Shown piece after piece: positions 1 to 64,000 of a DNA stretch of 64,000 nucleotides; within the stretch, counting starts at the first letter, position 1; every line of letters starts with the position of its first letter. The translations under genes were made by a program, and so were the position numbers. The stretch is from an uncultured bacterium (GTDB lineage Bacteria > Patescibacteriota > Minisyncoccia > Phycocordibacterales > GWA1-40-21). The notes under the pieces were generated by a model that saw only the letters and a list, made by a program, of their open reading frames with translations, did not search any database and had not been told where the DNA came from. The DNA is taken from positions 196,315-260,314 of the forward strand of contig CAWCTC010000001.1 of NCBI GenBank assembly GCA_963798465.1, read 5' to 3'.

Positions 1-1653
1 GATCAATATGCATGGGGAAATAATGTTGGATGGATAAACTTCGGCACAGCCGATGGCGATGTTCATGTCACTTCATCTGGGCTTTCAGGATACGCATGGG
101 ATTCTATTTACGGCTGGATAAATCTAAGTCCGACCTATTCCGGCGTAAAAAATGACGGCAATGGAAATCTATCCGGATTTGCTTGGAGCCAAGGCGCAGG
201 TTTTATAGATTTTTCCGGAGTAAGCATAAATTCTTCCGGTAAATTTACTGGCCAGGCATATGGCGCGACGTATGGAATAATTAATTTTGATTGTACTCAT
301 TGTAATGTATCGACGGATTGGAGAGCGACAACCTCGCCATCTGTACCACCACCAACTGGCGGAGGCGGTGGAGGAGGCATTTCTGGTAATCCACCGGTAT
401 TGATCGGCACTCCTATTGTTCCTCCGGAAACTCCGACAACACCGATTCCTCCCACAAATACAACTCCGCCCGAAGAAAATAATGAAACCCCAACTAACCC
501 TTCTCAAGTTCCAGAAAATCCTGTAAATAGCGAGCCAGTAGTAAATCAAAGCGGTTTGCCTGTTGTTAATACAGCACCGGGAAAAACTTTTGTTTCTCAA
601 CCTCAAGCATCGACTTCTGTAAATATAAGTCTGATGTTCAATAACATAATTAAGAATTTAATTCCTGATGTAAAAAAAATATTAAGCGGAGGTAAAAAAA
701 TTATTAATACTCCTCAAGGATCAGTTGTTACAAAATCAATTTCAACTTTGGGTATAATTTCTGCCGTAGCTGCACCTTTAACTTCTATCACATTTTCTGA
801 TCTCTGGCTCAACATAATCAGATTTTTTGGACTGCTTTTTGGAGCTTGGGGATTGAAAAGGAAAGAAAGACCCTGGGGCACCGTTTACGATTCAATCACT
901 AAGCGTCCTCTTGATCCTGTCTACGTCTCTCTCATAAATGTCGAGACGAACAAAGAAGTGGCAGGAGCAATTACAGATATCGATGGAAGATATGGCTTTC
1001 TAGTTTTGCCGGGCAAATACAGAATTGAAGCCAAGAAAACAAACTACATCGAACCTTCAGTCAAAATGAAAGGAAAATCATTCGATGAAGTCTATAGCGA
1101 TCTTTATTTCGGTGAAGATATAAACGTCACTGAAGAAGGCCAAATTATTTCAAAGAATATTCCTATGGATTCTCTTTCATTCGATTGGAATGAATTTGCC
1201 AAAACTAAGATGAATGTGAATAAGTTTATAAGACAGAGAGATATAACTTGGGCAAAAATTTCAGGAATAATATTTTTCATCGGAGCGATTGTTGCCGCGA
1301 TTGCTTTGGTTGCAGCTCCAGCACCATACAATTATATTATTGCCGGCTTGTATGTTCTCTCTTATATTTTAAATTACATCGTATTCAAAAACAAAAAATC
1401 TGGAACTCTCACGGAAAAATCAACCGGTGCTCCTCTTTCTTTCGCTATCGTAAAGATATTCAGAGAAGGTGAAGATATTCCTCTTACCAAAAAGATTGCT
1501 GATAAGTTTGGAGCTTACTATGCGCTTGTGCCGAGCGGAAAATATTATATTACGGTAGACAAGAAAAATGACGACCAGTCTTACTCGGAAATATTCCACA
1601 GCGGAATCGCGTATATAAAGAATGGCGTGATAAATGAGAATCTGAAAATATAG
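1..1653 (+). CDS. large secreted/surface protein, C-terminal part (5' end lies outside the window)
   Basis: Frame 1 is open from base 1 and continuous with listed ORF 400..1653. It has repeated GW(I)NF/YGWINL motifs, a Pro/Thr linker, a carboxypeptidase-regulatory-like segment (ITDIDGRYGFLVLPGKYRIEAKK) and C-terminal hydrophobic helices. Confidence 0.6.
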   Translation, partial: DQYAWGNNVGWINFGTADGDVHVTSSGLSGYAWDSIYGWINLSPTYSGVKNDGNGNLSGFAWSQGAGFIDFSGVSINSSGKFTGQAYGATYGIINFDCTHCNVSTDWRATTSPSVPPPTGGGGGGGISGNPPVLIGTPIVPPETPTTPIPPTNTTPPEENNETPTNPSQVPENPVNSEPVVNQSGLPVVNTAPGKTFVSQPQASTSVNISLMFNNIIKNLIPDVKKILSGGKKIINTPQGSVVTKSISTLGIISAVAAPLTSITFSDLWLNIIRFFGLLFGAWGLKRKERPWGTVYDSITKRPLDPVYVSLINVETNKEVAGAITDIDGRYGFLVLPGKYRIEAKKTNYIEPSVKMKGKSFDEVYSDLYFGEDINVTEEGQIISKNIPMDSLSFDWNEFAKTKMNVNKFIRQRDITWAKISGIIFFIGAIVAAIALVAAPAPYNYIIAGLYVLSYILNYIVFKNKKSGTLTEKSTGAPLSFAIVKIFREGEDIPLTKKIADKFGAYYALVPSGKYYITVDKKNDDQSYSEIFHSGIAYIKNGVINENLKI

Positions 1654-1739
1654 AAAATTGTTGAAAATGTAAAATGATATTTTTTCCAAAATAAAAATCG
1701 TCATTTTACATTTTTTATTTACATAGTAAGATACTAAAC

Positions 1740-2528
1740 ATGAAATATCTTGGAATAGATTATGGAGAAAAAAGGGTCGGAATAGCGATTTCCGATGAAG
1801 AAGGAAGAGTTGCTTTTCCGAAAACTGTTTTGGAAAATAATCCTAATCTCAAATCTCACATTTTGGATTTGTGCAAAGAGCACAATGTAGAAGCTATTGT
1901 CATCGGCGAATCGAAAAATTATAAAGGTGAGGACAATAAAATAAATCCGGAGATAATTTTTTTCAAAAGGGAATTGGGCGCTGAGCTGAAAATGCCGATT
2001 TCTCTAGAACCGGAATTCATGACTTCCATGCAAGTCGAGAAAAATTTTGGAAAGACAGACATGCTCGATGCTTCTGCAGCTTCAATAATTTTGCAGACTT
2101 TTATGGATAAGGAAAAAAATAGGAAAGAAAAAATTCAGAAGCAGAAAACTGAGGAAGAAAAGAAAAATGTCATTGCGAGCGACACGAAGCAAACCAATAA
2201 TAAAATCAATTATGATGATTTCAAAAAAATAGAAATGAAAATCGGAAAGATACTTTCTGCGGAACCTGTTGACGGCTCGGACAAGCTTTACAAACTTTCT
2301 GTCGATTTTGCCGAAGGCGAACCAAGGCAGATTATTTCCGGAATTGCCAAGTTTTTTCCAGATTCAAAAATCCTTGTTGGAAAAAAAGTCGCGTTCGTGA
2401 CGAATCTTGAACCAAAACCTCTCATGGGAATGCAAAGCAATGGAATGATACTCGCCGTCAAATCCGAAGAAAACCTTGCACTTTTGGAAGTTCCTGATTT
2501 CATAAAAGAAGGATCGGCTTTGAGTTAA
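1740..2528 (+). CDS. ruvX: RuvX/YqgF-type putative pre-16S rRNA nuclease fused to a C-terminal tRNA-binding (CsaA/Trbp111/MetRS-C-like) domain
   Basis: The N-terminus (MKYLGIDYGEKRVGIAISD...DASAASIILQTFMD) is the YqgF pattern. The C-terminus (KIEMKIGKILSAEPVDGSDKLYKLSVDFAEGEPRQIISGIA...NLEPKPLMGMQSNGMILA) is the tRNA_bind pattern. Confidence 0.75.
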   Translation: MKYLGIDYGEKRVGIAISDEEGRVAFPKTVLENNPNLKSHILDLCKEHNVEAIVIGESKNYKGEDNKINPEIIFFKRELGAELKMPISLEPEFMTSMQVEKNFGKTDMLDASAASIILQTFMDKEKNRKEKIQKQKTEEEKKNVIASDTKQTNNKINYDDFKKIEMKIGKILSAEPVDGSDKLYKLSVDFAEGEPRQIISGIAKFFPDSKILVGKKVAFVTNLEPKPLMGMQSNGMILAVKSEENLALLEVPDFIKEGSALS

Positions 2529-2543
2529 TCCATAAAAATTCAT

Positions 2544-3155
2544 ATGATAAATAATTTTCTTCATCTTCTTGATCCAATGGTAATAATAAAAGCTGTCGGA
2601 CTCATCGGCGTGCTCGGAATTGTTTTTGCCGAGTCTGGATTATTTTTCGGGTTCTTTTTTCCGGGAGATTCTCTGCTTTTTACGGCTGGTTTTTTAGCTT
2701 CGCAAAATTATTTTAACATAGCGATTCTCGCTTTCGGCGCATTCATATGCGCAATCTTGGGCGATAGCGTTGGATATTGGTTCGGAAGAAAAGTTGGTCC
2801 GAGGATTTTCAACAGGGAAGATTCATTTTTTTTCCATAAAAAACATATTGAAAGAGCGCAGAATTTTTATGACAAGTATGGCAACAAAACTATTTTTTTG
2901 GCGAGATTCGTGCCAGTCGTAAGAACTTTTGCTCCGATTGTAGCCGGAGTCGGGCAGATGAAATATAAGAATTTCATATTTTACAATGTAGCTGGAGGCT
3001 TGGTTTGGTCTTTGTTGCTGATTTTCTCAGGATATTTTTTAGGACGGATTATCCCCGGCGCAGACAAGTATATTCTTCCGATAATCATCGTAATAATAAT
3101 CATATCTTTTCTTCCGTTATTTTCTGAATTGATAAAATCAAAGTCTAAAAAATAA
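2544..3155 (+). CDS. DedA family membrane protein
   Basis: Multi-TM protein carrying GFFFPGDSLLF and FLARFVPVVRTFAPIVAGV, which are typical DedA/SNARE-associated motifs. Confidence 0.75.
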   Translation: MINNFLHLLDPMVIIKAVGLIGVLGIVFAESGLFFGFFFPGDSLLFTAGFLASQNYFNIAILAFGAFICAILGDSVGYWFGRKVGPRIFNREDSFFFHKKHIERAQNFYDKYGNKTIFLARFVPVVRTFAPIVAGVGQMKYKNFIFYNVAGGLVWSLLLIFSGYFLGRIIPGADKYILPIIIVIIIISFLPLFSELIKSKSKK

Positions 3156-3218
3156 TCAGCATCTTTTTCATCGTTATTTCCGAACTGCAAGTTTTTTGAT
3201 ATACTTCAGGTAGTATTT

Positions 3219-4322
3219 ATGAAGACAAATTTTTTGAAAAAAATATTCTATTTGCCGAACTTTTTATCTCTGCCGGTTGCCGGCATAGAGATATGCAACA
3301 AATCCATAAAATATATAGAGTTTTCAAATAAAAGAGGAAATATTTCCTTGAAGAATTTTGGAGAAGTTTTTTTGGCTCCGGATACCGTAAAGGATGGAGA
3401 TATTTTGAACAAGGTCGCACTTATAAAAGCGCTTGCTGAAGTTAAAGGAAAAATTTCATCTGATTTTGTGACAATTTCAATTCCCGAAGAAAAAACTTAT
3501 ATATTTGATGTGGAAATGCCGGCGGAAGCGAAGTCTGATATAAGAGAAGCTTTAGGATTCAAGATAGAAGAAAATGTCCCGCTCAAGCTTGAAGAAACAT
3601 CTTTTGAATATGAAATCATCAATGACAATAAAAAAAATTCCAAGAATATAAATGTAAATGTATCGGTCATTCCTGAAAAAGTTCTTTCCGATTATGCGGA
3701 TATTTTTGAACAGGCGGAAATATATCCATTATCTTTTGAATTGGAAGCGAAGATGATCGTGGATTCGGTCATTTCAAAAAATGATGCCGGAAATTTTATA
3801 ATCCTGCATATAAAAGATGATTCCACAATATTCATTGCTGTTGTCGGCGGAGTAGCCAGATTTACGTCATCGGTGGCGATAGGAGAAAGCCTCATAAGAG
3901 ATAGGCTTTTGAAAACGGGATTGTTCTCGGATGAATTGGCGAGTGGCAAATTTTTTGAAAATGATTTTTCTTTTGAAACGACTTACACGAAAGAATCTTA
4001 TGATTCTCTTATAAATATATTTTCCGTTTTGAAAGATGAATTGGAAAAGTTCAACGACTACGCGATAAATAAAATTTCCGACATGGATTTATCCGGTTCA
4101 AAAAAAATCGATAAGATAATTCTATGTGGAAGAAGTGCGACATTGCCCGGGCTCGCGAAGCATATCAATCAAAAAATAAATGCAGATATAGTCTTGGCCG
4201 ACGTTTGGTCGAATGTTTTTGATAAAAAAGAGGTTACTCCGAACATGAAATTCAGCGATTCTCTTGCTTTTGTCACAACTATCGGGCTTGTAGTATCATC
4301 ATATAAAGAAATAGATGCTTAA
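3219..4322 (+). CDS. pilM: type IV pilus assembly protein PilM-like (actin-like ATPase fold)
   Basis: Its length, its position upstream of PilN/PilO-like genes and a 4-nt overlap with the next gene fit PilM. Confidence 0.65.
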   Translation: MKTNFLKKIFYLPNFLSLPVAGIEICNKSIKYIEFSNKRGNISLKNFGEVFLAPDTVKDGDILNKVALIKALAEVKGKISSDFVTISIPEEKTYIFDVEMPAEAKSDIREALGFKIEENVPLKLEETSFEYEIINDNKKNSKNINVNVSVIPEKVLSDYADIFEQAEIYPLSFELEAKMIVDSVISKNDAGNFIILHIKDDSTIFIAVVGGVARFTSSVAIGESLIRDRLLKTGLFSDELASGKFFENDFSFETTYTKESYDSLINIFSVLKDELEKFNDYAINKISDMDLSGSKKIDKIILCGRSATLPGLAKHINQKINADIVLADVWSNVFDKKEVTPNMKFSDSLAFVTTIGLVVSSYKEIDA

Positions 4323-4854
4323 CTTTCTACCACAAAAAAATAAGAATGAAATCGTCTCGGAATATCTTCTCAGACTTTCATTTTTCTTATTGCTGTTCAT
4401 TTTTTTATCCAGCATAGTCTTGATTTCCTTATTCGTGCCTACATTTTTCTATGCAAAAATTAAGGATAATTCTTTCCAGCAACAGCTTGCTTCTGTAGAG
4501 CAGGAAAATGCAAGCAAAGGCGTGGATCCCGTGGCTTTTGTAAAAAATGTAAATATATTGGCGACTTCTCTTGCACTTAAAAGCGATCCGACGGATTACA
4601 GTGATATGATAAATAAAATAGTTTTTTTGAAAAATAAAGATATAAAAATATTATCGATTTCTATTTCCGAGGATACTCCTACTACCGAGAAAATATTGCT
4701 GAACGGTATTGCCGGCGAGAGAGACAGTTTGACAGATTATGAAAATGCCCTTGAGACCGACGGCTTTTTCAACAGCATATCTTTTCCTATCACGGATTTC
4801 ATCCAGGATTCCAATTCAGGCTTCTTCGCAACATTAATCTATAAAAATAAATAA
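4315..4854 (+). CDS. PilN-like fimbrial assembly protein
   Basis: N-terminal NFLPQK motif followed by a single TM helix. The start overlaps the pilM stop. Confidence 0.55.
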   Translation: MLNFLPQKNKNEIVSEYLLRLSFFLLLFIFLSSIVLISLFVPTFFYAKIKDNSFQQQLASVEQENASKGVDPVAFVKNVNILATSLALKSDPTDYSDMINKIVFLKNKDIKILSISISEDTPTTEKILLNGIAGERDSLTDYENALETDGFFNSISFPITDFIQDSNSGFFATLIYKNK

Positions 4855-4855
4855 A

Positions 4856-5410
4856 ATGCCCAAGAAAGAAACAAAAATATTAGTTATCATATTTTTGGCG
4901 ATAGATATAATATCTGTCGGAGCTTTTGTGTTTTTATTTTCTATGACATCGCGGATGATTGCGGATTCTATAAACATGGAAAATCAAATATTTACTGAAT
5001 TAAAAACAGACGAAGCAAGAACTCTGATGAAGAATGATCTTGCGAATGGTGAAAATTACCAGAACGAGCTCTCGGCTTATATGATATCTTCAGGCGGAAC
5101 AGTCGATTTTATAAAAACTTTGGGACAGTTGGTTTCAAACAGCAATATAAAGTCTGATATAAAAAGTGTGACGACCGAGCCGTATGACAAAGGAAATGCA
5201 GTCGGCGAGGAATTGCTCGCAGTCGATATAAGCGTTACCGGCGAATGGAATAACATACAATTTTTTATGAAAATGCTTGAAAATTATCCGCTCCGAATAG
5301 ACATGCAAAGCGTATCTTTCAATAAAATTTCAGATTATACGATAGGCGGAAAAGATGTTTCAGAGTGGTCTGGCGAATTTCAATTCACAGTCGTAAAAAT
5401 AAAAGATTAA
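4856..5410 (+). CDS. PilO-like single-pass membrane protein
   Basis: N-terminal TM helix. It is third in the pilMN operon, 1 nt after the previous stop. Confidence 0.35.
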   Translation: MPKKETKILVIIFLAIDIISVGAFVFLFSMTSRMIADSINMENQIFTELKTDEARTLMKNDLANGENYQNELSAYMISSGGTVDFIKTLGQLVSNSNIKSDIKSVTTEPYDKGNAVGEELLAVDISVTGEWNNIQFFMKMLENYPLRIDMQSVSFNKISDYTIGGKDVSEWSGEFQFTVVKIKD

Positions 5411-5546
5411 TCCGCACACTAACTTTGTCATTGTGTTTTTTTGTCAAAAGATATTTAATAAATAATTAGTGTTGTTGCTGCAAATGAAAGTTAATGTTGT
5501 ATAATATTAAAAACATAAGGCAAAGATGACAAAGTTAGTGTGCGGA
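5411..5546. repeat. 21-bp perfect inverted repeat (TCCGCACACTAACTTTGTCAT / ATGACAAAGTTAGTGTGCGGA) flanking a 94-bp AT-rich spacer
   Basis: Read directly: left arm 5411-5431, right arm 5526-5546. The spacer contains TATAAT at 5500-5505. Confidence 0.8.
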
Positions 5547-5560
5547 TAAAAAATAAAATC

Positions 5561-5872
5561 ATGAATAATCCCGCAAAAAAAACATCGACATTCGGAACTA
5601 TAAATTTTTCCGGCAAGCTGGTAAATCCGAAAAGGGATTGGCCTATACTTCTTTTTCTGTCCGTGGTATTCATACTTATTTCAGTCGGTTTTGATGTTTA
5701 TATGTATCTGCAAATTTCAAGCGGCAATATGTATGTGACAATATCGAAAAATGAATTGGTCATAGAAAGTCTCGATTCGTCGACCTTGCAGAATATATTG
5801 AATGATTTTGAAAATAAAAAAGCCAATATTGCCGATTTGAAAATTGATAATTTGGTTGACCCTTCCATATAA
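5561..5872 (+). CDS. hypothetical single-TM protein
   Basis: Listed ORF 5540..5872. ATG 5561 is preferred because GTG 5540 lies inside the inverted-repeat arm. Confidence 0.4.
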   Translation: MNNPAKKTSTFGTINFSGKLVNPKRDWPILLFLSVVFILISVGFDVYMYLQISSGNMYVTISKNELVIESLDSSTLQNILNDFENKKANIADLKIDNLVDPSI

Positions 5873-5910
5873 AACTGTTATATTGTTTTGGCATCTCAAG
5901 AAACATCCAT

Positions 5911-5982
5911 GCCCTTGTAGTTCAATGGATAGAACAGAGCTCTTCTAAGGCTTTGATGTAGGTTCGATTCCTGCCAGGGGCA
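5911..5982 (+). tRNA. tRNA-Arg (anticodon TCT)
   Basis: Manual cloverleaf: acceptor GCCCTTG/CAGGGGC, D arm GTTC..GAAC, anticodon loop CTTCTAA, T arm GTAGG-TTCGATT-CCTGC. No encoded CCA. Confidence 0.85.
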
Positions 5983-6019
5983 CAAAATTAAAAAACGCTG
6001 AAAGGCGTTTTTTAATTTT

Positions 6020-6065
6020 GTGCCCCTGAGGAAGTGCTCAGACGCACTTCCGTGCAGGAATCGAA
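6020..6065 (+). repeat. tRNA-Arg 3'-half mirror module
   Basis: GTGCCCCTG is the reverse complement of the tRNA acceptor 3' strand. It is followed by A + 22-nt hairpin GGAAGTGC-TCAGAC-GCACTTCC + GT. GCAGGAATCGAA is then the reverse complement of the T-loop and T-stem 3' strand. Confidence 0.8.
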
Positions 6066-6145
6066 AAACCTTGAGTATATTTTTGAGCTTTTACTAAAGT
6101 GAAAAAATACGAATGGTTGAAATGCGAATACATGTAGCATTTCAA

Positions 6146-6207
6146 AGACGGAGACTGACGAGTCGAGTCGGGGTCGAGCAAATTTTCAGTAGAAAATTAT
6201 GCGTGAC
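6146..6207 (+). repeat. GC-rich box (AGACGGAG...GTCGAG) plus 25-nt box TTTTCAGTAGAAAATTATGCGTGAC
   Basis: The 25-nt box matches 49192-49216 at 24/25 positions. The GC-rich box resembles 49107-49136, 17604-17640 and the box inside the tRNA-His units. Confidence 0.7.
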
Positions 6208-6373
6208 TACAGCTCCTGTAAGGAGAGATAAGTGTACTCACGGTCCTGCCAAGGGCACACGCATGTGAGACAGACCGAGAGGCTTAAATCCTCGCTTTTT
6301 TGGCGTTGAAAAAAACAACCCCGAAAGGAATCGAACCGAGAAATATTTTAACTATATTTTTCAATGTATCCCG

Positions 6374-7915
6374 CTAGTGAGACCGAGAGGGTTCGATTCC
6401 TATTAAGCGCACAAAATGTTTCTCATTATCTGTAAACTCAGATTTTAGCTTGTAAACTATGCTTAGTTCTGCGGTTTTAAACCCCGGATATGTGTATTCA
6501 ATATTTCTAGGAAAAATCAGCTCTCTTAAAACCCTTAGGTCTTTCACATCTAGGTTTTTCCACTCTTTAGGAAGATGTTTAAGAAAGTCTAAACTAGAGT
6601 CAATGACATTTTCTAATTCAAGTTCTGGAATGAAGATTTCATTAATAGCTTTTTCATGTTCATAAATATCAAATTTTATTTTTTCATTAGCTTCTGTAAA
6701 ATCTTCATCAGATATTTTTCCAGCCAATCTCAAATCAAGCAGTTTTTCTTTTTTATCTTTTCTCTCTAGTATTTTAGATTCAAAACCTGCTTTTGTTGCA
6801 GTTGTAGACTGGAGTTCCTGCTTATGAGCTATCTTAATTGTTTCTTTTAAGACTTCAAATAGATTATCATCAGGAGTTACATCTTTAAGAAGAGAGGTAA
6901 AGTCATTTTCAAAGATTTCCTTATTTATGGAAGTTCTTTTACCACACTCATAGCAATAGCAACTATAATAATGGTAGTATTTACCTCTACCTTTACTTTT
7001 TCCACCACTAATACTTCTACCACAGCCACCACACCTCACCCCTCTCAAAGGATACATGGGATTATCAATGTTCCTTGGAAATTTTTTACTAGCAGATTTA
7101 TTTCTTGCAGATTGAGCTTCAATAAACAACTTCTCACTAATGATTGGTTCATGATTGCCTTTAATAGATATTTCAAATTTGGGAGAAATAATCCATCCAT
7201 AATATACTGGGTTTTTAATTATGTTAGCTACAAGCTGTTTATAGAATTTTATTCCACGGCGACTTTTTAAACCAGTTTTGTTAACTTTTTTTGCCAATTC
7301 TTTAAAAGTATATTTACCTGTAGCATATTCCTCAAAAAGCATTTTAATAATAGGTGCTCTTTCTGGGTGAGGAATTATTATTTTGTTGCCAAGTCTATCT
7401 ATAGTATTTACATAGCCCCAAGGAGCTTTTGAATTGACATAACCTTTAAGAGTTCTGGCTTTCATACCATCAAAAGTTCTTTGTGATTTTACATTATTAT
7501 CAAATTCCGCAAATGAAATAAGCATATTTTCATATAGCTTACCAGCCGGAGTATCTTCAATATTTTCAGTGGCAGAAACTAAAGTAATACCCATTTTGTT
7601 TAAAGAATATTTGAGATATGGATAATCAAACGAAGATCTAGAAAGTCTGTCCACTTTGTAGAAAATAATAATTCCAATTTTATTTTTATTTTTTTCACAG
7701 TATCTCAACATCAATTGGAGTTGAGTTCTGTTTGCAGTTTTAGCACTCTCTCCTTCTTCTCTGAATATCTCTAAAACTTCATATCCATGCTTCAGTGCAT
7801 ATTCTCTACAAGTTTTTTCTTGGCTTCCCAAACTAAAATTTAGGATCTGCTCTTTTGAAGAAACCCTTACGTAAACCAAAGCATTCTTTGGTTTTATTTT
7901 ATTTATATTTTTCAT
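6374..7915 (-). CDS. large serine recombinase (resolvase catalytic domain + recombinase domain + zinc ribbon)
   Basis: ALVYVRVSSKEQ catalytic motif, YKVDRLSRS, Cys-rich CGGCGRSISGG...YYSCYCYECGK, and a C-terminal coiled-coil region. Confidence 0.85.
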   Translation of the reverse strand: MKNINKIKPKNALVYVRVSSKEQILNFSLGSQEKTCREYALKHGYEVLEIFREEGESAKTANRTQLQLMLRYCEKNKNKIGIIIFYKVDRLSRSSFDYPYLKYSLNKMGITLVSATENIEDTPAGKLYENMLISFAEFDNNVKSQRTFDGMKARTLKGYVNSKAPWGYVNTIDRLGNKIIIPHPERAPIIKMLFEEYATGKYTFKELAKKVNKTGLKSRRGIKFYKQLVANIIKNPVYYGWIISPKFEISIKGNHEPIISEKLFIEAQSARNKSASKKFPRNIDNPMYPLRGVRCGGCGRSISGGKSKGRGKYYHYYSCYCYECGKRTSINKEIFENDFTSLLKDVTPDDNLFEVLKETIKIAHKQELQSTTATKAGFESKILERKDKKEKLLDLRLAGKISDEDFTEANEKIKFDIYEHEKAINEIFIPELELENVIDSSLDFLKHLPKEWKNLDVKDLRVLRELIFPRNIEYTYPGFKTAELSIVYKLKSEFTDNEKHFVRLIGIEPSRSH

Positions 7916-7973
7916 AATATTTGTTTTTATAATTAAACCTCCTTTCCTTTAAAAAGAAAAGGAGTTAATCAAG

Positions 7974-8303
7974 TTAATAAATTGCTATCAGTTCTATTCC
8001 GTAATCTTTAATCATCTTTTCTATCCTCTGAAGCTCATCTGGTATTACCGATATTTTGCTCTTATCATTTACGATAAAAGCTCTTATATTTTCTTTATAG
8101 TCATTGCAATACCTTAAAGCTTCTCTCAAATAATATCTGTCACTTACTTTGGTAGCCACGGTATTCTCTCTGAAGATTTTAACTGTACATCCCAATTTCT
8201 TTGCTCTGTTTTTACAGAAGAGTTCCTGTAAAACTGCTTTTCTACATTCACCCTTAACATACGCCCGAGAACTGATAAAAATAACCACGATGTTTTTTTT
8301 CAT
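7974..8303 (-). CDS. small resolvase-catalytic-domain-like protein (degenerate, no DNA-binding domain)
   Basis: 109 aa, with the layout IVVIFISSRAY...LREALRYC...IRAFIVNDKSKIS...GIELIAI, which resembles a serine-recombinase N-terminal domain. It lies directly upstream of the large recombinase. Confidence 0.4.
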   Translation of the reverse strand: MKKNIVVIFISSRAYVKGECRKAVLQELFCKNRAKKLGCTVKIFRENTVATKVSDRYYLREALRYCNDYKENIRAFIVNDKSKISVIPDELQRIEKMIKDYGIELIAIY

Positions 8304-8341
8304 ATTTTTAATTGTTAATTTTGTTTGTAAAGCTTCCCTTT

Positions 8342-8365
8342 ACAGGGAAACAAAGGTTTCCCTGT
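8342..8365. promoter_or_regulatory. 24-bp perfect palindrome ACAGGGAAAC-AAAG-GTTTCCCTGT upstream of the recombinase operon
   Basis: Read directly. It lies ~40 nt upstream (minus-strand sense) of the 8303 start codon. Confidence 0.4.
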
Positions 8366-9480
8366 TATCTAGTTTGTATCCTTGTCCTTATGTTGTTTTG
8401 CCTTTTCTAGAGGCTCTTTTCTTAGCGAGTCCAACCAAAAAGACACTGAGATTGTATAAATGCTCAGCCTTTTTGTTTATTTCTTCTTCTCCTAAATTCC
8501 TAAAATGCAGAGAAAGTAGCTTTGCTATTTTCTCCAAATTTCCAGTATTATTTAACACTTTATTGAGGAGTTAGTGTTTTTACCATTTTTAGGAATAAAA
8601 AAACTAACTACCAAAATTAAAAGCACATCTCTATTTTAAAAAGAGATTTGCATTTAACTTTAAGAGCTAGTTTTATAACAATATTGTTTCTTTTTAATCT
8701 ATGGTTTGGACGAGGTCCAAAACGCAGTAATTTCTGTAAAAATACAATATTATCATCAGCAACACTTTGAACTTATGGGTTCTCGGATGTACGAAGTCAT
8801 GACACGGCCTGTCATTATTTATCCCCTAGAATTTGGGGTTTATGGCTTATAAATCTTGCAATGAACACTTTTCTGCACACAGAGTAATCCCAACTGAAAG
8901 AAATGTCAAATAAATTTAGCAATCAATCTGTGTTTAAACTGTGGAAAGAAAAATGGTCAATTTTCGTATGTAATTATTTGCGAAACTAGTTGAAAAACTA
9001 ACTAAAATTAATATTTGATATTTCAAATACACATACTGTAGCTGAATGTTTTCTAGAAATGATACAAAATATTTTTCAACTAGTTTAGCAAACATTTCTT
9101 TACCATTTATAAAGTAATTTATTTACAATTTTTACCCACTAAAAGACTAAAAAGCATCCCTTTTATTGAGACGTATATTTCAAAAATACCCTTGCATTAA
9201 AAATTCTATTTTCAATTAAATACAATTAAACAATGTTTTAGTCTTTAATTCAAAATAGTGCACTTGGAACAACATAGTCATTGTGATACTATTTCATTAC
9301 AACTTAATACGAAAGTAGCCTAAACTTGATGTAAATCAAGCATGGTGAAAATGAAGTCCCAGAAAGACATAAAAAACCCATCATATGGGGTTGTCTTTCT
9401 GGGCTATATTGGGAAACCAGTATAAACAGCTTTTGCTGTTAACCATGTGGTGGGCTTTTTGTGTACATAAAATATAAATA

Positions 9481-9942
9481 ATGAATCCAGCAGAAGAAAT
9501 AGTAAAATTTTGGCTTCAAGAAAATGGATATTTTCTTCAGTCTTCAATAAGACTAGCTCATAATAAAGAGATAGATATTTTAGCGGTAAATACTGAGAAG
9601 AAAGAAAAATTACACATTGAAGTTTCAGTATCAGTCAGAATGGCTAATTATGATAGAAATCCAAGTGAATTAGCAGAAGAATTTTATCAAAGGAAATTTA
9701 TAGCAGTTGAGAATGATGTAGCGAAAGCTTTTGGAGAGAAGTATAGTAAAAATCTAGTGGTTGGAAATGTTTCTTTTAAGAATAAAGATATCTTGAAAGA
9801 ATTTATTAAGGAATGTGAGAAAAGAGATATAAAGGTGATAACAATAAAAGAGATTTTAGATGTTATCAGACCAAAACTTTCCACTCACACATATTTGAAT
9901 GCTGTAATTAAAACCATTCAGATAGCAAAGGAGTTTAAGTAA
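9481..9942 (+). CDS. hypothetical protein with YraN/Hjc-like PD-(D/E)xK nuclease-fold signature
   Basis: AEEIVKFWLQENGYFLQSSIRLAHNKEIDILAV...LHIEVSVS resembles the GE..a..L...G..il..N.....EiDiia....vfvEVK pattern, but the Lys is replaced. Confidence 0.35.
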   Translation: MNPAEEIVKFWLQENGYFLQSSIRLAHNKEIDILAVNTEKKEKLHIEVSVSVRMANYDRNPSELAEEFYQRKFIAVENDVAKAFGEKYSKNLVVGNVSFKNKDILKEFIKECEKRDIKVITIKEILDVIRPKLSTHTYLNAVIKTIQIAKEFK

Positions 9943-9967
9943 ATTTTATTAGTTAATAAACAAAAAC

Positions 9968-10258
9968 ATGGAAATAATTGGATTAATAGAAATAATAATA
10001 GGATTGGGAATATATTTTATTCCTACATTTGTAGCATATGATAGAAAAATGAAGAATAAAGAAAGTGTATTGTGGTTGAATTTACTTTTGGGGTGGACAT
10101 TTATTGGTTGGGTTGTAGCATTAATTTGGTCATTGATAAAATCCGAGTCAAATGAATCAAAGATTACTCTTGAAAGTGAACTGAAAAAATGTCCTAAGTG
10201 TGCAGAATTAATAAAAAAAGAGGCTACTAAGTGTAAACATTGTGGATCTGAATTATAA
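9968..10258 (+). CDS. superinfection-immunity-like membrane protein with C-terminal zinc ribbon
   Basis: YFIPTFVAYDRK...LNLLLGWTFIGWVVALIWSL matches the Imm_superinfect pattern. The C-terminus carries CPKC...CKHCG. Confidence 0.55.
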   Translation: MEIIGLIEIIIGLGIYFIPTFVAYDRKMKNKESVLWLNLLLGWTFIGWVVALIWSLIKSESNESKITLESELKKCPKCAELIKKEATKCKHCGSEL

Positions 10259-10271
10259 TTTTTAAAAAAAT

Positions 10272-10541
10272 ATGAAAAAACAAAAATACATATTGGAAAA
10301 ATTATATCAAGATTTTAGAAATGCTCTTGCAGAATGGATTGTTGCAAAAACAAAAGCAAGAATTAAAGATGGATTTTATGATTTAAATGATATATTTAAA
10401 AAAATAGAATGGATTGAGAAGTATGATAAGAAAAACAAAAAGATGTTAGATAAGGTTAATAAAACTGAAGAAAAGTTTTTAAATAAAATAAATCCCAAGT
10501 TTTTTAAAAGCTATCTTCAATATTTAAAGGAGGAATATTAG
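10272..10541 (+). CDS. hypothetical protein
   Basis: Listed 89-aa ORF, Lys/Glu-rich, tightly spaced after the previous gene. Confidence 0.35.
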   Translation: MKKQKYILEKLYQDFRNALAEWIVAKTKARIKDGFYDLNDIFKKIEWIEKYDKKNKKMLDKVNKTEEKFLNKINPKFFKSYLQYLKEEY

Positions 10542-10547
10542 ATTTAG

Positions 10548-10940
10548 TTAATCCTGAAAAAACTTAACTATATTACCTACAAAAAGTGATAGTAGACCAT
10601 AGCCAGCCAAAGTTAACCCATAAAGTGTCTGTGGTGTATTTAAATCAATTCCACCATGTTGAGAAGCACTATTTCCAGCCCAAGCCAAACCACCAAAAAT
10701 TGCACACCATGAAAAAAATATAATCCATCTGCCAGTTTTTTTCTTTTTCTCTCCATGAGAAATAACCACTTTATTGGTATTAATACCCATGATTGCAACT
10801 ATAACTGCAACAATTACACCTCCTATTATTGTGCTTATTAAATTACTCATATTGAGTTGTAGTTTAAACAATATAATCAAAAAGTAAAGTAAGACAAAAT
10901 TTAGCACACGTTTTATTGGGCAGATAAAGTTAATATTCAC
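10548..10940 (-). CDS. hypothetical membrane protein (true start possibly Met-31 at 10850)
   Basis: Listed ORF with three to four hydrophobic helices. Confidence 0.4.
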   Translation of the reverse strand: MNINFICPIKRVLNFVLLYFLIILFKLQLNMSNLISTIIGGVIVAVIVAIMGINTNKVVISHGEKKKKTGRWIIFFSWCAIFGGLAWAGNSASQHGGIDLNTPQTLYGLTLAGYGLLSLFVGNIVKFFQD

Positions 10941-10974
10941 AAAGTTATAATTTTATGGTACAGTATAAAAACTT

Positions 10975-12150
10975 ATGACCATAGAAGAAGAAATAACACC
11001 AAGTGATTTTAGAGAGGTTCCTTACGGCGAAAGTAAGATTTTTTTTGATAAAAAATATGTTTTTCATGAACATTTTCAACATAAGAAAAAAACACGCAGA
11101 TTTCCTTATTGCAAAAATATTCTTGCCTTTATATCTGAAAATCCAGGATTAAATATTTATTTTACTTTGGATGAAAAAATAAAACCATTTAAGAAGATTA
11201 AAGATGGCTATCTTATAAATATTGATTCATATATGACATTTTGTGAGGCTATCCAAAGTAGAACTACTGGAAGAGCCAAGGCTTTTCTAAGTCAAAATCT
11301 TAATTTAAAAGACATCAGTGCGACAAAAAAAGATAAAGAAGAATATATTAAAGCAAACGCTGATGAAAAAATTCTTTTAGAAGCCTGTAAAAATCTTGAT
11401 CCTGAGTCTAAAAAAAATATAACTGATGCTTTAAATCAATTACAACCTGCCAATCAAAATGATGAGACTAAAAGACAAGATATAAAAAGCGAGGAGTTTA
11501 TTTTATTGTTTTCTAAATTTCTTTCCGATAAAGACGTCCAGCTAGCTATTATTCAAAATACTCCTAAAATTCAGATTCAAATTCTTAAAGCACATGTTTC
11601 TTTTCTTAAAGAAAATTTAGATAAGAATGAAACATTTATTCAAAATTGGATTGATGAAGATGATGGAAAGTATAGAAAACAAAGATGTCTTATTTTTGGA
11701 ATAGATTATGTAGATCCAAAACGAGAGGGGAGATTGTCTGGTAAAAAATTTGATGTTCTAGCAGAACAAAACAGAGATAACCACGTAATTATTGAATTAA
11801 AATCTCCGAATGCGGATGTATTTGACATTGAATTAAAACCAAATGCTAATGGTGGAGAAGTTGAAGAATTTAGAATCTCTAAAGAATTAGCTAGAGCTAT
11901 ACCGCAAGTACTTGGATATAAAAAATGGTATGGAGGCGCAACCACTGAAGAAATAAAAGAGCTTGGTCTGAAAGAAAAGAAAAATATATCACGTTGTATT
12001 ATTGTTATTGGACAAACTAAAGAATCAGAAGTTTGGAAAGAAAATCTAAATTGTTTAAGAAGCAGCTTATCTTCAATAGACGTATATACTTACACTGATT
12101 TAATACATAAGTTAGAAAATACAATTAAAAATCTTGAGGAAAATCTATAG
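10975..12150 (+). CDS. Shedu-like (DUF4263-type) PD-(D/E)xK nuclease, putative anti-phage effector
   Basis: The C-terminal half (ETFIQNWI...KFDVLAEQNRDNHVIIELKSPNADVF...AIPQVLGYKKWY...CIIVIGQTKE...IDVYTYTDLIHKLENTI) follows the DUF4263 order of motifs. Confidence 0.55.
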   Translation: MTIEEEITPSDFREVPYGESKIFFDKKYVFHEHFQHKKKTRRFPYCKNILAFISENPGLNIYFTLDEKIKPFKKIKDGYLINIDSYMTFCEAIQSRTTGRAKAFLSQNLNLKDISATKKDKEEYIKANADEKILLEACKNLDPESKKNITDALNQLQPANQNDETKRQDIKSEEFILLFSKFLSDKDVQLAIIQNTPKIQIQILKAHVSFLKENLDKNETFIQNWIDEDDGKYRKQRCLIFGIDYVDPKREGRLSGKKFDVLAEQNRDNHVIIELKSPNADVFDIELKPNANGGEVEEFRISKELARAIPQVLGYKKWYGGATTEEIKELGLKEKKNISRCIIVIGQTKESEVWKENLNCLRSSLSSIDVYTYTDLIHKLENTIKNLEENL

Positions 12151-12159
12151 TTAAAAATT

Positions 12160-13467
12160 ATGATAAATATTTGTAAATCACCACTAGATACAGCATATAA
12201 TCGTTTAGATGAAGCACATAGATCTTGGCACAATGCATTAAGCGGTTATCATAAAATAAATGATTTTCGTGCTGGTATAAATAGTGCGATTCAAGCACTT
12301 AGAAATCTAACTTTTGCAATACAAAAACAAAAAGATAATTTGCCGAACTTTGATAATTGGTATGCAGGCTGGCAATCAAAGATGAAAAATGATCCTATTC
12401 TTAAAGAACTTCACGATGCTAGAAACATTATTGTTAAAGAAGAGGATTTAATTTTATATAGTACTGCCAAAGCAACCACAAAAGGTTGGATGGATTTTGA
12501 AAAGACAGCGTTCACCTTTGATCCTTTACAAGATAGTTACACTGTTGCAAAGGATTTTTATGATACATATGCAAAATATTTACCTATAGCAGAAGATCTT
12601 AAAAAAAGATTAATATTTGAGTTTGAAAGAAAATGGGTTTATGAAAAAATACCAGATTATGAATTGTTAGATGCGATTTCTCATTCATATAATTTTCTCT
12701 ATGAAATACTTAAAGATGCAGAAGAAAAATTTTCTTTGCCCATAAAAGAAAATAATAGTACAGGAGATTATTGTACGAATGAATTAAATGACAAAAATAA
12801 ATTAAAATGTATGATAATTACATCACAAGAACGTTGTTTAAAATTTAGTTTTGAAAACGGAGCTTCCCTTGAAATGAAAACAGAAAAAATTTTATTAAAA
12901 GAAAGTGATTTAGATGTTGCACATAAAAGATATGGTGACAAATGGAAATCAGATGAGACACTAGCTTTACTTGAAGGTCTTTTTGCAGATGAATATCCAT
13001 TTAATCAAATGAAACTGTTTTCTCAAGTTGCTGTTGCTGCTCTAAAAAAAGATAAACATCTTATTCCAGTATCTTTCCTTTTTAAAATAAATGATAAAAG
13101 GCCAATGATTATATCTGGTGAATTTCAAAACCAGGAGCATAAAATAATGGTTATGGATAATATTGCTTCAGAAATTGTAAAAAATAATATTAAGTTTGTA
13201 CTTACAATAGCAGAAATTTGGAGATACGATTATGATGAAAAAAACCCACATTTTTTCCCAACAGGAGAACAAAGTGGTAGAGCTAAAGAAGCAATTGAAA
13301 TTGCCTGTTTATCTACTAATAAAATTAAGTTAATTGCGATACCATTCAAAAAGAATATTTTTGGAAAAATTATTTATTCAAAACCAGAGGTAATAAAAGA
13401 ATCTTCCACTGATAATTACCCACCTTCTATTTTTTCACCTATTATTAATGCATTGAGAAGTAATTGA
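12160..13467 (+). CDS. hypothetical 435-aa protein, likely co-transcribed with the Shedu-like gene
   Basis: Listed ORF, 9-nt gap from the previous stop. I recognise no family. Confidence 0.45.
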   Translation: MINICKSPLDTAYNRLDEAHRSWHNALSGYHKINDFRAGINSAIQALRNLTFAIQKQKDNLPNFDNWYAGWQSKMKNDPILKELHDARNIIVKEEDLILYSTAKATTKGWMDFEKTAFTFDPLQDSYTVAKDFYDTYAKYLPIAEDLKKRLIFEFERKWVYEKIPDYELLDAISHSYNFLYEILKDAEEKFSLPIKENNSTGDYCTNELNDKNKLKCMIITSQERCLKFSFENGASLEMKTEKILLKESDLDVAHKRYGDKWKSDETLALLEGLFADEYPFNQMKLFSQVAVAALKKDKHLIPVSFLFKINDKRPMIISGEFQNQEHKIMVMDNIASEIVKNNIKFVLTIAEIWRYDYDEKNPHFFPTGEQSGRAKEAIEIACLSTNKIKLIAIPFKKNIFGKIIYSKPEVIKESSTDNYPPSIFSPIINALRSN

Positions 13468-13761
13468 TTATTTTTTACCAAACTCATCAGGAGATTTCTT
13501 TTCAAGATACCACATTGAAACTTTTACATCACCACGTTGAATAGCGTCAACAATATTAAACTTGGCTGTCATGTTTGGGTACAATTTTAATTGTTGTTTT
13601 CTAACTGCGAAATCAGGATTATTAACCTGGTATCTATAAAGAGCATCTGTTGAAATGGCAGCTAATAAACAAGCTTCTTTGTCAGTACAGCACATTGCGT
13701 ATGCTTCTTCTAATTTCGCAAGTACCTTTTCAGTTATAGTTGATGTTCTACCAGCTTTCAT
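13468..13761 (-). CDS. phage-type HTH DNA-binding protein (terminase-small-subunit-like)
   Basis: GRTSTITEKVLAKLEEAYAMCCTDKEACLLAAISTDALYRYQVNNPDFA...MWYLEKKSPDEF is a pattern common in small phage HTH/terminase small subunits. Confidence 0.4.
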   Translation of the reverse strand: MKAGRTSTITEKVLAKLEEAYAMCCTDKEACLLAAISTDALYRYQVNNPDFAVRKQQLKLYPNMTAKFNIVDAIQRGDVKVSMWYLEKKSPDEFGKK

Positions 13762-13975
13762 ATTAATTAGATTTTAATATCATTAAGCGATAACTTCTCA
13801 ACATCATTTGTTGAAGAATATGTCCAAATCTGAGGTTTTTCAATATTCTTTATAATCTTAGAAAGGTTACAAAGAAATTCAATCAATGGTTTTGAATCTA
13901 GGCTCGTTAGGGGCACATGCATGTGAGACCTATCGAGAGGCTTAAATGTTGAATTTTTTTAGTTATTGAGAGAGA

Positions 13976-16216
13976 TCATTCAAGACCACTTTGCCTAAGA
14001 GCAATATCTTCATCTGCCCGTTTCTTTTGATATTCAATACTTTTCTCTAAATTAAAAACATATTCTTTGGTAAAATCTTGAAATTCCTTACTTCTATCAA
14101 CAGTATATTTTTCTATATTCTCTTTCTTTTTTGTGAGGGCATCAACGAAACCATATTCACCAGTAACTACACCAGTTTGTGACAAATAGCCAAATAATTG
14201 CGACTTGATATTTTTAAGTTCACCGTCTTTTTTATATGTTTTCATTATTTCTTCAACTATTTCATATAAAAATTCTTCGCCTTCATACTTGCCCAATAAA
14301 GAATAGACTATTTCTAAAGACTTCTTATCTTTTTTCTTGATTAACTTAAATAGTTCTTTCTTGAGAGTAGGGTTAAGCTGAGGGAATATATTTGAAATTA
14401 AATTGCTTGCTTCCCAACGATACAGCCAGTTTTCTTTTTCTGAGCCTAGTTCATACCATTTAAAAACCATAGGTATAACCTCCTTTTCGTGTTTACTTAA
14501 TGATTCTGCCAATTTACGAAAATCATATGGAATAGCATCATATCTATCATCTTCTTTGTATTTGCGATTTTTAAGAGTTTTAATTGCTACTCTTTTTTCA
14601 AAGAAATGTATAACTTTTTCTGGGTAAGAATCAGCAATAAAAGTCAGCATGGATTCAGCATCGTAGTTTATATTAATTGTAATCAGTAAAGATTCTAAGA
14701 TTTTATCTAGTTCAGCAGGAGTAAAATCTTTTAAGATTTGTTCTGACTTAAACCATATATGATTTAGCCATCTATCATTCTTTAATTTACAACTTAGTTC
14801 ATATATTACTTCAATTAAGATTTTCTTTAGTCTACCGTCTTTCCCGTAATTTCTTGTAATAGAGTCAACAATATTTGTTAAACTTATAAAATCTTTAGTT
14901 GCTTTAGCCTTTGAAACCACTAAATTAATTAAATCTATATCAACTTCTTCTACATAACTAAAGAGGAATGAAATACTTGGCAAGTTTTTTCCTGCCCCAA
15001 TCCACTTCTTTAATATTTTTATTAAGTCATTTTTCTTTGGACTTTTCCATAATCCAGCAATAAGATTAACCATGAAGGGCGAAAGTTTTTCTAACTTTAT
15101 AAATTCAAAACCAATTTCAGGTTTCGCCTTGGCTAATTCAAATAGGAATATATTAAAATATTGAAATTCACTATATTTATCTGAAGAATAATGACTTACC
15201 ACTTTAAACACTTTTTTTTTCCACTCTTTAATATTAGACATAGACATTGAGCTAATAAATTCTTTTATCTTTTCCAATCTTTGATTTTTTGCTTTGTCCC
15301 AGTCTAATTCTTTTGAAAACTCGTGGTCGTGCCCTACAAAAATCTTGAACATTCCGTAATCACTTTTGGTGGCGATTTTTGATTCAAGTTCCTCAATCCT
15401 TGGGAGAGATTCCTTCTTAGTCCATCGTAAAAACCAATTTTTTCGTTCCTCAATTGTTTTAACCACAACATTGTCTGCTTTATCGATAATTTCTATGTAA
15501 AAATCAATCACCGTGTTTGTGTCACTAGTAATCATATCAATCATATCCTCACCATAAGAATGGTTGCTGGGTCTTCTCGTTGCTTCTTCAAGTGTTTCTA
15601 TAACTTTCTTTTTCTTTTCAGATGTTTCTATAATGGAATACATTTTTTCCAAGAAAGAGATGGCTTCTTTTCTGATAGATATTAATCTTTCGTTTGCATT
15701 AAGGGGTCCGGAATGAAAAGTCATGGTTTTGTAGTCTTGCATGCTCGTGCCTTCAAAAGATGGTTTTAATATACAACCAATAATCAGTAACAAATCTTCC
15801 AAGTGTTCTTTAATGTCTTCATTTTTAAAACTTTTAATGAATTCTAGTACAACTTCTTGTGGTCTATACCCAATCTGTTTTAAAGCATTAAAATCATATT
15901 TAGATAAATACTCCATAGTTTTTCTTGCTTCAGAAGTAGGGCTACCTTCAAATTTCTCTGTAACTGCAAATAAGAGTTTCAATGTTTCTTTGGTTTTTAA
16001 GTACCTTACTTTCTGAAGAACTTCCATAGCTGTATGTAATACATCATCGTATGCTTTACCGTAAATTACATGTGGGCCAAATTTACCCAACGGCTTAGGT
16101 TTGATTTTCTTTTTAGTATTAACAATAACGCTAACTATCTTTATGGCTTTATCAGGAACTTTATAAGCAAACTTCATTAAGTTATTTAATTTTTCTATTA
16201 GTTGGTCATTTGTCAT
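13976..16216 (-). CDS. hypothetical 746-aa alpha-helical-repeat protein, second gene of a two-gene operon
   Basis: Listed ORF. Its start overlaps the stop of the upstream gene by 4 nt (ATGA). No recognisable catalytic motif. Confidence 0.5.
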   Translation of the reverse strand: MTNDQLIEKLNNLMKFAYKVPDKAIKIVSVIVNTKKKIKPKPLGKFGPHVIYGKAYDDVLHTAMEVLQKVRYLKTKETLKLLFAVTEKFEGSPTSEARKTMEYLSKYDFNALKQIGYRPQEVVLEFIKSFKNEDIKEHLEDLLLIIGCILKPSFEGTSMQDYKTMTFHSGPLNANERLISIRKEAISFLEKMYSIIETSEKKKKVIETLEEATRRPSNHSYGEDMIDMITSDTNTVIDFYIEIIDKADNVVVKTIEERKNWFLRWTKKESLPRIEELESKIATKSDYGMFKIFVGHDHEFSKELDWDKAKNQRLEKIKEFISSMSMSNIKEWKKKVFKVVSHYSSDKYSEFQYFNIFLFELAKAKPEIGFEFIKLEKLSPFMVNLIAGLWKSPKKNDLIKILKKWIGAGKNLPSISFLFSYVEEVDIDLINLVVSKAKATKDFISLTNIVDSITRNYGKDGRLKKILIEVIYELSCKLKNDRWLNHIWFKSEQILKDFTPAELDKILESLLITININYDAESMLTFIADSYPEKVIHFFEKRVAIKTLKNRKYKEDDRYDAIPYDFRKLAESLSKHEKEVIPMVFKWYELGSEKENWLYRWEASNLISNIFPQLNPTLKKELFKLIKKKDKKSLEIVYSLLGKYEGEEFLYEIVEEIMKTYKKDGELKNIKSQLFGYLSQTGVVTGEYGFVDALTKKKENIEKYTVDRSKEFQDFTKEYVFNLEKSIEYQKKRADEDIALRQSGLE

Positions 16217-17100
16217 AATTTTTTCTTTATGTCTTTTAAATATTCTTCAGCAATGTCTTCTAATACTTCTTCTGAATTTTTATTTCTGATTTCTGCTATT
16301 TTTCCTAAAATCACAGCCTTTTGCTTTTCATCTTTTGCCATAGCTGTAATGCTGTTAACTTCTTTTTTTGTAAGCTTAGAAATATATTCTGCAATTTCTG
16401 CTAAGCCTGATTTTTCATCTGAAACTAACAGTATACGACCAACACTTTTAATTAGCCCTCTTTTTAAAGACTCATACAGTAAGGCTGTGAACTCTTTGTT
16501 TTCAATTGAAAGTTTCTCTTTAATTTTATCAATACTTGCCACATCTCCATCCTGAATGGGTGCTAATAAATAAAAAATACCAATGAAGGCATGTATCTTT
16601 TCTTCTATACCATTAACAATGGCATTCCACTCATCAGCCACGAAATTATCATCTCCTAGGGCAATATTGTACCAATCATTTAGATAGTTCGTGTCATCTT
16701 TAATGGATTTATCAGGGTCAAGAACTATTGTTTTGTGCTTTTGATTTTCTTTTATGTCTAAAGTTCTTAAAAACTTTTTATCAATTTCCTGCCAGCAAGC
16801 AATTTTTTTATCATTATCTACAAGTATAAAAACTACTGGTGGGCTAGATTTTGCCCAGTGTTGTAAGTCCGATACTCTGCAAGGGAATGAATACTTCTTA
16901 AGCTTAACTTTACCTTTCGCCTGATAGAGTAAATATTTACTTGTATAAGATTTGTTATCTGCTATGAACTGCAAAAGACCGTCTACTCCGGGGTAATTTC
17001 CATTTATGGGTAAATGCTCTAAATATCTCTTGTTTAGTAAATCGCCTAATATTCCTACTGCCTGCCCATCTATTATTTTCTGCTCAGTTGTTTTTGGCAT
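16213..17100 (-). CDS. DUF4365-like restriction-endonuclease-fold protein
   Basis: The N-terminus (GQAVGILGDLL...YPGVDGLLQF...YLLYQAKGK) resembles the D.GiD...vQvK core of DUF4365/Mrr-like PD-(D/E)xK domains. Confidence 0.45.
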   Translation of the reverse strand: MPKTTEQKIIDGQAVGILGDLLNKRYLEHLPINGNYPGVDGLLQFIADNKSYTSKYLLYQAKGKVKLKKYSFPCRVSDLQHWAKSSPPVVFILVDNDKKIACWQEIDKKFLRTLDIKENQKHKTIVLDPDKSIKDDTNYLNDWYNIALGDDNFVADEWNAIVNGIEEKIHAFIGIFYLLAPIQDGDVASIDKIKEKLSIENKEFTALLYESLKRGLIKSVGRILLVSDEKSGLAEIAEYISKLTKKEVNSITAMAKDEKQKAVILGKIAEIRNKNSEEVLEDIAEEYLKDIKKKL

Positions 17101-17434
17101 TTATCCAGTCATTCTAACATTTATTTTGAAACTCAGAAATCTAAAAATTCAGAATTTATGATGGGGTAATTTTTAACTAACCCGCACCTTTTTGTTATTC
17201 ATCACTACCTTACTCCTCAAGTATTACTCAGTATGCACAATAAATTTGCTTTAAAATAAATTAAAAAAATCCTCTGTAAAATTTCAGGGGATTTTTTATT
17301 GTTTGTTTTACTTCGATTATTTAAAAATTATTTTTTATTTGTTTTTTCCATTTTTTAATGTAATATAACTTTGCAAGGGCGCTTAGCTGTTTTGGCTAAC
17401 ATGCAAGTTTACAAGTTTTGAAAGTTTAATGTTT

Positions 17435-17508
17435 GGGCGCTTAGCTCAGTTGGTTAGAGCACCTCATTTACACTGAGGGGGTCAGGGGTTCGAATCCCTT
17501 AGCGCCCA
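17435..17508 (+). tRNA. tRNA-Val (anticodon TAC)
   Basis: Manual cloverleaf: GGGCGCT/AGCGCCC acceptor, GCTC..GAGC D stem, anticodon loop TTTACAC, T arm AGGGG-TTCGAAT-CCCTT. No CCA. Confidence 0.85.
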
Positions 17509-17539
17509 CAAATAAAATCTGCGACAGCAGATTTTTTGA

Positions 17540-17584
17540 TGGGCGCTAGCACGCAAATTGCTTTGCGTGCGTAAGGGATTCGAA
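17540..17584 (+). repeat. tRNA-Val 3'-half mirror module
   Basis: TGGGCGCT is the reverse complement of the acceptor 3' strand. It is followed by A + 22-nt hairpin GCACGCAAA-TTGC-TTTGCGTGC + GT. AAGGGATTCGAA is then the reverse complement of the T-loop and T-stem 3' strand. Confidence 0.8.
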
Positions 17585-17702
17585 AGACTTTTCCGTGTCG
17601 AGTGAAACGAGACGGAAAAGTACCCGCGACGGTCGTCGAGAATCCCTGAGTTGTTTAAATAGCAGTTATCTCAAATCTATGCTAAATTATTAAAATAAAT
17701 TT

Positions 17703-18429
17703 ATGAAAATTCCCATCCTCTACGAAGACAAAGATGTTGTCGTTATAAACAAGCCAGCTGGGCTTGTCGTCCATTCTGATGGAAAAACCAAGGAAAAAAC
17801 TTTGGTTGATTGGATTTTGAAAAAATATCCGAAGACAAAAAATGTCGGCGAGCCAATCATTTTGGATGACGGGACAAAAATATTAAGACCGGGAATTGTC
17901 CACAGAATTGATAGAGATACTACCGGCACTTTGATAATCGCAAAAAACAAAGAAGCTTTTGAATTTCTGAAAGAACAATTCAAAGACAGAAAAGTTCACA
18001 AAATTTATCAAGCTTTTGTTTACGGAGATTTGAAAGAGGAAAGAGGAATGATAGATCGACCTATCGGAAGAAGTACAAATGATTTCCGAAAATGGACTGC
18101 ACAGAGAGGAGTGCGTGGAGAAAGACGAGAAGCTGTAACATATTTCAAAGTTTTAGATAAAAAGGGCGATATAACTTTTGTCGAAGCCATGCCAAAAACC
18201 GGAAGAACTCATCAGATTAGAGTTCATTTAAGTGCAATCAATCATCCGATTATTCAGGATAAACTTTATGCGACGGATTTTTTTTGAAGAAAAAACAGCA
18301 GCTTGGATTCAAAAGGATGGCACTTCATGCAAGAGAATTGGAAATAGAACTTCCTTCGGGAAAATTGCTTGAATAGTAGCTCCGTATCCTGAAGATTTTG
18401 AGGAAGCTATAAAAAAAATAATGAAATAA
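17703..18429 (+). CDS. RluA/RluD-family pseudouridine synthase, reading frame interrupted twice as sequenced
   Basis: [15 protein letters not shown] and GRTHQIRVH motifs. The C-terminal part continues in other frames (..[23 protein letters not shown], then [18 protein letters not shown]). Breaks are at the T8 run 18278-18285 and near 18372. Confidence 0.7.
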
Positions 18430-18454
18430 AATCGGTTGTCAAAAATTATTTAAT

Positions 18455-18895
18455 GTGCTAAATTACATAACCTATGGAATTGAAAAAATCAAGACATCGC
18501 CTATAGACATGGAAGCCAGAAAAAAGATTGATATGAGATCTGGAGACACTGTTCGTGTTTGGCAGAAAATACAGGAAGGAGAAAAAACAAGACTTCAAGC
18601 TTTTGAAGGAATGGTTTTGGCTTTGAAACATGGAAAAGAAAATGGCGGAACTTTTACTGTCAGAAGAGTCGTGGATGATGTCGGAGTTGAAAGAATTTTC
18701 CCATTATATTCTCCATCTATCGATTCGATCGAAGTTTTGAAGAGAGCACAAGTAAGAAGAGCAAAACTTTATTACATCAGAGAAAAAGCCACTAAAGAAT
18801 TGAAGAGACATTTGAAGAGCGAGCTTCTTGGAGCCAGAAAAGAAAGCAATACCGATACGAAAAAGGCAGAAAAAGAAAAGAAAGAAGAGAAATAA
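18455..18895 (+). CDS. rplS: 50S ribosomal protein L19 (start may be ATG 18509), Lys-rich C-terminal tail
   Basis: [31 protein letters not shown]...[17 protein letters not shown] is a clear L19. Confidence 0.85.
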
Positions 18896-18905
18896 TTTGA
18901 GCAAA

Positions 18906-18935
18906 CAAAAAAACCACCAGGGAGTGGTTTTTTTG
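18906..18935 (+). terminator. intrinsic terminator after rplS
   Basis: AACCAC-CAGGGA-GTGGTT hairpin followed by a T run. Confidence 0.6.
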
Positions 18936-18994
18936 TCCAATTAAATTGGTAGACGCTACATCCTTGAGCCAAATATATAAGATGATATAATAAG

Positions 18995-19678
18995 ATGGTG
19001 AAAAGGGGACCAAAACCAAGAAGTAAAGTAAAAATAAAATGGTCTGCAAATTTTGCTTATGCAATCGGGCTTATTGCAACAGATGGCAATTTATCTCCCG
19101 ACGGCAGACATATATCATTTACTTCAAAAGATATTGAACAAATCAATAATTATCAAAAAGCATTAAAAATTAGTTGCAGTATAGGAAAAAAAAGTAATGG
19201 TTTTGTTAAAGAAAAAAAATATTATGTAGTACAGTTTAGCGATATTTTTTTCTATCAATTTTTAGAATCTATTGGAATAACTCGTGCAAAATCAAAAACT
19301 CTGGGTAAAATAGATGTTCCATCAAAATATTTTTTTGATTTTTTACGAGGCTCATTTGATGGCGATGGTACATTTTATTCATATTGGGATAAAAGATGGA
19401 AATCTAGTTTCATGTTTTATTTGGAATTTATATCAGCGAGTAAAAAACATATCTTATGGATAAGATCTGAGATTGAAAAGAGATTAAAGATTAGAGGACA
19501 TATAACTAATGATGGCAGTAAAAAAACGTTACAATTAAAATATGCCAAAAGAGAATCGCTGGAAATTATTAAAAGAATGTACTACAATCAAACGGTTGTT
19601 TGTTTATCCCGCAAGCGTATTAAAATTATCAAAGTTTTAAAGATTGAACATAATCAGCAAAAGAGGTATGAGTTTTGA
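18995..19678 (+). CDS. free-standing LAGLIDADG-family homing endonuclease
   Basis: Two LAGLIDADG-type motifs: AIGLIATDGNL and FLRGSFDGDGTF. Confidence 0.75.
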   Translation: MVKRGPKPRSKVKIKWSANFAYAIGLIATDGNLSPDGRHISFTSKDIEQINNYQKALKISCSIGKKSNGFVKEKKYYVVQFSDIFFYQFLESIGITRAKSKTLGKIDVPSKYFFDFLRGSFDGDGTFYSYWDKRWKSSFMFYLEFISASKKHILWIRSEIEKRLKIRGHITNDGSKKTLQLKYAKRESLEIIKRMYYNQTVVCLSRKRIKIIKVLKIEHNQQKRYEF

Positions 19679-19687
19679 CAAAATAAT

Positions 19688-19769
19688 GCACGGGTGTTGT
19701 AACTGGTAGCCAAGTATGCTTGAGGTGCATATGCCGTAAGGCGTGCGGGTTCAAGTCCCGCCCCGTGCA
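19688..19769 (+). tRNA. tRNA-Leu (anticodon GAG), long variable arm
   Basis: Acceptor GCACGGG/CCCGTGC, anticodon stem-loop TATGC-TTGAGGT-GCATA, variable arm CCGTAAGGCGT, T arm GCGGG-TTCAAGT-CCCGC. Confidence 0.8.
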
Positions 19770-19944
19770 CATTGCAAATAATTGAAAATCGCTAAACTTA
19801 TATTTAGAGGCGATTTTCTTTTGTAGTATACAAGTTGAACTGGGCGTAACGAAGGAGATTATGTCGGAGATTTGTCTTAAGTTCACGAAAGACAAAATGT
19901 CTGACCACACAAAATTCTTCAATATTATAAAAAATATTGTATAA

Positions 19945-20634
19945 TTGTTAAACATTATGAAAACATTTTACAAAATTTTCGGCCTATCTTTCATATGGTT
20001 CTCGGTCTGGGGCATTTTTATTTTTTATCTTCAGCCACAAGGAGTCGATTATATAAATAATTATCTTCTTACCGCCATATATTTTCTGCTTGTTATTGTC
20101 GCTCTCACTTCGATCTTCAAAAAAGAAATGGACGGTTATATCGATAAATTTTCACCGAGAGATTTATTGGCAATGGTTCTTTTTTCTATTGTCGTCATAT
20201 CGATATATTATTTTTTGAATGCCCTGAACATAAATACTCCGCTCGGAGCCATAAGAAATACTTTGCCCGCAGTTTTCCAGCTCGATCCAAAGTTTATAGT
20301 TACTAAAGCTTTTGAAATAATGTTCCAGCAGGTATTTTTCATGATAAGCATATATTATCTTTTTGGAAATAATGTTTCAAAATATATAGATATACTTTTG
20401 TTCGGTTTTTATACCATGTTTATACATCTGCCAATACTTTTTACGGATGCTTCCACGGGTAAAATCCTTTTTGGAGCTTCATTTTTTGTAGGTTTGATTT
20501 TTTCTTACTGCATTACAAAATCGAAAAAAGGTTTTATATACAGCTATATGATACACTTCGGACTATACGTGATTTTGACAGCGATTTTTTGGCTCGGAGG
20601 TTCAAAATTAATATCGGGTTTGGGAATAATTTAA
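19945..20634 (+). CDS. hypothetical polytopic membrane protein
   Basis: Listed ORF with 6-7 hydrophobic helices. The resemblance to the CPBP family is weak and not asserted. Confidence 0.4.
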   Translation: MLNIMKTFYKIFGLSFIWFSVWGIFIFYLQPQGVDYINNYLLTAIYFLLVIVALTSIFKKEMDGYIDKFSPRDLLAMVLFSIVVISIYYFLNALNINTPLGAIRNTLPAVFQLDPKFIVTKAFEIMFQQVFFMISIYYLFGNNVSKYIDILLFGFYTMFIHLPILFTDASTGKILFGASFFVGLIFSYCITKSKKGFIYSYMIHFGLYVILTAIFWLGGSKLISGLGII

Positions 20635-20682
20635 AATTTGTCGGACTTGTAGATAAAAAATGTTTGGCTTAATTCAAAAAAA

Positions 20683-21207
20683 ATGCTTTACACAAAAAAA
20701 GGAGACGATGGAAAAACAAATATTTTCGGCTGCAATCAGCGGCTTTCAAAAAGTTCGGCAATAACTGAAGCACTTGGATGTTTGGACGAGATAAATTCCT
20801 ATCTTGGAGTCGTGAAGTCAAAAATTAGCGATGATAAAAACAAGGAAATAATCCATCGGATTCAAAACGATCTTTTTATTATTCAAGCTGAAGTTGCCGG
20901 AGCAGACAAGAAAATAAAAGAGGAAGAAGTAAATTTTTTGGAAGAAATCATAAGCAATATTGAAAAAGAACTTCCACCAATTAAAACTTTTCTAATTTCT
21001 GGTGCGAATGAGATTTCTGCCAGTTTTGATTTTGCCCGAACGCTTGCACGCCGAGCCGAAAGAAGAGTTGTTGCTGTCTCCGAAGAAGGAATTGCAAAAA
21101 TCGACTCTCAAACTCTGATTTTTTTGAACAGACTTTCGAGTTTGCTTTATGCTTTTGCGAGATTTACCGCAAAAGAAAATGGAGCGGAAAAATCTCCGAA
21201 ATATTAA
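20683..21207 (+). CDS. PduO-type ATP:cob(I)alamin adenosyltransferase
   Basis: N-terminal LYTKKGDDGKTNIFG...ALGCLDEINSYLG is the Cob_adeno_trans pattern. Confidence 0.75.
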   Translation: MLYTKKGDDGKTNIFGCNQRLSKSSAITEALGCLDEINSYLGVVKSKISDDKNKEIIHRIQNDLFIIQAEVAGADKKIKEEEVNFLEEIISNIEKELPPIKTFLISGANEISASFDFARTLARRAERRVVAVSEEGIAKIDSQTLIFLNRLSSLLYAFARFTAKENGAEKSPKY

Positions 21208-21268
21208 TCCTAGATTTTATCGCAAAAATCTGTTATAAATAGCAAATCAAAACAATGTTTTGATGAAT

Positions 21269-21340
21269 GGTGGCTATGGTGTAGCGGTAGCACAAGAGTT
21301 TGTGGAACTTTTAGTTCGGGTTCAACTCCCGATAGCCACC
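21269..21340 (+). tRNA. tRNA-His (anticodon GTG) with encoded G-1
   Basis: G-1 + GTGGCTA/TAGCCAC acceptor, discriminator C, anticodon loop TTGTGGA, T arm TCGGG-TTCAACT-CCCGA. Confidence 0.85.
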
Positions 21341-21342
21341 CA

Positions 21343-21906
21343 AATGAAAAAGCGGCGTTAAGCCGTCTTTTTCATTTGGGTGGCTAAGCAAGCAAACTGC
21401 TTTGCTTGCGTTCGGGAGTTGAACAGCGGAATGATGTTTTTTCAGCAGGAAAAACGAATGAGCTGGTGCCCAGACAAAGCTGAGTGACGACGAAGCTTTA
21501 GTCGAGGGAAACATCCCCGATAGCCACCCAAATGAAAAAGCGGCGTTAAGCCGTCTTTTTCATTTGGGTGGCTAAGCAAGCAAACTGCTTTGCTTGCGTT
21601 CGGGAGTTGAACAGCGGAATGATGTTTTTTCAGCAGGAAAAACGAATGAGCTGGTGCCCAGACAAAGCTGAGTGACGACGAAGCTTTAGTCGAGGGAAAC
21701 ATCCCCGATAGCCACCCAAATGAAAAAGCGGCGTTAAGCCGTCTTTTTCATTTGGGTGGCTAAGCAAGCAAACTGCTTTGCTTGCGTTCGGGAGTTGAAC
21801 AGCGGAATGATGTTTTTTCAGCAGGAAAAACGAATGAGCTGGTGCCCAGACAAAGCTGAGTGACGACGAGATGAGAGGCGAGGGAAACATCCCCGATAGC
21901 CACCCA
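21343..21906 (+). repeat. three head-to-tail 188-bp units (21343-21530, 21531-21718, 21719-21906), each ending in the last 15-16 nt of tRNA-His
   Basis: Read directly. Units 1 and 2 look identical, and unit 3 differs in a 9-nt patch at 21870-21878. The overlapping minus-strand ORFs in the track repeat the same peptide, confirming the period. Confidence 0.9.
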
Positions 21907-21976
21907 GCATTATTTTTAAGATAATATATCCTTATATTACTTTGGTTTTCCAATTCTACTCTGGTATACTTTTGGT

Positions 21977-22630
21977 ATGAATAAGGAAACAAAATTATTT
22001 ATTGAAAAATTACAAACACAATCCAATGTTCTCGGAATTATTTTATTCGGTTCTTGGGCAAGAGGAAATAATCGTCCAAACAGCGATATTGATTTGATAG
22101 TTATTCTTAAAGATGGGTTCAAAAGAACTGTAGAGTATAAAGATGACCAAGCTTTTGAAATTACATACACAACAGAAAAATCAGTTATGGAATATTGGAA
22201 AAGTCAAAAAGATGATTGTGCAGGGTTGTGGAAGGTGGCAAAAATTCTTTATGATAAAGATGGAACAATAAAAAAACTTGAAAAATTTGCTCAGAAAATA
22301 ATAAGCAAAGGAAAAGAACCATTAGACGAGACAAAATTAAATCATCTGAAATTTGATGCAGGAGATAGTTTAGAAGCAATAAGAGCTTTTTCTAAGACAG
22401 AACCAATATTAGCAAATTTTTTGTTAAATAATAAAATTTTTGGTCTAACTGAGTTATTTTTTGATATACGACAATTGTGGATACCTGCTCCCAAACAGAG
22501 ATTTTCTGAAATAAGAGAAATTAATCAAGAACTTTTTAATCTTCTGAACCGATTCTATCAAGAGAACATATTTCTTGTGGAAAAAATTAAGATTGCAGAG
22601 GAAATCACCCAAATAGTTTTTAAACAATAG
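21977..22630 (+). CDS. nucleotidyltransferase-domain protein (MNT/KNTase-like)
   Basis: GIILFGSWARGNNRPNSDIDLIVIL is the polymerase-beta-type NTase motif. Confidence 0.7.
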   Translation: MNKETKLFIEKLQTQSNVLGIILFGSWARGNNRPNSDIDLIVILKDGFKRTVEYKDDQAFEITYTTEKSVMEYWKSQKDDCAGLWKVAKILYDKDGTIKKLEKFAQKIISKGKEPLDETKLNHLKFDAGDSLEAIRAFSKTEPILANFLLNNKIFGLTELFFDIRQLWIPAPKQRFSEIREINQELFNLLNRFYQENIFLVEKIKIAEEITQIVFKQ

Positions 22631-22735
22631 TGTACTCGAGGGTAGGGTAAAAAGCGGGAATATAAATACTTGTATCATTTAATCTATCAAACACAGTTCT
22701 TACATCCTCTACAACGGCACCCAAGAGAATTTTTA
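22627..22735. repeat. copy 1 of a ~100-bp diverged direct repeat (minus strand reads as a start-less C-terminal protein fragment)
   Basis: It aligns with 22959-23052. The shared core is GGAATATAAATACT..ATCATTTAAT..AGTTCT.ACATC.TCT. Confidence 0.6.
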
Positions 22736-22776
22736 CTGTAAATATTTTTTAAAGACACTCGTGATATAATTTAGTC

Positions 22777-22944
22777 ATGAAAAAATATCCATTGTACATA
22801 TATGTGATTGGGACTGCTGTTGCATGGGCGATTGTTCTCACGCTCTCATGGTTTGGTGTTATCTGGAAACCCTTCCATAACGTTGTCACAGTATTTGGAG
22901 GTTTCGTGCTCGGAATGCTATATATGTATATTAGCATGAAGTGA
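22777..22944 (+). CDS. small (55-aa) two-TM membrane protein, below the ORF-track length cut-off
   Basis: ATG 22777 is preceded by GATATAAT. The product is MKKYPLYIYVIGTAVAWAIVLTLSWFGVIWKPFHNVVTVFGGFVLGMLYMYISMK*. This is preferred over the antisense 62-aa ORF. Confidence 0.35.
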   Translation: MKKYPLYIYVIGTAVAWAIVLTLSWFGVIWKPFHNVVTVFGGFVLGMLYMYISMK

Positions 22945-22958
22945 TTTGCAGTTAATAA

Positions 22959-23052
22959 ATAGTGTATTCAAAAATACTGGAATATAAATACTCACATCAT
23001 TTAATTTTGCAAAAATAGTTCTAACATCTTCTGCTACGATACCAACTTTTTA
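22959..23052. repeat. copy 2 of the ~100-bp diverged direct repeat
   Basis: See 22627-22735. The minus-strand reading is KVGIVAEDVRTIFAKLNDVSIYIPVF, against ..GAVVEDVRTVFDRLNDTSIYIPAF in copy 1. Confidence 0.6.
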
Positions 23053-23146
23053 GGTGTGATATGTGAAGTATCTTGACGTTTTGGTTTTTTTAGTGTACTA
23101 TTTTTTGTGGAAGATTAATCTTTTAAAAATAGAGAGGGGAGAAAAA

Positions 23147-23716
23147 ATGAAAAAATCATTATTTCTGTTTGTATGTTTTATTTTCTTTGTTGTAGGTTAT
23201 GTTCGCGCTGCCGATGAGACAAATGCCGCAAAAGGCCCTTATCTTGCATGCGTTGCAACTGTCGGTATTGATAAGACCGACGGCAAAGAAAAAATTTCGG
23301 AAATAAAAGGTCTTGCATCGGGAGAAATTTTTGGTTTTAAGGGCAATCTTGATACCTCAAATACTACTGTTACGGCTGAAGCAACGACACAAACTGCTAT
23401 TCAGGTTTTTGAAGTTGTCAGAGACGGAACAGCCGATGATTATCTTGGATTCTTTGATCGGCCGATTTATGAACTTTATCTGACACAGAGCCAGGTAAAA
23501 GAATTTCTAGATAACCCGATCTTTTTCAAGGACGACGACCACTACTATAATTTTTTATGCAGGGAGAATGGCCATTGTTTCCTGGTAAGTGCAAAACATT
23601 CGGAAAATGGAATAAATATGTTCGTGTTTCCATTTCCAACTGACACTTCGCTGTCAGGGATAATCCTGTCGGCGAAAAATAATTTAATTATAGTTGTGCC
23701 AGCGCCGAAATTGTAA
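23147..23716 (+). CDS. secreted hypothetical protein
   Basis: The signal peptide MKKSLFLFVCFIFFVVGYVRA starts at the internal ATG 23147 of listed ORF 23063..23716. Confidence 0.5.
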   Translation: MKKSLFLFVCFIFFVVGYVRAADETNAAKGPYLACVATVGIDKTDGKEKISEIKGLASGEIFGFKGNLDTSNTTVTAEATTQTAIQVFEVVRDGTADDYLGFFDRPIYELYLTQSQVKEFLDNPIFFKDDDHYYNFLCRENGHCFLVSAKHSENGINMFVFPFPTDTSLSGIILSAKNNLIIVVPAPKL

Positions 23717-23839
23717 TTTCCTCTGTCAGATTTAACCCTTCAGTATCTTGCGACAAGCATGGTACTGGAGGGTTTTTTAAATTGGAAAATATGGCAGGGA
23801 TTTTTTTGTTGCAATTTGATATAATTTCTATGTAATTGT

Positions 23840-24841
23840 ATGGATACAAAAATTTTAATAAAAACTATCGATAGGCTGACAAAATCTCCGAAAGGAATTC
23901 TTGCAATAGATGAAAGTACAAAAACTTGCAATAGCCGTTTTGAAAAACTCGGAGTTCCGCAGACCGAAGAAAAAAGAAGGGAATACCGCGAGCTTCTTGT
24001 CACCGCTCCGAACATTGAAAAATATATTTCGGGATATATCGTTTTTGACGAGACGATAAGACAGTTCACAAAAAACGGAAAAAGTTTTACTTCTATTTTA
24101 AAATCAAAAAAAATCGATATCGGAATAAAAGTTGATAAAGGAACTGTAGATTTTGGAAATATTCCGGGAGATAAAATTACCGAAGGGCTTGAAGGATTGT
24201 CCGAAAGATTGGACGAATACAAAAAAATGGGCGCGACTTTTGCAAAGTGGAGAGCGATTTATAATATCAGCGAAAATACTCCGAGCGAGGAAGACATGAA
24301 AGCAAACGCAGAAAATTTTTCAAAGTATGCTTTGCTTTGCCAGGAACATGACATCGTTCCGATAGTCGAGCCGGAAGAATTGATAGACGGCGACCACTCG
24401 ATTGAAAAGTGCTATGAAGTGACGGCGAAAAATCTGGATATGATTTTTTCCGCGCTGAAATCTGCAGGAATTTTTATTCCCGGAATGATTTTGAAAACCA
24501 GCATGGTGATTGCCGGAAAAGGCGCGCAAAAACAATCGGCTCCCGAAGAAGTGGCGGAGATGACTATAAAATGCTTGAAAGAAAATGTTCCGGCTGAAAT
24601 CGGCGGGATAGTTTTTCTTTCCGGCGGACAGGAAGATGAGGAAGCGACTTTGAATCTGAATGCGATGAAGAAACTCGGCAAACTGCCTTGGCCTCTGACT
24701 TTTTCTTATGGCAGAGCGATACAAAATCCGGCGCTCCAAAGCTGGGCGAAAAATCCGGCAGATTTTTTGACAGCTCAAAAATTGCTCGTTGAAGCCGCGA
24801 AAAGAAATAATTTGGCGAACAAAGGAAAATATAAAAAATAA
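23840..24841 (+). CDS. class I fructose-bisphosphate aldolase
   Basis: GILAIDESTKTCNSRFEKLGV, ..ILKTSMV.., LSGGQ are the class I (Schiff-base) FBA pattern. Confidence 0.8.
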   Translation: MDTKILIKTIDRLTKSPKGILAIDESTKTCNSRFEKLGVPQTEEKRREYRELLVTAPNIEKYISGYIVFDETIRQFTKNGKSFTSILKSKKIDIGIKVDKGTVDFGNIPGDKITEGLEGLSERLDEYKKMGATFAKWRAIYNISENTPSEEDMKANAENFSKYALLCQEHDIVPIVEPEELIDGDHSIEKCYEVTAKNLDMIFSALKSAGIFIPGMILKTSMVIAGKGAQKQSAPEEVAEMTIKCLKENVPAEIGGIVFLSGGQEDEEATLNLNAMKKLGKLPWPLTFSYGRAIQNPALQSWAKNPADFLTAQKLLVEAAKRNNLANKGKYKK

Positions 24842-24921
24842 TCCACTATTATATGCTGTTTGTCTTTACTGAAAATTAAAAAATGTGTATAATATAGGAG
24901 ATATTTAAAAAGTTGCTTTAG

Positions 24922-27900
24922 ATGACAAATTTAAAAAAATACATACCATTTTTTTTCGCTGCAGCTCTTATTTTATTGCCTATAAAATCTTTTTCGGCAC
25001 CTTTGTATTACCCAGGACAGACAATAGATCCTCAATGTTATCCGACAGATTCTGATTGTGCCGTTAGCACAACAACTTCTTCCTCAGTTTGGAATCTTAA
25101 CGGCACCAGTGCAAATTATTTGGCTGGAAATATCGGAATTGGAACTTCAACGCCGAGCTCGCTTCTTTTTGTCAATGGTTCGACAACAATTTCTTCTCTT
25201 ACTTCCGGATTTGTAAAATCAGATAATTCTGGAAATCTTTATACTGATTCAACCGCATATACTACTGAAGGGGAAAATGATAATTTATCTTACAGATACA
25301 ATACGGTGCCGCTTTTATATTGGACTGATGCTCCTAAAGTAGTAAAGACCATAAGTGTTACACATACGAATAATTATGGCACATGGGATGGGAAAAATCT
25401 TTGGGTTCCAGGCGGCGGAGCTGATAATATATCAAAAATAAATGAGAATGGACAAATTTTATTTACTTATAGTCTTTTATCTACTCAATATTTAGGAAAT
25501 ATAGCATCTCCTTTACAATTGGCATATGATGGAAGAAATATTTGGATAGCAAGCTACGATAATTATGGACAACTGATCAGATTTGATACTGTGACTAACA
25601 CTATTACAGGCCATTATATAATGAATCCTTCAGGATCTGGAGGTGGAGGAATACAAGGGATTGTTTGGGATGGAACTAATATATGGATAGGTCTTGCTCA
25701 AGATAATGGTGGAACTGGTTTGGTTGAAAAAATTGATCCGAATACCGGAGCAGTATTGGCTTCTGTTGGAGGCCAGACTAATGTAAATGGAATGGCAATA
25801 ACGGATTTGCCATCAGCGTCTGGAAATGGAATGACTGAATATATTTGGGCTGCTTGCGATGGTTTCATAACTAAAATAAATGCTAGCGATATGACATATC
25901 AGTCATTTCCTTCAGGCGTATATACGTATCGCATAGCGACAGACGGACAATACATTTATGGAGCAAGTTTTGAAGATGGAGCAATAAGAAAATTTTCAGC
26001 TGAGGACGGTTCGCTTGTTGCAACTTGGCCGGCCAATCGACTTCTGAATACGATTGCTTTTGATGGAAAATATATTTGGACAGCGGATAATAATTATAAC
26101 GTGACTATTTTCGATAGAGATACTGGAAATGTTATTTATACTTTGCCTAATGCTGGCAGTTCAGATTTGATTTTCGACGGAACTTATATGTGGAGTATTT
26201 CATATATGATTGGACAGGTAAATAAAATTTCCGTAGGAAATGAAATAGGTAATTTGAAAGTTGCACAAAGTTTAAGCATTATGGATGATAATTCAAATAC
26301 GGCTTTATTTCTTTCAGGAACTTCTACCGAGAAGTAGTTTCATGTTGAGTAATTTTGGAATCGGAACAACAACACCTTCTCAAGCTTTGACAGTGAATGG
26401 AAATATGAATTTGTCTGGAGCATTTTTTGACAGTACAAATGCTTCTGGAACCGCAGGAATGGTATTGCTCAGTACTGGTACAAGCACTACATGGGTATCA
26501 ACATCCTCACTGAACATAAATGGAAGTATGAACAGCGGTGTTGCTGGCCAGTTGGCATATTGGACATCTCCAAGTGTAATAGGAAGTCTTGCAACTGGAA
26601 CGCCAGGATTATTTTTGAGAGCTTCCTCAACTTCTCCAACTGGATTTGATTGGGCCTTTGCAAGCAGCAGCAGCATAAGCCAATGGAATACAAATGGTTC
26701 AAATATTTATTACGATGAGGGAGATGTTGGAATCGGAACTTCAACTCCAAGTTCGGCTCTTGATGTTATCGGTATGGTTACAGTAGATAATGTTTCTTCT
26801 CACGCAAGCAGTTCACTAACTTTATCCGGCGGAGATGTTATTAATCTGCAGTCTCCTAACGGAATGCAATATAGTAATGGAAATAATATAGAAAGTTATT
26901 TGAATAATAATGAAATTTATTTTAATTTTTCCGATCCGACTGACAGCAATGCCGGCGCATCATTGGATTTTTACAAACAAGGACTTTCCGGAAATTTTAA
27001 ATCGGACGATGGTTCCAGTGGAAGTTTGACTATAAATAATGGCGAAACTTATTCAGGTTTTTATAATGGAAATGATAGTTCTTATGGAAGTTCAGAGGTG
27101 ACAAATTCTGGTATTCATCTAAGTTTCAATAATTCATCAAATGGTACTCTAGGAGACTCGTTTGTTTATCCATTTGAATTTGGCGGAGATTTTCAAAATG
27201 GTTCCAATAGCGGGCATATATATGCAGAAGATACTGCTCTTGATATAAGTGGAACAGATATAAACGGCGGCAGTGGAATTCACTCTGTTGAAGTAAGTCC
27301 AAACACTGCTTCCATTTTTCGGACAGAGCACGACATCATCTCCTTATTATAATTTCAGCATAGACAAAGATAATGGATTATCGGTTTCATTCAGCACGAC
27401 AACTCCTGTGTTTACAGTTCTCACAAACGGAAATGTCGGAATTGGAACTTCAACTCCTTCGCAAGCTCTGACAGTGAATGGAAATCTTGCTTTGTCAGGA
27501 GCGATTTTTGACAGCACGAATGCTTCGGGAACTGCAGGAATGATTTTGGAAAGCACGGGAACTTCTACTTTATGGACTGATACTAAATCTCTGACTGGAG
27601 GAGCCGGATATTCTTGGACCGCTCAAACCGCGCCAGGAACTTCCGCGTGGTCGTCTGTTGTTTATGGCGATGGAAAATTTGTCGCGGTATCTTACGACGG
27701 TCATGTAATGAATTCTTCCGATGGAATAAATTGGGCGACTTCAACATCAGCCGAAGCAAACAGTTGGACTTCCGTAACTTACGGCAATGGATTATTTGTC
27801 GCGGTTGCGAGCAGCGGAACTCATCAAGTTATGATTTCCAAGGATGGAATAAATTGGACTTTACAAACAGCAGTTAATGGTTCGTGGAATTCAGTAACTT

Positions 27901-30900
27901 ACGGTGATGGAAAATTTGTTGCGATAGCAGCGGGACTATGGACGATGTCTTCTCCTGATGGAATAAATTGGACACTTTATACTGTATTTTCGGGTGACTC
28001 TTGGGATTCAATAACTTATGGTAACGGATTATTTGTTGCTGTCTCTGGAGGCGGTCATGTGGCGGTTTCCAATGACGGAATAAATTGGACACAAACATCT
28101 ATTGTAGCTGATGGATGGCAATCAATAGCTTACGGCAACGGATTATTTGTTGCTGTCGCTAGTGGTGGAGATGTTGAAACTTCTCCAGATGGAATAAATT
28201 GGACGGCGCAAATATCAGCCATTCCAAACTCATTACGCTCAATAGCTTATGGCAACGGATTATTTGTTGTAGTCACCAATAGCTTAGGCTCAACTAATCA
28301 AGTTATGACTTCACCCGACGGAATGAATTGGACAGTCCGATCATCCGCTGAAGCAAATACTTGGAATTCGGTAGCTTACGGAAATGGAACTTTCGTTGCA
28401 GTTTCTCAAGATGGAACTCATCGGGCCATGAGTTCGGGCGAAACAGATTCAAATATAATTCCTACAGATAATATTTATCAAGGTGGAATGAATATTTTTG
28501 GATATGTCGGAATTGGAACAACAACTCCATCGCAGGCTTTGACGGTGAATGGAAATCTTTCTTTGTCAGGAGCAATTTTTGATAGCACAAATGCTTCTGG
28601 AACAGCTGGAATGATTTTACAAAGTACGGGTACGAGCACATTATGGACGATAAATTCATCGCCAAGTTTCGCATATGCTTCGTCATCATATCTTTTGTAT
28701 TCTTCTTCAACGGAAGTTTTGAACTCTGCGAATTTTGCCCCAGTTTCTATTCCTAGTGCCGTAACTTATGATACAAATACGTTGGCAGTTTATAATTTTG
28801 AAAATAATGGGAATGATTCAATCAGCAATTATAATTTGACACCAGTAGGCACCGGTCCAGTTTTTCAAACAGATTTAATAAAACAAGGTTCATATTCAGA
28901 AAGTGTTCAGGTTGGTAATGGCAGTGGTGCTAATTATGATATATTTCCAAATTCTTTGATGACAACTCTTGGAAGTGAATCTCAGTGGACTATTGAAGGA
29001 TGGGTATATCTTAGCTCAGTACGAAGTCCTAGTGTATGGAGTACCTTTATTACAAATAATTGGGCTACAACCACAGGAGATTTGGCTGTAGAACTTAGAA
29101 CGGATTCACCCGATGTATGTTTTGGGTATGCTCCTCAGATGAATAGCTGTGGCTATGATCCTTCAATTACAACTGATGCTTGGCATTTTGTTTCAGTCCA
29201 GTGGGATGGTTCCAATGCGAAATTATATATAGATAGTTCGTTAGTCGGAACAATTGCTTCTTCAATAAATATCTTTGCCTCTCCAATCGGACCAATGGTA
29301 ATTGGAAATGGAACAACTTATTCAGACAGTTATAATACAAATTCAAGAATTGATAAAATGATTGTAAGTAATGTTGTCAGAAACGGAGTTGAAACAGATC
29401 CAACGATTGGCGGATATTTTACCCCTCAAATATTTGCAGATGCTTCCGGAACTCTTTTTGCTAAGAACGCAATTGGAACAATATCCAATCTTAATTCTTG
29501 GGTAACAAATGGCAATAATACAGATTATCTTTTAGGAAATGTTGGAATTGGTACTGACGCACCATCGTCGGCACTTACAGTTATCGGTTCAACTACAATC
29601 TCAAGTCTTTCTTCTGGTTTTGTAAAAGCAACAGCATCAGGAGAGCTTTATACAGATCCGAATACATATTCTACAGAAGGGGAAAATGATAATTTATCTT
29701 ACAGATATAATACAGACCCACTTTTATATTGGAGTGGTGCTGGTCCACAAATAGTTAAAAATATAACTGTTCCTGGTGCTGAAAATTATGGAGCTTGGGA
29801 TGGTCAGAATTTTTGGACGACGAATTTTTACAACAGTTCCATATCAAAAGTAAATGCAAACGGAGTTGTTTTGGCTACTTATACTTTTTATGGCACGAAT
29901 CCAATACAAGCGGTTTATGATGGAAAAAATATTTGGGTTGCCAGTGCAAACGGTCTTGGCACGTTGATAAAATTTAATCCAACCACCTTAGCTTCTTCCA
30001 CATATATTACGAATCCTGGAAGTGTCGGTTCAGGAGGAATCCAAGGCATTGTTTGGGATGGAAAAAATATTTGGATAGGTATTGCAGGTATTAATACCGT
30101 TGCAAAAGTAGATCCGTCTACTGGTGCGATTATTGCATCGACAACCGGACAATATAATGTAAACGGAATGGCTATAACAAACATAGAAGAAGCCTCCGGG
30201 ACTGTGGAATATATCTGGGCGGCTAATACGTATGGTTTGGGCAAAATAAAAGCAAGTGATTTGAGTTACACGACTTATCCCGCCAGACAAGGTTCTTATC
30301 GCATAGCTACAGATGGAACATATATATATGATTCCGATTGGTTCACTGGAAAAATCGACAAATATTTAGCAAGTGACGGTTCTCTGGTTGACACATGGCA
30401 AGGTGAAACAGGTTTAAATACGATAGCCTTTGATGGAAAATATGTTTGGACGGGAGGTGGCGGACCAGATCTCGTTGAAATTTTTGATAGGGATAACGGA
30501 ACCATGATTGATTCCATTCCTGATCCTGGAGTGGGTACAGGCCTTGCAGATTTGATATTTGACGGAAGTTATATGTGGGCTGTTGTAAACGGTACATCTT
30601 CATCAGTGATGAAAATTTCCATCGGCAACCAGATGGGTAACTTAAAAGTTGCACAAAGTTTGAGCATCATGGACGACAATGCCAACACAGCATTATTCCT
30701 TTCCGGCACATCAAGTCAAAACAGTTTCATGCTAAGCAATTTTGGAATCGGCACCACGAGCGCCTCATCCGTCCTCACAATATCCGGAACTCCAACAAGC
30801 ACACTTATGCGACTTGTAGGATTCGGAAGTGGTGCTCTCATGACTGATGCAAACGGAGTTGTCTATGACAACTCAGACGAAAGATTGAAAGACATTGCAG

Positions 30901-31838
30901 GAACTTCAACAATCGGTCTTTCTGCAATAGAAGGATTGAATCCTATAAATTATCATTGGAATGCAACAAGCGGTCTTGATATGGTAAATGAATACACAGG
31001 ATTCTCTGCACAAAACGTACAAGCAAACATTCCAAATGCAGTCGGAACAGATTCAAAAGGTTATCTCACTCTTGATGACAGGCCAATAGTCGCAGCTCTT
31101 GTAAATTCCGTAAAAGAAATCGGTTCATTCATCACAAAAGTTGAAAATGGAATCGCTTATCTCACGAACATTGTTGTTGAAAGATTAACTGTTGGTTCAA
31201 CTATTTCTCCTGAAGGAATTACGATGTATGACACTGTGACGAAACAGCCGTATTGCGTTTCTGTAAGCAATGGAAGTCTTGTTAACAAACCTGGAGATTG
31301 TTCATCATATGATTCATCGACATCAACATCGGAAATGGAAAGTCTAGGTACGGGCGGAAGTTCTGCTCCTGATATAATTTCCACTTCCTCTACTTCTTCA
31401 GTTGATATTTTAACTTCAACTTCTTCTTCCGAAACCTCCACCTCGACTGAAGCAACTTCCACGAGTTCAACCGCAACCACCACGCAAGCAACCTCAACTC
31501 CTTCCAGCGACGGCACCGCGACTTCAACAGCAACTTCAACTCCAGCAGACACCACACCTCCAGTCATAACAATAAACGGAGATAATCCAACAAACATAAC
31601 AGCAGGAGACACATATACAGATGCAGGAGCAACAGCTCTAGATGATATAGATGGAACAGTTCCAGTATTGACTTCAGGCGCAGTCGATTCTTCAACAGCC
31701 GGAACTTACACAATCACTTACACTGCAAGCGATTCTTCCGGAAACACTTCAACAGCCGAAAGAATTGTAAATGTCGCACCTGTCCAAACTTCCGATGATA
31801 GTGCGACGAGCAGTGATGCGACATCGACAGTTTCGTAA
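24922..31838 (+). CDS. giant (~2300 aa) secreted surface protein, split into three ORFs by two frame breaks as sequenced
   Basis: - Signal peptide, and a duplicated beta-propeller-like module (24.9-26.3 and 29.5-30.7 kb).
- A thrice-repeated GIGT(S/T)TPSQALTVNGN..LSGA.FDSTNASGTAGM module.
- Six S.DG(I/M)NW(T) Asp-box-like repeats, and a LamG-like lectin region.
- SDERLK intramolecular-chaperone (peptidase S74-like) domain, a Ser/Thr linker and a C-terminal Ig-like (DUF5011-type) domain.
- Frame breaks near 26330 and 27318. Confidence 0.7.
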
Positions 31839-31847
31839 AAATTAAAA

Positions 31848-31880
31848 TAAAAAGGGCGGCCGCTTCGCGGCCGCCCTTTT
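31848..31880 (+). terminator. intrinsic terminator
   Basis: AAAAAGGGCGGCCGC-TTCG-GCGGCCGCCCTTTT. Confidence 0.8.
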
Positions 31881-32029
31881 AAATTTTTTTTTATCGTAGA
31901 TCGATTCGCGAAAGTGTAATCACTTGAGGGAAGCGAGTTGTGTTTTGCCGTTTGCGGCGGCGAAATCTCATAGCGAAAAGAAAACCTGGTATTTTAAAAG
32001 CCGTCTTGAAACGGCTTTTAAAATTTTTC

Positions 32030-32275
32030 TTATTTAATTATTCCCGCTTTCTTCAATGTCGCATAAGCGCCATTTTTCTGAATAGTTTTTATACCTTTTG
32101 TTGAAATAGTTAAGACGAAAGTTTTCTTTAGTTCAGGAACATATATCCTTTTTTTCTGGAAATTGACTTGTTTTCTCACTTTTCCTGTTGGGTTAAACTG
32201 CGTAGCACGAGTTGCGTTGCTGTAGCCACCGCTCATAAGTGAAGTCTTTTTTGTTATTGGACAGATTTTTGCCAT
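32030..32275 (-). CDS. rpmB: 50S ribosomal protein L28
   Basis: MAKICPITKK....GGYSNATRATQFNPTGKVRKQVN.QKKRIYVPELKKTFVLTISTKGIKTI is the L28 pattern. Confidence 0.8.
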   Translation of the reverse strand: MAKICPITKKTSLMSGGYSNATRATQFNPTGKVRKQVNFQKKRIYVPELKKTFVLTISTKGIKTIQKNGAYATLKKAGIIK

Positions 32276-32410
32276 AAATTTTATTTGAATTAATTTATAA
32301 AACTCAGAATTTAGTAAAGATTTGCTTCACAATTCAGCTTTTAGTTTTACGGTCTTTCATGTTATCATAATATTGTAAAAACGCAATGTTTAAATAGTTT
32401 CTTATCCTTA

Positions 32411-32499
32411 TTGTCATTGCGAGCGAAGCGAAGCAAACCAGATCTTATTTTTTTAACTAGACTTAAACCTGGGTTGCCACGCTTTGCTCGCAATGACAA
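32411..32499. repeat. REP-like palindromic element (20-bp arms TTGTCATTGCGAGCGAAGCG / CGCTTTGCTCGCAATGACAA, one mismatch, 49-bp spacer)
   Basis: Read directly. A 28-nt half-copy (26/28) lies at 2169-2196. Confidence 0.75.
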
Positions 32500-32512
32500 C
32501 ACAAATATCAAA

Positions 32513-33145
32513 ATGCAATTGAACGTAATTTTCGAAATCATAATACTTATTTTTTCTGTCATCATTCACGAAATCTCTCACGGTTTCATGGCTCTTTATT
32601 TTGGAGATAAAACTGCACAATATGAAGGCAGACTTACTTTAAATCCTCTGAAACATCTGGATTGGTTCGGTTCCGTTATTTTGCCCCTCGCATTGTATTT
32701 GACCGGAACCGGAATAATGTTCGGCTGGGCAAAACCTGTTCCATATAATCCGTACAATTTGAGAAACAGAAATATAGCAGAACCGCTTGTCGCGCTCGCC
32801 GGCCCGGCATCAAATATTTTCGTGGCAATTATTTTCGGACTTTTGATAAGAGGCATGGCTTATTTTGGCCTTGTTTCTTCTGTTGCAATGACTGGGTTGT
32901 TAAATATTTTTGCATTTGTTGTTCTTATAAATGTAAGCTTGGCAATTTTCAATCTGATACCTGTGCCACCGCTTGACGGTTCAAAAATTTTCTTCGCATT
33001 CTTACCACCAGTGGCAAAATATAAATTTTTCAGCATTTCCGAGAAATATGGATTGATAATCCTCCTGCTTATTATATTGTTTTTGCCGAATTTTATTTTG
33101 CCGGTAATTCATTTTGTTTTTTCACTTATTACCGGAATAAATTAA
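32513..33145 (+). CDS. site-2 protease (M50) family zinc metalloprotease
   Basis: HEISHGF HExxH motif in a TM helix, LTLNPLKHLD, NLIPVPPLDGSK. ATG 32513 is chosen because the upstream part of the listed ORF is the palindromic repeat. Confidence 0.75.
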   Translation: MQLNVIFEIIILIFSVIIHEISHGFMALYFGDKTAQYEGRLTLNPLKHLDWFGSVILPLALYLTGTGIMFGWAKPVPYNPYNLRNRNIAEPLVALAGPASNIFVAIIFGLLIRGMAYFGLVSSVAMTGLLNIFAFVVLINVSLAIFNLIPVPPLDGSKIFFAFLPPVAKYKFFSISEKYGLIILLLIILFLPNFILPVIHFVFSLITGIN

Positions 33146-33188
33146 GTTTTAACTGGATTTCTTTTGTTAAAATTTATGATAAAATATA

Positions 33189-33818
33189 ATGAATAAAATG
33201 AAAAACTTTAAAAAATCCGGCTTCACTCTCATCGAAATGCTCGTTGCCACTGCCGTCTTCATGTCCGTCATGACAGTTGCCGTTTCAGCTTTGATAACGA
33301 TAATAAATGCAGACAAACAATCGCAGAATATAAAAACGACGACAGACGCCGTGACATTTGCAATAGACACGATGTCGAGAGATATGAGAGTCGGCACAGA
33401 TTATACTTGTTTGAAGGATTCCACGCCGACTGACGGTCCCCAAGGATTGGAACAAAGCGATTGTGCTGGCGGTTCGAGATCAGTCGGATATTTAAATAAT
33501 TCCGGTCAATATATAAAATATTCCTTTACTCCGCCAAACGGAACGAATAGTTCGGGCGTGCTGACGGAAAATACTTGCGATTCAGATTTTACAACTTGCT
33601 CATCTGAAGACCTCATCTCTTCAGATTCCGGCGCGAATATTTCCAATGTGGAATTTTATGTCATGGGCGTTGATTGTGAAAACGGCGAGGGAAGTTGTTC
33701 CGCAAAAGCTCAGCCAGGCATTCTCATTTCCGTTTCCGGCGTCATTCCCGAAACAACAAGCACCACGACAACCGAATTTGATTTGCAGACAAAGATTATG
33801 CAAAGATCTATTAAATAA
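33189..33818 (+). CDS. type IV pilin-like / pseudopilin protein
   Basis: Prepilin N-terminal motif KSGFTLIEMLVATAVF. Confidence 0.7.
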   Translation: MNKMKNFKKSGFTLIEMLVATAVFMSVMTVAVSALITIINADKQSQNIKTTTDAVTFAIDTMSRDMRVGTDYTCLKDSTPTDGPQGLEQSDCAGGSRSVGYLNNSGQYIKYSFTPPNGTNSSGVLTENTCDSDFTTCSSEDLISSDSGANISNVEFYVMGVDCENGEGSCSAKAQPGILISVSGVIPETTSTTTTEFDLQTKIMQRSIK

Positions 33819-33822
33819 AATT

Positions 33823-34524
33823 ATGAATATTAATTTTTCAAAAAAGAATATAAACAATAAAAAGGCGTTCACCTTGATTGAAGCTCTTGTCGCCATCGCC
33901 GTTCTCATGGTTGCCATCACCGGCCCGATGATTTTGGCACAGAAAAGTTTGTCGGCTGCCGAGTCGGATAAAGATCAGGCGATAGCCGGGTCTTTGGCGC
34001 AAGATGCGATTGAAACTGTGCTGGGAGTAAGAGATCAGATTTCAAAAAACGGTTCTCCAGGAGATGATTGGCTCACAGGTCCAGCATCAAATCCGCAAGG
34101 ATTTTTATATCCTTGTCTTTGCACGACCGATGATACATGCAATTTTAATTCAGTACACTTAAGATCTTGCACGATAGACACGACATCAACAGTTTTGGAT
34201 GGAAGTAATATTCAACCTGCTCAACCACCAGTCCCCAAACTAACAATGACCTATAATGTTAATTCACAAGGTGCAACATCTTTTTTGAAATATGGATATG
34301 ATGGTTATGTTAATAACGTTTTTACTCCCAGCTCTGCTCCTTCTGGCGAAGTTGTAAAACTCTCAAAATTCACCAGATATATTACTGTAAGAAAAAATCC
34401 AGCGAATGATGGCAATACAAATGAAGCCGTAATAAGTGTCAAAGTTTCCTGGGATTCTTCTTCCGGAATTCAAAGTATTATTCCTGTTCAAGATTTCATA
34501 TACAACTATTCCGCGAATCTTTGA
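33823..34524 (+). CDS. type IV pilin-like / pseudopilin protein
   Basis: KKAFTLIEALVAIAVLMVAITG. The internal ATG 33823 of listed ORF 33646..34524 is chosen. Confidence 0.7.
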   Translation: MNINFSKKNINNKKAFTLIEALVAIAVLMVAITGPMILAQKSLSAAESDKDQAIAGSLAQDAIETVLGVRDQISKNGSPGDDWLTGPASNPQGFLYPCLCTTDDTCNFNSVHLRSCTIDTTSTVLDGSNIQPAQPPVPKLTMTYNVNSQGATSFLKYGYDGYVNNVFTPSSAPSGEVVKLSKFTRYITVRKNPANDGNTNEAVISVKVSWDSSSGIQSIIPVQDFIYNYSANL

Positions 34525-34613
34525 GGAAATAAAAACGAGAATGAAAATATGAAATAAAAATAGGGCTCAGCAGATTTAATCTGCCGAGCCCTATGAAGTT
34601 TTGCCACTTAATT

Positions 34614-35219
34614 TTAGCCTAAACTTCCTGAAAAATTTCCTCCGTTTTGTAAGGGATCAGGAGCACTCGTTCCATAAATGCTCCCATTTCTGTAAACGGT
34701 TACGTGCAGGATTTTGTCGCAAACACCTTGATAAAACAAATCCGACACATAGGGGACCGTTTGAACGTCTAGTGAATTCCAGTTTCCGTCACTGTCAAAC
34801 GTGGCTTGCAAATTTTGCGTGGTCCACGCTGTCAGCTCCGTCGCTTCGTCGTAAACACCATAGGAGATTGTAAAAGTATCTCCCGGCGTTCCCGTAATGA
34901 CAATCTCCCATATCACAGTGGATTGGGGAGTGATTGTCACGGTTGCTGTAGCTGTGGATGTTTCCGTTGACGTCGGCGTAATTGTCGCTGTCGAATTTCC
35001 AACAGCTGTCGGCGTTTTTGTAACCGTCGGCGTGGCATTCACGACGACATTGTTCGTCGGCGTCGCAGTCGCTTTTCCAGCTTCTGCAGTTTGCGTTTCC
35101 TGTGCGCAGAGCGCGCAGCCAGTCGACGGCCCCACCGGATTTTTTGTGCACCCGGCGGCAATAACGATTATAAAAAAAACTGTAACAACAACTCCAAAAA
35201 TCAATGAGATTTTTTTCAT
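34614..35219 (-). CDS. lipoprotein with Thr-rich linker
   Basis: Lipobox-like signal peptide (VIAAGC), then a TPT/TAT-rich low-complexity region. Confidence 0.55.
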   Translation of the reverse strand: MKKISLIFGVVVTVFFIIVIAAGCTKNPVGPSTGCALCAQETQTAEAGKATATPTNNVVVNATPTVTKTPTAVGNSTATITPTSTETSTATATVTITPQSTVIWEIVITGTPGDTFTISYGVYDEATELTAWTTQNLQATFDSDGNWNSLDVQTVPYVSDLFYQGVCDKILHVTVYRNGSIYGTSAPDPLQNGGNFSGSLG

Positions 35220-35549
35220 GTTCGCACCTCCAGAGTGCCCTGTCCCGAGATAAAACTAATGTTTTATTTTTCGGGATTTTATTTTTATATTTTTTAAGTG
35301 GCTTTCAAAGTACAAGCCAACATTATTTTCTTACAAATCAAAAGATTTGACAAAATTCATGTGGCGTTATCTGCTAATATTCTACACTTATTCCCCATAT
35401 CTGTCAATCAGCTATCCACAGCCTGTTTGTGCGACAAAATATGGCTAGAAATAATGCTATATTCTAAATATTTTAGGATAATTATAGAAATATAACTTTA
35501 CTTTCGTTTTTTTTAAAAAAAATTAAAATTTTTCTGATACAATATATCT

Positions 35550-36821
35550 ATGAATACAAAAAACTTTGATCCATATGATTTTTCCGAAAGGGAAATTGAC
35601 GGAGTAAAAATCTATTATAAAAATTTGCCGACAGCGCCGTGTATTCATATTCGTGTGGTATTTAATACTGGTGCTTTTGATGATCCAATAGGAAAGGAGG
35701 GTTTGTCTCATTTTTTAGAGCATATGATTTTTAACGGTTCGCCAACTTTGCCGAATAAAAAGGCGATAAAGGAATGGTCAAAAATTCATACATTGAACAC
35801 ATGGAACGCCTGGACTAATTTTGATAATACTTGCTATTGGCTTAAATGTTTGCCTGAAGAATATGACAAAGTTCTTCCAGGAATGAAAGATATGATTTTC
35901 AATTCGTACTCACGGGATGAAGATGTTGAGCATGAAAGGAAGGTAATCACGCAGGAAGCGTGGAATGGATTTTTGAATGAAAAATATTTGAATTATTGCA
36001 GAGATTTTAATGATAATTTATATCATGGGCATTCTCACGCGAGAATTTTTACACCGCTTGGCTGGCCGGATACAATAGAAAAAATATCGGCGGATGATAT
36101 AAAAAGTTGGCACAAGAAAAATTATGGAATCGGAAATTTTTATATAGTTCTTGCTGGCGCCGTGGAAGAAAAACATGTTGAAGGTTTAAAAAATTTTTTG
36201 AAAGATTTGCCTAAAGTGAGTGAAACCGTTAAAAAAGTCGGAGAGCTCGGCAGGCCGAAAAACAAAAGATTTGTAAAAACCGCTGATGAAATTGGCGAAG
36301 TGAAGGAACAGGTTGAGATTTCAGTGATGAGGGTTGCAGAAAAAATGCTTTATTCTAAAAACGAAATAATCAGTTTATCGGGCAGATTGCTATACGATTT
36401 GTTGTTTGAAAGATTGAGAATGGAAAATAGTCTTTGTTATGGAGTTATGGTCAGCTTTTGGCCGGAAAAATCATTTTCTCAGATGTCTATGAATGTAAAA
36501 ACCGATGAGAAGAATATTGAGATAGTCGAAAAAGAATTTGAAAAAGCTATAAATGAAATTCTGAATAAGAAACATGTCTCCAGATTTGATCTAATAAAGA
36601 AAATGTACATTGAACAATTAAAATCTGCAGAGTTTATTTCTGGCGATATCGCCAATACTTCAGTTCGCGAAGTGTCGAAATTTGATGGACATATTATTAC
36701 GCAGAAAGAACAGCTCAAAGATGCAGAAGAAGTGTTGTATGACGATGTTGTAAAATTTATAAAATTCGCTTTTGATCCGGAATATATTTATACAGAAATT
36801 ATTCTTCCGTCAAAAAAATAA
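35550..36821 (+). CDS. M16-family (insulinase/pitrilysin-like) zinc peptidase
   Basis: Inverted zinc motif GLSHFLEHMIFNGS (HxxEH). Confidence 0.75.
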   Translation: MNTKNFDPYDFSEREIDGVKIYYKNLPTAPCIHIRVVFNTGAFDDPIGKEGLSHFLEHMIFNGSPTLPNKKAIKEWSKIHTLNTWNAWTNFDNTCYWLKCLPEEYDKVLPGMKDMIFNSYSRDEDVEHERKVITQEAWNGFLNEKYLNYCRDFNDNLYHGHSHARIFTPLGWPDTIEKISADDIKSWHKKNYGIGNFYIVLAGAVEEKHVEGLKNFLKDLPKVSETVKKVGELGRPKNKRFVKTADEIGEVKEQVEISVMRVAEKMLYSKNEIISLSGRLLYDLLFERLRMENSLCYGVMVSFWPEKSFSQMSMNVKTDEKNIEIVEKEFEKAINEILNKKHVSRFDLIKKMYIEQLKSAEFISGDIANTSVREVSKFDGHIITQKEQLKDAEEVLYDDVVKFIKFAFDPEYIYTEIILPSKK

Positions 36822-36836
36822 TAGCGGATAATATAT

Positions 36837-37430
36837 TTAAAATATTTTTTTGCTTTTAAATTCATCTCTGCTATAAGGACCTCTTTCCCAGCCGGTTAAG
36901 ATTTTTTTCATAAATTCTTTTGATTCATCATTAGACATTGTTTTCAATCCTAGTTCTGAAGCAACTTCTTCTATTTGTTTGATAGTTTTAGGAACATTTT
37001 CTTTGTTGTCTATCACTATTTCCATTTCACAATGAAAACCCCAGCTGACAGTGTATTTTATGGCAAATTCTACTCCTTTATATAAATAGTTGTGACGATT
37101 TTGGTATGAGTATAAATGATTTTCACCGTAACCAAGAATATCTAATATTCTTAAAACATTATTCATATCTTTTGGTAAAAAATTAACATCAATCTCTTCA
37201 AAGTCATCTCCAAGGCCAATTTTTTGAAGTTTTAAAGTTAATTTGGCACTATTTTTAGTTTCACTATTTACAACTTTTATAAGCTTATCTGGAAGGTGAT
37301 AGAAGTATGAATCTTTATTATCTTCACCCAGGTCTTTACCATTTTTAATAAGAAAATCATTTAGTTCAATAAACTTCTTTTCATCTATCAGCGAGCGTAA
37401 CTCAACTTCAATATTTTTCTTAGTTTCCAT
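36837..37430 (-). CDS. CYTH-domain (triphosphate tunnel metalloenzyme / class IV adenylate cyclase-like) protein
   Basis: N-terminal KNIEVELRSLI (ExExK-like) and a beta-rich ~190-aa size. Start taken at METKK. Confidence 0.5.
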   Translation of the reverse strand: METKKNIEVELRSLIDEKKFIELNDFLIKNGKDLGEDNKDSYFYHLPDKLIKVVNSETKNSAKLTLKLQKIGLGDDFEEIDVNFLPKDMNNVLRILDILGYGENHLYSYQNRHNYLYKGVEFAIKYTVSWGFHCEMEIVIDNKENVPKTIKQIEEVASELGLKTMSNDESKEFMKKILTGWERGPYSRDEFKSKKIF

Positions 37431-37529
37431 TATAAAAAGTATAGCATAAATGATTAAATTAGAATGCATAAAATTTTAAATAATAAAAAACTAGCCATTT
37501 TCATGGCTAGCTGTGTTGAATGGGGGAGT

Positions 37530-38165
37530 TTATTTTTCCAGTTTTGCTAATGCATCTCTTAGTTGAGATAAGATGTATTGAGCTTTATCAGGACATTCTT
37601 TATTGATGTCCTCAATAAGTGGAAAAAAAACTTTTCTTGTTTCTTTAATTTTTCTTTGCTGTTTTTCCTGACAACAAGAATCAAGAGTTCTTGTATTGTG
37701 CAGTCTGTCAGCCAGTTTGATAAGTTTAACCTCAATACTGGAATTCTTTACATGTTCAAAATACCATTTAAGTCTTTTCTTGTTTGATGAAAACCGCGGG
37801 TCATCCTTTTTCGGTTTTGTTACCGCTGAGACGAACTTAGCTACTCGCTCACCGAAAATAGTTTTGATTCTATTCTCCGTAAGTATGTAGCTATCTTCAA
37901 GGATGTCATGAAGTAAAGCTGCGATAATAATTTCTACGTCAAAGATTCCAAATTCTTCGGCGAGAATTATTGCCACAGCTCTCACATGTTCAAAATATCT
38001 TGCATCTGTTTCTCTGAACTGATTTCTGTGTCCATACTTTGCCAGTTGATAGGCAAAGTCCAATTTTTCCATTTCAGCTGGGGAGATTTTAAGACAAAAA
38101 ATGTTCAAGAACCTTTTGTGATTTTCACCACACGTACCTTCTTTTCTTCTCGCATCCTCGTTCAT
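37530..38165 (-). CDS. HD-domain (p)ppGpp hydrolase-like protein (SpoT/RelA hydrolase domain only)
   Basis: YFEHVRAVAIILAE...IIAALLHDILEDS...KLADRLHNTRTL. Confidence 0.7.
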   Translation of the reverse strand: MNEDARRKEGTCGENHKRFLNIFCLKISPAEMEKLDFAYQLAKYGHRNQFRETDARYFEHVRAVAIILAEEFGIFDVEIIIAALLHDILEDSYILTENRIKTIFGERVAKFVSAVTKPKKDDPRFSSNKKRLKWYFEHVKNSSIEVKLIKLADRLHNTRTLDSCCQEKQQRKIKETRKVFFPLIEDINKECPDKAQYILSQLRDALAKLEK

Positions 38166-38316
38166 TTTATCTCTCCTTTTTGAGATGTATTTTGTAAACT
38201 ATATTAAGGTCCTAAATCTGGCTTGATTCTAGAGTAAATAGGGAGGAGTGTCAAATTAAAATATAAATAAAATTTTGTTTGAGAAAACATATAATAAATG
38301 ATACTATGCTTTCCAT

Positions 38317-38398
38317 GCGCCGGTCGTATAGTGGCAATTACACGAGACTGTAAATCTTGCGGCTTCGGCCTTCGGGGGTTCGAGTCCCTCCCGGCGCA
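38317..38398 (+). tRNA. tRNA-Tyr (anticodon GTA), long variable arm
   Basis: Acceptor GCGCCGG/CCGGCGC, anticodon loop CTGTAAA, variable arm, T arm GGGGG?TTCGAGTCCCTC region. No CCA. Confidence 0.8.
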
Positions 38399-38431
38399 CA
38401 TTGATGAGATAATGTGGCAGTGTTTGTTAAT

Positions 38432-38460
38432 TTGACATAATCTCAATATATCTATATAAT
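38432..38460 (+). promoter_or_regulatory. consensus sigma70-type promoter (TTGACA-17 nt-TATAAT) upstream of tyrS
   Basis: TTGACA at 38432-38437, a 17-nt spacer, TATAAT at 38455-38460. Confidence 0.6.
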
Positions 38461-38501
38461 ATACAGGTATAATTATTTAATAAATTTATTAGGTTAATAA
38501 T

Positions 38502-39899
38502 ATGGAAAAATTTGAAATGAAAAATAATATTGAAGATAACCATTCTGAGAATGGTGCTATTGATAAATCAAAAAAACATGTTAAAGAGAGTATAGAATCT
38601 CCTGATTTTTTGAATATATTAGAAAAAGAATTATTGGATAGAAGAGAATTTGATTTATCTGAATTATCTAGTAAAGAACAATTTGAATTGATTAAAGATA
38701 GGTCATTAAATATAATATCTGAAAATGATTTATTAGAGAGGCTTGAAAAATCAAAAAAGGAAGATAAACCTCTTGTTGTAAAATTCGGTATAGATCCAAC
38801 TGGATCTGAGATACATATTGGTCACGCAGTACCTATGGTTATAGTAAATAGATTACAAAGAATGGGTCATAAAGTAGTATTTGTTATAGGTGATTTTACA
38901 GCAAAGATAGGCGATCCAAGTGGAAGAACTGCAGAGCGTCCAGCATTAACTGATGAAATTATTACTCAAAATCTTAGTTCTTATAAAGAACAAATTAAAC
39001 CGTTTTTTGATTTATCAAAAGCTGAGATTTTACATAATGGTGATTGGTTAAATGATATTAAGTTACCCGATTTTGTTAAATTATTAAGTAAAATTAATGT
39101 TTCCGATTCTTTACAGAGAGATGATTTTCGTAAAAGATTATCAGAAGGACAAGGTTTGACACAAGCTGAACTTATATATTCCGTGATTATGGCTATGGAT
39201 TCTTTACATATTGATAATGATGTCGAGGTTGGTGGAGTTGATCAATTATTAAATTTACAGATGTGTAGAAAAGTTATGGAAATAGAAGGTAATAAACCTG
39301 AATGTTTGATAACAACAGGATTATTACCTGGTATAACAGGAAATGATCAAAAAATGAGTAAAAGTCTTGGAAATTATGTTGGATTATCGCATTCTTCAAA
39401 GGAAATATATGGGAGAATAATGTCAATACCAGATTCATTACTTGAAACTTACTTTAAAGCTATGTCTGAAATTAATGATGAGGAATGGGATATCTTGGAT
39501 AATATGATTAAAAATGGTGGTATAAATCCAATGGAGGTCAAAAAAATGTTAGCTAGATATATAGTGTCAGTATTACATAACAAAAATGAATCAGAAGATG
39601 CTGAAAAAGACTTTGCTTTAAGATTTTCTAAAAAAGATTATTTAGAATTAAATGATTTAAATTCGTACGAACAAGTTGATGGAAACTCTTCAATTTTAGA
39701 TTTTCTTTCAGAAAAAGAATTATTTAAATCAAAAGGAGATATTAGAAGACTTGCTACAAGTGGAGCAATTAAGATAATAAGTAATGATGGCACAATTATA
39801 AAAGTAGATAATCCTTTAGATTCTTTTGAATCTAAGATATCACTTAAAGAATTTATATTGAAAATTGGTAAAAAAGTTCTATCAATAAAATTGAAGTAA
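38502..39899 (+). CDS. tyrS: tyrosyl-tRNA synthetase with ~85-aa N-terminal extension and S4-like C-terminal domain
   Basis: HIGH region GSEIHIGHAVPM, FVIGDFTAKIGDPSGR, KMSKS (DQKMSKSLGN). Confidence 0.8.
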   Translation: MEKFEMKNNIEDNHSENGAIDKSKKHVKESIESPDFLNILEKELLDRREFDLSELSSKEQFELIKDRSLNIISENDLLERLEKSKKEDKPLVVKFGIDPTGSEIHIGHAVPMVIVNRLQRMGHKVVFVIGDFTAKIGDPSGRTAERPALTDEIITQNLSSYKEQIKPFFDLSKAEILHNGDWLNDIKLPDFVKLLSKINVSDSLQRDDFRKRLSEGQGLTQAELIYSVIMAMDSLHIDNDVEVGGVDQLLNLQMCRKVMEIEGNKPECLITTGLLPGITGNDQKMSKSLGNYVGLSHSSKEIYGRIMSIPDSLLETYFKAMSEINDEEWDILDNMIKNGGINPMEVKKMLARYIVSVLHNKNESEDAEKDFALRFSKKDYLELNDLNSYEQVDGNSSILDFLSEKELFKSKGDIRRLATSGAIKIISNDGTIIKVDNPLDSFESKISLKEFILKIGKKVLSIKLK

Positions 39900-39900
39900 A

Positions 39901-40971
39901 ATGACGGAAAATATTTCGGAGAAGAATATAAACAAAGTGGTTTTTGACGATAGTTATTATTCTGAAATTATTAAAAAATATAACTATAATCCAGTTGACT
40001 TTAAAAAAATAAATTTTTCTATTAATAATTTAGATATCGCAACTCTAGAAAGTAAATTTGTCTGTCATCATAATGGAGATGTGTTTGTAGATAATATGAA
40101 AAAAGGACAAAAATCTATAATCACAACTGGTTTTGGTTTAAGTGGAAATCCTCATCTTGGTAGTATATCTGAAATGTTAAAAATCGTTGCTTTTTCAAAA
40201 GCTGGTTTAAATACCCAGGTAGTTCTTGGTGATCTTGATTCATATAATGCTAGAAATCAAGAAATTGATATTGTGCGTAAAAGAGTAAAATTATATATAA
40301 AATTTTTGAAAAATTTAGGATATAATAAAAATAATATATTAAGAGATCAATATTCTCACGTTGACGTATTACATACAGCTTTTATAATAGCCCACTATTT
40401 GACAGATGAAGATTTTACAGAAGCTGAAGAAGATATTTCTTATATATACAAAAAAGAAGGTATATATAAAAATTTTAGTTTCCCCATGAAACTTTCTTTA
40501 TTATTAATGATTGCTGATTTTATTCATCTAGGGACTGTTAATGGAAATAAAAATATTATGGTAATGTTAGGAATGGAAGAACATAAATATGTTCTTTTAG
40601 CTAAAAAAGTTGTTGAGAGGATGAACTTAAAAATTAACATTTCGGCAATTTACGGTAAAATAATAAAAGGATTAAATGGATATCCTAAGATGTGTAAGAG
40701 TATAAAAAAATCATCTATAAGCGTATTAAATACACCTAAAGAAATATTATCATTACTTTATAATAATAGTGATTCTTTAGATAATATTGATAATAATGCT
40801 GTTTTTCAAATGATGGAACAGACATCATATTTTACCGCATCTCAATTAAAAGATATTCGTTCTATTTGTAAAAGAGGGGATAAAAAAGAATGGACAAAAG
40901 TTATAAAAAAATATTCTATAATGTTGAATAAAATATTAAGTAAGTGGCCTAAAAATAAGGATTTATCTTAG
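39901..40971 (+). CDS. divergent class Ic aminoacyl-tRNA synthetase paralog (TrpRS-like)
   Basis: HIGH-like GLSGNPHLGS, VVLGDLDSYNAR, KMSKS-like YPKMCKS..ISVLNTPKEI. It starts 1 nt after the tyrS stop. Confidence 0.5.
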   Translation: MTENISEKNINKVVFDDSYYSEIIKKYNYNPVDFKKINFSINNLDIATLESKFVCHHNGDVFVDNMKKGQKSIITTGFGLSGNPHLGSISEMLKIVAFSKAGLNTQVVLGDLDSYNARNQEIDIVRKRVKLYIKFLKNLGYNKNNILRDQYSHVDVLHTAFIIAHYLTDEDFTEAEEDISYIYKKEGIYKNFSFPMKLSLLLMIADFIHLGTVNGNKNIMVMLGMEEHKYVLLAKKVVERMNLKINISAIYGKIIKGLNGYPKMCKSIKKSSISVLNTPKEILSLLYNNSDSLDNIDNNAVFQMMEQTSYFTASQLKDIRSICKRGDKKEWTKVIKKYSIMLNKILSKWPKNKDLS

Positions 40972-41003
40972 TGTTTTATTGATATATCAATATTTGATTG
41001 ATA

Positions 41004-41972
41004 TTATGGTAAAAAAACTATTTTTTTAGTTTGAGTTTTACCTTTGTTTTTAAATAATTTTAAACCTATTTTAAAATCTTTAAGTTTAAAAACATTTGTA
41101 ATGATACCCTTAATTTTTATCTTTTCTTTGAGTATTAGGTCAATAGCTTTTTTAAAATCATCTTTTCTATTGGTCTTGGTGTAAGAATTTGATCCAATCA
41201 TACATATTTCTTTTGAGAATAATTTTCTAGCGTTTAGTGGAAGAATATAGTTTTCTTTAAAAACACCCAAAACCAATATCGTACCTCGTATTTTTGTAAT
41301 ATCAATTGATGTATTTACTGTACTACAATTGTTTCTTCCAACGCATTCAACGGTGATATCGAAATGATCTTTATATTTAGAATAGTTTTTTGTATTTTTA
41401 TCAAATAGAATAGCTTCTTTAGCTCCTTTATATTTTGCTACTCTACGGAATAATTCTCCTATAGTCCCATTACCTATAATCCCAACATTCTTATTGTATA
41501 AATTTGGAATAAATTGAAGTGCGTGTATACACACAGCTAATGGATCAGCCAATACAAATTTGTATTCAAATTTATCAGATGGTATTTTATACAAATTTTT
41601 ATTATTTGTAACAAGTATTTTTTCAGCAAAACCACCATTAACATTTTTACCTAATGCTGTTTTATTCAAGCAGTGTTGTATGTATCCTTTTTTACAAATA
41701 CTACATTTTGAACAACCAATTATTGGGGAAATGACTACCATATCTCCAATTTTTATTGGACTTCTATTTTTGTTTGTAACAATAACTTCACCAATTATTT
41801 CATGCCCTAATATTTTTTTTTCTTTATATCCTATTTTTTCTATATTTTGAACATCACTACCACATAATCCTACTGCCTTAACTTTTACAATTACATCATT
41901 ATTCTTTATAATTTTTGGGTCAGATACCTCCTTATATAGAATTTTGTTTTTTGATATTACAATTGCTTTCAT
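41004..41972 (-). CDS. zinc-dependent medium-chain dehydrogenase (threonine/sorbitol dehydrogenase-like)
   Basis: VKAVGLCGSDV, GHEIIGEV, structural-zinc Cys cluster CSKCSICKKG..HC, GNGTIG Rossmann motif. Confidence 0.7.
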   Translation of the reverse strand: MKAIVISKNKILYKEVSDPKIIKNNDVIVKVKAVGLCGSDVQNIEKIGYKEKKILGHEIIGEVIVTNKNRSPIKIGDMVVISPIIGCSKCSICKKGYIQHCLNKTALGKNVNGGFAEKILVTNNKNLYKIPSDKFEYKFVLADPLAVCIHALQFIPNLYNKNVGIIGNGTIGELFRRVAKYKGAKEAILFDKNTKNYSKYKDHFDITVECVGRNNCSTVNTSIDITKIRGTILVLGVFKENYILPLNARKLFSKEICMIGSNSYTKTNRKDDFKKAIDLILKEKIKIKGIITNVFKLKDFKIGLKLFKNKGKTQTKKIVFLP

Positions 41973-43102
41973 ATATATTTTTTATATTTATTAGAGTTTC
42001 CACCAGTCAACATAATAAATTCCTCAAGTTTTTTAATAGCTAATCCAGATTCTATTGCTATCTTAGCTTTATTATAACCGTCAGTAATATTGCTAGCCTT
42101 ATCTGAAAGAAATAATATAGTAGCCGCATTTACACATATAATATCAATTAATGCCTCATTTCCTTTACCAGATAAAGCTTGAACTCCTTTTTTAATATTC
42201 ATTTCTTTATTATTACCTTGCATTATTGATTCTCTATCATATCTAGGGAATTTTAAAATATTTGCTGTTTGTATACTTTTAATATTACCGATAACTCCAT
42301 TTTTAGCTCCTATTATCGATGTGGTACCGAATACACCAACTTCATCAAAGAAATGTACACCATCATCTGTTGTTGTAACTACCATAACATTTTTATATCC
42401 AAGTTTTAAAAAAACTTCTGCTGATGTATTTATACTATTATGAGATAAACCATAAAGTAGTACATTTGGTTTAAAGGGTAAAACAGTTCCAGCCAAGCCC
42501 AAACTTAAAACATGTGGTGCATAAAAATTACCACCATATTTTGAATCAAATTTTTTTATTTGATTTTCAATTTTAAAAAAACCTAAGCCTGTTTTTTTAA
42601 GTATATTAATCATTTTTTGTTTGTTAATATTTATATTTGCTCCTAATGATTCTATAAAATCACTAGAACCGCTTGCTGATGAAGTTGCTTTTGAACATGG
42701 TTTGGCCACATATGCTCCGATTGATGCAGCTACTATTGCAGCACATGATGAAACATTTATTGTTTTAATTGCTTTTTTCCCACTACCTGCAACTCCAATT
42801 ACTTTTTTATTTTGACCAATATCTATGATGGGTATGTTGTCAATATTTATATTATCTAATTTTAATGCTGCCTTTATAAAGCCTACAACCTCATCCACTT
42901 TAGGTTGTTTAGCCATAATTCCATTAAGTAAAATACCCATGATTACTGCTCTTTTGGTATTATCTTTAATTTTTAAGGCAGTTGAAAATACTTTGAAGGA
43001 CTCGGATTCATTCATATCCTGCCGAACATTCATCTTATATACTGCATTTTGCAAAATATTTGGCAACTCTATTGATTTTGCAAATTTTTTATTTTTTTTC
43101 AT
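41969..43102 (-). CDS. glycosyl-transferase family 3 protein (anthranilate phosphoribosyltransferase / nucleoside phosphorylase-like), divergent
   Basis: GVAGSGKKAIKTINVSSCAAIVAAS is the counterpart of the TrpD GTGGDG..tfNiSt.aA motif. Size is 377 aa, with a 4-nt overlap with the downstream dehydrogenase. Confidence 0.5.
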   Translation of the reverse strand: MKKNKKFAKSIELPNILQNAVYKMNVRQDMNESESFKVFSTALKIKDNTKRAVIMGILLNGIMAKQPKVDEVVGFIKAALKLDNINIDNIPIIDIGQNKKVIGVAGSGKKAIKTINVSSCAAIVAASIGAYVAKPCSKATSSASGSSDFIESLGANININKQKMINILKKTGLGFFKIENQIKKFDSKYGGNFYAPHVLSLGLAGTVLPFKPNVLLYGLSHNSINTSAEVFLKLGYKNVMVVTTTDDGVHFFDEVGVFGTTSIIGAKNGVIGNIKSIQTANILKFPRYDRESIMQGNNKEMNIKKGVQALSGKGNEALIDIICVNAATILFLSDKASNITDGYNKAKIAIESGLAIKKLEEFIMLTGGNSNKYKKYI

Positions 43103-43640
43103 ATTTCATATTTATATATTCTAATACTCTTTTTACAGAATCATTTATTGTTTCGTTTTCAGAGTTTAATACTAAATCTGCCATTTTGTATTCGTTTTTT
43201 AAAGATGAATAAATTTTAGATTTAATTTTGTGGAGTGAAACCTTATTTATTTTATTAATATCTTTTCTGCTTGTCGCTCTTAAAAAACATGTTTTTACAC
43301 TAGCTTTAATTTGTATAACAAAAAATAATTTATTAGTTTTTCTTGCAAGATTTTTTAATAATTTAATATATTTATCTTGTTCAATACTATTGTCTAATAT
43401 AACATTAAAGTTATTTGAAATGAAGTACTCACAATTGTTCAGTATTATATTAGCAATATCATCATTATATCTTTTAGAAGTGTTTTTATAATCAGATATA
43501 GTGTATTTTATATAATCTGGTTCTATAAGGACAGTCCGGTAAAAAGTTTTTTGTAACTCTTTTGCCAAAGTAGACTTGCCACTACCCATCGGACCATTTA
43601 TTATTAATAAAAAATTGTTTCTACTCATATATGTATACAT
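43089..43640 (-). CDS. P-loop kinase (AAA_33/zeta-toxin-like fold)
   Basis: Walker A INGPMGSGKSTLAKEL. An internal Met is chosen because the listed N-terminus runs through the RayT-flanking repeat. Confidence 0.55.
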   Translation of the reverse strand: MYTYMSRNNFLLIINGPMGSGKSTLAKELQKTFYRTVLIEPDYIKYTISDYKNTSKRYNDDIANIILNNCEYFISNNFNVILDNSIEQDKYIKLLKNLARKTNKLFFVIQIKASVKTCFLRATSRKDINKINKVSLHKIKSKIYSSLKNEYKMADLVLNSENETINDSVKRVLEYINMKYEKK

Positions 43641-43682
43641 TATTACATTTTTTGTATAAAAAGAAATAAACCTAGGGGAAAA

Positions 43683-44394
43683 GGGGTCAGGAGCCTTTTT
43701 ATGATATACTCTATTCATGCCAAGAAATATTAGAGTAGATATTGCAGGAGAAATATATCATATAATAAATCGTGCAAATGCACGGATGAAGATTTTTGAT
43801 AATGATAAAGATTACAAACTATTTGAACAAGTATTAGAAGAAGCAAAGGATCGTACAGACATAAAAATATATGCATATTGTGTAATGCCAAATCACTGGC
43901 ATTTAGTTGTATCACCAAAAAATGATGGCAATCTATCAAAATTTATGGCTTGGTTCACTATGACACATACCCAAAGATGGCACTCAATGCACAAAAGTAT
44001 AGGAAGTGGTCATTTGTATCAAGGAAGATACAAATCATTTATTGTTCAAAGTAATGAATATTTTTTACAACTATGCAGATATGTGGAAAGAAATCCAGTA
44101 AGAGCAAAATTAGAAAAGAAAGCGCAAGGTTGGAAATGGGGAAGTCTATGGAGAAGAGAAAATGGAACTATAGAACAACTTAAAATTCTAAATTCATGGC
44201 CAACGGACACACCAAAAAACTATCTTGGTTGGGTAAATGAATCTGAATCAATAGAAGCACTCAGTCTAATTCGAAATAGTGTGAATAAAGGTAAACCCTA
44301 TGGTAAAATGTCGTGGATAGAAAAGAAAATTGATGAGTATAAACTTGAATCAACATTACGCAGTCCTGGAAGACCAAAGAAAGGCTCCTGACCC
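43683..44394 (+). mobile_element. RayT unit bracketed by 12-bp inverted repeats (GGGTCAGGAGCC ... GGCTCCTGACCC)
   Basis: Left repeat within 43683-43695, right repeat 44383-44394, which overlaps the stop codon. Confidence 0.6.
43717..44391 (+). CDS. REP-associated tyrosine transposase (RayT / IS200-like Y1 HUH transposase)
   Basis: YHIINRAN..., HUH motif MPNHWHLVV, catalytic-Tyr region LCRYVERNPVRA. Confidence 0.8.
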   Translation: MPRNIRVDIAGEIYHIINRANARMKIFDNDKDYKLFEQVLEEAKDRTDIKIYAYCVMPNHWHLVVSPKNDGNLSKFMAWFTMTHTQRWHSMHKSIGSGHLYQGRYKSFIVQSNEYFLQLCRYVERNPVRAKLEKKAQGWKWGSLWRRENGTIEQLKILNSWPTDTPKNYLGWVNESESIEALSLIRNSVNKGKPYGKMSWIEKKIDEYKLESTLRSPGRPKKGS

Positions 44395-44447
44395 TATTTT
44401 TTCCAAAGAAGTTTGATTTTGCGAATATCTTTGATAAAGACAAAAAT

Positions 44448-44657
44448 ATGATCTTGTTTGATCAAAGATATTCTTATGAAAACAATAGGACAGAAAAATG
44501 TTTTTCAGAAAAATGTCCCTTTGTGCCAGTATGTAATGGTGGATGTGTATGGCGTTCAATTTTTAAAAATCCACCGAATGGATATTTAAATCGGAATTGT
44601 AATAAGACGGCGATGTCGATTATTAATTCGGGTTTAATCAAATCAGAATTTTTGTAA
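44448..44657 (+). pseudogene. 3' remnant of a radical-SAM/SPASM-domain maturase gene
   Basis: Only the C-terminal CPFVPVCNGGCVWRS SPASM-type Cys cluster is present. There is no radical-SAM core upstream, and it abuts the RayT unit. Confidence 0.5.
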
Positions 44658-44674
44658 TTACTAATTTGACTAAT

Positions 44675-44706
44675 GGCGGGTTGTTTTTCGACAGCCCGCC
44701 TTTTTT
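44675..44706 (+). terminator. intrinsic terminator
   Basis: GGCGGGTTG-TTTTTCG-ACAGCCCGCC followed by T6. Confidence 0.7.
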
Positions 44707-44718
44707 AGTATACTATAT

Positions 44719-45452
44719 TTGAATATGCTATATAAACAATTTATTAAAAACTATAAAGAAGATTATAAAAAATATAATGGATGGTTGAAGAAGGAAACAA
44801 GTCACTACATCTTTAATTATTTTGATAATAAATTTATAAAAGAACATATAAATAGGATATCAAAAATCCAGGAAAATTCTAATAATAAAATTTTTGAATT
44901 TTTAGGTATAAGAAATGCAAAAAAATTAATTATTATATATATCCAAGTGAATTTTTAAAAAGTAAATATATGGGCAATCCAATTTATGCTCAGTCTGTTT
45001 ATAAAGATTATTCAGTACACATAGTTTATAATAAAAAAATTAGACCTCTTGGACCTCATGAAGATACACATTTAATTTCTTTAAAATTTGGTTTACCGCC
45101 AAGTTTTTTTGCTGAAGGTTTAGCAGAATCGATTGCAAGCAAAAAAAGATTTTTTAATGGTAAAAGCAGAAAATATTTTATTAAAAAATGGTTGAACAAA
45201 TATGATAAAGATAGTCTATCTAATTTTTTTATTCAAAAAGGTTGGCTCGATACTCCAGATAATGAAAGCGGGGAGTTTTATTCAATAGCAATGTCCTTTA
45301 CCTTGTATTTGATAAAAGTTTTTGGCAAAGAGAAATTTTTTAAATTATATAAAAAAATTAATAGAAATATGACTATAAAGCAAATAGTTTATACAATGGA
45401 GAAAGTTTTTCTGATGGATTATGAACAAATAATCTCTAATTGGAAAATATGA
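44719..45452 (+). CDS. hypothetical protein (possible metallopeptidase-like HExxH-less fold), split by one frame break as sequenced
   Basis: ORFs 44719..44958 and 44970..45452 join as ..KKLIIIYIYPSEFLKSKYMGNPIYAQ.. if one base is adjusted in the (TA)n run near 44935. Confidence 0.45.
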
Positions 45453-45735
45453 ATGGCAACGTTGAATCTTACCATTTAGATTATTTAATGGGCAAAATAC
45501 GGCTAGAAATTTAGCAAATATATTATTATTCATATTTGCTTTTTGAAAAGCTTTATTGTATTATCTTTTTATCTTAGCTACTTGGCTGTACGCAAAGGTT
45601 GCCTGTTTCCGAAAGGAAATATATAGAGTTGAATACTTAACGAGTTGCGGGGATTTTTGCGATTAAGAAGGGAGCAAAAGTTTCTGTAGCTTTTTTGTTT
45701 ATAAGATATATCTTTATTAGAAAAAAATATTAATT

Positions 45736-46158
45736 ATGCCTACAATAAATCAATTAATCAAAAAGAATAGGAAAACTGCAAAGAGAAAGCCGAAAGCTGT
45801 CGCTTTGATGAAGGGTTTCAATACTCTTGAGAACAGACCGACAAGAAATAATTCTCCTTTCAAGAGAGGTGTTTGTATAAAAGTTACAACAAAGACTCCA
45901 AAGAAACCAAACTCTGCTATCAGAAAGATTGCAAGGGTTAGACTTTCTAATGGAATGGAAGTTACTGCTTATATTCCGGGAATGGGACACAATTTACAGG
46001 AACACTCAGTTGTTCTTTTAAGAGGTGGAAGAGTTAAGGACCTCGGTATTAGATATACTATAGTAAGAGGAGTTCTTGATGCAACTGCAGTTGAAGGAAG
46101 AAGAAAAGGTCGCAGCCAATACGGTGCAAAAAAGCCGAAAGCGGAAGTAAAGAAATAA
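45736..46158 (+). CDS. rpsL: 30S ribosomal protein S12
   Basis: [10 protein letters not shown]...[56 protein letters not shown]. Confidence 0.95.
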
Positions 46159-46223
46159 TCTAATTTGAAAGAAGCGTCGCGCCTAATAATAGGACAGTTG
46201 TGCGACGTGATTTCGTAAAACCA

Positions 46224-46694
46224 ATGAGAAGAAAATTAAAAACAAAGAAAGCATTAAAGCCGGATTATAAATATCAGTCTCCGAAAGTTTCAAAACTTAT
46301 AAACTATATAATGTATAGCGGAAAGAAAAGTATAGCCGAGAAAATAATCTACGATATGCTTGAAATTGTAAAAGAACAGGCAAAAGTTAAAAATCCTGTT
46401 GAAATACTTGAACTTGCTCTTTCAAACACTGCTCCGAATATGGAAGTCAGATCAAAAAGAGTCGGAGGTGCGAATTATCAGGTGCCAGTCGAAGTCAGGC
46501 CGGAAAGAAGAGCTGCTTTGTCCATGAAATGGATTATCGATGCCGCAAGAAGCAAGAAAGGTTCTCCGATTGCGGAAAAATTGGCTGCGGAAATAATTTC
46601 AGCTTCAAAGAATGAAGGTGAAGCAGTCAGGAAGAGGGAGAATACTCATAAAATGGCAGAGGCAAACAAAGCCTTCGCTCATTTTGCCTGGTAA
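46224..46694 (+). CDS. rpsG: 30S ribosomal protein S7
   Basis: KLINYIMYSGKKSIAEKIIY...VEVRSKRVGGANYQVPVEVRPERR. ATG 46224 is preferred to listed GTG 46200, which lies in an upstream hairpin. Confidence 0.9.
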   Translation: MRRKLKTKKALKPDYKYQSPKVSKLINYIMYSGKKSIAEKIIYDMLEIVKEQAKVKNPVEILELALSNTAPNMEVRSKRVGGANYQVPVEVRPERRAALSMKWIIDAARSKKGSPIAEKLAAEIISASKNEGEAVRKRENTHKMAEANKAFAHFAW

Positions 46695-46903
46695 TTTTCT
46701 TTTAATTTTTGCGAACTTCTTCGTTGCTGAGAAAATTTGTTTCTGCAATGTACCAACGTACATTTTAGTCACAAATTTTCTCACCACCTCGAATTTCATC
46801 AAAAATAAAAAGAAAAAATTAATTCAAATATTTTTTATTAACAATTATCAAATCTCGTCGCGCTTAAAGGACGGTCGCGCGACATGATTTCGCAAAATCA
46901 AAA

Positions 46904-49062
46904 ATGAAACGAGATTATCCATTAGAAAAAGTAAGAAACTTCGGTATCATTGCGCACATTGATGCTGGAAAGACGACAACATCCGAGAGAATTCTTTATT
47001 ACACGGGTTCTCAGCATAAAATCGGAGAAGTTCACGAAGGTGAAACGACGACCGACTGGATGGAACAGGAAAGAGAAAGAGGAATCACTATTACCTCGGC
47101 CGCTATTACCTGTTTCTGGAATCCTTCATACATGCCGAAGGAAGACACGAGCAAAAAAGTAAGATTCAATATCATCGATACTCCGGGGCACATCGATTTT
47201 ACCGCAGAAGTTAAGCGTTCACTGCGAGTTCTTGACGGAGCTCTTGTCGTTTTTGACGGAGTTGCAGGAGTTGAACCGCAGTCTGAAACAAATTGGAGAT
47301 ATGCCGACGAAGGAAAAGTCCCAAGAATCTGTTTGATAAATAAACTAGATAGAACTGGAGGAAGTTTTGAAAGATCATTTCAATCAATTTTGGAAAGGCT
47401 TACAAAAGATGCAGTCAGAATGCAGCTTCCAATCGGAGCGGAATCGGATTTCATCGGAGTTGTGGATTTGATGAAGATGAAGGCGTATTATTTTGAAGGT
47501 GAAATGGGTTCAATCGTCAGAGAAGCCGAAGTGCCGACAGATATGCTTGATGAGGCGAAAAAATACAGGCAGGAACTTGTGGAAAAAATTGCCGAGAATG
47601 ATGAAAAATTAATGAATGATTATCTTGAAGGAAAAGAAATTCCGATAGACGAATTGAAAAAAGTTTTGAGAAAAGCGACGATTGCAAACACGATTGTCCC
47701 TGTTTTTACAGGTTCAGCTTTGAAAAATAAAGGCATTCAGCTTTCTCTTGATGCAGTTGTCGATTATCTTCCTTCACCTCTTGATATTCCGCCGGTAAGT
47801 GGAATCGATCCAAGAGATGGAAGCGAAGCAATTAGACACGCGTCCGATGAAGAGCCATTTTGTGCTTTGGCTTTCAAATTGCAGAACGATCCATTTGTCG
47901 GACAGCTTACATATTTCAGAGTTTATTCCGGAAGCATTTCTTCAGGAACATATATTTACAATTCAACAACAGGCGAAAAAGAAAGATTGGGAAGAATTGT
48001 CCGAATGCACGCAAATGACAGAGAAGAAGTTGAAACAGTTTTTTCCGGAGAAATTGCAGCTGCCGTCGGACTTAAAAATGCAAAAACTTCTCACACGCTT
48101 TGCGACGAGGCAAACCCAATAATTCTTGATCAAATCGTATTTCCTGAGCCGGTTATTACACTCAGAATTGAACCAAAGACAAAAGCCGACCAGGAAAAAA
48201 TGGGATTTGCTTTGAAGAAACTTTCTGACGAAGATCCAACATTTAAAATTAAATCAGATTCAGAAACAGGAGAAACTGTTATGGCTGGCATGGGAGAGCT
48301 TCACCTTGAAATTCTTGTGGACAGAATGAAAAGAGAATTCGGAGTTGAAGCAAATGTCGGTAAACCACAAGTTGCTTACAAAGAAACAATTACCGGAGAA
48401 GCTGAGAAAGAAGAAAAATACATCAAGCAATCTGGAGGAAAAGGACAATACGGCCACGTTCTTATTAAAATCAAACCGATGCAACCTTTGGAGGAAGGAA
48501 AGAAAATTCCAAAAAATGTTAAGAGATACAGAAGACTTTGAATTCATCGATTCTATTAAAGGAGGAGTTATTCCACAAGAATTTATTCCTGCTGTTGAAA
48601 AAGGAGTCAAGGAAAGTATGGAAAGAGGAATTCTTGCAGGATACAGAATGGTAAATATTTCTTGCTGAACTTACTTACGGTTCATATCACGATGTCGACT
48701 CATCTGAAATCGCTTACAAGATTGCAGCTTCGATGGCTTTCCAAGATGCAGCGAAGAGAGCAAGACCTGTTATTCTTGAACCTGTCATGAAAGTTGAAGT
48801 TGTCACACCGGAGAAATTCATGGGAGACGTTTCAGGTTCAATTAATTCAAGAAGAGGACAAATAACTGAAATGTTCGACAGAGGAATGAACAAAGTCATC
48901 AGAGCAAATGTTCCGCTTGCGGAAATGTTCGGTTATGTCACGACACTTCGTTCAATTACTGAAGGAAGAGCTTCATCAACAATGGAATTCGGAAGCTATG
49001 AAATAGTTCCGCCAAATGTTGCGAAAGAGATTATTGAAGTGAGGGGCACACAAAGCAAGTAA
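46904..49062 (+). CDS. fusA: elongation factor G, reading frame interrupted twice near the 3' end as sequenced
   Basis: Intact from [14 protein letters not shown] to ~48520. It then continues in other frames (..[24 protein letters not shown].., then [27 protein letters not shown]..). Breaks are at ~48520 and ~48665. Confidence 0.9.
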
Positions 49063-49065
49063 TTG

Positions 49066-49091
49066 AAAACCGCTGGGATACCAGCGGTTTT
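49066..49091 (+). terminator. intrinsic terminator after fusA
   Basis: AAAACCGCTGG-GATA-CCAGCGGTTTT. Confidence 0.75.
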
Positions 49092-49093
49092 CT

Positions 49094-49216
49094 CTTGCTT
49101 TGTGTGAGACGGAGCGCGACGGCGCGAGTCCGGGCGTAGATTTTCTTATGAACGAAGTGAGTTAGAAAATCAAGTGCAAAGCTCGCGATATTTTTCAGCA
49201 GAAAATTATGCGTGAC
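49094..49216 (+). repeat. fusA-3'-end mirror (CTTGCTTTGTGTG) + GC-rich box + 25-nt box, related to the tRNA-linked modules
   Basis: 49094-49106 is the reverse complement of 49047-49059. AGACGGAGCGCGACGGCGCGAGTCCGGGCG is at 49107-49136, and TTTTCAGCAGAAAATTATGCGTGAC is at 49192-49216. Confidence 0.75.
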
Positions 49217-49443
49217 CTGCAATAACTAAATAATTTAGTTACTTAAATATTAAAATAGCAAAAATATAACAGAAACTTTTGTTTAATAAATTAATTATTC
49301 TACAATGTTTTTTGAATCCAACTTTAAAAAAAAGTTGGAATTGTTCTTTTTAGATTTAGATTAAAAATAAAATGATGAGGAGGTGAGAGTTTTTAGTTTT
49401 AGAAAGGTAAGAGTTTTAAAAAACTATATGAGGTGAAAGAAGA

Positions 49444-50079
49444 ATGAAGAAATTTTTATTTCTCGTTTTAGCTTCAGTTTTAATCTTTATCGTTTCATGC
49501 TCGAAAAATGTAATGCCGACAGCAAGCGACAACAGTGCAACAGTTTCTGCTCTGTCAACAGGCTGGCATCAGCTGACGCAGTTGCAAAGAAACGCGGCAA
49601 TTGTTGCGGCTGTCACTAATAACTGGTATAACGGTCAACTTTATACTGGATTAGGACAATGCAAAGGATGGGTACAAACTGTTGTATCTCAGGCATCAAG
49701 TGGGCTGGCTTGTCTTCCTGCCAATCAAGTACCTCCTGCATATCCTGTGGGTAATGAGTACAAATGGTCAACAAGCGATACTTGTTATCAATATGTCAAT
49801 TGGCTTACTCAGAATGCTTGTATTCCAATTGAGTACTCTCAACCTGGGTGGATAGTGCAGATGTATTTTAAGACTTTAAGTACTGGTCACGTTGATCCTC
49901 ACACCATGATTATTATGCGTGTGGACGGGACTGGTATTTATATTTCTGACTGCAATAGAAGTGTCGCTAATGCAGTTGCTATTAACTACTACATGCTATT
50001 TACGTATTTTTACGCACACGTGTCCGATTACTACGGAAATATCAACAGAAACTATTACAATTTGTATTCCGTTCTTTAG
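49444..50079 (+). CDS. lipoprotein with CHAP/NlpC-P60-like papain-fold signature
   Basis: Lipobox FIVSC. GQCKGWVQ (Cys) and GHVDPHTMII (His) are spaced as in CHAP-type amidases. Confidence 0.4.
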   Translation: MKKFLFLVLASVLIFIVSCSKNVMPTASDNSATVSALSTGWHQLTQLQRNAAIVAAVTNNWYNGQLYTGLGQCKGWVQTVVSQASSGLACLPANQVPPAYPVGNEYKWSTSDTCYQYVNWLTQNACIPIEYSQPGWIVQMYFKTLSTGHVDPHTMIIMRVDGTGIYISDCNRSVANAVAINYYMLFTYFYAHVSDYYGNINRNYYNLYSVL

Positions 50080-50171
50080 TTTGAATAGTTAGTTAAGTTT
50101 GTTATACTGCGAGTCTTGATTGATATTACCATCAAGACTCGTTTTTTATTAATAAATTAATTACCAAAAAT

Positions 50172-51215
50172 ATGATCAATAAAAAAATCTCAAATTTAAA
50201 AATTGTTTTAGCCGTCACTTTTCTATTGATTGTTGTTTTTGGATTCTATCTTTTAAAAACTCCTACCAAATCTATCAATTTAATAACTGTTGGTAGCGGT
50301 CCTTCTGGTATTGTTATTTCAGGTAATTATGCATATGTGGCTGATAATGGAGATGGAACTTTTTCTGTTATAAATATTTCCAATCCTTTATTACCCAAAA
50401 AAGTTACGATTGCTTATTTTAATAATTCCTTTGCGGGAGATTCTTTAAACGGTCTCGCTATTTCTGGTAATTATGCATACGTAACTAATCTAGCGAATAA
50501 CTCAATTTCAGTTCTTGATATTTCAAATCCTTCATCTCCAAAACAGGTTGCTACAACAACAGTTGGAAGTGGCCCACTAAATATTGTTATCTTTGGCAAA
50601 TATGCATATGTAACTGATAACATTGACGGTACACTTGACGGTATAGTTTCTGTTATTGATATTTCAAATCCTTTATTACCAAAACAAATTTCTACAACTA
50701 AAGTTGGAAAGGAACCTTCCGGTATAGCTATTAGTAATAGCTATGCATATGTGACCAATGGTGGTGATAATACTATTTCTGGTAACACAATTTCAGTTCT
50801 TGATATTTCAAATCCTTCATCTCCAAAACAGGTTGCTACAACAACAGTTGGAAAAGGTCCACAAAGCATTGCAATCAGCGGTAATTATGCATATGTAACC
50901 AATTATGTTGATGGTACAATCTCAGTTGTTAATATTTCAAATCCATTATCACCAAAACAAATTGCTACGGCTAAAGTGGGAGATGTTCCTATTGGCATTA
51001 CAATTTCTGGAAAAAATGCATACGTAGCTAATTATAGATCCAATACTATTTCTGTTCTTGATATTTCAAATCCTTTATCTCCAAAACTGATTACTACCAT
51101 CACAGTTGGAAGAGGTCCACAAGGTATCTTTATCCTTAATAAATATGCATACATAACAAATAATAGTGATGGTACAGTTTCTGTTGTTGATATTTCCAAA
51201 ATCATATCCAAATAA
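50172..51215 (+). CDS. membrane-anchored beta-propeller repeat protein (LVIVD/YVTN-type repeats, ~8 copies)
   Basis: N-terminal TM helix, then repeated VG.GP.GI.ISGNYAYV.N....T(I/F)SV(L/I)(D/N)ISNP..PK(Q)(I/V) units. Confidence 0.65.
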   Translation: MINKKISNLKIVLAVTFLLIVVFGFYLLKTPTKSINLITVGSGPSGIVISGNYAYVADNGDGTFSVINISNPLLPKKVTIAYFNNSFAGDSLNGLAISGNYAYVTNLANNSISVLDISNPSSPKQVATTTVGSGPLNIVIFGKYAYVTDNIDGTLDGIVSVIDISNPLLPKQISTTKVGKEPSGIAISNSYAYVTNGGDNTISGNTISVLDISNPSSPKQVATTTVGKGPQSIAISGNYAYVTNYVDGTISVVNISNPLSPKQIATAKVGDVPIGITISGKNAYVANYRSNTISVLDISNPLSPKLITTITVGRGPQGIFILNKYAYITNNSDGTVSVVDISKIISK

Positions 51216-51262
51216 TTAATAACCCTATCAAGAATTGTCCTTGATAGGTATAAAAATACAGC

Positions 51263-51292
51263 AAAAGGCGGGCCGTAAACGGCCCGCCTTTT
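51263..51292 (+). terminator. intrinsic terminator (hairpin identical to 59135-59156)
   Basis: AAAAGGCGGGCCG-TAAA-CGGCCCGCCTTTT. Confidence 0.8.
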
Positions 51293-51317
51293 GAATTGGT
51301 TATAACTCTCAAAAGTA

Positions 51318-51346
51318 TTGACTCTTTACTTTTCTCTTGCTATTAT
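51318..51346 (+). promoter_or_regulatory. sigma70-like promoter upstream of tuf (TTGACT-17 nt-TATTAT)
   Basis: TTGACT at 51318-51323 and TATTAT at 51341-51346. This leaves a ~190-nt leader before tuf. Confidence 0.45.
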
Positions 51347-51541
51347 CTTTGATACGCACTGTGCGGCTTTTTATTTTATTATATAAGCTACACAACAGTT
51401 GCAAAGTCGTAATTTATAAGTTTCCCAGTTCGCATTCCATGCCATGAGCAGGTTGTGAATGATGGGAGTAATTAATTTAGCTGGTTTTATAGGCAGAGTC
51501 ATTCTCGTGCACTCCGCTTTTAAAATCAGCAAGCACATAAT

Positions 51542-52742
51542 ATGGCAGAATTTTTAAGAGATAAACCACACGTAAACGTTGGTACAATCGGTCACATCGA
51601 CCACGGTAAGACAACTTTAACAGCAGCAATCACGCATGTCCAGGCCTTGAAAGGTTTGGCAAATGAAATTGCTTACGATCAAGTCGCTAAAGCGTCAGAA
51701 TCAGCAGGTAGAAGAGATGCAACAAAGATCATCACTATTTCTATTTCTCACGTCGAATATTCATCAGACAAGAGACACTATGCACACGTGGATTGCCCAG
51801 GGCACGCCGATTACATCAAGAACATGATTACAGGAGCCGCTCAAATGGACGGTGCTATTCTTGTAGTTTCAGCAGTTGACGGTCCTATGCCACAAACAAG
51901 AGAACACATTCTTTTGGCCAACCAAGTTGGAGTTCCAAAGATTGTTGTATTTCTAAACAAAGTTGACATGGTTCCAGATCCAGAACTTTTGGATTTGGTT
52001 GAAGCAGAAGTCAGAGAGCTTTTGACAAAATATAATTATGATGGAGAAAGCTCCGATAATCAGAGGTTCAGCAACAGAAGCTCTTAAAGCAAAGACACCA
52101 GATGATCCAGGAGCAAAATGTATAACTGAGCTTATGAATGCTCTTGATACATATATTCCGCTTCCAGTAAGAGATATCGACAAGCCATTTCTTATGCCTA
52201 TTGAAGATATATTCTCAATTGAAGGAAGAGGAACTGTTGTTACCGGAAGAATTGAAAGAGGAATTGTAAAAGTTGGAGAAGAAGTTGAAATCGTGGGTAT
52301 AAAACCAACAACAACCACAACAGTTACTGGTATCGAAATGTTCAACAAACAGCTTCAGAAGGGATGGCTGGAGACAATGCCGGAATTCTTTTGAGAGGTA
52401 CAAAGAAAGAAGATGTTCACAGAGGACAAGTTCTTGGCAAAACCAGGAACATTCACTCCTCACACAGAATTTGAAGCTGAAGTTTATGTTTTGAAGAAAG
52501 AGGAAGGCGGAAGACACACACCATTCTTTACAGGTTACAAGCCACAGTTCTACATGAGAACAACAGACGTAACAGGAGATGTTACTCTTGCAACAGGAGT
52601 AGAAATGGTTATGCCAGGAGATACAGTTACATTTAAAGTTAAACTCGTTGCTCCAGTCGCTCTTGAAGACAAAATGAAATTTGCCATCAGAGAAGGAGGA
52701 AAGACAGTCGGTTCAGGAGTCGTGACGAAAGTCATTGCTTAG
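51542..52742 (+). CDS. tuf: elongation factor Tu, reading frame interrupted three times as sequenced
   Basis: [27 protein letters not shown] full, stop-free EF-Tu can be read if single-base changes are allowed near 52060, 52360 and 52430. Confidence 0.9.
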
Positions 52743-52912
52743 AAAAATAAGAGTGAAGCGATATATTCTTCTTAGCCCCGTGAAATAAATTTTGTAAAAA
52801 TTTATTTTGTGAAAGCAAAATATTTCACTGGGGCTGCCCCAGTCAAATAAAAATGCAGAAATGCATTTGACGGGGCCATGATTTTTATACTCGCTTTGTT
52901 CGTTAAAAATCA

Positions 52913-53300
52913 ATGGAAAAAACAGCAATAAAAAAGAATACGAAAAGCTGCACCAAAAATCAAAGCAACGAAAGTTGCTGCAAAGAGGAAAGCTTCTTCC
53001 ATCTTAAGAATAAGAGTCAGGGCTTATGACAGCAAAATATTAGATGCTTCAGTGAAGCAAATAATTGAAACTGCTTTGCGACATGATGCAAAAATTGTCG
53101 GTCCAGTGCCCTTGCCAACGGAAATAAAAAAATATACGGTCAATCGAGCATCTTTCGTCTACAAAAATGCGCGAGAACAGTTTGAGATGAGGATACACAG
53201 AAGACTGATAGACATAATAAATCCGAACGCAAAAGTTATTGAGGCTCTTACAAACATCAGTTTGCCTTCAGGGGTGAACATCGATGTAAAGATGATCTAA
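52913..53300 (+). CDS. rpsJ: 30S ribosomal protein S10 with Lys/Ala-rich N-terminal extension, one frame break as sequenced
   Basis: ..ILRIRVRAYDSKILDASVKQIIETALRHDAKIVGPVPLPTEIKKYTVNRASFVYKNAREQFEMRIHRRLIDI.. ATG 52913 is in another frame, and the break lies in the A-run near 52930. Confidence 0.8.
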
Positions 53301-53439
53301 TAAAATCTAAATATTTACAGGCAGTGACCGCAATCCATTTATGGTTTGTGGTTTATCTGTATTAAAACATTATTAAAATAATACCGAATTTTAAAGTTAA
53401 GATATTGGCGACAATAAAACAATTTGAAATTCAAAACAG

Positions 53440-54048
53440 ATGAAATTTATACTAGGAATAAAACAGAATATGACTCAAATCTTCGACGAGAGCGGAAAAG
53501 TCCATCCTGTACAATTTTGCAAGCTGGTCCTTCGACGATTACTCAGGTGAAGACCAAGGAGAATGACGGCTATTGCGCCGTCCAGATCGGATGCGGACAG
53601 AAAAATGAAAAAAATATAAACAAGCCGATGAAAGGCCATTTGAACGGAGTCAATGCAAGATTTATAAAAGAATTTGTAGTTCTCGATGTTGCACGCTTTC
53701 AAAGTCGGAGAAAAAATAGATCTCTCATCCTTTGCGGTGGGCGATGTTATTGAAGTTTCAGCTATTTCAAAAGGAAAAGGATATCAGAGCGTTATCAAGA
53801 GACATGGTTTCAAAGGACAGCCAAGAAGCCACGGACAAAAACATACGTGAAAATGCTCCAGGTTCTATTGGAGGAGGTTTGAGAAACAAAGTTCCGAAAG
53901 AATATGAGAATGGCCGGAAGAATGGGAGGAGACAGAATTACCGTAAAGAATCTAAAAGTTCTCGGAGTCGACCAAGAACAACAATCAGCTTTTGATTAGC
54001 GGAGCAGTTCCAGGAAGAAGGGGAACTCTCGTCGAAATCAGAGGATAA
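53440..54048 (+). CDS. rplC: 50S ribosomal protein L3, at least five frame breaks as sequenced
   Basis: Pieces [24 protein letters not shown] / [27 protein letters not shown].. / [49 protein letters not shown] / APGSIGGG / [23 protein letters not shown] / [19 protein letters not shown] lie in alternating frames. Confidence 0.8.
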
Positions 54049-54054
54049 TACTTC

Positions 54055-54822
54055 ATGGAAAAAACAAAAACAAAAAACATGAAAAAAGTTTCAACCAAAA
54101 AAGCAAAAGAAATCGCTGAAAAAACCAAATAAAAGCGATTCCAGAAGCATCTTCTGCAAAAGTTTACAATCAAAGAGGAAAAGAAGTCGGCGAAATAAAA
54201 TTACCGGGAAATGTTTTCGGACTTTCTTGGAATGCCGACCTTGTCACCAAGTCATATACTTCAATGCTTTCAGACAGCAGAGTTATTTATGCCCACACAA
54301 AAACAAGAGGAGAAGTCCAGGAGGAGGAAAGAAACCATGGCAACAGAAAGGAACAGGACGCGCAAGACACGGTTCCACAAGATCACCTATCTGGGTTCAC
54401 GGAGGTATTGCCCACGGTCCAAACGGATTGAAAAATTACGGAAGAAAAATAAACAAGAAGATGAAATCAAAAGCTCTTTACACTATTCTTTCCAGAAAAT
54501 TGAAAGACGGAGAAATTCTTTTTGTTGATAAATTTGAAATTGCAAAACCAAAAACGGCAGAAGCATAGAAATTTTGAAATCTTTGAGCAAAATAAAAACT
54601 GTCCGAGATATATTCACAAAAAAAAATAATAGCGCAATCATTGCGATTTCAGGAAAAAAGCCTGCTTTTGAAAAGAGTTTTTCAAATATCGGAAATGTCG
54701 CGGTCGACGAAGTTAGAAACATAAATCCGGTAGATTTATTGAACATGAAGTATCTCGTAATCGAGAATCCGGAAGAATCAATCAAATTTATTGCAGGTAA
54801 AATGACAAAATACAAATATACC
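54055..54822 (+). CDS. rplD: 50S ribosomal protein L4, at least three frame breaks as sequenced (3' end uncertain)
   Basis: ..VYNQRGKEVGEIKLPGNVFGLSWNADLV.. / RGGGKKPWQQKGTGRARHGSTRSPIWVHGGIAHGP / ..ISGKKPAFEKSFSNIGNVAVDEVRNINPVDLL. Confidence 0.75.
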
Positions 54823-55122
54823 ATGAAAAACACAACAAGAAAAAAATCATATTTTGTCAATCATAAAGAAGCCAAAAATTACCGAAAAAGCAGGAATCAA
54901 GTCTGAATCCAGAATGTTTACACATTTCGAAGTTCAAAAGATGCCACAAAGAAAACGATTGCCGAAGCGATGCAAGTAGATTTACAAAGTTACGCCAATA
55001 AAAGTAAATATCGTAAATTTACCGGCAAAAAATGTTACAGCAAGAGGAAAAAGAGGAGTCAAACGGCTGTAAAAAAAGCTCTTGTATTCTTGAAAAAGGG
55101 AGATAAGATAGCATTTATATAA
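54823..55122 (+). CDS. rplW: 50S ribosomal protein L23, several frame breaks as sequenced
   Basis: HILSIIKKPKITEKAGIKSESRMFTHFEVQK / DATKKTIAEAMQ / YKVTPIKVNIVNLPAKNVTARGKRGVK / KKALVFLKKGDKIAFI* lie in different frames. ATG 54823 needs a shift in the A7 run. Confidence 0.7.
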
Positions 55123-55130
55123 AATACAAC

Positions 55131-55985
55131 ATGAAATTCTATAAACCAACATCACCGTCCAGAAGAAACATGTCCACTGTTACTTACAGAGGAGTTATTG
55201 ACTGCTGTCAAAGCCAGTAAAAGTCTCTGACAAAAGGAAGAAAGCAATGGCGGAAGAAACAACAGAGGAAGAATCACCATGAGACATCAAGGAGCGGGAA
55301 ACAAAAAAGTTTTCAGAGATGTAGATTTTATTTACGACAAGAAAGATATTCCCGCAAAAATAGTGACAGTTGAATATGATCCTTACAGAACCGGATTCAT
55401 CGGACTTGTAAATTACAAAGATGGAGAAAAAAGATATGTTCTTTTGCCAAAGGGAATGAAAGTCGGAGATACATTTCATTGTTTCAGAAAAAGCAGAAAT
55501 GAAAACAGGAAACAGAGTGCCTTTGAAAAGAATTCCAGTCGGTGCATTTGTTTACAACGTTGAAATCAAAGTTGGACGGCGGAGCAAAGCTTTGCAGATC
55601 TGCTGGAAACTTCGGCCAGATTGTTGCAAACGACGCCGGATATGTCCACATCAAACTTCCTTCAACTGAAATCAGAAAAGTTCCTGAAAATGCATGGGCA
55701 TGTATCGGATAAGTTTCAAATGAAGAACAGTGGCTCGTAAATGTCGGAAAAGCCGGAAGATCAAGATGGCTTGGAATCAGACCAACAGTTAGAGCTTCCG
55801 TTATGAACCCAGTGGACCACCCATACGGAGGAGGAGAAGGAAAACACGGACAGAGGTATGAGATTTGCAAAGACACTTGGGGTCAGCATGTCGGAAAAGG
55901 ACAGAAAACAAGAACTCCGAAGAAATACTCAAATTATCTGGTTGTTTCAAGACGAAAAGTCGGAAAAGCAAAGGGAGAGAAATAA
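55131..55985 (+). CDS. rplB: 50S ribosomal protein L2, many frame breaks as sequenced
   Basis: [15 protein letters not shown].., [24 protein letters not shown].., [79 protein letters not shown] lie in alternating frames. Confidence 0.8.
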
Positions 55986-56084
55986 TTTAAAAACCGCGAA
56001 AGCGATTGGAAAATTACTTGGCAGCAGGATAAATCCGTCACTTTTCATTTGCTTCAAACAGTGGTATATATTATGTATAAAACC

Positions 56085-57249
56085 ATGTCTGAAAAAATAC
56101 CAAAATCACCGGAAGAAAAAAAAAGACGAAGATCTTTTGAATGACGAAGATCTTCTGTCGATATTAAATGTATCAAAGGATGCATCTCTTTTACCTGTCC
56201 AAGATATTAAATTCAACAGGGATATGAAAGCTGCGGAAAGCGAGGCAATCTGGAATGCATTTTCGAAAGAACCTCAAAAATCTGAAGAGAGCGTAAAATA
56301 TCTTGAAGAAAAAAAAGATAAGCTCAATGAAAAGCTAGAAGGCGAGACTGATGAAGGAAAAAAGAAAAAAGTTGAAATGATGCTGGCTGAAATCGATGAA
56401 ATTATCAATAAATTGTCAGAAAATATCCCTGTTAAAAAATCTGAAGTTTCACCGGAAAAAAATAATGAGCCTGTTGCCACAAAAAAATCTGTCGCATCGG
56501 ATTTTTTGTCCACCAATGAAGCAAAAGACGTTCTGAATAATTTTCCGAAAAAATTGCCAGATATTAAAAATCCTAGCAATCTCAACAGTTTTGAATTACC
56601 TGATATTCCAGTTAAAGAATTTGTAGATACAAATAAGGAAAATGTTCCCGCACGTTCTGACAAACAAAAAACAGAAGATATAATAAACAAGGCAAATGAA
56701 GAAAGAGAAAAACAAAAAAAGTTCGATATGGAGCTTAGAGAAAAAATTTCCAAACTTAAACCAATAGAAATAAAAACCGGCAACTTGGTTCCGGAAAAAG
56801 ATTTATTTGGGAAAAAAAAAGAAATAACTCATGATCAAATGGAAGAGGCCTATTTTAAAGAAGCTAAAAATCTTAAAATTTCGCTGAAAGATTCCATCAG
56901 AAGTTATTTGATTGGCGGAGCCTGCATTTTAGAAAACACAGAAAAAATTATAAATTTGGTTGGTGTGAAACTTGAAAAAATAGGTCTTGTCGGTACAAAA
57001 ATAAAATCCTCGGATATATTTGAAAGAGCTCAATTTCTCGGCCTATCTCCGTGCACAAACGATACAGTTTTAGACCTGTCTCCAAAGATGAAAGATTTAT
57101 TTTCAAACGGAGGAGAATTTTTCATGTTTATTGAGAATCACAAAGTTCTTGCTTTATCTTGCGATAAAAACGGCAAAAATATGTCTTTACGATTGGTAGA
57201 AAGCAAAGATTTTCCTGATGACAGCAGATGGTTTTTCGATAGAAAATAA
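56085..57249 (+). CDS. hypothetical Lys/Glu-rich protein, one frame break in an A9 run as sequenced
   Basis: ATG 56085 (MSEKIPKSPEE..) joins the long ORF frame (..KKKDEDLLNDEDLLSILNVSK..) across A9 at 56116-56124. The listed start 55858 overlaps rplB and is unlikely. Confidence 0.5.
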
Positions 57250-57297
57250 AATATCTCCGCTTTACTTTTTACGATTTTCTGATAATATTTTAAGTAT

Positions 57298-57530
57298 TAA
57301 GGCCAAAGACAATCGGTATCCTGAAAGGGAAGAAATCCGATCGAGGCTTGCCCGAAGACTTGCTTGCAAGTGACGGGTCAACTCTAAATCGTTAGAGGCC
57401 TTATCGGAGATCGATTTGTGAAGCTTTTTTGCTGAACAAAGCGAGTCGTGTTTAGGAATCGGCGGAGCCGATTCCTATTCCGAAAAGCTAACCCCGTTGC
57501 TTTATTAAAATTAATATTTTAATAAAGATT
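57298..57530 (+). promoter_or_regulatory. GC-rich structured leader upstream of rplJ (putative L10-leader-type autoregulatory element)
   Basis: Long-range pairing TAAGGCC (57298-57304) / GGCCTTA (57394-57400), a 10-bp hairpin AGGAATCGGC-GGA-GCCGATTCCT, and its position immediately 5' of rplJ. Confidence 0.35.
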
Positions 57531-57578
57531 AGCTTATAAACTTTATAAGGTCGATTTTTTATTATAAAAAATATTAGA

Positions 57579-58070
57579 ATGCCTATCACAAAAGAAAAAA
57601 AGAAAGAATTAGTTGAAAAAATTTCCGAAGCTTTGAAAAAATCAAAGTCAGTCGTGTTTGCAAACTTTCATCAGTTGAATGTTGCGGACGATATGGCTAT
57701 GAGAAGAGCTTTGAGAAAAGAAGGTGTTGGATACATGGTTGTCAGAAAAACACTCGCAAAGATTGCTTTGGCTGATGCCAAGATAGAAGGAACAATACCT
57801 GAATTCGTCGGTGAACTCGCCATGGTTTATGGCGAAGATCTAACGACTCCAGCAAGAGAATTTTATTCTTTCCAGAAAAAATACAAAGATAATGTAAAAA
57901 TTGTCGGAGGAATTTTTGAAGGAAAATATATGACCGTCGAAGAAATGACTGCAATTGCAGCAATTCCTTCACAGAAAACTCTTTATGCTCAGTTCGTCAA
58001 TCTTATCAATTCGCCGATTCAAAGATTTGCAGTTGTACTTGATGCAATAGCAAAGACAAAGACAGCATAA
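57579..58070 (+). CDS. rplJ: 50S ribosomal protein L10
   Basis: Listed ORF, with VVFANFHQLNVADDMAMRRALRKEGVGYMVVRKTLAKIAL. Confidence 0.9.
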   Translation: MPITKEKKKELVEKISEALKKSKSVVFANFHQLNVADDMAMRRALRKEGVGYMVVRKTLAKIALADAKIEGTIPEFVGELAMVYGEDLTTPAREFYSFQKKYKDNVKIVGGIFEGKYMTVEEMTAIAAIPSQKTLYAQFVNLINSPIQRFAVVLDAIAKTKTA

Positions 58071-58101
58071 ATTATATTATTAATTAATCTTAAAAATCAC
58101 A

Positions 58102-58491
58102 ATGGAAGAAACAAAAGTAGAAATTCCTGCAAAGTTCAAAGCTTTGGTCACGGAAGTAGAAAAAATGTCAGTATTAGATCTTCACGAACTTGTAAAAGCT
58201 CTTGAAGCTCACTTCGGAGTATCAGCGCAAGCTGTGGCGGTTGCAGGTCCAGCAGTAGCAGCTGCCGCAACAGAAGAGAAATCTTCATTTAATGTAGAAC
58301 TTACAGATGGAGGTGCTCAAAAAATTGCGGTTATCAAAGCAGTCAAGGAAGCACTAGGTCTTGGACTTAAAGAAGCAAAAGATTTGGTAGATGCAGCTCC
58401 TTCAGTCTTGAAAACAGATATGAAGAAGGAAGAAGCAGAGGCTTTGAAGAAAGCTGTTGAAGCAGCGGGTGGAAAGGTGACACTTAAATAG
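58102..58491 (+). CDS. rplL: 50S ribosomal protein L7/L12
   Basis: Ala-rich hinge, then [29 protein letters not shown]....[19 protein letters not shown]. Confidence 0.95.
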
Positions 58492-58535
58492 TCAAAAGTC
58501 TGTAAAGTCCATAAAGTCAAAAGTAAATACAAATC

Positions 58536-58569
58536 AAAAAGGGCGGGCGCTTTGCGCCCGCCCTTTTTG
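58536..58569 (+). terminator. intrinsic terminator after rplL
   Basis: AAAAAGGGCGGGCGC-TTTG-CGCCCGCCCTTTTT. Confidence 0.8.
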
Positions 58570-58638
58570 ATTTTAACTTTTAATTATTTGTAATACAAAA
58601 CTTGACTTTTGTATTACAGTAGATTAATATGTAAACAT

Positions 58639-58854
58639 ATGAGAAATATAGTAAATATATCAATGCCAGCTAGTTTAAAGAAAGAAGTTGACGCTTATGT
58701 AAAAGAGGGTCAGTATTCTTCTGTCAGTGAGTTTTTTCGTGATATGCTCAGAACTTGGAAAAGAAACAATCTTCTAGCCGAATTAAGAGCTTCACAGAAG
58801 GAAATAAGAGAAGGAAAGGGTAAAAAATTAATTTCTTTTAAGGATTTGAGATAA
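58639..58854 (+). CDS. ribbon-helix-helix antitoxin (ParD/CopG-like)
   Basis: MRNIVNISMPASLKKEVDAYVKEGQYSSVSEFFRDMLR. It is followed 4 nt later by a RelE/YafQ-like gene. Confidence 0.65.
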   Translation: MRNIVNISMPASLKKEVDAYVKEGQYSSVSEFFRDMLRTWKRNNLLAELRASQKEIREGKGKKLISFKDLR

Positions 58855-58858
58855 TTTA

Positions 58859-59116
58859 ATGGATATATTTTATACCCCAAAATTTTTGAGAGTCTATAAA
58901 AAACTATTGGATGAAATTAAAGATAAGGTAGAGTCAAAAGAAAAGTTAATCAAAAATGATCTGTTTAATAAAGCTCTTAAAACTCATAAATTGCACGGAG
59001 ATTTTGAAGGTTTTTATGCCTTTTCCATTGATTATAAGATTAGAATAATTTTTGAACTTAGCGAAAATAATACAGCAATTTTTCATGATATAGGCAGTCA
59101 TGATATATATGAGTAA
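58859..59116 (+). CDS. RelE/ParE-superfamily (YafQ-like) toxin
   Basis: KTHKLHGDFEGFYAFSIDYKIRIIFEL....AIFHDIGSHDIY. Confidence 0.65.
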   Translation: MDIFYTPKFLRVYKKLLDEIKDKVESKEKLIKNDLFNKALKTHKLHGDFEGFYAFSIDYKIRIIFELSENNTAIFHDIGSHDIYE

Positions 59117-59130
59117 ATAAGTATCAATAC

Positions 59131-59161
59131 AAAAGGCGGGCCGTAAACGGCCCGCCTTTTT
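59131..59161 (+). terminator. intrinsic terminator (same hairpin as 51267-51288)
   Basis: AAAAGGCGGGCCG-TAAA-CGGCCCGCCTTTTT. Confidence 0.8.
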
Positions 59162-59228
59162 GTGTTTGACAAATTACTGGGGGGGGTAAAATGGGTATTG
59201 GATTTATTAATTTAACTAATATAAAAAT

Positions 59229-59609
59229 ATGGAAAAAATGAATTTTGAACAACCAACTGATAAAGAAGGAATGAACTACAACATTGTAAGAATAACAGGC
59301 ACGGATATTGTACGCGCAAGAAAGGCAGTTGAAAGACTACAAAAATTAGGGTTTGAGACCAGCCTTTATTTTCACTCTCTTGATTTAAGAGGAAGTGAAC
59401 AGGATGCTACAGGACATCCTGGTCTTTTTAATCTTGAGGTAACGATACCTGAGGGAACAGATAGTAAAAAAGAAAAAGCTGCAGAGCGTGCAGTTCTAAA
59501 AGTAAATAACGATTATGATTTGCGAGCGAAGGAAGCAGGTCAAATTACTGCCTACAAGTACAATGACAAGGGAAAAGAAATACCATTTTCAATAGATTCA
59601 GAAAATTAA
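59229..59609 (+). CDS. hypothetical protein
   Basis: Listed 126-aa ORF bounded by terminators. Confidence 0.45.
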   Translation: MEKMNFEQPTDKEGMNYNIVRITGTDIVRARKAVERLQKLGFETSLYFHSLDLRGSEQDATGHPGLFNLEVTIPEGTDSKKEKAAERAVLKVNNDYDLRAKEAGQITAYKYNDKGKEIPFSIDSEN

Positions 59610-59623
59610 TAATAAATAAAATA

Positions 59624-59659
59624 AAAAGGGCGGTTTTGCGAAGCAAAACCGCCCTTTTT
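59624..59659 (+). terminator. intrinsic terminator
   Basis: AAAAAGGGCGGTTTTGC-GAA-GCAAAACCGCCCTTTTT. Confidence 0.8.
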
Positions 59660-59745
59660 ATTTCTGCGGAATCACATCGCACGAGTCATTTTGGTGCGAT
59701 TCATAATTGAGAAAAGAGCTTTTCAGTGCTATAATACGATTAATT

Positions 59746-60366
59746 ATGGATGCATTAAGCACATTATTCGGCAGTGAAGCCCGAGTCAGAATCATGAGAC
59801 TTTTCCTCTTCAATCCTGAGGAGGTTTTTGATTTTGATATGATATCTGAAAAGTCAAAAGTCAGCAGAGACACTGCGAAAAAGGAAATTGCAGTTTTTGA
59901 AAAAGCCAAACTTATCAAAAAAAAGTTTTTTTCTAAAAATCTTCCTAAAAAAGTCGGCAATAAAATCAAAGATGTAAAAGTCAAATCCAGTGGTTTTTAT
60001 CTCAATCAGGATTTTTCATACATTATTGCTCTCAAGCAATTATTGATAAAAACAAAAACACTTGAAGGCGGAGAAATAGTCAGAAGACTTTCAAAAGCCG
60101 GCAGATTGAAAATGGTTATTGTTTCCGGTGTGTTCACCCAAGATAAAGACAGCAGAGTGGATATTTTCATTGTCGGCGACAACATAAGCAAATCATCTTT
60201 GAACAATATAATCCGTTCTTTGGAAGCCGAGCTTGGAAGAGAACTGACTTATGCATGTTTTGAAACTCAGGATTTCCAATACAGACTGGGCATGTATGAC
60301 AAGCTGATTCGCGACGTCATGGATTATCCGCATCAGGTTTTGTTGGATAAAATTTCAGTGGAATAA
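59746..60366 (+). CDS. winged-helix (ArsR-like) DNA-binding protein with C-terminal nucleotidyltransferase-like region
   Basis: LFGSEARVRIMRLFLFNPEEVFDFDMISEKSKVSRDTAKKEIAVFEKAKLI. Internal ATG 59746 is chosen. Confidence 0.45.
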   Translation: MDALSTLFGSEARVRIMRLFLFNPEEVFDFDMISEKSKVSRDTAKKEIAVFEKAKLIKKKFFSKNLPKKVGNKIKDVKVKSSGFYLNQDFSYIIALKQLLIKTKTLEGGEIVRRLSKAGRLKMVIVSGVFTQDKDSRVDIFIVGDNISKSSLNNIIRSLEAELGRELTYACFETQDFQYRLGMYDKLIRDVMDYPHQVLLDKISVE

Positions 60367-60573
60367 CTTTTGTTTATCAACATTACCAGTCGTTCAATGA
60401 CTTTTCAAGTTGATTGATAAAATGATATAATTGCATTGTAAATAATGTCGTTGGGTTCTGAAATGTTCCCGGCTTAATTTGCAGGATATTTGATTATTTT
60501 GTAAATTAAAACGCCTCGATTCGGCGAAATTCAGGCGGATTATTAAAATTTATTAGATTAATTTAAGTTTTAT

Positions 60574-61261
60574 ATGTTAATAGATACATGGGGAAATGTT
60601 TTGTCGACTTCTTTGCAGAATATCTGGTTGGGTATTGCCAATTTTATTCCTACATTTTTAGCCGCCATTGTTTTGATTCTTGTCGGTTGGATAATCGGAG
60701 TAGTATTTTTCAAATTGATTGAAAATTTGGTAAGACTTTCAAAATTGGATGTTGCTTTGAAAGCGGCAGGTTTTGATAAAGTAGTTGAAAGAGCAGGACT
60801 TAAGCTGAACTCAGGATATTTTTTGGGCAAGCTCGTTGAATGGTTTTTCATCATAGTATTTGTAGTCGCGGCTCTTGATATTTTGAAATTGACTCAGGTG
60901 ACGACATTTTTAAGCGATGTAGTTCTCGGATATTTGCCACAAGTTATTGTTGCAGTAATTATAATACTCGTTGCGGCTCTAGTTGCTGAAGCGATGCAGA
61001 AGATAGTTGTTGGCGCAGCAAAGTCAGCAAATATGAAGTCAGCAAATTTTGCCGGCAAAGTCACAAAATGGGCAATTTGGATTTTTGCCATTCTTGTAGC
61101 AATAACACAGCTTGGTATTGCAACTCAATTGATTCAAACTTTGTTCACTGGAGTCGTAATAGCGATTGCTTTAGCCTTGGGACTTTCATTTGGTCTGGGA
61201 GGACAAGAATGCGGCAGCAAAAACTATTGAGAAAATAAAAGGTGATATCTCAGATAAATAA
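60574..61261 (+). CDS. conserved polytopic membrane protein (TM-helix-repeat type), one frame break near the 3' end as sequenced
   Basis: The listed ORF ends ..GLGGQECGSKNY*. Shifting one base near 61207 gives ..GLGGQE-AAAKTIEKIKGDISDK*. Confidence 0.5.
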
Positions 61262-61279
61262 TAAAGATTGATTAACAAT

Positions 61280-61313
61280 AAAAGGCGATTTTGCCCTGCA
61301 AAATCGCCTTTTA
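61280..61313 (+). terminator. intrinsic terminator
   Basis: AAAAGGCGATTTTGC-CC-TGCAAAATCGCCTTTT. Confidence 0.75.
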
Positions 61314-61836
61314 TTATTGCGTTATTTTTTTAACAGTTTGTCTACTTTGTTGGTCACAAAATATTGCCATATAAATAAAGGCATATTCTTGTGATACAAT
61401 TTTTGTAATACATAAATCGACATTATTGACTTGCAGGCTATTTTTGTCGGGAGTATAATTATGGCAGGATTATTCGGAAAGCATTATCCGAACAAATTTT
61501 TTTTAAGGGAGTCTAACTTTTGTTACACCTTGGTGCAACATCGAGGACACCCACCTAGATTTATCTAGGGTAATGTTTATCCAGTAATCCTTATTAAGAG
61601 ACTCACCGATTGGTGGGTTTTTTATTTTTGATGATGAGATTTAAATTTTTATATTTGATATAATTAACCCGTTAAAGTTTTTGCTGACGTGTTGAAAATG
61701 ATAATCAATCGGATAAATCTTTTAGTAAAGAAAAATCTGCAAAATGATTTAGTTATATAACATCAACACATTTTCACCCGTCAAAATTTGATTACAAATT
61801 TTCTTCGGGTAAGTCAGCAAAAATTTTCTCGGGTAA

Positions 61837-62295
61837 ATGCACAAGAAAAAACTTTTATTAATTTCTTTCTTTACGATTCTGCTTATCGCAATTATCCATA
61901 TTGTAGCTCTAAGATTTAGCTTGTATTGGAGATTCAGATGGTTGCATCTTTTTGTACATATGATGGGAGGGTTTTGGATTGCGATTACGATTTTATGGAT
62001 AGCTTTGAAAATTGGGCATATTGAAAAAATTACACATTATAAAAGAAGAGCGTTGATTATAATGGTTGGTTCAGCTCTGATTATTGGAATAGTCTGGGAG
62101 ATATTTGAACTTATTTTTAAGATTGATTTAGTAAATAAGATTGGTTATTGGCCGTATACGATTAATGCTGTGGTTGCCGATCTTATCGGAGGAATAATCG
62201 CATTTTGGTATTTTATGAGCAGTAAAAAGTCAGCAAATGTTTTGCCGAAAAAATCGGAAAATTATTTAATAATGCCGCTAGTAATAAAACAATAA
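61837..62295 (+). CDS. hypothetical four-TM membrane protein
   Basis: Listed ORF. Its stop is 1 nt before the next start. Confidence 0.45.
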   Translation: MHKKKLLLISFFTILLIAIIHIVALRFSLYWRFRWLHLFVHMMGGFWIAITILWIALKIGHIEKITHYKRRALIIMVGSALIIGIVWEIFELIFKIDLVNKIGYWPYTINAVVADLIGGIIAFWYFMSSKKSANVLPKKSENYLIMPLVIKQ

Positions 62296-62296
62296 T

Positions 62297-63700
62297 ATGA
62301 AAACAAAAAGCAAAAATATTTCGGGAAAGACAAAACTCACTTTTTATGGAGGAACGGGTTCTGTCACAGGCGCAAATTTTTTCTTGGAATCGACCGATGG
62401 CGATAAAACAATAAAATTTCTTGTTGATTGCGGACTAATGCAGGGAACTGAAACTGCGGATAGCTTCAACAGAGATCCATTTCCATACAATCCTGAAGAA
62501 ATAGATTTTTTGATTGTTACTCATGCTCACATGGATCACATAGGCAGGATTCCTAAATTGGTAAAAGGTGGTTTCAAAGGGAAAATTTTAAGCACTCCGC
62601 CGACGAAAGATATGGCCGCGATTCTTTTTGAAGATGCGATTGGAATAATGGATTCTGATTCAAGAAAAAATGGAGTTTTGCCTTTGTATGATAAGCAAGA
62701 TGCGGAAAAAGCGCTTAGTATTTGGGAGACGATTCCTTATCATCAGAACTACGGGCTTGGAAACGGCGTTTCAATTTATCTGAAAGATTCCGGACATATT
62801 TTAGGCTCTGCAATGGTTGAAGTGAGTGATGGGGAAATGAAAGCTATTTTTACAGGAGATTTGGGAAATTCTCCATCTTTGCTTTTGAATGACACTGAGA
62901 ATATTACGGATGCAGATTATATTACGATGGAAAGCGTTTATGGAGATAGGAACCATGAGCCGAAAGAAAAAAGAAGAAATGAATTGAAGGATGCAATAAA
63001 AGATACTATTGATAATAAAAGACTTCTGATAATTCCGGTATTTTCCATTGAAAGAACTCAGATGATGCTTTATGAAATGAATGAATTTTTTGAAAGTCAT
63101 GAGCTATCGCAGATTCCGGTTTTTCTTGATTCACCGCTCGCGATAAAGATAACCAGTATTTATGAAAAATATTGCAGTTATATGAACAAAGTTGTCTGTG
63201 ATGCTATAAAAGGAGGAGATGATGTTTTTAATTTTCCAAGATTAAAATCAACAGCACTTATCAGAGATTCAGAAAAAATTGATGCAACTCCAAACCCAAA
63301 AATAATTCTTGCTGGAAGTGGAATGAGCAATGGCGGAAGAGTGGTCCATCATGAACATGATCATGCCGGAGATAAAAATGCGACAATTCTTCTTGTTGGA
63401 TATCAAGCAGTCGGAACTTTGGGCAGACAGCTTCAAGATGGCGCGAAGACTGTAAATATTTATGGACAAAATATAGAAGTAAAAGCGAAGATTATAACTA
63501 TTGAAGGTTTTTCTTCTCACAAAGATTCTGATCATCTTGTTGAGTTTGTTGAAATAGCAAATAATTCACACAAGCTCAAAAAAGTTTTTACAGTCATGGG
63601 CGAGCCGAAAGCTTCTTTATTTCTGGTGCAAAGGCTTCGCGATGAACTTGATGTGAATGCAGAATATCCGGAATATAAAGAATCGGTGGACTTAATTTAA
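62297..63700 (+). CDS. metallo-beta-lactamase / beta-CASP family RNA-processing nuclease
   Basis: HAHMDHIGRIP (HxHxDH), a later SGH and ESVYG.. motifs, C-terminal ..GFSSHKD.. typical of beta-CASP. Confidence 0.75.
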   Translation: MKTKSKNISGKTKLTFYGGTGSVTGANFFLESTDGDKTIKFLVDCGLMQGTETADSFNRDPFPYNPEEIDFLIVTHAHMDHIGRIPKLVKGGFKGKILSTPPTKDMAAILFEDAIGIMDSDSRKNGVLPLYDKQDAEKALSIWETIPYHQNYGLGNGVSIYLKDSGHILGSAMVEVSDGEMKAIFTGDLGNSPSLLLNDTENITDADYITMESVYGDRNHEPKEKRRNELKDAIKDTIDNKRLLIIPVFSIERTQMMLYEMNEFFESHELSQIPVFLDSPLAIKITSIYEKYCSYMNKVVCDAIKGGDDVFNFPRLKSTALIRDSEKIDATPNPKIILAGSGMSNGGRVVHHEHDHAGDKNATILLVGYQAVGTLGRQLQDGAKTVNIYGQNIEVKAKIITIEGFSSHKDSDHLVEFVEIANNSHKLKKVFTVMGEPKASLFLVQRLRDELDVNAEYPEYKESVDLI

Positions 63701-63758
63701 AAGTTATAAAGTAATTAAATATAATATAAAAAGCGGCACAGAAGGTGTTGCTTTTATA

Positions 63759-63989
63759 TTATTTAATAGAAGCTAAAGCAAATATGAGTAGAAGTATGAG
63801 AATAAAGGTATATATTATGTATATTATTATCCATAACGTTTGACCCCAGAATTTTGTATTTCTCCACCATTCCAGTCCGGTTTTGTGGGCGGAATATTGT
63901 CCATATATAGCAACAATAGATAAACCACACCATAAAATAAAAACAGTTGTTGTTGTATAATTTATGCCAGTTGGGAAATGAAAAAACAC
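63759..63989 (-). CDS. small hypothetical membrane protein
   Basis: Listed 76-aa ORF with two to three hydrophobic helices, near the window edge. Confidence 0.35.
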   Translation of the reverse strand: MFFHFPTGINYTTTTVFILWCGLSIVAIYGQYSAHKTGLEWWRNTKFWGQTLWIIIYIIYTFILILLLIFALASIK

Positions 63990-64000
63990 GAAGGAACCTA

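Follow-up and report, generated by a model that had tools for sequence, protein, structure and literature searches.

Insertion sequences of the IS200/IS605 family are the closest described parallel to the elements reported here. IS608 recognises its target through guide bases that lie 5' of a hairpin foot, inserts 3' of that target, uses one strand and passes through a single-stranded DNA (ssDNA) circle (PMC3201880). Its guides are 4 nt long and use non-canonical pairs and a special geometry, it leaves no direct repeat, and its right-end cleavage site differs from the target. REP and REPIN elements are short, extragenic, hairpin-forming and protein-less; they are near-identical, high-copy and genome-wide and flank the RAYT gene, whose single-copy Y1 product presumably mobilises them in trans. 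CIMEs and related integrative elements use tRNA 3' ends as their address, regenerate the end with a direct repeat and build heterogeneous tandem arrays. Reprogrammable addresses with a structured separator and a complement just upstream of the insertion point occur in the bridge (seek) RNAs of IS110/IS1111, which are encoded beside their recombinase, are expressed as RNA and read both strands around a 2-nt core with their loops, and in the EBS-IBS pairing of group II introns, which are at least 600 nt long, have domains V/VI and usually carry a reverse transcriptase (RT) ORF. Here we describe a 188-bp unit behind a tRNA-His gene that belongs to a large family of insertion cassettes without protein genes, ~120–300 bp long and inserted in one orientation, and compare it with these systems. 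The family is widespread and apparently undescribed: the literature, searched by sequence and by concept, held nothing relevant on these modules.

The window, i.e. the whole 64-kb stretch of DNA that was analysed, encodes a tRNA-His(GTG) with an encoded G-1 at 21269..21341 on the plus strand (ARAGORN; Rfam tRNA, 60.5 bits); ARAGORN and Rfam place the tRNA body at 21270–21341 and G-1 at 21269. The last ~22 nt of this gene, namely the T-loop (L), the T-stem 3' strand (T) and the acceptor 3' strand (A) with N73 and CA, serve as target and address template in what follows. A 15-nt sequence comprising T and A, CCCGATAGCCACCCA, lies at 21328..21342 (+, exact match) and recurs exactly at 21516–21530, 21704–21718 and 21892–21906 (+), and TRF reported a 188-bp period, repeated 3.1 times with 98% matches, over 21328–21906. 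Unit 1 occupies 21343..21530 (+; covariance model (CM) score 139.3 bits; MFE/centroid fold z = −6.2), unit 2 follows at 21531..21718 (+; 0 differences from unit 1; 139.3 bits), and the distal unit 3 at 21719..21906 (+; 114.5 bits) has seven substitutions, all in 21870–21878. TRF and direct comparison thus agree with the first-pass annotation, which had described three tandem 188-bp units after tRNA-His with identical units 1 and 2.

In unit 1, all parts of which are on the plus strand, a spacer with a terminator hairpin (21343–21376) is followed by A', the reverse complement of the acceptor 3' strand (21377–21386), a conserved A (21387), the 22-nt hairpin P1 (21388–21409), a GT dinucleotide (21410–21411), T' (21412–21416) and L', the reverse complement of the T-loop (21417–21423); the conserved A, P1 and GT together form a 25-nt insert (21387–21411). 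The interior consists of helix P2 (21424–21465), a GUG linker (21466–21468), P3/P4 (21469–21508) and a 7-nt junction (21509–21515), and the unit ends in a closing T (21516–21520) and a closing A (21521–21530). Each unit has one copy of the acceptor complement TGGGTGGCTA, starting at 21377, 21565 and 21753, and one copy of the T-loop/T-stem complement TCGGGAGTTGAA, starting at 21412, 21600 and 21788. The terminator-like hairpin, both complements, the A with 22-nt hairpin and GT, and the direct copies were all recovered where the first-pass annotation had placed them. Its reading of the unit end as a direct copy of the last ~31 nt of the tRNA stands for the last 15 nt, which are exact, whereas the supposed T-arm-like hairpin is made up of the P3 3' strand and the 7-nt junction. 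Similarly, the differences of unit 3 are confined to the 9-nt patch noted before, but the damage goes beyond the CGAC-N9-GTCG hairpin and affects P4 and P3: the predicted MFE changes from −64.8 to −54.5 kcal/mol, with loss of the P4 3' strand and part of P3. By this predicted fold, unit 3 is probably an inactivated copy. The spacer hairpins account for three terminator-like sites on the sense strand (1.0 expected), and the promoter-site scan found no promoter-like site inside the His units.

An assembly artefact or a plain local tandem duplication could be suspected, given that units 1 and 2 are identical and that short-read assemblers can mis-count tandem copies, but its probability is negligible. 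Two independent Logan unitigs of run ERR11594402 show both repeat junctions and the unit-3 patch: L001 ends 30 nt into the His repeat, and L002 begins ~30 nt before the patch and supports it. Breaks at the edges of a repeat are what a de Bruijn graph yields when the repeat is real, so the His repeat is not an artefact; the number of three units is the count in the assembly. Moreover, hundreds of independent loci share the architecture.

The window has two other modules that had been grouped with the His array in the first-pass annotation. Behind tRNA-Val(TAC) (17435–17509), a module at 17510..17650 (+; 36.9 bits) comprises a spacer (17510–17539), A' (17540–17548), P1 (17549–17570), GT (17571–17572) and T'L' (17573–17584), followed by a class II domain and a partial closing copy (17640–17650). 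It is shared with the related contig L242 at 96% identity and is therefore an older insertion. Behind tRNA-Arg(TCT) (5911–5983), a module at 5985..6259 (+; 14.5 bits) comprises a spacer (5985–6018), A' (6019–6028), a variant P1 (GGAAGTGC-TCAGAC-GCACTTCC, 6030–6051), T'L' (6054–6065), a long domain with a GGGGTC...GAC hairpin (6170–6207) and the closing copy TCCTGCCAAGGGCACA (6244–6259); its CM score is low because its domain belongs to a different class. At the tRNA-His locus, blastn homology to L242 is lost at 21344 and returns at 23044. The remainder of this 1.7-kb insertion at the tRNA-His 3' end (21907..23043, +; blastn against a 92% identical relative) holds two small gene cassettes, the first with a nucleotidyltransferase ORF (21977–22630, +; Pfam, NCBIfam) and the second with an ORF for a 55-aa membrane peptide (22777–22944, +). 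Both cassettes end in a ~90-nt repeat (22628–22727 and 22960–23046), the last bases of which mimic a decayed tRNA-His end.

Searches with a 24-nt hairpin pattern returned at least 120 stretches in the metagenome scan and at least 119 in the genome scan, against ~4 expected. Among the hairpin matches listed, 167 of 258 lie at most 130 nt downstream of a tRNA gene on the same strand (all 20 isotypes) or of a tmRNA gene. A census blind to P1 found the architecture behind 87 of 370 other tRNA/tmRNA genes in more than 240 contigs, a recurrence that the first-pass annotation had asked for; among the contigs examined, the hosts are mostly Patescibacteria and Elusimicrobia. The order of parts is a hairpin spacer, the reverse complement of the acceptor 3' strand, a hairpin insert, the reverse complement of T-stem and T-loop, a compact structured domain, of which there are several classes, and the last 15–16 nt of the target in direct orientation. 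In 74 of the 87 census modules the insert measures 25 nt; it sits exactly at the 65/66 junction, and its hairpins belong to several unrelated sequence families. A conserved A precedes P1 in 242 of 243 instances; the GT after P1 was fixed by the search pattern. Most modules without an upstream tRNA call by ARAGORN still adjoin a tRNA-like 3' end that the program missed, and the adjacency of some modules to SmpB reflects tmRNA targets. A match in a Pedobacter isolate from the genome scan was rejected as a chance match. Together, these loci show that the family inserts directly after the 3' end (N73 + CA) of tRNA and tmRNA genes; the spacer hairpin is usually an intrinsic terminator, which keeps the tRNA gene functional. 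Variants that lack P1 or A' also occur, so P1 is not indispensable for persistence.

The inverted complement is specific to the gene that it follows. The 20-nt address matches its upstream tRNA with at most five mismatches in 123 of 190 cases (controls, 0/190), and variable T-loop positions fit the adjoining tRNA in 96 of 131 cases, where permuting the partners gives 12.5. L' complements the T-loop of the target and yet has no partner inside the module, and A' complements the genomic N73-CA and not the mature CCA end. The guide-like character proposed at first pass therefore survives as a split, target-specific complement that includes the T-loop, whereas membership among H/ACA or bridge RNAs does not, given the geometry and the lack of a linked IS110-type recombinase.

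Comparison of orthologous loci, as also envisaged at first pass, points to mobility. The tRNA-His site carries no insertion in relatives L242–L251 (neighbouring genes 92%, 84% and 82% identical), of which L242–L248 have an identical tRNA-His, and in L252 a family member of a different class sits at the identical tRNA-His nucleotide, flanked by a 15–16-bp repeat and with the native trailer kept. The tRNA-Val locus holds four different modules across five relatives, and L070 and L103 differ by one module. This shows presence/absence polymorphism between close relatives. The His-type payload occurs behind eight targets (Tyr, Arg, Asp, Lys, Leu, Gly, His and tmRNA), between which only A', T'L' and the closing T-A differ; the address is rewritten when one payload sits behind different tRNAs. 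Arrays grow on the tRNA-proximal side and have decaying distal copies. We counted 186 single-sided, pair-breaking changes, and distal copies are truncated, which indicates decay after insertion, a selfish behaviour. Address and closing copy show 50 compensated co-changes where ~8 are expected. Some loci have larger islands bounded by repeats, and these islands contain no recombinase or RT. The proposal of a non-autonomous mobile element at tRNA 3' ends is thus strongly supported by empty and filled sites, swapped members and the eight targets of one payload.

Such a pattern might also arise by recombinase-mediated accretion at a tRNA att site, in which the modules would be CIME-like remnants ('naked attP') left by integrases of co-resident islands or phages, or by homology-facilitated recombination after DNA uptake through the 15–16-bp identity, with the inverted complement and the hairpins incidental or merely terminators. 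Direct repeats of the tRNA 3' end flanking the units, tRNA-proximal extension of arrays, the repeat-bounded islands, the two gene cassettes with decayed tRNA-end copies at the tRNA-His site and a large serine recombinase adjoining the tRNA-Arg locus would all fit. We nevertheless regard accretion as very unlikely. Homologues of the serine recombinase occur in only 2 of 239 module loci, and it is unrelated to the modules; no integrase was found in the neighbourhoods or islands of modules, and all-against-all clustering of neighbouring ORFs returned only housekeeping genes. One payload on eight targets, and one family on 20 isotypes plus tmRNA, span a range far wider than an att site read by a protein would permit. 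The address also matches T-loop bases outside the shared repeat, the payload is a covarying, strand-specific structure, and blastn of the unit against phage and plasmid collections and a search for the hairpin in IMG/VR (0 matches) returned nothing. The modules further depart from CIMEs in their size of 120–300 bp, in the hairpin that splits the inverted complement and in their covarying core.

The structured domain folds in a strand-specific manner, with covariation. In a consensus structure from 11 sequences, 26 of 38 pairs are compensatory. In an alignment of 124 sequences, 93.6% of the cells are paired, compared with 62.7% after shuffling and 27–46% after sliding, and the covariation score of 0.433 (against 0.106) was matched by none of 500 shuffles; the covarying fold includes conserved internal loops. 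The sense strand is the more stable one in all 59 domains compared, and it has twice as many G-U pairs; on these grounds a tRNA-like gene on the minus strand, with a shared bidirectional terminator, was considered and rejected. P1 itself has no strand signal (480 of 486 pairs Watson-Crick; G-U pairs, 0 on the plus and 3 on the minus strand). Terminal loops of the domains are seldom GNRA (5) or UNCG (3) and often GNA triloops (47 sense, 4 antisense), besides cGNNAg loops, whereas the terminators of the same elements have 16 GNRA, 5 UNCG and 2 GNA loops. The module loops presumably resemble DNA mini-hairpin loops and not RNA loops, an assignment for which we take the relative stabilities of DNA and RNA hairpins as a guide. 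The sense strand of the elements lies on the lagging-strand template.

An RNA reading of this fold is the main rival and has to be weighed, although we hold it to be rather unlikely. The module would be a small RNA gene in a tRNA frame: its sense transcript, made by read-through or co-transcription, would form a minihelix closed by its own 3' copy, with P1 substituting for the D and anticodon arms and the payload domain for the T-loop; it would be matured like a tRNA by RNase P, RNase Z and the CCA-adding enzyme, it might be aminoacylated, and payloads spread by recombination would act as decoys, sensors or guides on the cognate tRNA. As in known tRNA-like structures (the tRNA-like domain of tmRNA, viral 3' TLSs and tRNA-scaffolded RNAs), a coaxial acceptor/T-stem minihelix would keep identity elements, here those of the neighbouring tRNA such as G-1:C73, while foreign structure stands in for other arms; the His-identity minihelix (G-1:C73) is compatible with the sequence of the units. 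The cis-closing minihelix and the 25-nt hairpin insert exactly at the acceptor/T-stem junction look like tRNA mimicry and suggest recognition at the RNA level. The sense-specific fold with its conserved internal loops argues in the same direction, and so do the compensated changes that link the address to the closing copy in the closing helix, which could have been selected as part of an RNA fold. Spacers without a terminator also occur; they would allow co-transcription and have a conserved GAACGAAGTGA loop. In L035, a TATAAT-like box lies ~7 nt ahead of A', and the 3' end resembles CCA. Against an RNA gene stand the terminator upstream of most modules, the missing promoter-like site in the His units, the near absence of GNRA and UNCG loops together with frequent GNA triloops, the partnerless L' and the genomic rather than mature end read by A'. 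Truncations and pair-breaking changes are numerous, unlike in an RNA that benefits its host, and precise insertion with a 15–16-bp repeat and address rewriting are left unexplained. Unlike known tRNA-like structures, moreover, the modules take their frame from the neighbouring gene instead of using a fixed sequence, and a reverse complement of the T-loop, together with a ~90-nt domain, stands where the T-loop would be. The DNA-like loops and the terminators upstream point to ssDNA as the likelier active form. Of the tRNA-like RNA family suggested at first pass, the cis-closed minihelix is retained, while the upstream terminators, the promoter scan and the DNA-like loops speak against RNA activity.

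With IS200/IS605 elements and PATEs, the modules share one-orientation insertion directly 3' of the target, base-paired reading at a hairpin foot, a strand-specific fold and the lagging-strand template. A' abuts the 5' foot of P1 and is complementary to the bases just left of the insertion point, as guide bases of that family do. Like ORF-less IS200/IS605 derivatives, the modules are small and non-coding, and would depend on an enzyme supplied in trans; the genome does encode a Y1 HUH protein. They differ from IS608 in guides of 8–10 + 12 nt that form ordinary antiparallel duplexes at both hairpin feet, and in a right end that equals the target, which accounts for the 15–16-bp direct repeat. 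Instead of fixed ends without target duplication, module ends vary with the tRNA and are rewritten per target, and the interior is a conserved multi-helix domain.

The explanation that we favour, though with somewhat less than even confidence, is base-pair-guided insertion of a folded single strand that follows the logic of IS200/IS605 in the form of a protein-less tRNA-end cassette. The element would travel as a folded single strand, with the P1 hairpin as a handle for a structure-specific enzyme given in trans. Address bases at both feet of P1 would pair with the target strand (L-T-A) to form a three-way junction, which would fix the point of cutting and joining ~10 nt away, at the end of the acceptor strand. 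If the right end of the element (T-A) were read likewise, excision, re-insertion and tandem arrays would become possible, and the His array would consist of two intact copies (units 1 and 2) and an inactivated one (unit 3). Addresses might, hypothetically, be rewritten by palindrome-templated correction against the new flank. More tentatively still, the family may represent minimal mobile elements of a new class that are addressed by nucleic acid: ~150-nt cassettes whose sole targeting information is a hairpin-split complement of ~20 nt, rewritable to any tRNA or tmRNA, and which are moved by a small structure-specific enzyme encoded by the host or by an insertion sequence.

The split address would also suit RNA-guided recombination, in which a transcript serves as a programmable guide, in the manner of an IS110 bridge RNA or a group II intron EBS, pairs with the non-template strand of the tRNA gene and brings in a recombinase, nuclease or RT, encoded elsewhere, to insert the DNA copy: the split guide around a hairpin complements the left flank of the insertion point, the address is rewritable, and the payload could be a structured scaffold. 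This is a distinctly improbable account, slightly more so than accretion. No IS110-type, RT, TnpB or Cas gene was found in the neighbourhoods and islands of modules, both address halves are contiguous on one strand, unlike the loops of bridge RNAs, terminators precede the modules, and their loops are of the DNA type. Group II introns are in addition far longer than the 120–300 nt of the modules. Rfam searches at E ≤ 10 of the His and Arg loci gave only chance-level miRNA/sRNA matches and a glmS match of 11 bits, with no TLS, group II intron, HEARO or IS605-orfB, and the whole window, searched with Rfam 15 (4227 models) at the gathering threshold, had no family on the units, in keeping with the novelty claimed at first pass. 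ARAGORN called five genuine tRNAs in the window and none of the units as tRNA or tmRNA.

Other known elements were compared and set aside. In box H/ACA guide RNAs, the pseudouridylation pocket leaves two target nucleotides unpaired, the ACA/ANA box lies 14–16 nt away, and the associated proteins are Cbf5, Nop10, Gar1 and L7Ae; in the modules the target pairs contiguously, without an unpaired dinucleotide or a conserved position for an ACA box, and the hosts are bacterial. MITEs have fixed terminal inverted repeats, a DDE transposase and a short target-site duplication of fixed length, and here the inverted complement is target-derived and varies between copies, while the 15–16-bp repeat is the tRNA end. 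tRNA-primed reverse transcription from a PBS-like site is disfavoured, as A' fits the genomic N73-CA, a hairpin interrupts the site and no RT is linked. The idea of a folded hairpin with a bulge is analogous to integron attC sites, whose cassettes go with an IntI integrase and an attI platform; by eye, module ends are off the RYYYAAC / GTTRRRY core consensus, and no IntI was seen in the sequence examined.

For the preferred reading of guided single-strand insertion, the leading candidate mobiliser, on sequence grounds, is a 224-aa Y1 HUH (IS200-like/RAYT-like) enzyme encoded 22 kb from the His array at 43717–44391 (+; Pfam Y1_Tnp, E = 2e-20) in the region 43684..44394. It scores best as RAYT, with 76 bits to the NCBIfam REP-associated tyrosine transposase (cut-off 80). 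The gene is bracketed by an inverted repeat, GGGTCAGGAGCCTTT, which occurs only twice in the window, its ends GGGGTCAGG...CCTGACCCC are conserved in three subfamilies, and it has ~6,946 relatives, many of them on contigs of 0.7–2 kb. The gene ends resemble a GGGTC-GNG...YST-GACC hairpin that is 15-fold enriched in modules, with a similar foot in 55 of 243; this similarity is confined to one domain class, and the His units lack it. The flanking repeat thus recalls the hairpin foot of one module class, as in REP-RAYT systems, but GGGTCAGGAGCCTTT is unrelated to P1, and P1 is unlike the gene's own ends. The modules also differ from REPs and REPINs in being low-copy, restricted to tRNA/tmRNA genes and target-specific in sequence. 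A Y1 homologue was present in 1 of 252 module loci, roughly what a single-copy gene would give as background.

If the address directs insertion, ~20 nt of easily rewritten sequence would set where a cassette lands without any element-encoded protein. Such a system would amount to natural, programmable insertion under long DNA (or RNA) guides; in mechanism it would bridge two groups, IS200/IS605 with their 4-nt DNA guides on one side and the RNA-guided IS110, TnpB and CRISPR-associated transposons on the other. If the modules act as RNAs instead, they would form a large family of tRNA-framed small RNAs in one-to-one relation with individual tRNAs, which would also be unprecedented. The family offers a handle on address re-templating, on single-strand attack at the 3' ends of tRNA genes and on the enzyme responsible. 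Guided insertion would account for a striking trait of the very small genomes of Patescibacteria and Elusimicrobia: roughly a quarter of the tRNA genes in the contigs examined carry cassettes that turn over between close relatives, so that tRNA 3' flanks are hot spots of plasticity that collect other cassettes as well.

Behind tRNA-His(GTG) (21270–21341, G-1 at 21269, plus strand; ARAGORN and Rfam), Tandem Repeats Finder detected a 188-bp period with 3.1 copies and 98% matches (21328–21906). Units 1 and 2 (21343–21530 and 21531–21718) are identical, as the first-pass annotation had stated, and unit 3 (21719–21906) has seven differing positions, all inside 21870–21878. The unit parts it had described were each found in place: a terminator-like hairpin; TGGGTGGCTA (A'), which is the reverse complement of the acceptor 3' strand together with N73 and the two bases behind it; an A, a 22-nt hairpin (P1) and GT; TCGGGAGTTGAA, the reverse complement of the T-loop and T-stem 3' strand (T'L', together with A' the address); about 92 nt of structured sequence (the domain); and CCCGATAGCCACCCA, an exact 15-nt direct copy of the tRNA end. 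Logan unitigs of ERR11594402 end 30 nt inside the repeat and resume ~30 nt upstream of the unit 3 patch, which matches the behaviour of de Bruijn graphs at true repeats, and the repeat is thus genuine (three copies as assembled).

Modules were also found behind tRNA-Val (17510–17650), with the layout of the His units, and tRNA-Arg (5985–6259), with another hairpin sequence; the layout was not clearly present behind the tRNA-Leu or tRNA-Tyr of the window. The stretch 18877–19950 is absent from the 92% relative (L242) and holds a LAGLIDADG-like ORF (18995–19678) and a different tRNA-Leu (19688–19770). Contig L248 shares this tRNA-Leu but lacks ~170 nt that follow the gene in the window (about 19790–19950, AAGTTGAAC...CTGACCACACA) and that may be a decayed module. 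The tRNA-Tyr is followed by a TyrRS/TrpRS-class synthetase gene (38502–39899) and a second, divergent class-I W/Y synthetase-like ORF (39901–40971; whole region 38317–40971). Just 3' of the Arg module, tRNA-like 3' remnants (GAGACCGAGAGG...GGTTCGATTCCTATTAAGCGCACA at ~6380–6413, a related one at ~6266–6295) adjoin the gene of a large serine recombinase (513 aa, minus strand, 6374–7915), and 6260–7915 is probably a separate integrated island, with a resolvase-like fragment farther on at 7974–8303. Between this island and a Shedu-like (SduA_C) gene (10975–12150) sits a full-length match to the Rfam LOOT RNA motif RF03000, a motif of no known function (9317–9440, plus strand, 75.7 bits). The window further encodes an unusual fusion of a RuvX/YqgF-type nuclease domain with a C-terminal tRNA-binding (MetRS C-terminal/CsaA-like) domain (1740–2528) and, with a 144-bp tandem repeat (3.0 copies, 67% matches, 50505–50939) inside ORF 50172–51215, probably a repeat-domain protein.

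The architecture is far more general than was visible in the first-pass annotation. We searched metagenome and species-representative genome collections with a 24-nt hairpin pattern (four free positions) and identified at least 120 and at least 119 stretches, respectively, versus about four by chance. Hosts among the matches listed were overwhelmingly Patescibacteria (Paceibacterota, Saccharibacteria, Minisyncoccia, and others) and Elusimicrobia, with genuine copies also in one Muribaculaceae genome and two Burkholderiales MAGs; a match in Pedobacter was due to chance. A same-strand tRNA (all 20 isotypes) or tmRNA was located no more than 130 nt upstream of 167 of the 258 instances among the matches listed. 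Of 370 non-redundant tRNA/tmRNA genes in the contigs examined, 87 were followed by the architecture in a census blind to hairpin sequence. The insert between the complementary segments measured 25 nt in 74 of these 87 modules and comprised several unrelated hairpin sequence families; four modules had none. Geometry is conserved across modules and sequence is not. Several variants were observed: a second spacer type without terminator forms a short hairpin whose conserved loop is GAACGAAGTGA or GCGAAGCGA-like and which contains d(GCGAAGC)-type mini-hairpin motifs (L009, L041, L042, L101, L140, and other loci); the address is contiguous without P1 in the second module of L103, L242 (tRNA-Leu), L249 (tRNA-Val), L036, and L038; one module keeps T'L' alone (L248, tRNA-Val); and the P1 loop carries a ~30-nt insertion in L070 and L103.

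RNAalifold analysis of 11 His-type modules predicted P1 followed by a helix P2, in which a GGA/GA internal loop is conserved and the hairpin varies; a GUG linker connects this helix to a P3/P4 domain. Compensatory changes affect 26 of the 38 predicted pairs. The single-sequence MFE structure of unit 1 is the same fold, and the unit 3 patch is predicted to abolish P4/P3. The covariance-model search proposed in the first-pass annotation, run with a model built from this 11-module alignment, returned 126 matches in 99 loci; the His units score 139, 139, and 115 bits, Val 37, and Arg 14.5. In the resulting alignment, which carries the caveat of being fitted to the model, 93.6% of cells were paired versus 62.7% in shuffled and 27–46% in slid registers, double changes occurred at all 38 pairs, and the covariation score of 0.433 versus 0.106 was matched by none of 500 shuffles. 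Two unconstrained P1 pairs were Watson-Crick in 480 of 486 cases, with 2–4 pair types. The tRNA-sense strand gave the better domain fold in all closed modules (59/59; mean 6.9 kcal/mol, twice the G-U pairs). The module is a real, strand-specific structure.

The hairpin flanks are the reverse complement of the upstream gene's 3' end. A 20-nt address with at most five mismatches was present in 123 of 190 cases (shuffled controls, 0/190), and a closing direct copy (at most two mismatches in 13 nt) followed 83–145 nt on in 55 of 190, versus one control. The His-type domain occurs behind tRNA-Tyr, Arg, Asp, Lys, Leu, Gly, and His and behind tmRNA; P1 and domain (AGCGGAAU ... GGGAGAAAYU) are nearly identical between these eight targets, while A', T'L', closing copy, and spacer all vary and fit the local gene. 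The complement reaches the target's T-loop, which lies outside the direct repeat and is without a partner within the module, and the variable T-loop positions 57/59/60 agree with the adjacent tRNA in 96 of 131 cases versus 12.5 with permuted partners. Since A' complements the genomic N73-CA and not the mature CCA end, the address derives from or reads the gene or precursor rather than the mature tRNA. We speculate that the rewriting of addresses is a templated correction inside the long palindrome formed by target, spacer, and address; the contiguous variants without P1 would then be explained as well.

Comparison of orthologous tRNA-His loci, fetched via the gene directly upstream, revealed both empty and filled sites; the modules are insertions, and their turnover is rapid. 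In relatives with an upstream gene 92%, 84%, and 82% identical, the same tRNA-His is followed directly by the native trailer. In L252 (upstream gene 80%), exactly the same nucleotide is occupied by a module that differs in domain class and P1 variant; it has its own terminator and a 15–16-bp tRNA-end repeat on its flanks and is followed by the trailer as in the empty relative L249. Among five related genomes the tRNA-Val locus has four different modules (one without P1, one without A' and P1), and at tRNA-Leu three relatives are empty and two filled. L070 and L103, whose flanks are 98% identical, are one whole module apart in a heterogeneous array, and distal array copies are often mutated or truncated. 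Of the three candidates put forward in the first pass, the evidence supports a tiny non-autonomous mobile element targeting tRNA 3' ends; our confidence in the existence of the family, its mobility, its target-matched address, and its structure is high. Precisely at the tRNA-His end, the window carries 1.7 kb of inserted DNA that the 92% relative lacks: the three modules and two small gene cassettes with decayed tRNA-end mimics at their ends, an arrangement that looks like cassette accretion. The cassettes (21907–23046) form a second element family tied to tRNA 3' ends and encode a nucleotidyltransferase (21977–22630) and a 55-aa membrane peptide (22777–22944). Each closes with a ~90-nt repeat (TAGTGTAYTC...GGAATATAAATACT...AGTTCTWACATCYTCT...), the final bases of which resemble the acceptor end of tRNA-His in decayed form, and the cassette motif GTTCTAAC also occurs upstream of P1 modules in three other loci (L023, L025, L151).

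Every His unit starts with a sense-strand intrinsic-terminator-like hairpin, and no promoter-like site was found inside the units. GNRA and UNCG loops dominate functional RNAs, whereas the classic hyperstable mini-hairpins of DNA have GNA triloops or d(cGNNAg) loops. Among 363 terminal loops of 223 domains, we counted five GNRA and three UNCG loops, and GNA triloops numbered 47 on the sense and four on the antisense strand; c-GNNA-g tetraloops such as GTCA were likewise common. The elements' own terminator hairpins had 16 GNRA, five UNCG, and two GNA loops. This contrast suggests that the terminators act as RNA and that the domain is selected as folded DNA, with which the position of the tRNA-sense strand as lagging-strand template (by GC skew) is weakly compatible. 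The main alternative, a tRNA-framed RNA gene, seems less likely to us. The tRNA-like geometry, the terminator-less spacers with their conserved GAACGAAGTGA loop, and 50 compensated co-changes between address and closing copy (~8 expected) speak for a possible function at the RNA level. The co-change analysis also yielded 186 single-sided changes that break a pair; many copies therefore decay after insertion, like selfish elements.

The modules do not show the defining features of tRNA, tmRNA, TLS, any Rfam 15 family, group II introns, H/ACA RNAs, IS110 bridge RNAs, MITEs, REP/REPINs, or integrase-borne islands. They share with IS200/IS605 the principle of a guide at the hairpin foot. Guide length and geometry set them apart, as do a right end identical to the target, hence the direct repeat, rewritable ends, and the absence of a demonstrated transposase. 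Nothing on them was found in the literature, by sequence or by concept, or in phage, plasmid, and viral collections. On these grounds we regard the modules as an undescribed kind of element. In a comparison by eye, their ends seemed not to match the core-site consensus of integron attC sites.

In the IS608 system, TnpA binds subterminal hairpins, 4-nt guide sequences 5' of the hairpin foot read cleavage and target sites, and an altered left guide retargets insertion (PMC3201880). The module layout has this logic: the element directly follows its target and inserts 3' of it, a subterminal hairpin has the complement of the target at its foot, and a single strand is active. We therefore propose, as inferred steps, that the target strand (T-loop, T-stem 3' strand, and acceptor 3' strand) would pair with A' and T'L' around P1 in a three-way junction, which would set cleavage and joining ~10 nt away at the acceptor-strand end, the identical right end being read in the same manner. 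Such a scheme would account for the repeat and the arrays, for the precision of the insertion point, and for the conservation of the 25-nt handle. Single-stranded DNA guide-hairpin insertion by an HUH-type enzyme is a tentative mechanism, plausible but somewhat short of probable.

No linked protein was found, the module neighbours being housekeeping genes; homologues of the serine recombinase by tRNA-Arg occur in just 2 of 239 loci, and neither recombinase nor RT was found in larger repeat-bounded islands. The commonest neighbour is a YraN/UPF0102-type predicted endonuclease (10 of ~120 metagenome loci among the matches listed, e.g., L106; within ~0.7 kb, either orientation), which may simply reflect conserved tRNA-gene neighbourhoods. 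A candidate mobiliser acting in trans is a RAYT-like Y1 HUH protein (224 aa, 43717–44391) with ~6,946 relatives; those with a named source are mostly from Patescibacteria, and many are on 0.7–2 kb contigs. Its gene (43684–44394) is bracketed by a 15-bp inverted repeat overlapping its stop codon. All relatives are flanked by conserved GGGGTCAGG...CCTGACCCC with short iterated repeats outside, and the gene appears to be an IS-like element that is active in Patescibacteria. These ends resemble a GGGTC-GNG...YST-GACC hairpin that is present in 55 of 243 modules and 15-fold enriched there, a similarity confined to one domain class that does not include the His units; P1 is unrelated to the enzyme's own ends, and Y1 homologues were found in just 1 of 252 module loci examined. 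Should a Y1 enzyme prove to be the mobiliser, the modules would have to be classed within the IS200/IS605 and REP world, as a radical variant.

Follow-up and report, generated by a model that had tools for sequence, protein, structure and literature searches.

The DNA analysed here, a stretch of 64,000 nucleotides (the window), contains a compact block of synthetase-related and metabolic genes. The features identified were as follows.

38317..38399, + strand: tRNA-Tyr (GTA); the genome has two copies
38432..38460, + strand: putative sigma-70-type promoter, TTGACA-17-TATAAT (12/12 consensus match), 5′ of the TyrRS and paralog genes
38502..39899, + strand: cluster-linked TyrRS, 465 aa, with HIGH and KMSKS intact; proposed resistant target copy
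39901..40971, + strand: divergent class-Ic synthetase-like paralog, 356 aa; proposed TybB-like ‘abortive’ adenylating enzyme
41004..41972, − strand: Zn-dependent medium-chain dehydrogenase/reductase, 322 aa; proposed TybE-like Amadori-ketone reductase
41969..43102, − strand: TrpD-family (Glycos_transf_3) protein, 377 aa; proposed TybC-like PRPP-dependent tyrosine N-glycosylating ‘Amadori synthase’
43089..43718, − strand: small P-loop (AAA_33) kinase, ORF of 209 aa; its homologues align from residue 31, so the start is probably near 43628
43717..44391, + strand: IS200/RayT-like Y1 tyrosine transposase gene at the island edge
44392..45735, no strand: AT-rich tail, 26.3% GC, with small ORFs lacking family matches (e.g. 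44970-45452)

This layout agrees with the initial annotation, which had read from the sequence a tRNA-Tyr gene followed by a perfect consensus promoter, a TyrRS followed 1 nt later by a class Ic synthetase-like protein, and a convergent, overlapping operon of kinase, TrpD-like protein and Zn-dehydrogenase. The overlaps are 4 nt (dehydrogenase/TrpD-like) and 14 nt (TrpD-like/kinase). The promoter was the sole 12/12 match within 38100-44500, a region in which promoter-like sites overall were not enriched (47 found vs 45.9 expected). The second tRNA-Tyr copy (C1:371444-371526) is 82/83 identical to that of the window, and the duplication including the upstream flank covers 129 nt at 93.8% identity.

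The low GC content noted earlier was borne out by a windowed GC check. The block from 38502 to 43718 has 26.4% GC (individual genes, 23.2-28.7%) against a contig mean of 35.6% (sd 2.1), giving z = -4.4. It is the lowest-GC 5.2 kb of the 733-kb contig, with 0/1456 windows of that size as low. The AT-rich tail reaches rpsL, from where the composition is normal again. The block appears to be horizontally acquired and foreign-looking, the lowest-GC stretch being counted in favour. The gene at its end, initially called a RayT transposase, is a clear match to Pfam Y1_Tnp (73.5 bits); on the REP-transposase model it scores 76.2 bits, just under the cut-off of 80. A 25-nt inverted repeat (43679-43703 and 44375-44399) flanks it and, unlike the genes of the module, the transposase gene is not conserved.

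The paralog carries the altered signature motifs described initially, PHLG (residues 84-87) at the HIGH position and KMCKS (263-267) at the KMSKS position. Within these, His85, Gly87, Lys263, Met264 and Lys266 were invariant in 63 sequences. The protein matched PF00579 at 47.4 bits and fell far below all curated aaRS cut-offs, its best scores being 59.3 on NF006330 (cut-off 220), 34 on TIGR00233 (176.75) and 17.8 on TIGR00234 (113.8); by these profile scores it does not behave as a TrpRS. Its AF2 model (pLDDT 90.4) has the fold of archaeal/eukaryotic-type TrpRS and TyrRS over nearly the full length (e.g. 3a04 and 1j1u; TM 0.72-0.77, 13-20% identity). The paralog shares with them a HIGH-like P-H-x-G and a KMSKS-type loop, but adds 65 residues at the N terminus, with a conserved Cys-His-His, and carries the family-specific invariant motifs VLGDLDSYNARN and EEHKY. 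The specificity residues of those synthetases are not conserved in it. In an alignment to M. jannaschii TyrRS variants, the Tyr, Gln and Asp positions of archaeal TyrRS, which we take to be the tyrosine-binding residues, were not kept. The family is small and distinct, with 120 representatives at E<=1e-30 among 1.84 billion, and a member was found in 1/401 sampled genomes of the phylum, namely the window's own.

The TrpD-like protein scored 143.3 bits on TIGR01245, under the cut-off of 199.05. It shows full-length similarity to anthranilate phosphoribosyltransferase TrpD (9ucw, E 6e-21; 1zvw) and retains the Asp-Glu metal motif (DE) and the SS..GS.D phosphate-binding stretch. As initially suggested, the active site diverges: GSGKK, in which two lysines are invariant, stands in place of GTGGD, and KPCS in place of KHGN. 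Unlike TrpD, the protein also stands outside a tryptophan-pathway context. The dehydrogenase contains ADH_N and ADH_zinc_N domains. The kinase matched AAA_33 at 44.4 bits and is conserved in the closest related clusters only (L120, 63% identity; L103, 39%).

The 465-aa protein scored 296.7 bits on TIGR00234 tyrS, above the cut-off of 113.8. Its N-terminal extension has the initially estimated length of ~85 aa when counted before the Pfam domain; against TIGR00234, where model position 4 corresponds to residue 58, it shortens to ~55 aa. The search for other canonical synthetases in the genome returned a TrpRS at C1:545721-546677 (310.9 bits on TIGR00233) and a second tyrS bearing a frameshift. 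With that gene frameshifted, the cluster TyrRS may now double as the working TyrRS of the genome. A second TyrRS above the cut-off was found in 0/30 relatives of the window's genome. Three actinomycete genomes have a separate TyrRS besides the cluster one, each 23-27% identical to the window's TyrRS. In the tree, the window's TyrRS groups with cluster-linked TyrRS of Clostridia, Acidobacteria and Actinobacteria in an 18-row clade (SH-aLRT 99), and the Streptomyces housekeeping TyrRS is placed elsewhere. The clade of the window's TyrRS is specific to such clusters, and its N-terminal extension is conserved.

[quoted passage not shown] Met occupies this position in 71/129 TyrRS rows, among them the window and the rest of its clade (17/17 rows), and Val in 19/129 (the DPANN-type cluster clade). 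Gln is kept in 39/129, including 5/5 housekeeping and 7/7 archaeal-type copies, and is present in the three solved TyrRS aligned (3/3). The change is not universal, because 27 locus-linked bacterial-type TyrRS keep Gln (Bt-plasmid clade, Bacilli and Alphaproteobacteria). Some of these 27 may be ordinary neighbours. This amino group is also the site substituted in the pathway proposed below.

Conservation of the gene cluster was examined in 80 genome loci anchored on the paralog and 80 metagenome loci anchored independently on the TrpD-like gene. The former contained the TrpD-like gene in 76/80, the dehydrogenase in 73/80, the TyrRS in 72/80 and all four in 68/80, and the operon accompanied the paralog in 73/80. 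The latter, many of them on short contigs, contained the paralog in 62/80, the dehydrogenase in 53/80 and the TyrRS in 49/80. About 50 Streptomycetaceae dominate the counts, and independent events are few (about three TyrRS clades plus the TrpRS type). Hosts included CPR bacteria, Firmicutes, Proteobacteria, Actinobacteria, DPANN archaea and a Bacillus thuringiensis plasmid, pBMB172, on which the paralog, TrpD-like, ADH, HAD, MFS transporter and tyrS genes lie with IS elements on either side. Natural fusions join the paralog to the TrpD-like protein (P0377, 717 aa; P0401, 736 aa) or to a HAD protein (P0080). A HAD phosphatase gene was present in 17/31 low-GC loci and is absent from the window. 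Tailoring genes (sulfotransferase, glycosyltransferase, radical SAM, methyltransferase) vary with lineage. The paralog, TrpD-like and dehydrogenase genes form a mobile unit that is conserved in both bacteria and archaea, and the new observation is that an extra TyrRS almost always accompanies it.

The linked synthetase follows the type of the paralog. Across 160 loci, the Y-type paralog was accompanied by TyrRS only in 109, by no aaRS in 23 and by both synthetases in one; the W-type paralog was accompanied by TrpRS in seven, by both in one and by TyrRS alone in none. The W-type-linked TrpRS scored 236-239 bits on TIGR00233. A sister module with a divergent paralog therefore has TrpRS in place of TyrRS. 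Such a switch is what one would predict of a target copy, and it is difficult to reconcile with a helper role.

A tyrocitabine (tyb) biosynthetic cluster of Lactobacillus iners was reportedly described by Patel et al. in Cell in 2022. In section 8 of a review (PMC13235161), TybC is described as glycosylating tyrosine with PRPP, followed by Amadori rearrangement, TybE as carrying out a reduction, and the TyrRS-like TybB as adding AMP without a tRNA. The same text reports relatives of this cluster from Archaea and from many Candidatus bacteria, each with a TybB homologue, and states that the product is antimicrobial with a target not known, that synthesis in E. coli or P. putida needs no dedicated TyrRS, and that the native host yielded only the intermediate ‘tyrolose’ (PMC13235161). 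We infer that TybC is of the TrpD family and TybE an MDR dehydrogenase. This published relative was not recognised in the initial annotation.

We consider it probable (roughly 0.7) that the block is a horizontally acquired, tyrocitabine-type small-molecule cassette with a spare variant TyrRS as the self-resistance target copy. Judging from its family and the review's account of the tyb chemistry, the TrpD-like enzyme would use PRPP to attach a phosphoribosyl group to the amino group of L-tyrosine, with subsequent Amadori rearrangement, and the Zn-dehydrogenase would turn the ketone into an open-chain polyol. The paralog, whose ATP motifs are conserved, would then adenylate the carboxylate of the N-substituted tyrosine and stop there, yielding a stable tyrosyl-adenylate look-alike that would block translation. 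The small kinase might perhaps phosphorylate the product or an intermediate, for example to an inactive storage form. Linkage, phylogeny and the active-site change suggest that the co-transcribed TyrRS would be a compound-tolerant copy protecting the producer. If so, the variant TyrRS in the island points to TyrRS as the target of a tyrocitabine-type inhibitor.

The cassette could instead make an N-glycated tyrosine derivative for non-antibiotic use, such as a signal, compatible solute or cofactor precursor, in which case the TyrRS would serve biosynthesis or regulation rather than immunity. Few antibiotic clusters are known from CPR and DPANN organisms, which live as episymbionts, the window has no exporter, and 27 linked TyrRS keep the canonical Gln; the ‘tyrolose’ result in the native host points the same way. 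We nevertheless judge this unlikely, since the L. iners product is reported to be antimicrobial and made in E. coli and P. putida without a dedicated TyrRS (PMC13235161), the IS-flanked pBMB172 cassette resembles in its layout an antibiotic cluster that includes export and a copy of the target, the linked aaRS becomes TrpRS when the paralog type changes, and tailoring genes differ among lineages.

Considerably less probable is that the paralog truly charges or modifies tRNA, placing on tRNA-Tyr a modified tyrosine made by the TrpD-like protein and dehydrogenase, or modifying the tRNA. Its predicted fold does align with full-length archaeal TyrRS/TrpRS, including much of the C-terminal helical part, a tRNA-Tyr gene adjoins the cluster in the window, L019 and L084, and the best curated match of the kinase is L-seryl-tRNA(Sec) kinase (37.1 bits vs a cut-off of 290.5). 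However, L019 and L084 were the only two of 42 related loci scanned with tRNA-Tyr, no suppressor or unusual tRNA was found in those 42, the window's tRNA-Tyr duplicates the genome's own copy almost exactly, the archaeal Tyr, Gln and Asp positions are not kept, and the homologous step is described in the review as adenylation without tRNA (PMC13235161). Of the small-molecule options raised initially, the nucleoside-type pathway with synthetase self-resistance is favoured, and the aminoacyl-tRNA-dependent version is not supported, given the scarcity of tRNA-Tyr and the conserved ATP-binding motifs. An ordinary horizontally replaced tyrS/trpS pair beside an unrelated operon, also proposed initially, would fit the PF00579 matches of both proteins and the frameshifted tyrS, which the cluster TyrRS may replace, but is hardly credible given the bona fide TrpRS elsewhere, the paralog's low curated scores and small, distinct family, its co-occurrence or fusion with the operon's proteins, and the deviating composition.

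For the preferred tyrocitabine-type reading, the tyb cluster was compared through the review's description of its enzymes; no L. iners protein was among the named matches of the paralog and TrpD-like searches. As gene types, the same three core chemistries are present: a TrpD-family protein for PRPP-dependent amine glycosylation, a reductase, and a TyrRS-like enzyme which, as described for tyb in that text, has a Rossmann fold and ATP motifs and lacks the bacterial-type tRNA-binding C-terminal domain. The reported spread in Archaea and Candidatus bacteria likewise agrees with the loci found here. In contrast to tyb, the window lacks the NRPS (TybD) prodrug step, the exporter (TybA) and a PPTase, and adds the small P-loop kinase and the dedicated variant TyrRS. 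ORF maps of the 80 genome loci and 13 metagenome loci inspected showed no gene of NRPS size, the other 67 metagenome loci being screened by tblastn with cluster proteins only.

Target-copy self-resistance is known from clusters for the aaRS inhibitors mupirocin (IleRS), indolmycin (TrpRS), albomycin (SerRS) and borrelidin (ThrRS); the searches made here found no TyrRS-linked cluster of this kind. Unlike those clusters, the present module spans both prokaryotic domains and ultra-small genomes, and the resistance it would confer is putative. As in those clusters, a second divergent synthetase copy lies inside or beside the biosynthetic genes, and the window-type TyrRS stands phylogenetically apart from the housekeeping enzyme.

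The AT-rich block between a tRNA-Tyr gene and a transposase gene was mapped using open reading frames (ORFs), family scans and ARAGORN. The arrangement described in the initial annotation was recovered in full: a tRNA-Tyr, a perfect promoter match, a tyrosyl-tRNA synthetase (TyrRS), a 356-aa synthetase-like protein (hereafter the paralog), a convergent overlapping operon and a transposase.

Features of the block (window positions, strand, identity and evidence).
38317-38399, +, tRNA-Tyr(GTA); ARAGORN
38432-38460, TTGACA-17-TATAAT, 12/12 match; consensus match, putative promoter
38502-39899, +, TyrRS, 465 aa; ORF, TIGR00234 296.7 bits vs cut-off 113.8
39901-40971, +, paralog, 356 aa; ORF, one base after TyrRS, PF00579 47.4 bits
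41004-41972, -, Zn medium-chain dehydrogenase, 322 aa; ORF and family scan
41969-43102, -, TrpD-family protein, 377 aa; ORF, TIGR01245 143.3 bits vs cut-off 199.05
43089-43718, -, AAA_33 P-loop kinase, 209 aa; ORF and family scan
43717-44391, +, Y1 transposase gene; ORF

On the minus strand, the kinase and TrpD-like genes overlap by 14 bases and the TrpD-like and dehydrogenase genes by 4 bases, the dehydrogenase gene being translationally coupled to the TrpD-like gene. The promoter match is the sole 12/12 match in 38100-44500, and promoter-like sites as a class were not enriched in this region (47 found vs 45.9 expected). The low GC content noted initially was borne out: 38502-43718 has 26.4% GC, the lowest among 1456 windows of 5.2 kb on the 733 kb contig (mean 35.6%; z = -4.4). 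Composition alone defines the borders of this island. A direct repeat of the tRNA end was looked for at the far border without success, and the synteny and empty-site comparison located the neighbouring HD gene in just one relative, where synteny extended no further.

That HD gene lies just upstream of the tRNA-Tyr, in a minus-strand stretch (36837-38165) that also encodes a CYTH-domain protein; its 211-aa product is a stand-alone HD_4 protein, RelA/SpoT hydrolase-like. Among 20 same-genus genomes searched, only one had an orthologue of it, at 65% identity. At the other end, a 25-nt inverted repeat (43679-43703 and 44375-44399, 84% complementary) brackets the RayT-like transposase gene and may represent the transposase's own hairpin ends. 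Elsewhere in the window, a second AT-rich stretch (9001-13000, 27.5-29% GC) is among the contig's lowest after the cluster. At 27408-31838 lies an ORF of 1476 aa with Laminin_G_3, Peptidase_S74 (endosialidase chaperone) and bacterial Ig-like surface domains; its product looks like a large surface or tail-fibre-like protein.

The possibility that the two synthetase genes are simply a horizontally replaced tyrS/trpS pair was rejected. Four PF00579 genes were found in the 752-kb genome: the two in the window, a bona fide TrpRS at C1:545721-546677 (310.9 bits on TIGR00233; C1 is the genome's contig) and a second, housekeeping-type tyrS at ~C1:110888-112079 (-), locus L001. The 465-aa protein is a bona fide TyrRS, exceeding the TIGR00234 cut-off with HIGH (in EIHIGHAV) and KMSKS intact. 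The paralog fell below all curated synthetase cut-offs, scoring 34 vs 176.75 on TIGR00233, 17.8 vs 113.8 on TIGR00234 and 59.3 vs 220 on NF006330, and is thus neither a bona fide TrpRS nor a TyrRS by these models.

Each of 30 relatives, 18 from the genus and 12 from the order of this genome, has a single tyrS orthologous to this second tyrS, and no further TyrRS in any of them scored above the cut-off. Within the phylum, a profile of the paralog family was positive in one of 401 sampled genomes, the window's own. On this evidence the island is a rare, recent acquisition. In all 30 relatives tyrS is intact at ~400 aa; in this genome its first 29 codons are in another frame, and the model match begins only at position 27. 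The genome with the frameshifted housekeeping-type tyrS is also the only one carrying the cluster TyrRS. Among small-share contig runs, none spanned this site with near-identical sequence. The frameshift may reflect decay after the gain of a second TyrRS or an assembly error; if it is real, the cluster TyrRS is now the sole TyrRS of the cell.

The genome encodes two tRNA-Tyr(GTA) genes among 46 tRNAs, identical at 82/83 positions. They lie within a duplicated 129-nt stretch of 93.8% identity that includes the upstream flank (window 38272-38400 and, in the window's genome G000, C1:371443-571). The tRNA gene next to the island is thus a duplicate of the genome's own gene rather than one brought in from a donor.

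The paralog belongs to a small, distinct family. Its 152 relatives, at 40-77% identity, are named 'hypothetical' or 'TrpRS', and of 1.84 billion representative proteins only 120 score at E<=1e-30. Alignment revealed the invariant motifs G-x-G-x-S-G-x-P-H-x-G, V-x-G-D-x-D, E-x-x-E-H-x-Y and K-M-x-K, with H85, G87, K263, M264 and K266 invariant. The KMCKS of the window's paralog is limited to its close relatives, most family members having KMSKS. Conservation of the ATP-motif residues (His, Gly and two Lys) suggests that the paralog would form an adenylate. Structure prediction, proposed as a check in the initial annotation, gave an AF2 model of class Ic fold with a pLDDT of 90.4. It superposed on the archaeal/eukaryotic-type TrpRS 3a04 (TM 0.75) and on M. 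jannaschii TyrRS (TM 0.77 by target) at 13-20% identity. PF00579 was the sole Pfam domain over the cut-off, with no S4 or SYY C-terminal domain in the Pfam scan, and in the predicted model the Rossmann fold is still followed by a helical domain. Where M. jannaschii TyrRS variants carry a segment whose Gln and Asp we take to be tyrosine-binding, the paralog aligns with L-M-I-A-D-F-I-H.

Several natural fusions were observed: TrpD-like domain with paralog in P0377 (717 aa) and P0401 (736 aa), and HAD phosphatase with paralog in P0080 (590 aa). In P0317 (911 aa) and P0356 (885 aa), the paralog follows an N-terminal region of ~560-580 aa with no Pfam match.

The TrpD-like protein scored below the TIGR01245 cut-off and is not an anthranilate phosphoribosyltransferase TrpD by this model. 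In the alignment with 9ucw, the Asp-Glu pair and the SS..GS.D stretch (phosphate and metal motifs) are retained across the family. In place of GTGGD it has GSGKK, whose lysines are invariant, and in place of KHGN it has KPCS. Clear relatives of the window's kinase were found only in the nearest clusters, L120 (63%) and L103 (39%), and any role for it in the module would be a guess.

Conservation of the gene set was examined from two independent anchors. Genome loci were anchored on the paralog, with one genome per species (80 kept of 117). Metagenome loci were anchored on the TrpD-like gene by an alignment-based scan (80 kept of 123); a metagenome scan using a single TrpD-like protein as query gave no matches. 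In the paralog-anchored set, the TrpD-like gene was present in 76 loci, the dehydrogenase in 73, TyrRS in 72 and all four genes in 68. The TrpD-like-anchored set, in which many contigs are short, contained the paralog in 62 of 80 loci, the dehydrogenase in 53 and TyrRS in 49. Many related genomes enter the counts of this study, so that few of the events are independent. The test of five-gene co-occurrence proposed initially showed a conserved, mobile module of paralog, TrpD-like and dehydrogenase genes, usually with TyrRS. Hosts of the genome loci include CPR bacteria, Alphaproteobacteria, Clostridia, Bacilli, Acidobacteria, Thermodesulfobacteriota, many Streptomycetaceae, Nocardiopsis, DPANN archaea and a Methanosarcinales MAG.

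Accessory genes were variable. Among 31 low-GC loci, 17 had a HAD phosphatase and 11 a HIT hydrolase; further accessory genes encoded P-loop, CPT-like or APH-type kinases, a metallophosphoesterase, a sulfotransferase together with PAPS genes, glycosyltransferases, radical SAM enzymes, methyltransferases or NUDIX proteins. Mobile-element neighbours were frequent, including a relaxase and T4SS coupling protein (L016), DUF317 and relaxase genes in Streptomyces, and transposases (L025). On the Bacillus thuringiensis plasmid pBMB172 (NZ_CP021438.1, 110240-116636; L089), the paralog, TrpD-like, ADH, HAD, MFS transporter and tyrS genes are flanked by IS6 and IS4 elements; the paralog and TrpD-like gene there are annotated as hypothetical proteins. 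Locus-by-locus identities showed the window's own cluster to be a mosaic. In L118 and L120, TyrRS and the paralog are 76-78% identical to those of the window, but the TrpD-like protein and dehydrogenase only 36-50%. In L103 to L105 this pattern is reversed for TyrRS, TrpD-like protein and dehydrogenase, while the paralog does not follow (60% in L103, 62% in L105).

To relate the paralog to its linked synthetase, the paralogs of all 160 loci were typed by the better-matching query, that of the window (Y) or of L145 (W).

Paralog type and linked aminoacyl-tRNA synthetase (aaRS) in 160 loci.
Y paralog, TyrRS only: 109 loci
Y paralog, no linked full-length aaRS: 23 loci
Y paralog, TyrRS and TrpRS: 1 locus
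W paralog, TrpRS only: 7 loci
W paralog, TrpRS and TyrRS: 1 locus
No paralog detected, TrpRS: 7 loci
No paralog detected, TyrRS: 2 loci
No paralog detected, no linked aaRS: 10 loci

The W-type partners are TrpRS by TIGR00233 (236 and 239 bits). This sister module combines the TrpD-like gene and a much more divergent paralog (~27% identity) with a linked TrpRS replacing TyrRS. It was seen in L128, L135, L145, L146, L149, L153, L156 and L173, and also in L138, L139, L143, L148, L150, L154 and L165. In L128 and L145 it comes with methyltransferase and HAD genes; in L150, with no paralog detected, four radical SAM genes lie beside the TrpD-like gene. In L153, an aldo-keto reductase adjoins the TrpD-like gene in a locus without the MDR dehydrogenase, consistent with a putative generic reduction step.

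The linked TyrRS is an additional copy in several hosts. Three actinomycete genomes have a separate housekeeping TyrRS 23-27% identical to the window's TyrRS, their cluster TyrRS being 44-48% identical. In a Woesearchaeote, a bacterial-type cluster TyrRS adjoins the archaeal-type TyrRS, and a Doudnabacterium has a second copy besides the cluster TyrRS. In the DPANN archaea of L022, L025, L027, L028, L032 and L060, the module is directly preceded by a tandem pair, one TyrRS of bacterial type (Val at the Gln position described below) and one of archaeal type, which keeps Gln. A TyrRS tree was built from 54 rows, in which 12 loci stand for the ~50 actinobacterial ones; three spurious ORFs were omitted. 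The window's TyrRS fell in an 18-row clade (SH-aLRT 99) with the cluster-linked TyrRS of a CPR-like MAG, Clostridia, Acidobacteria and Actinobacteria, apart from the Streptomyces housekeeping TyrRS, which lie elsewhere in the tree. An N-terminal extension with a conserved D-L-x-x-L-S-x-E-E-Q-F-type motif is common to this clade. Two more cluster-linked clades, each with support of 100, mix phyla, and one also mixes domains.

The active sites were compared in 129 TyrRS rows, after 10 spurious non-TyrRS ORFs were dropped from 139. All three solved TyrRS that were aligned have the Gln of Y-x-x-x-Q-x-x-D. Met takes its place in 71 rows, among them the window (YSVIMAMD) and the 17 remaining rows of its clade. 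Val does so in 19 rows, the DPANN-type clade, and Gln is kept in 39 (5 housekeeping, 7 archaeal-type and 27 other locus-linked copies). Two separate replacements in two cluster-linked clades would fit a pattern of resistance adaptation, with 27 linked copies keeping Gln. The Gln to Met change lies at the amino-group site of the ligand, and this amino group is where the proposed pathway would place its substituent. The cluster TyrRS therefore has the genomic marks of a self-resistance copy: an extra copy, linkage to biosynthetic genes, a separate clade and an altered ligand site. The initial suggestion of a small-molecule pathway with synthetase-based self-resistance is supported. The aminoacyl-tRNA-dependent version gained no support: no dedicated or suppressor tRNA was found in 42 related loci scanned, which had ordinary tRNAs only (tRNA-Tyr in 2/42). 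The idea of code expansion was dropped on the same grounds.

The known system closest in enzyme types is the tyrocitabine (tyb) pathway of Lactobacillus iners, for which the abstract of Patel et al. 2022 reportedly uses the terms 'Amadori synthase' and 'abortive tRNA synthetase'. Supplements or figures of that study may already list TyrRS genes in related clusters. As described in a 2026 review, TybC glycosylates L-tyrosine with PRPP, probably via an Amadori rearrangement, and TybE converts the product to a linear form by reduction. TybB, a TyrRS-like protein that has a Rossmann fold and lacks a tRNA-binding domain, then transfers AMP onto the carboxylate to give the active compound. An NRPS (TybD, A-PCP-C) acylates this to a prodrug, and TybA is the exporter. 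Tyrocitabine acts post-transcriptionally, its molecular target being given as not known; clusters related to it, each encoding a TybB homologue, are reported from Archaea and from many Candidatus bacteria (all PMC13235161).

Literature searches returned no paper on a TyrRS-linked or TrpD-linked cluster of this kind, and no biosynthetic information on SB-219383, a Micromonospora TyrRS inhibitor, as a product. On the most far-reaching reading, TyrRS would be the target of tyrocitabine-class compounds and the sister family, with its divergent paralog and TrpRS, would make a tryptophan counterpart. The two would constitute cross-domain, mobile aminoacyl-adenylate-mimic antibiotics with matched synthetase immunity, even in ultra-small CPR and DPANN cells. 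We assign this reading a probability of roughly 0.45, a little short of even. Linkage in the window and ~150 related loci provides a concrete, testable target candidate, TyrRS (TrpRS for the sister family), and the Gln position of Y-x-x-x-Q-x-x-D is named as the candidate resistance residue. As the window shows, a compact cassette of antibiotic-like type, gained by transfer, can reside in an episymbiont-type genome of 0.75 Mb, which bears on competition or host control by such small cells. For enzymology, the loci offer a natural set of putative inhibitor-tolerant TyrRS variants and a predicted adenylate-forming 'abortive' synthetase family.

Compared with tyb, the paralog corresponds to TybB in its class Ic fold, its invariant ATP motifs and the absence of a recognized tRNA-binding domain. 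The TrpD-family protein, with its phosphate and metal motifs kept and its fusion to the paralog in P0377 and P0401, would be the counterpart of TybC, and the Zn-MDR dehydrogenase that of TybE. None of the named homologue matches was an L. iners protein by name. Neither a TybD-type NRPS nor a TybA-type exporter was found in the window by ORF and family scan. The ORF maps inspected, covering the 80 genome loci and 13 metagenome loci, showed no NRPS-sized ORF, and an MFS transporter was seen only in the B. thuringiensis plasmid cassette. Unlike its relatives, the window carries no NRPS, exporter or HAD gene. Both the trio of core enzyme types and the distribution of the module fit the L. iners pathway as the review describes it, and from these we infer that the module is probably of the tyrocitabine kind. 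Unlike the L. iners cluster, the block in the window has no NRPS; it has a kinase and a TyrRS variant instead, and its host genome is of the CPR type.
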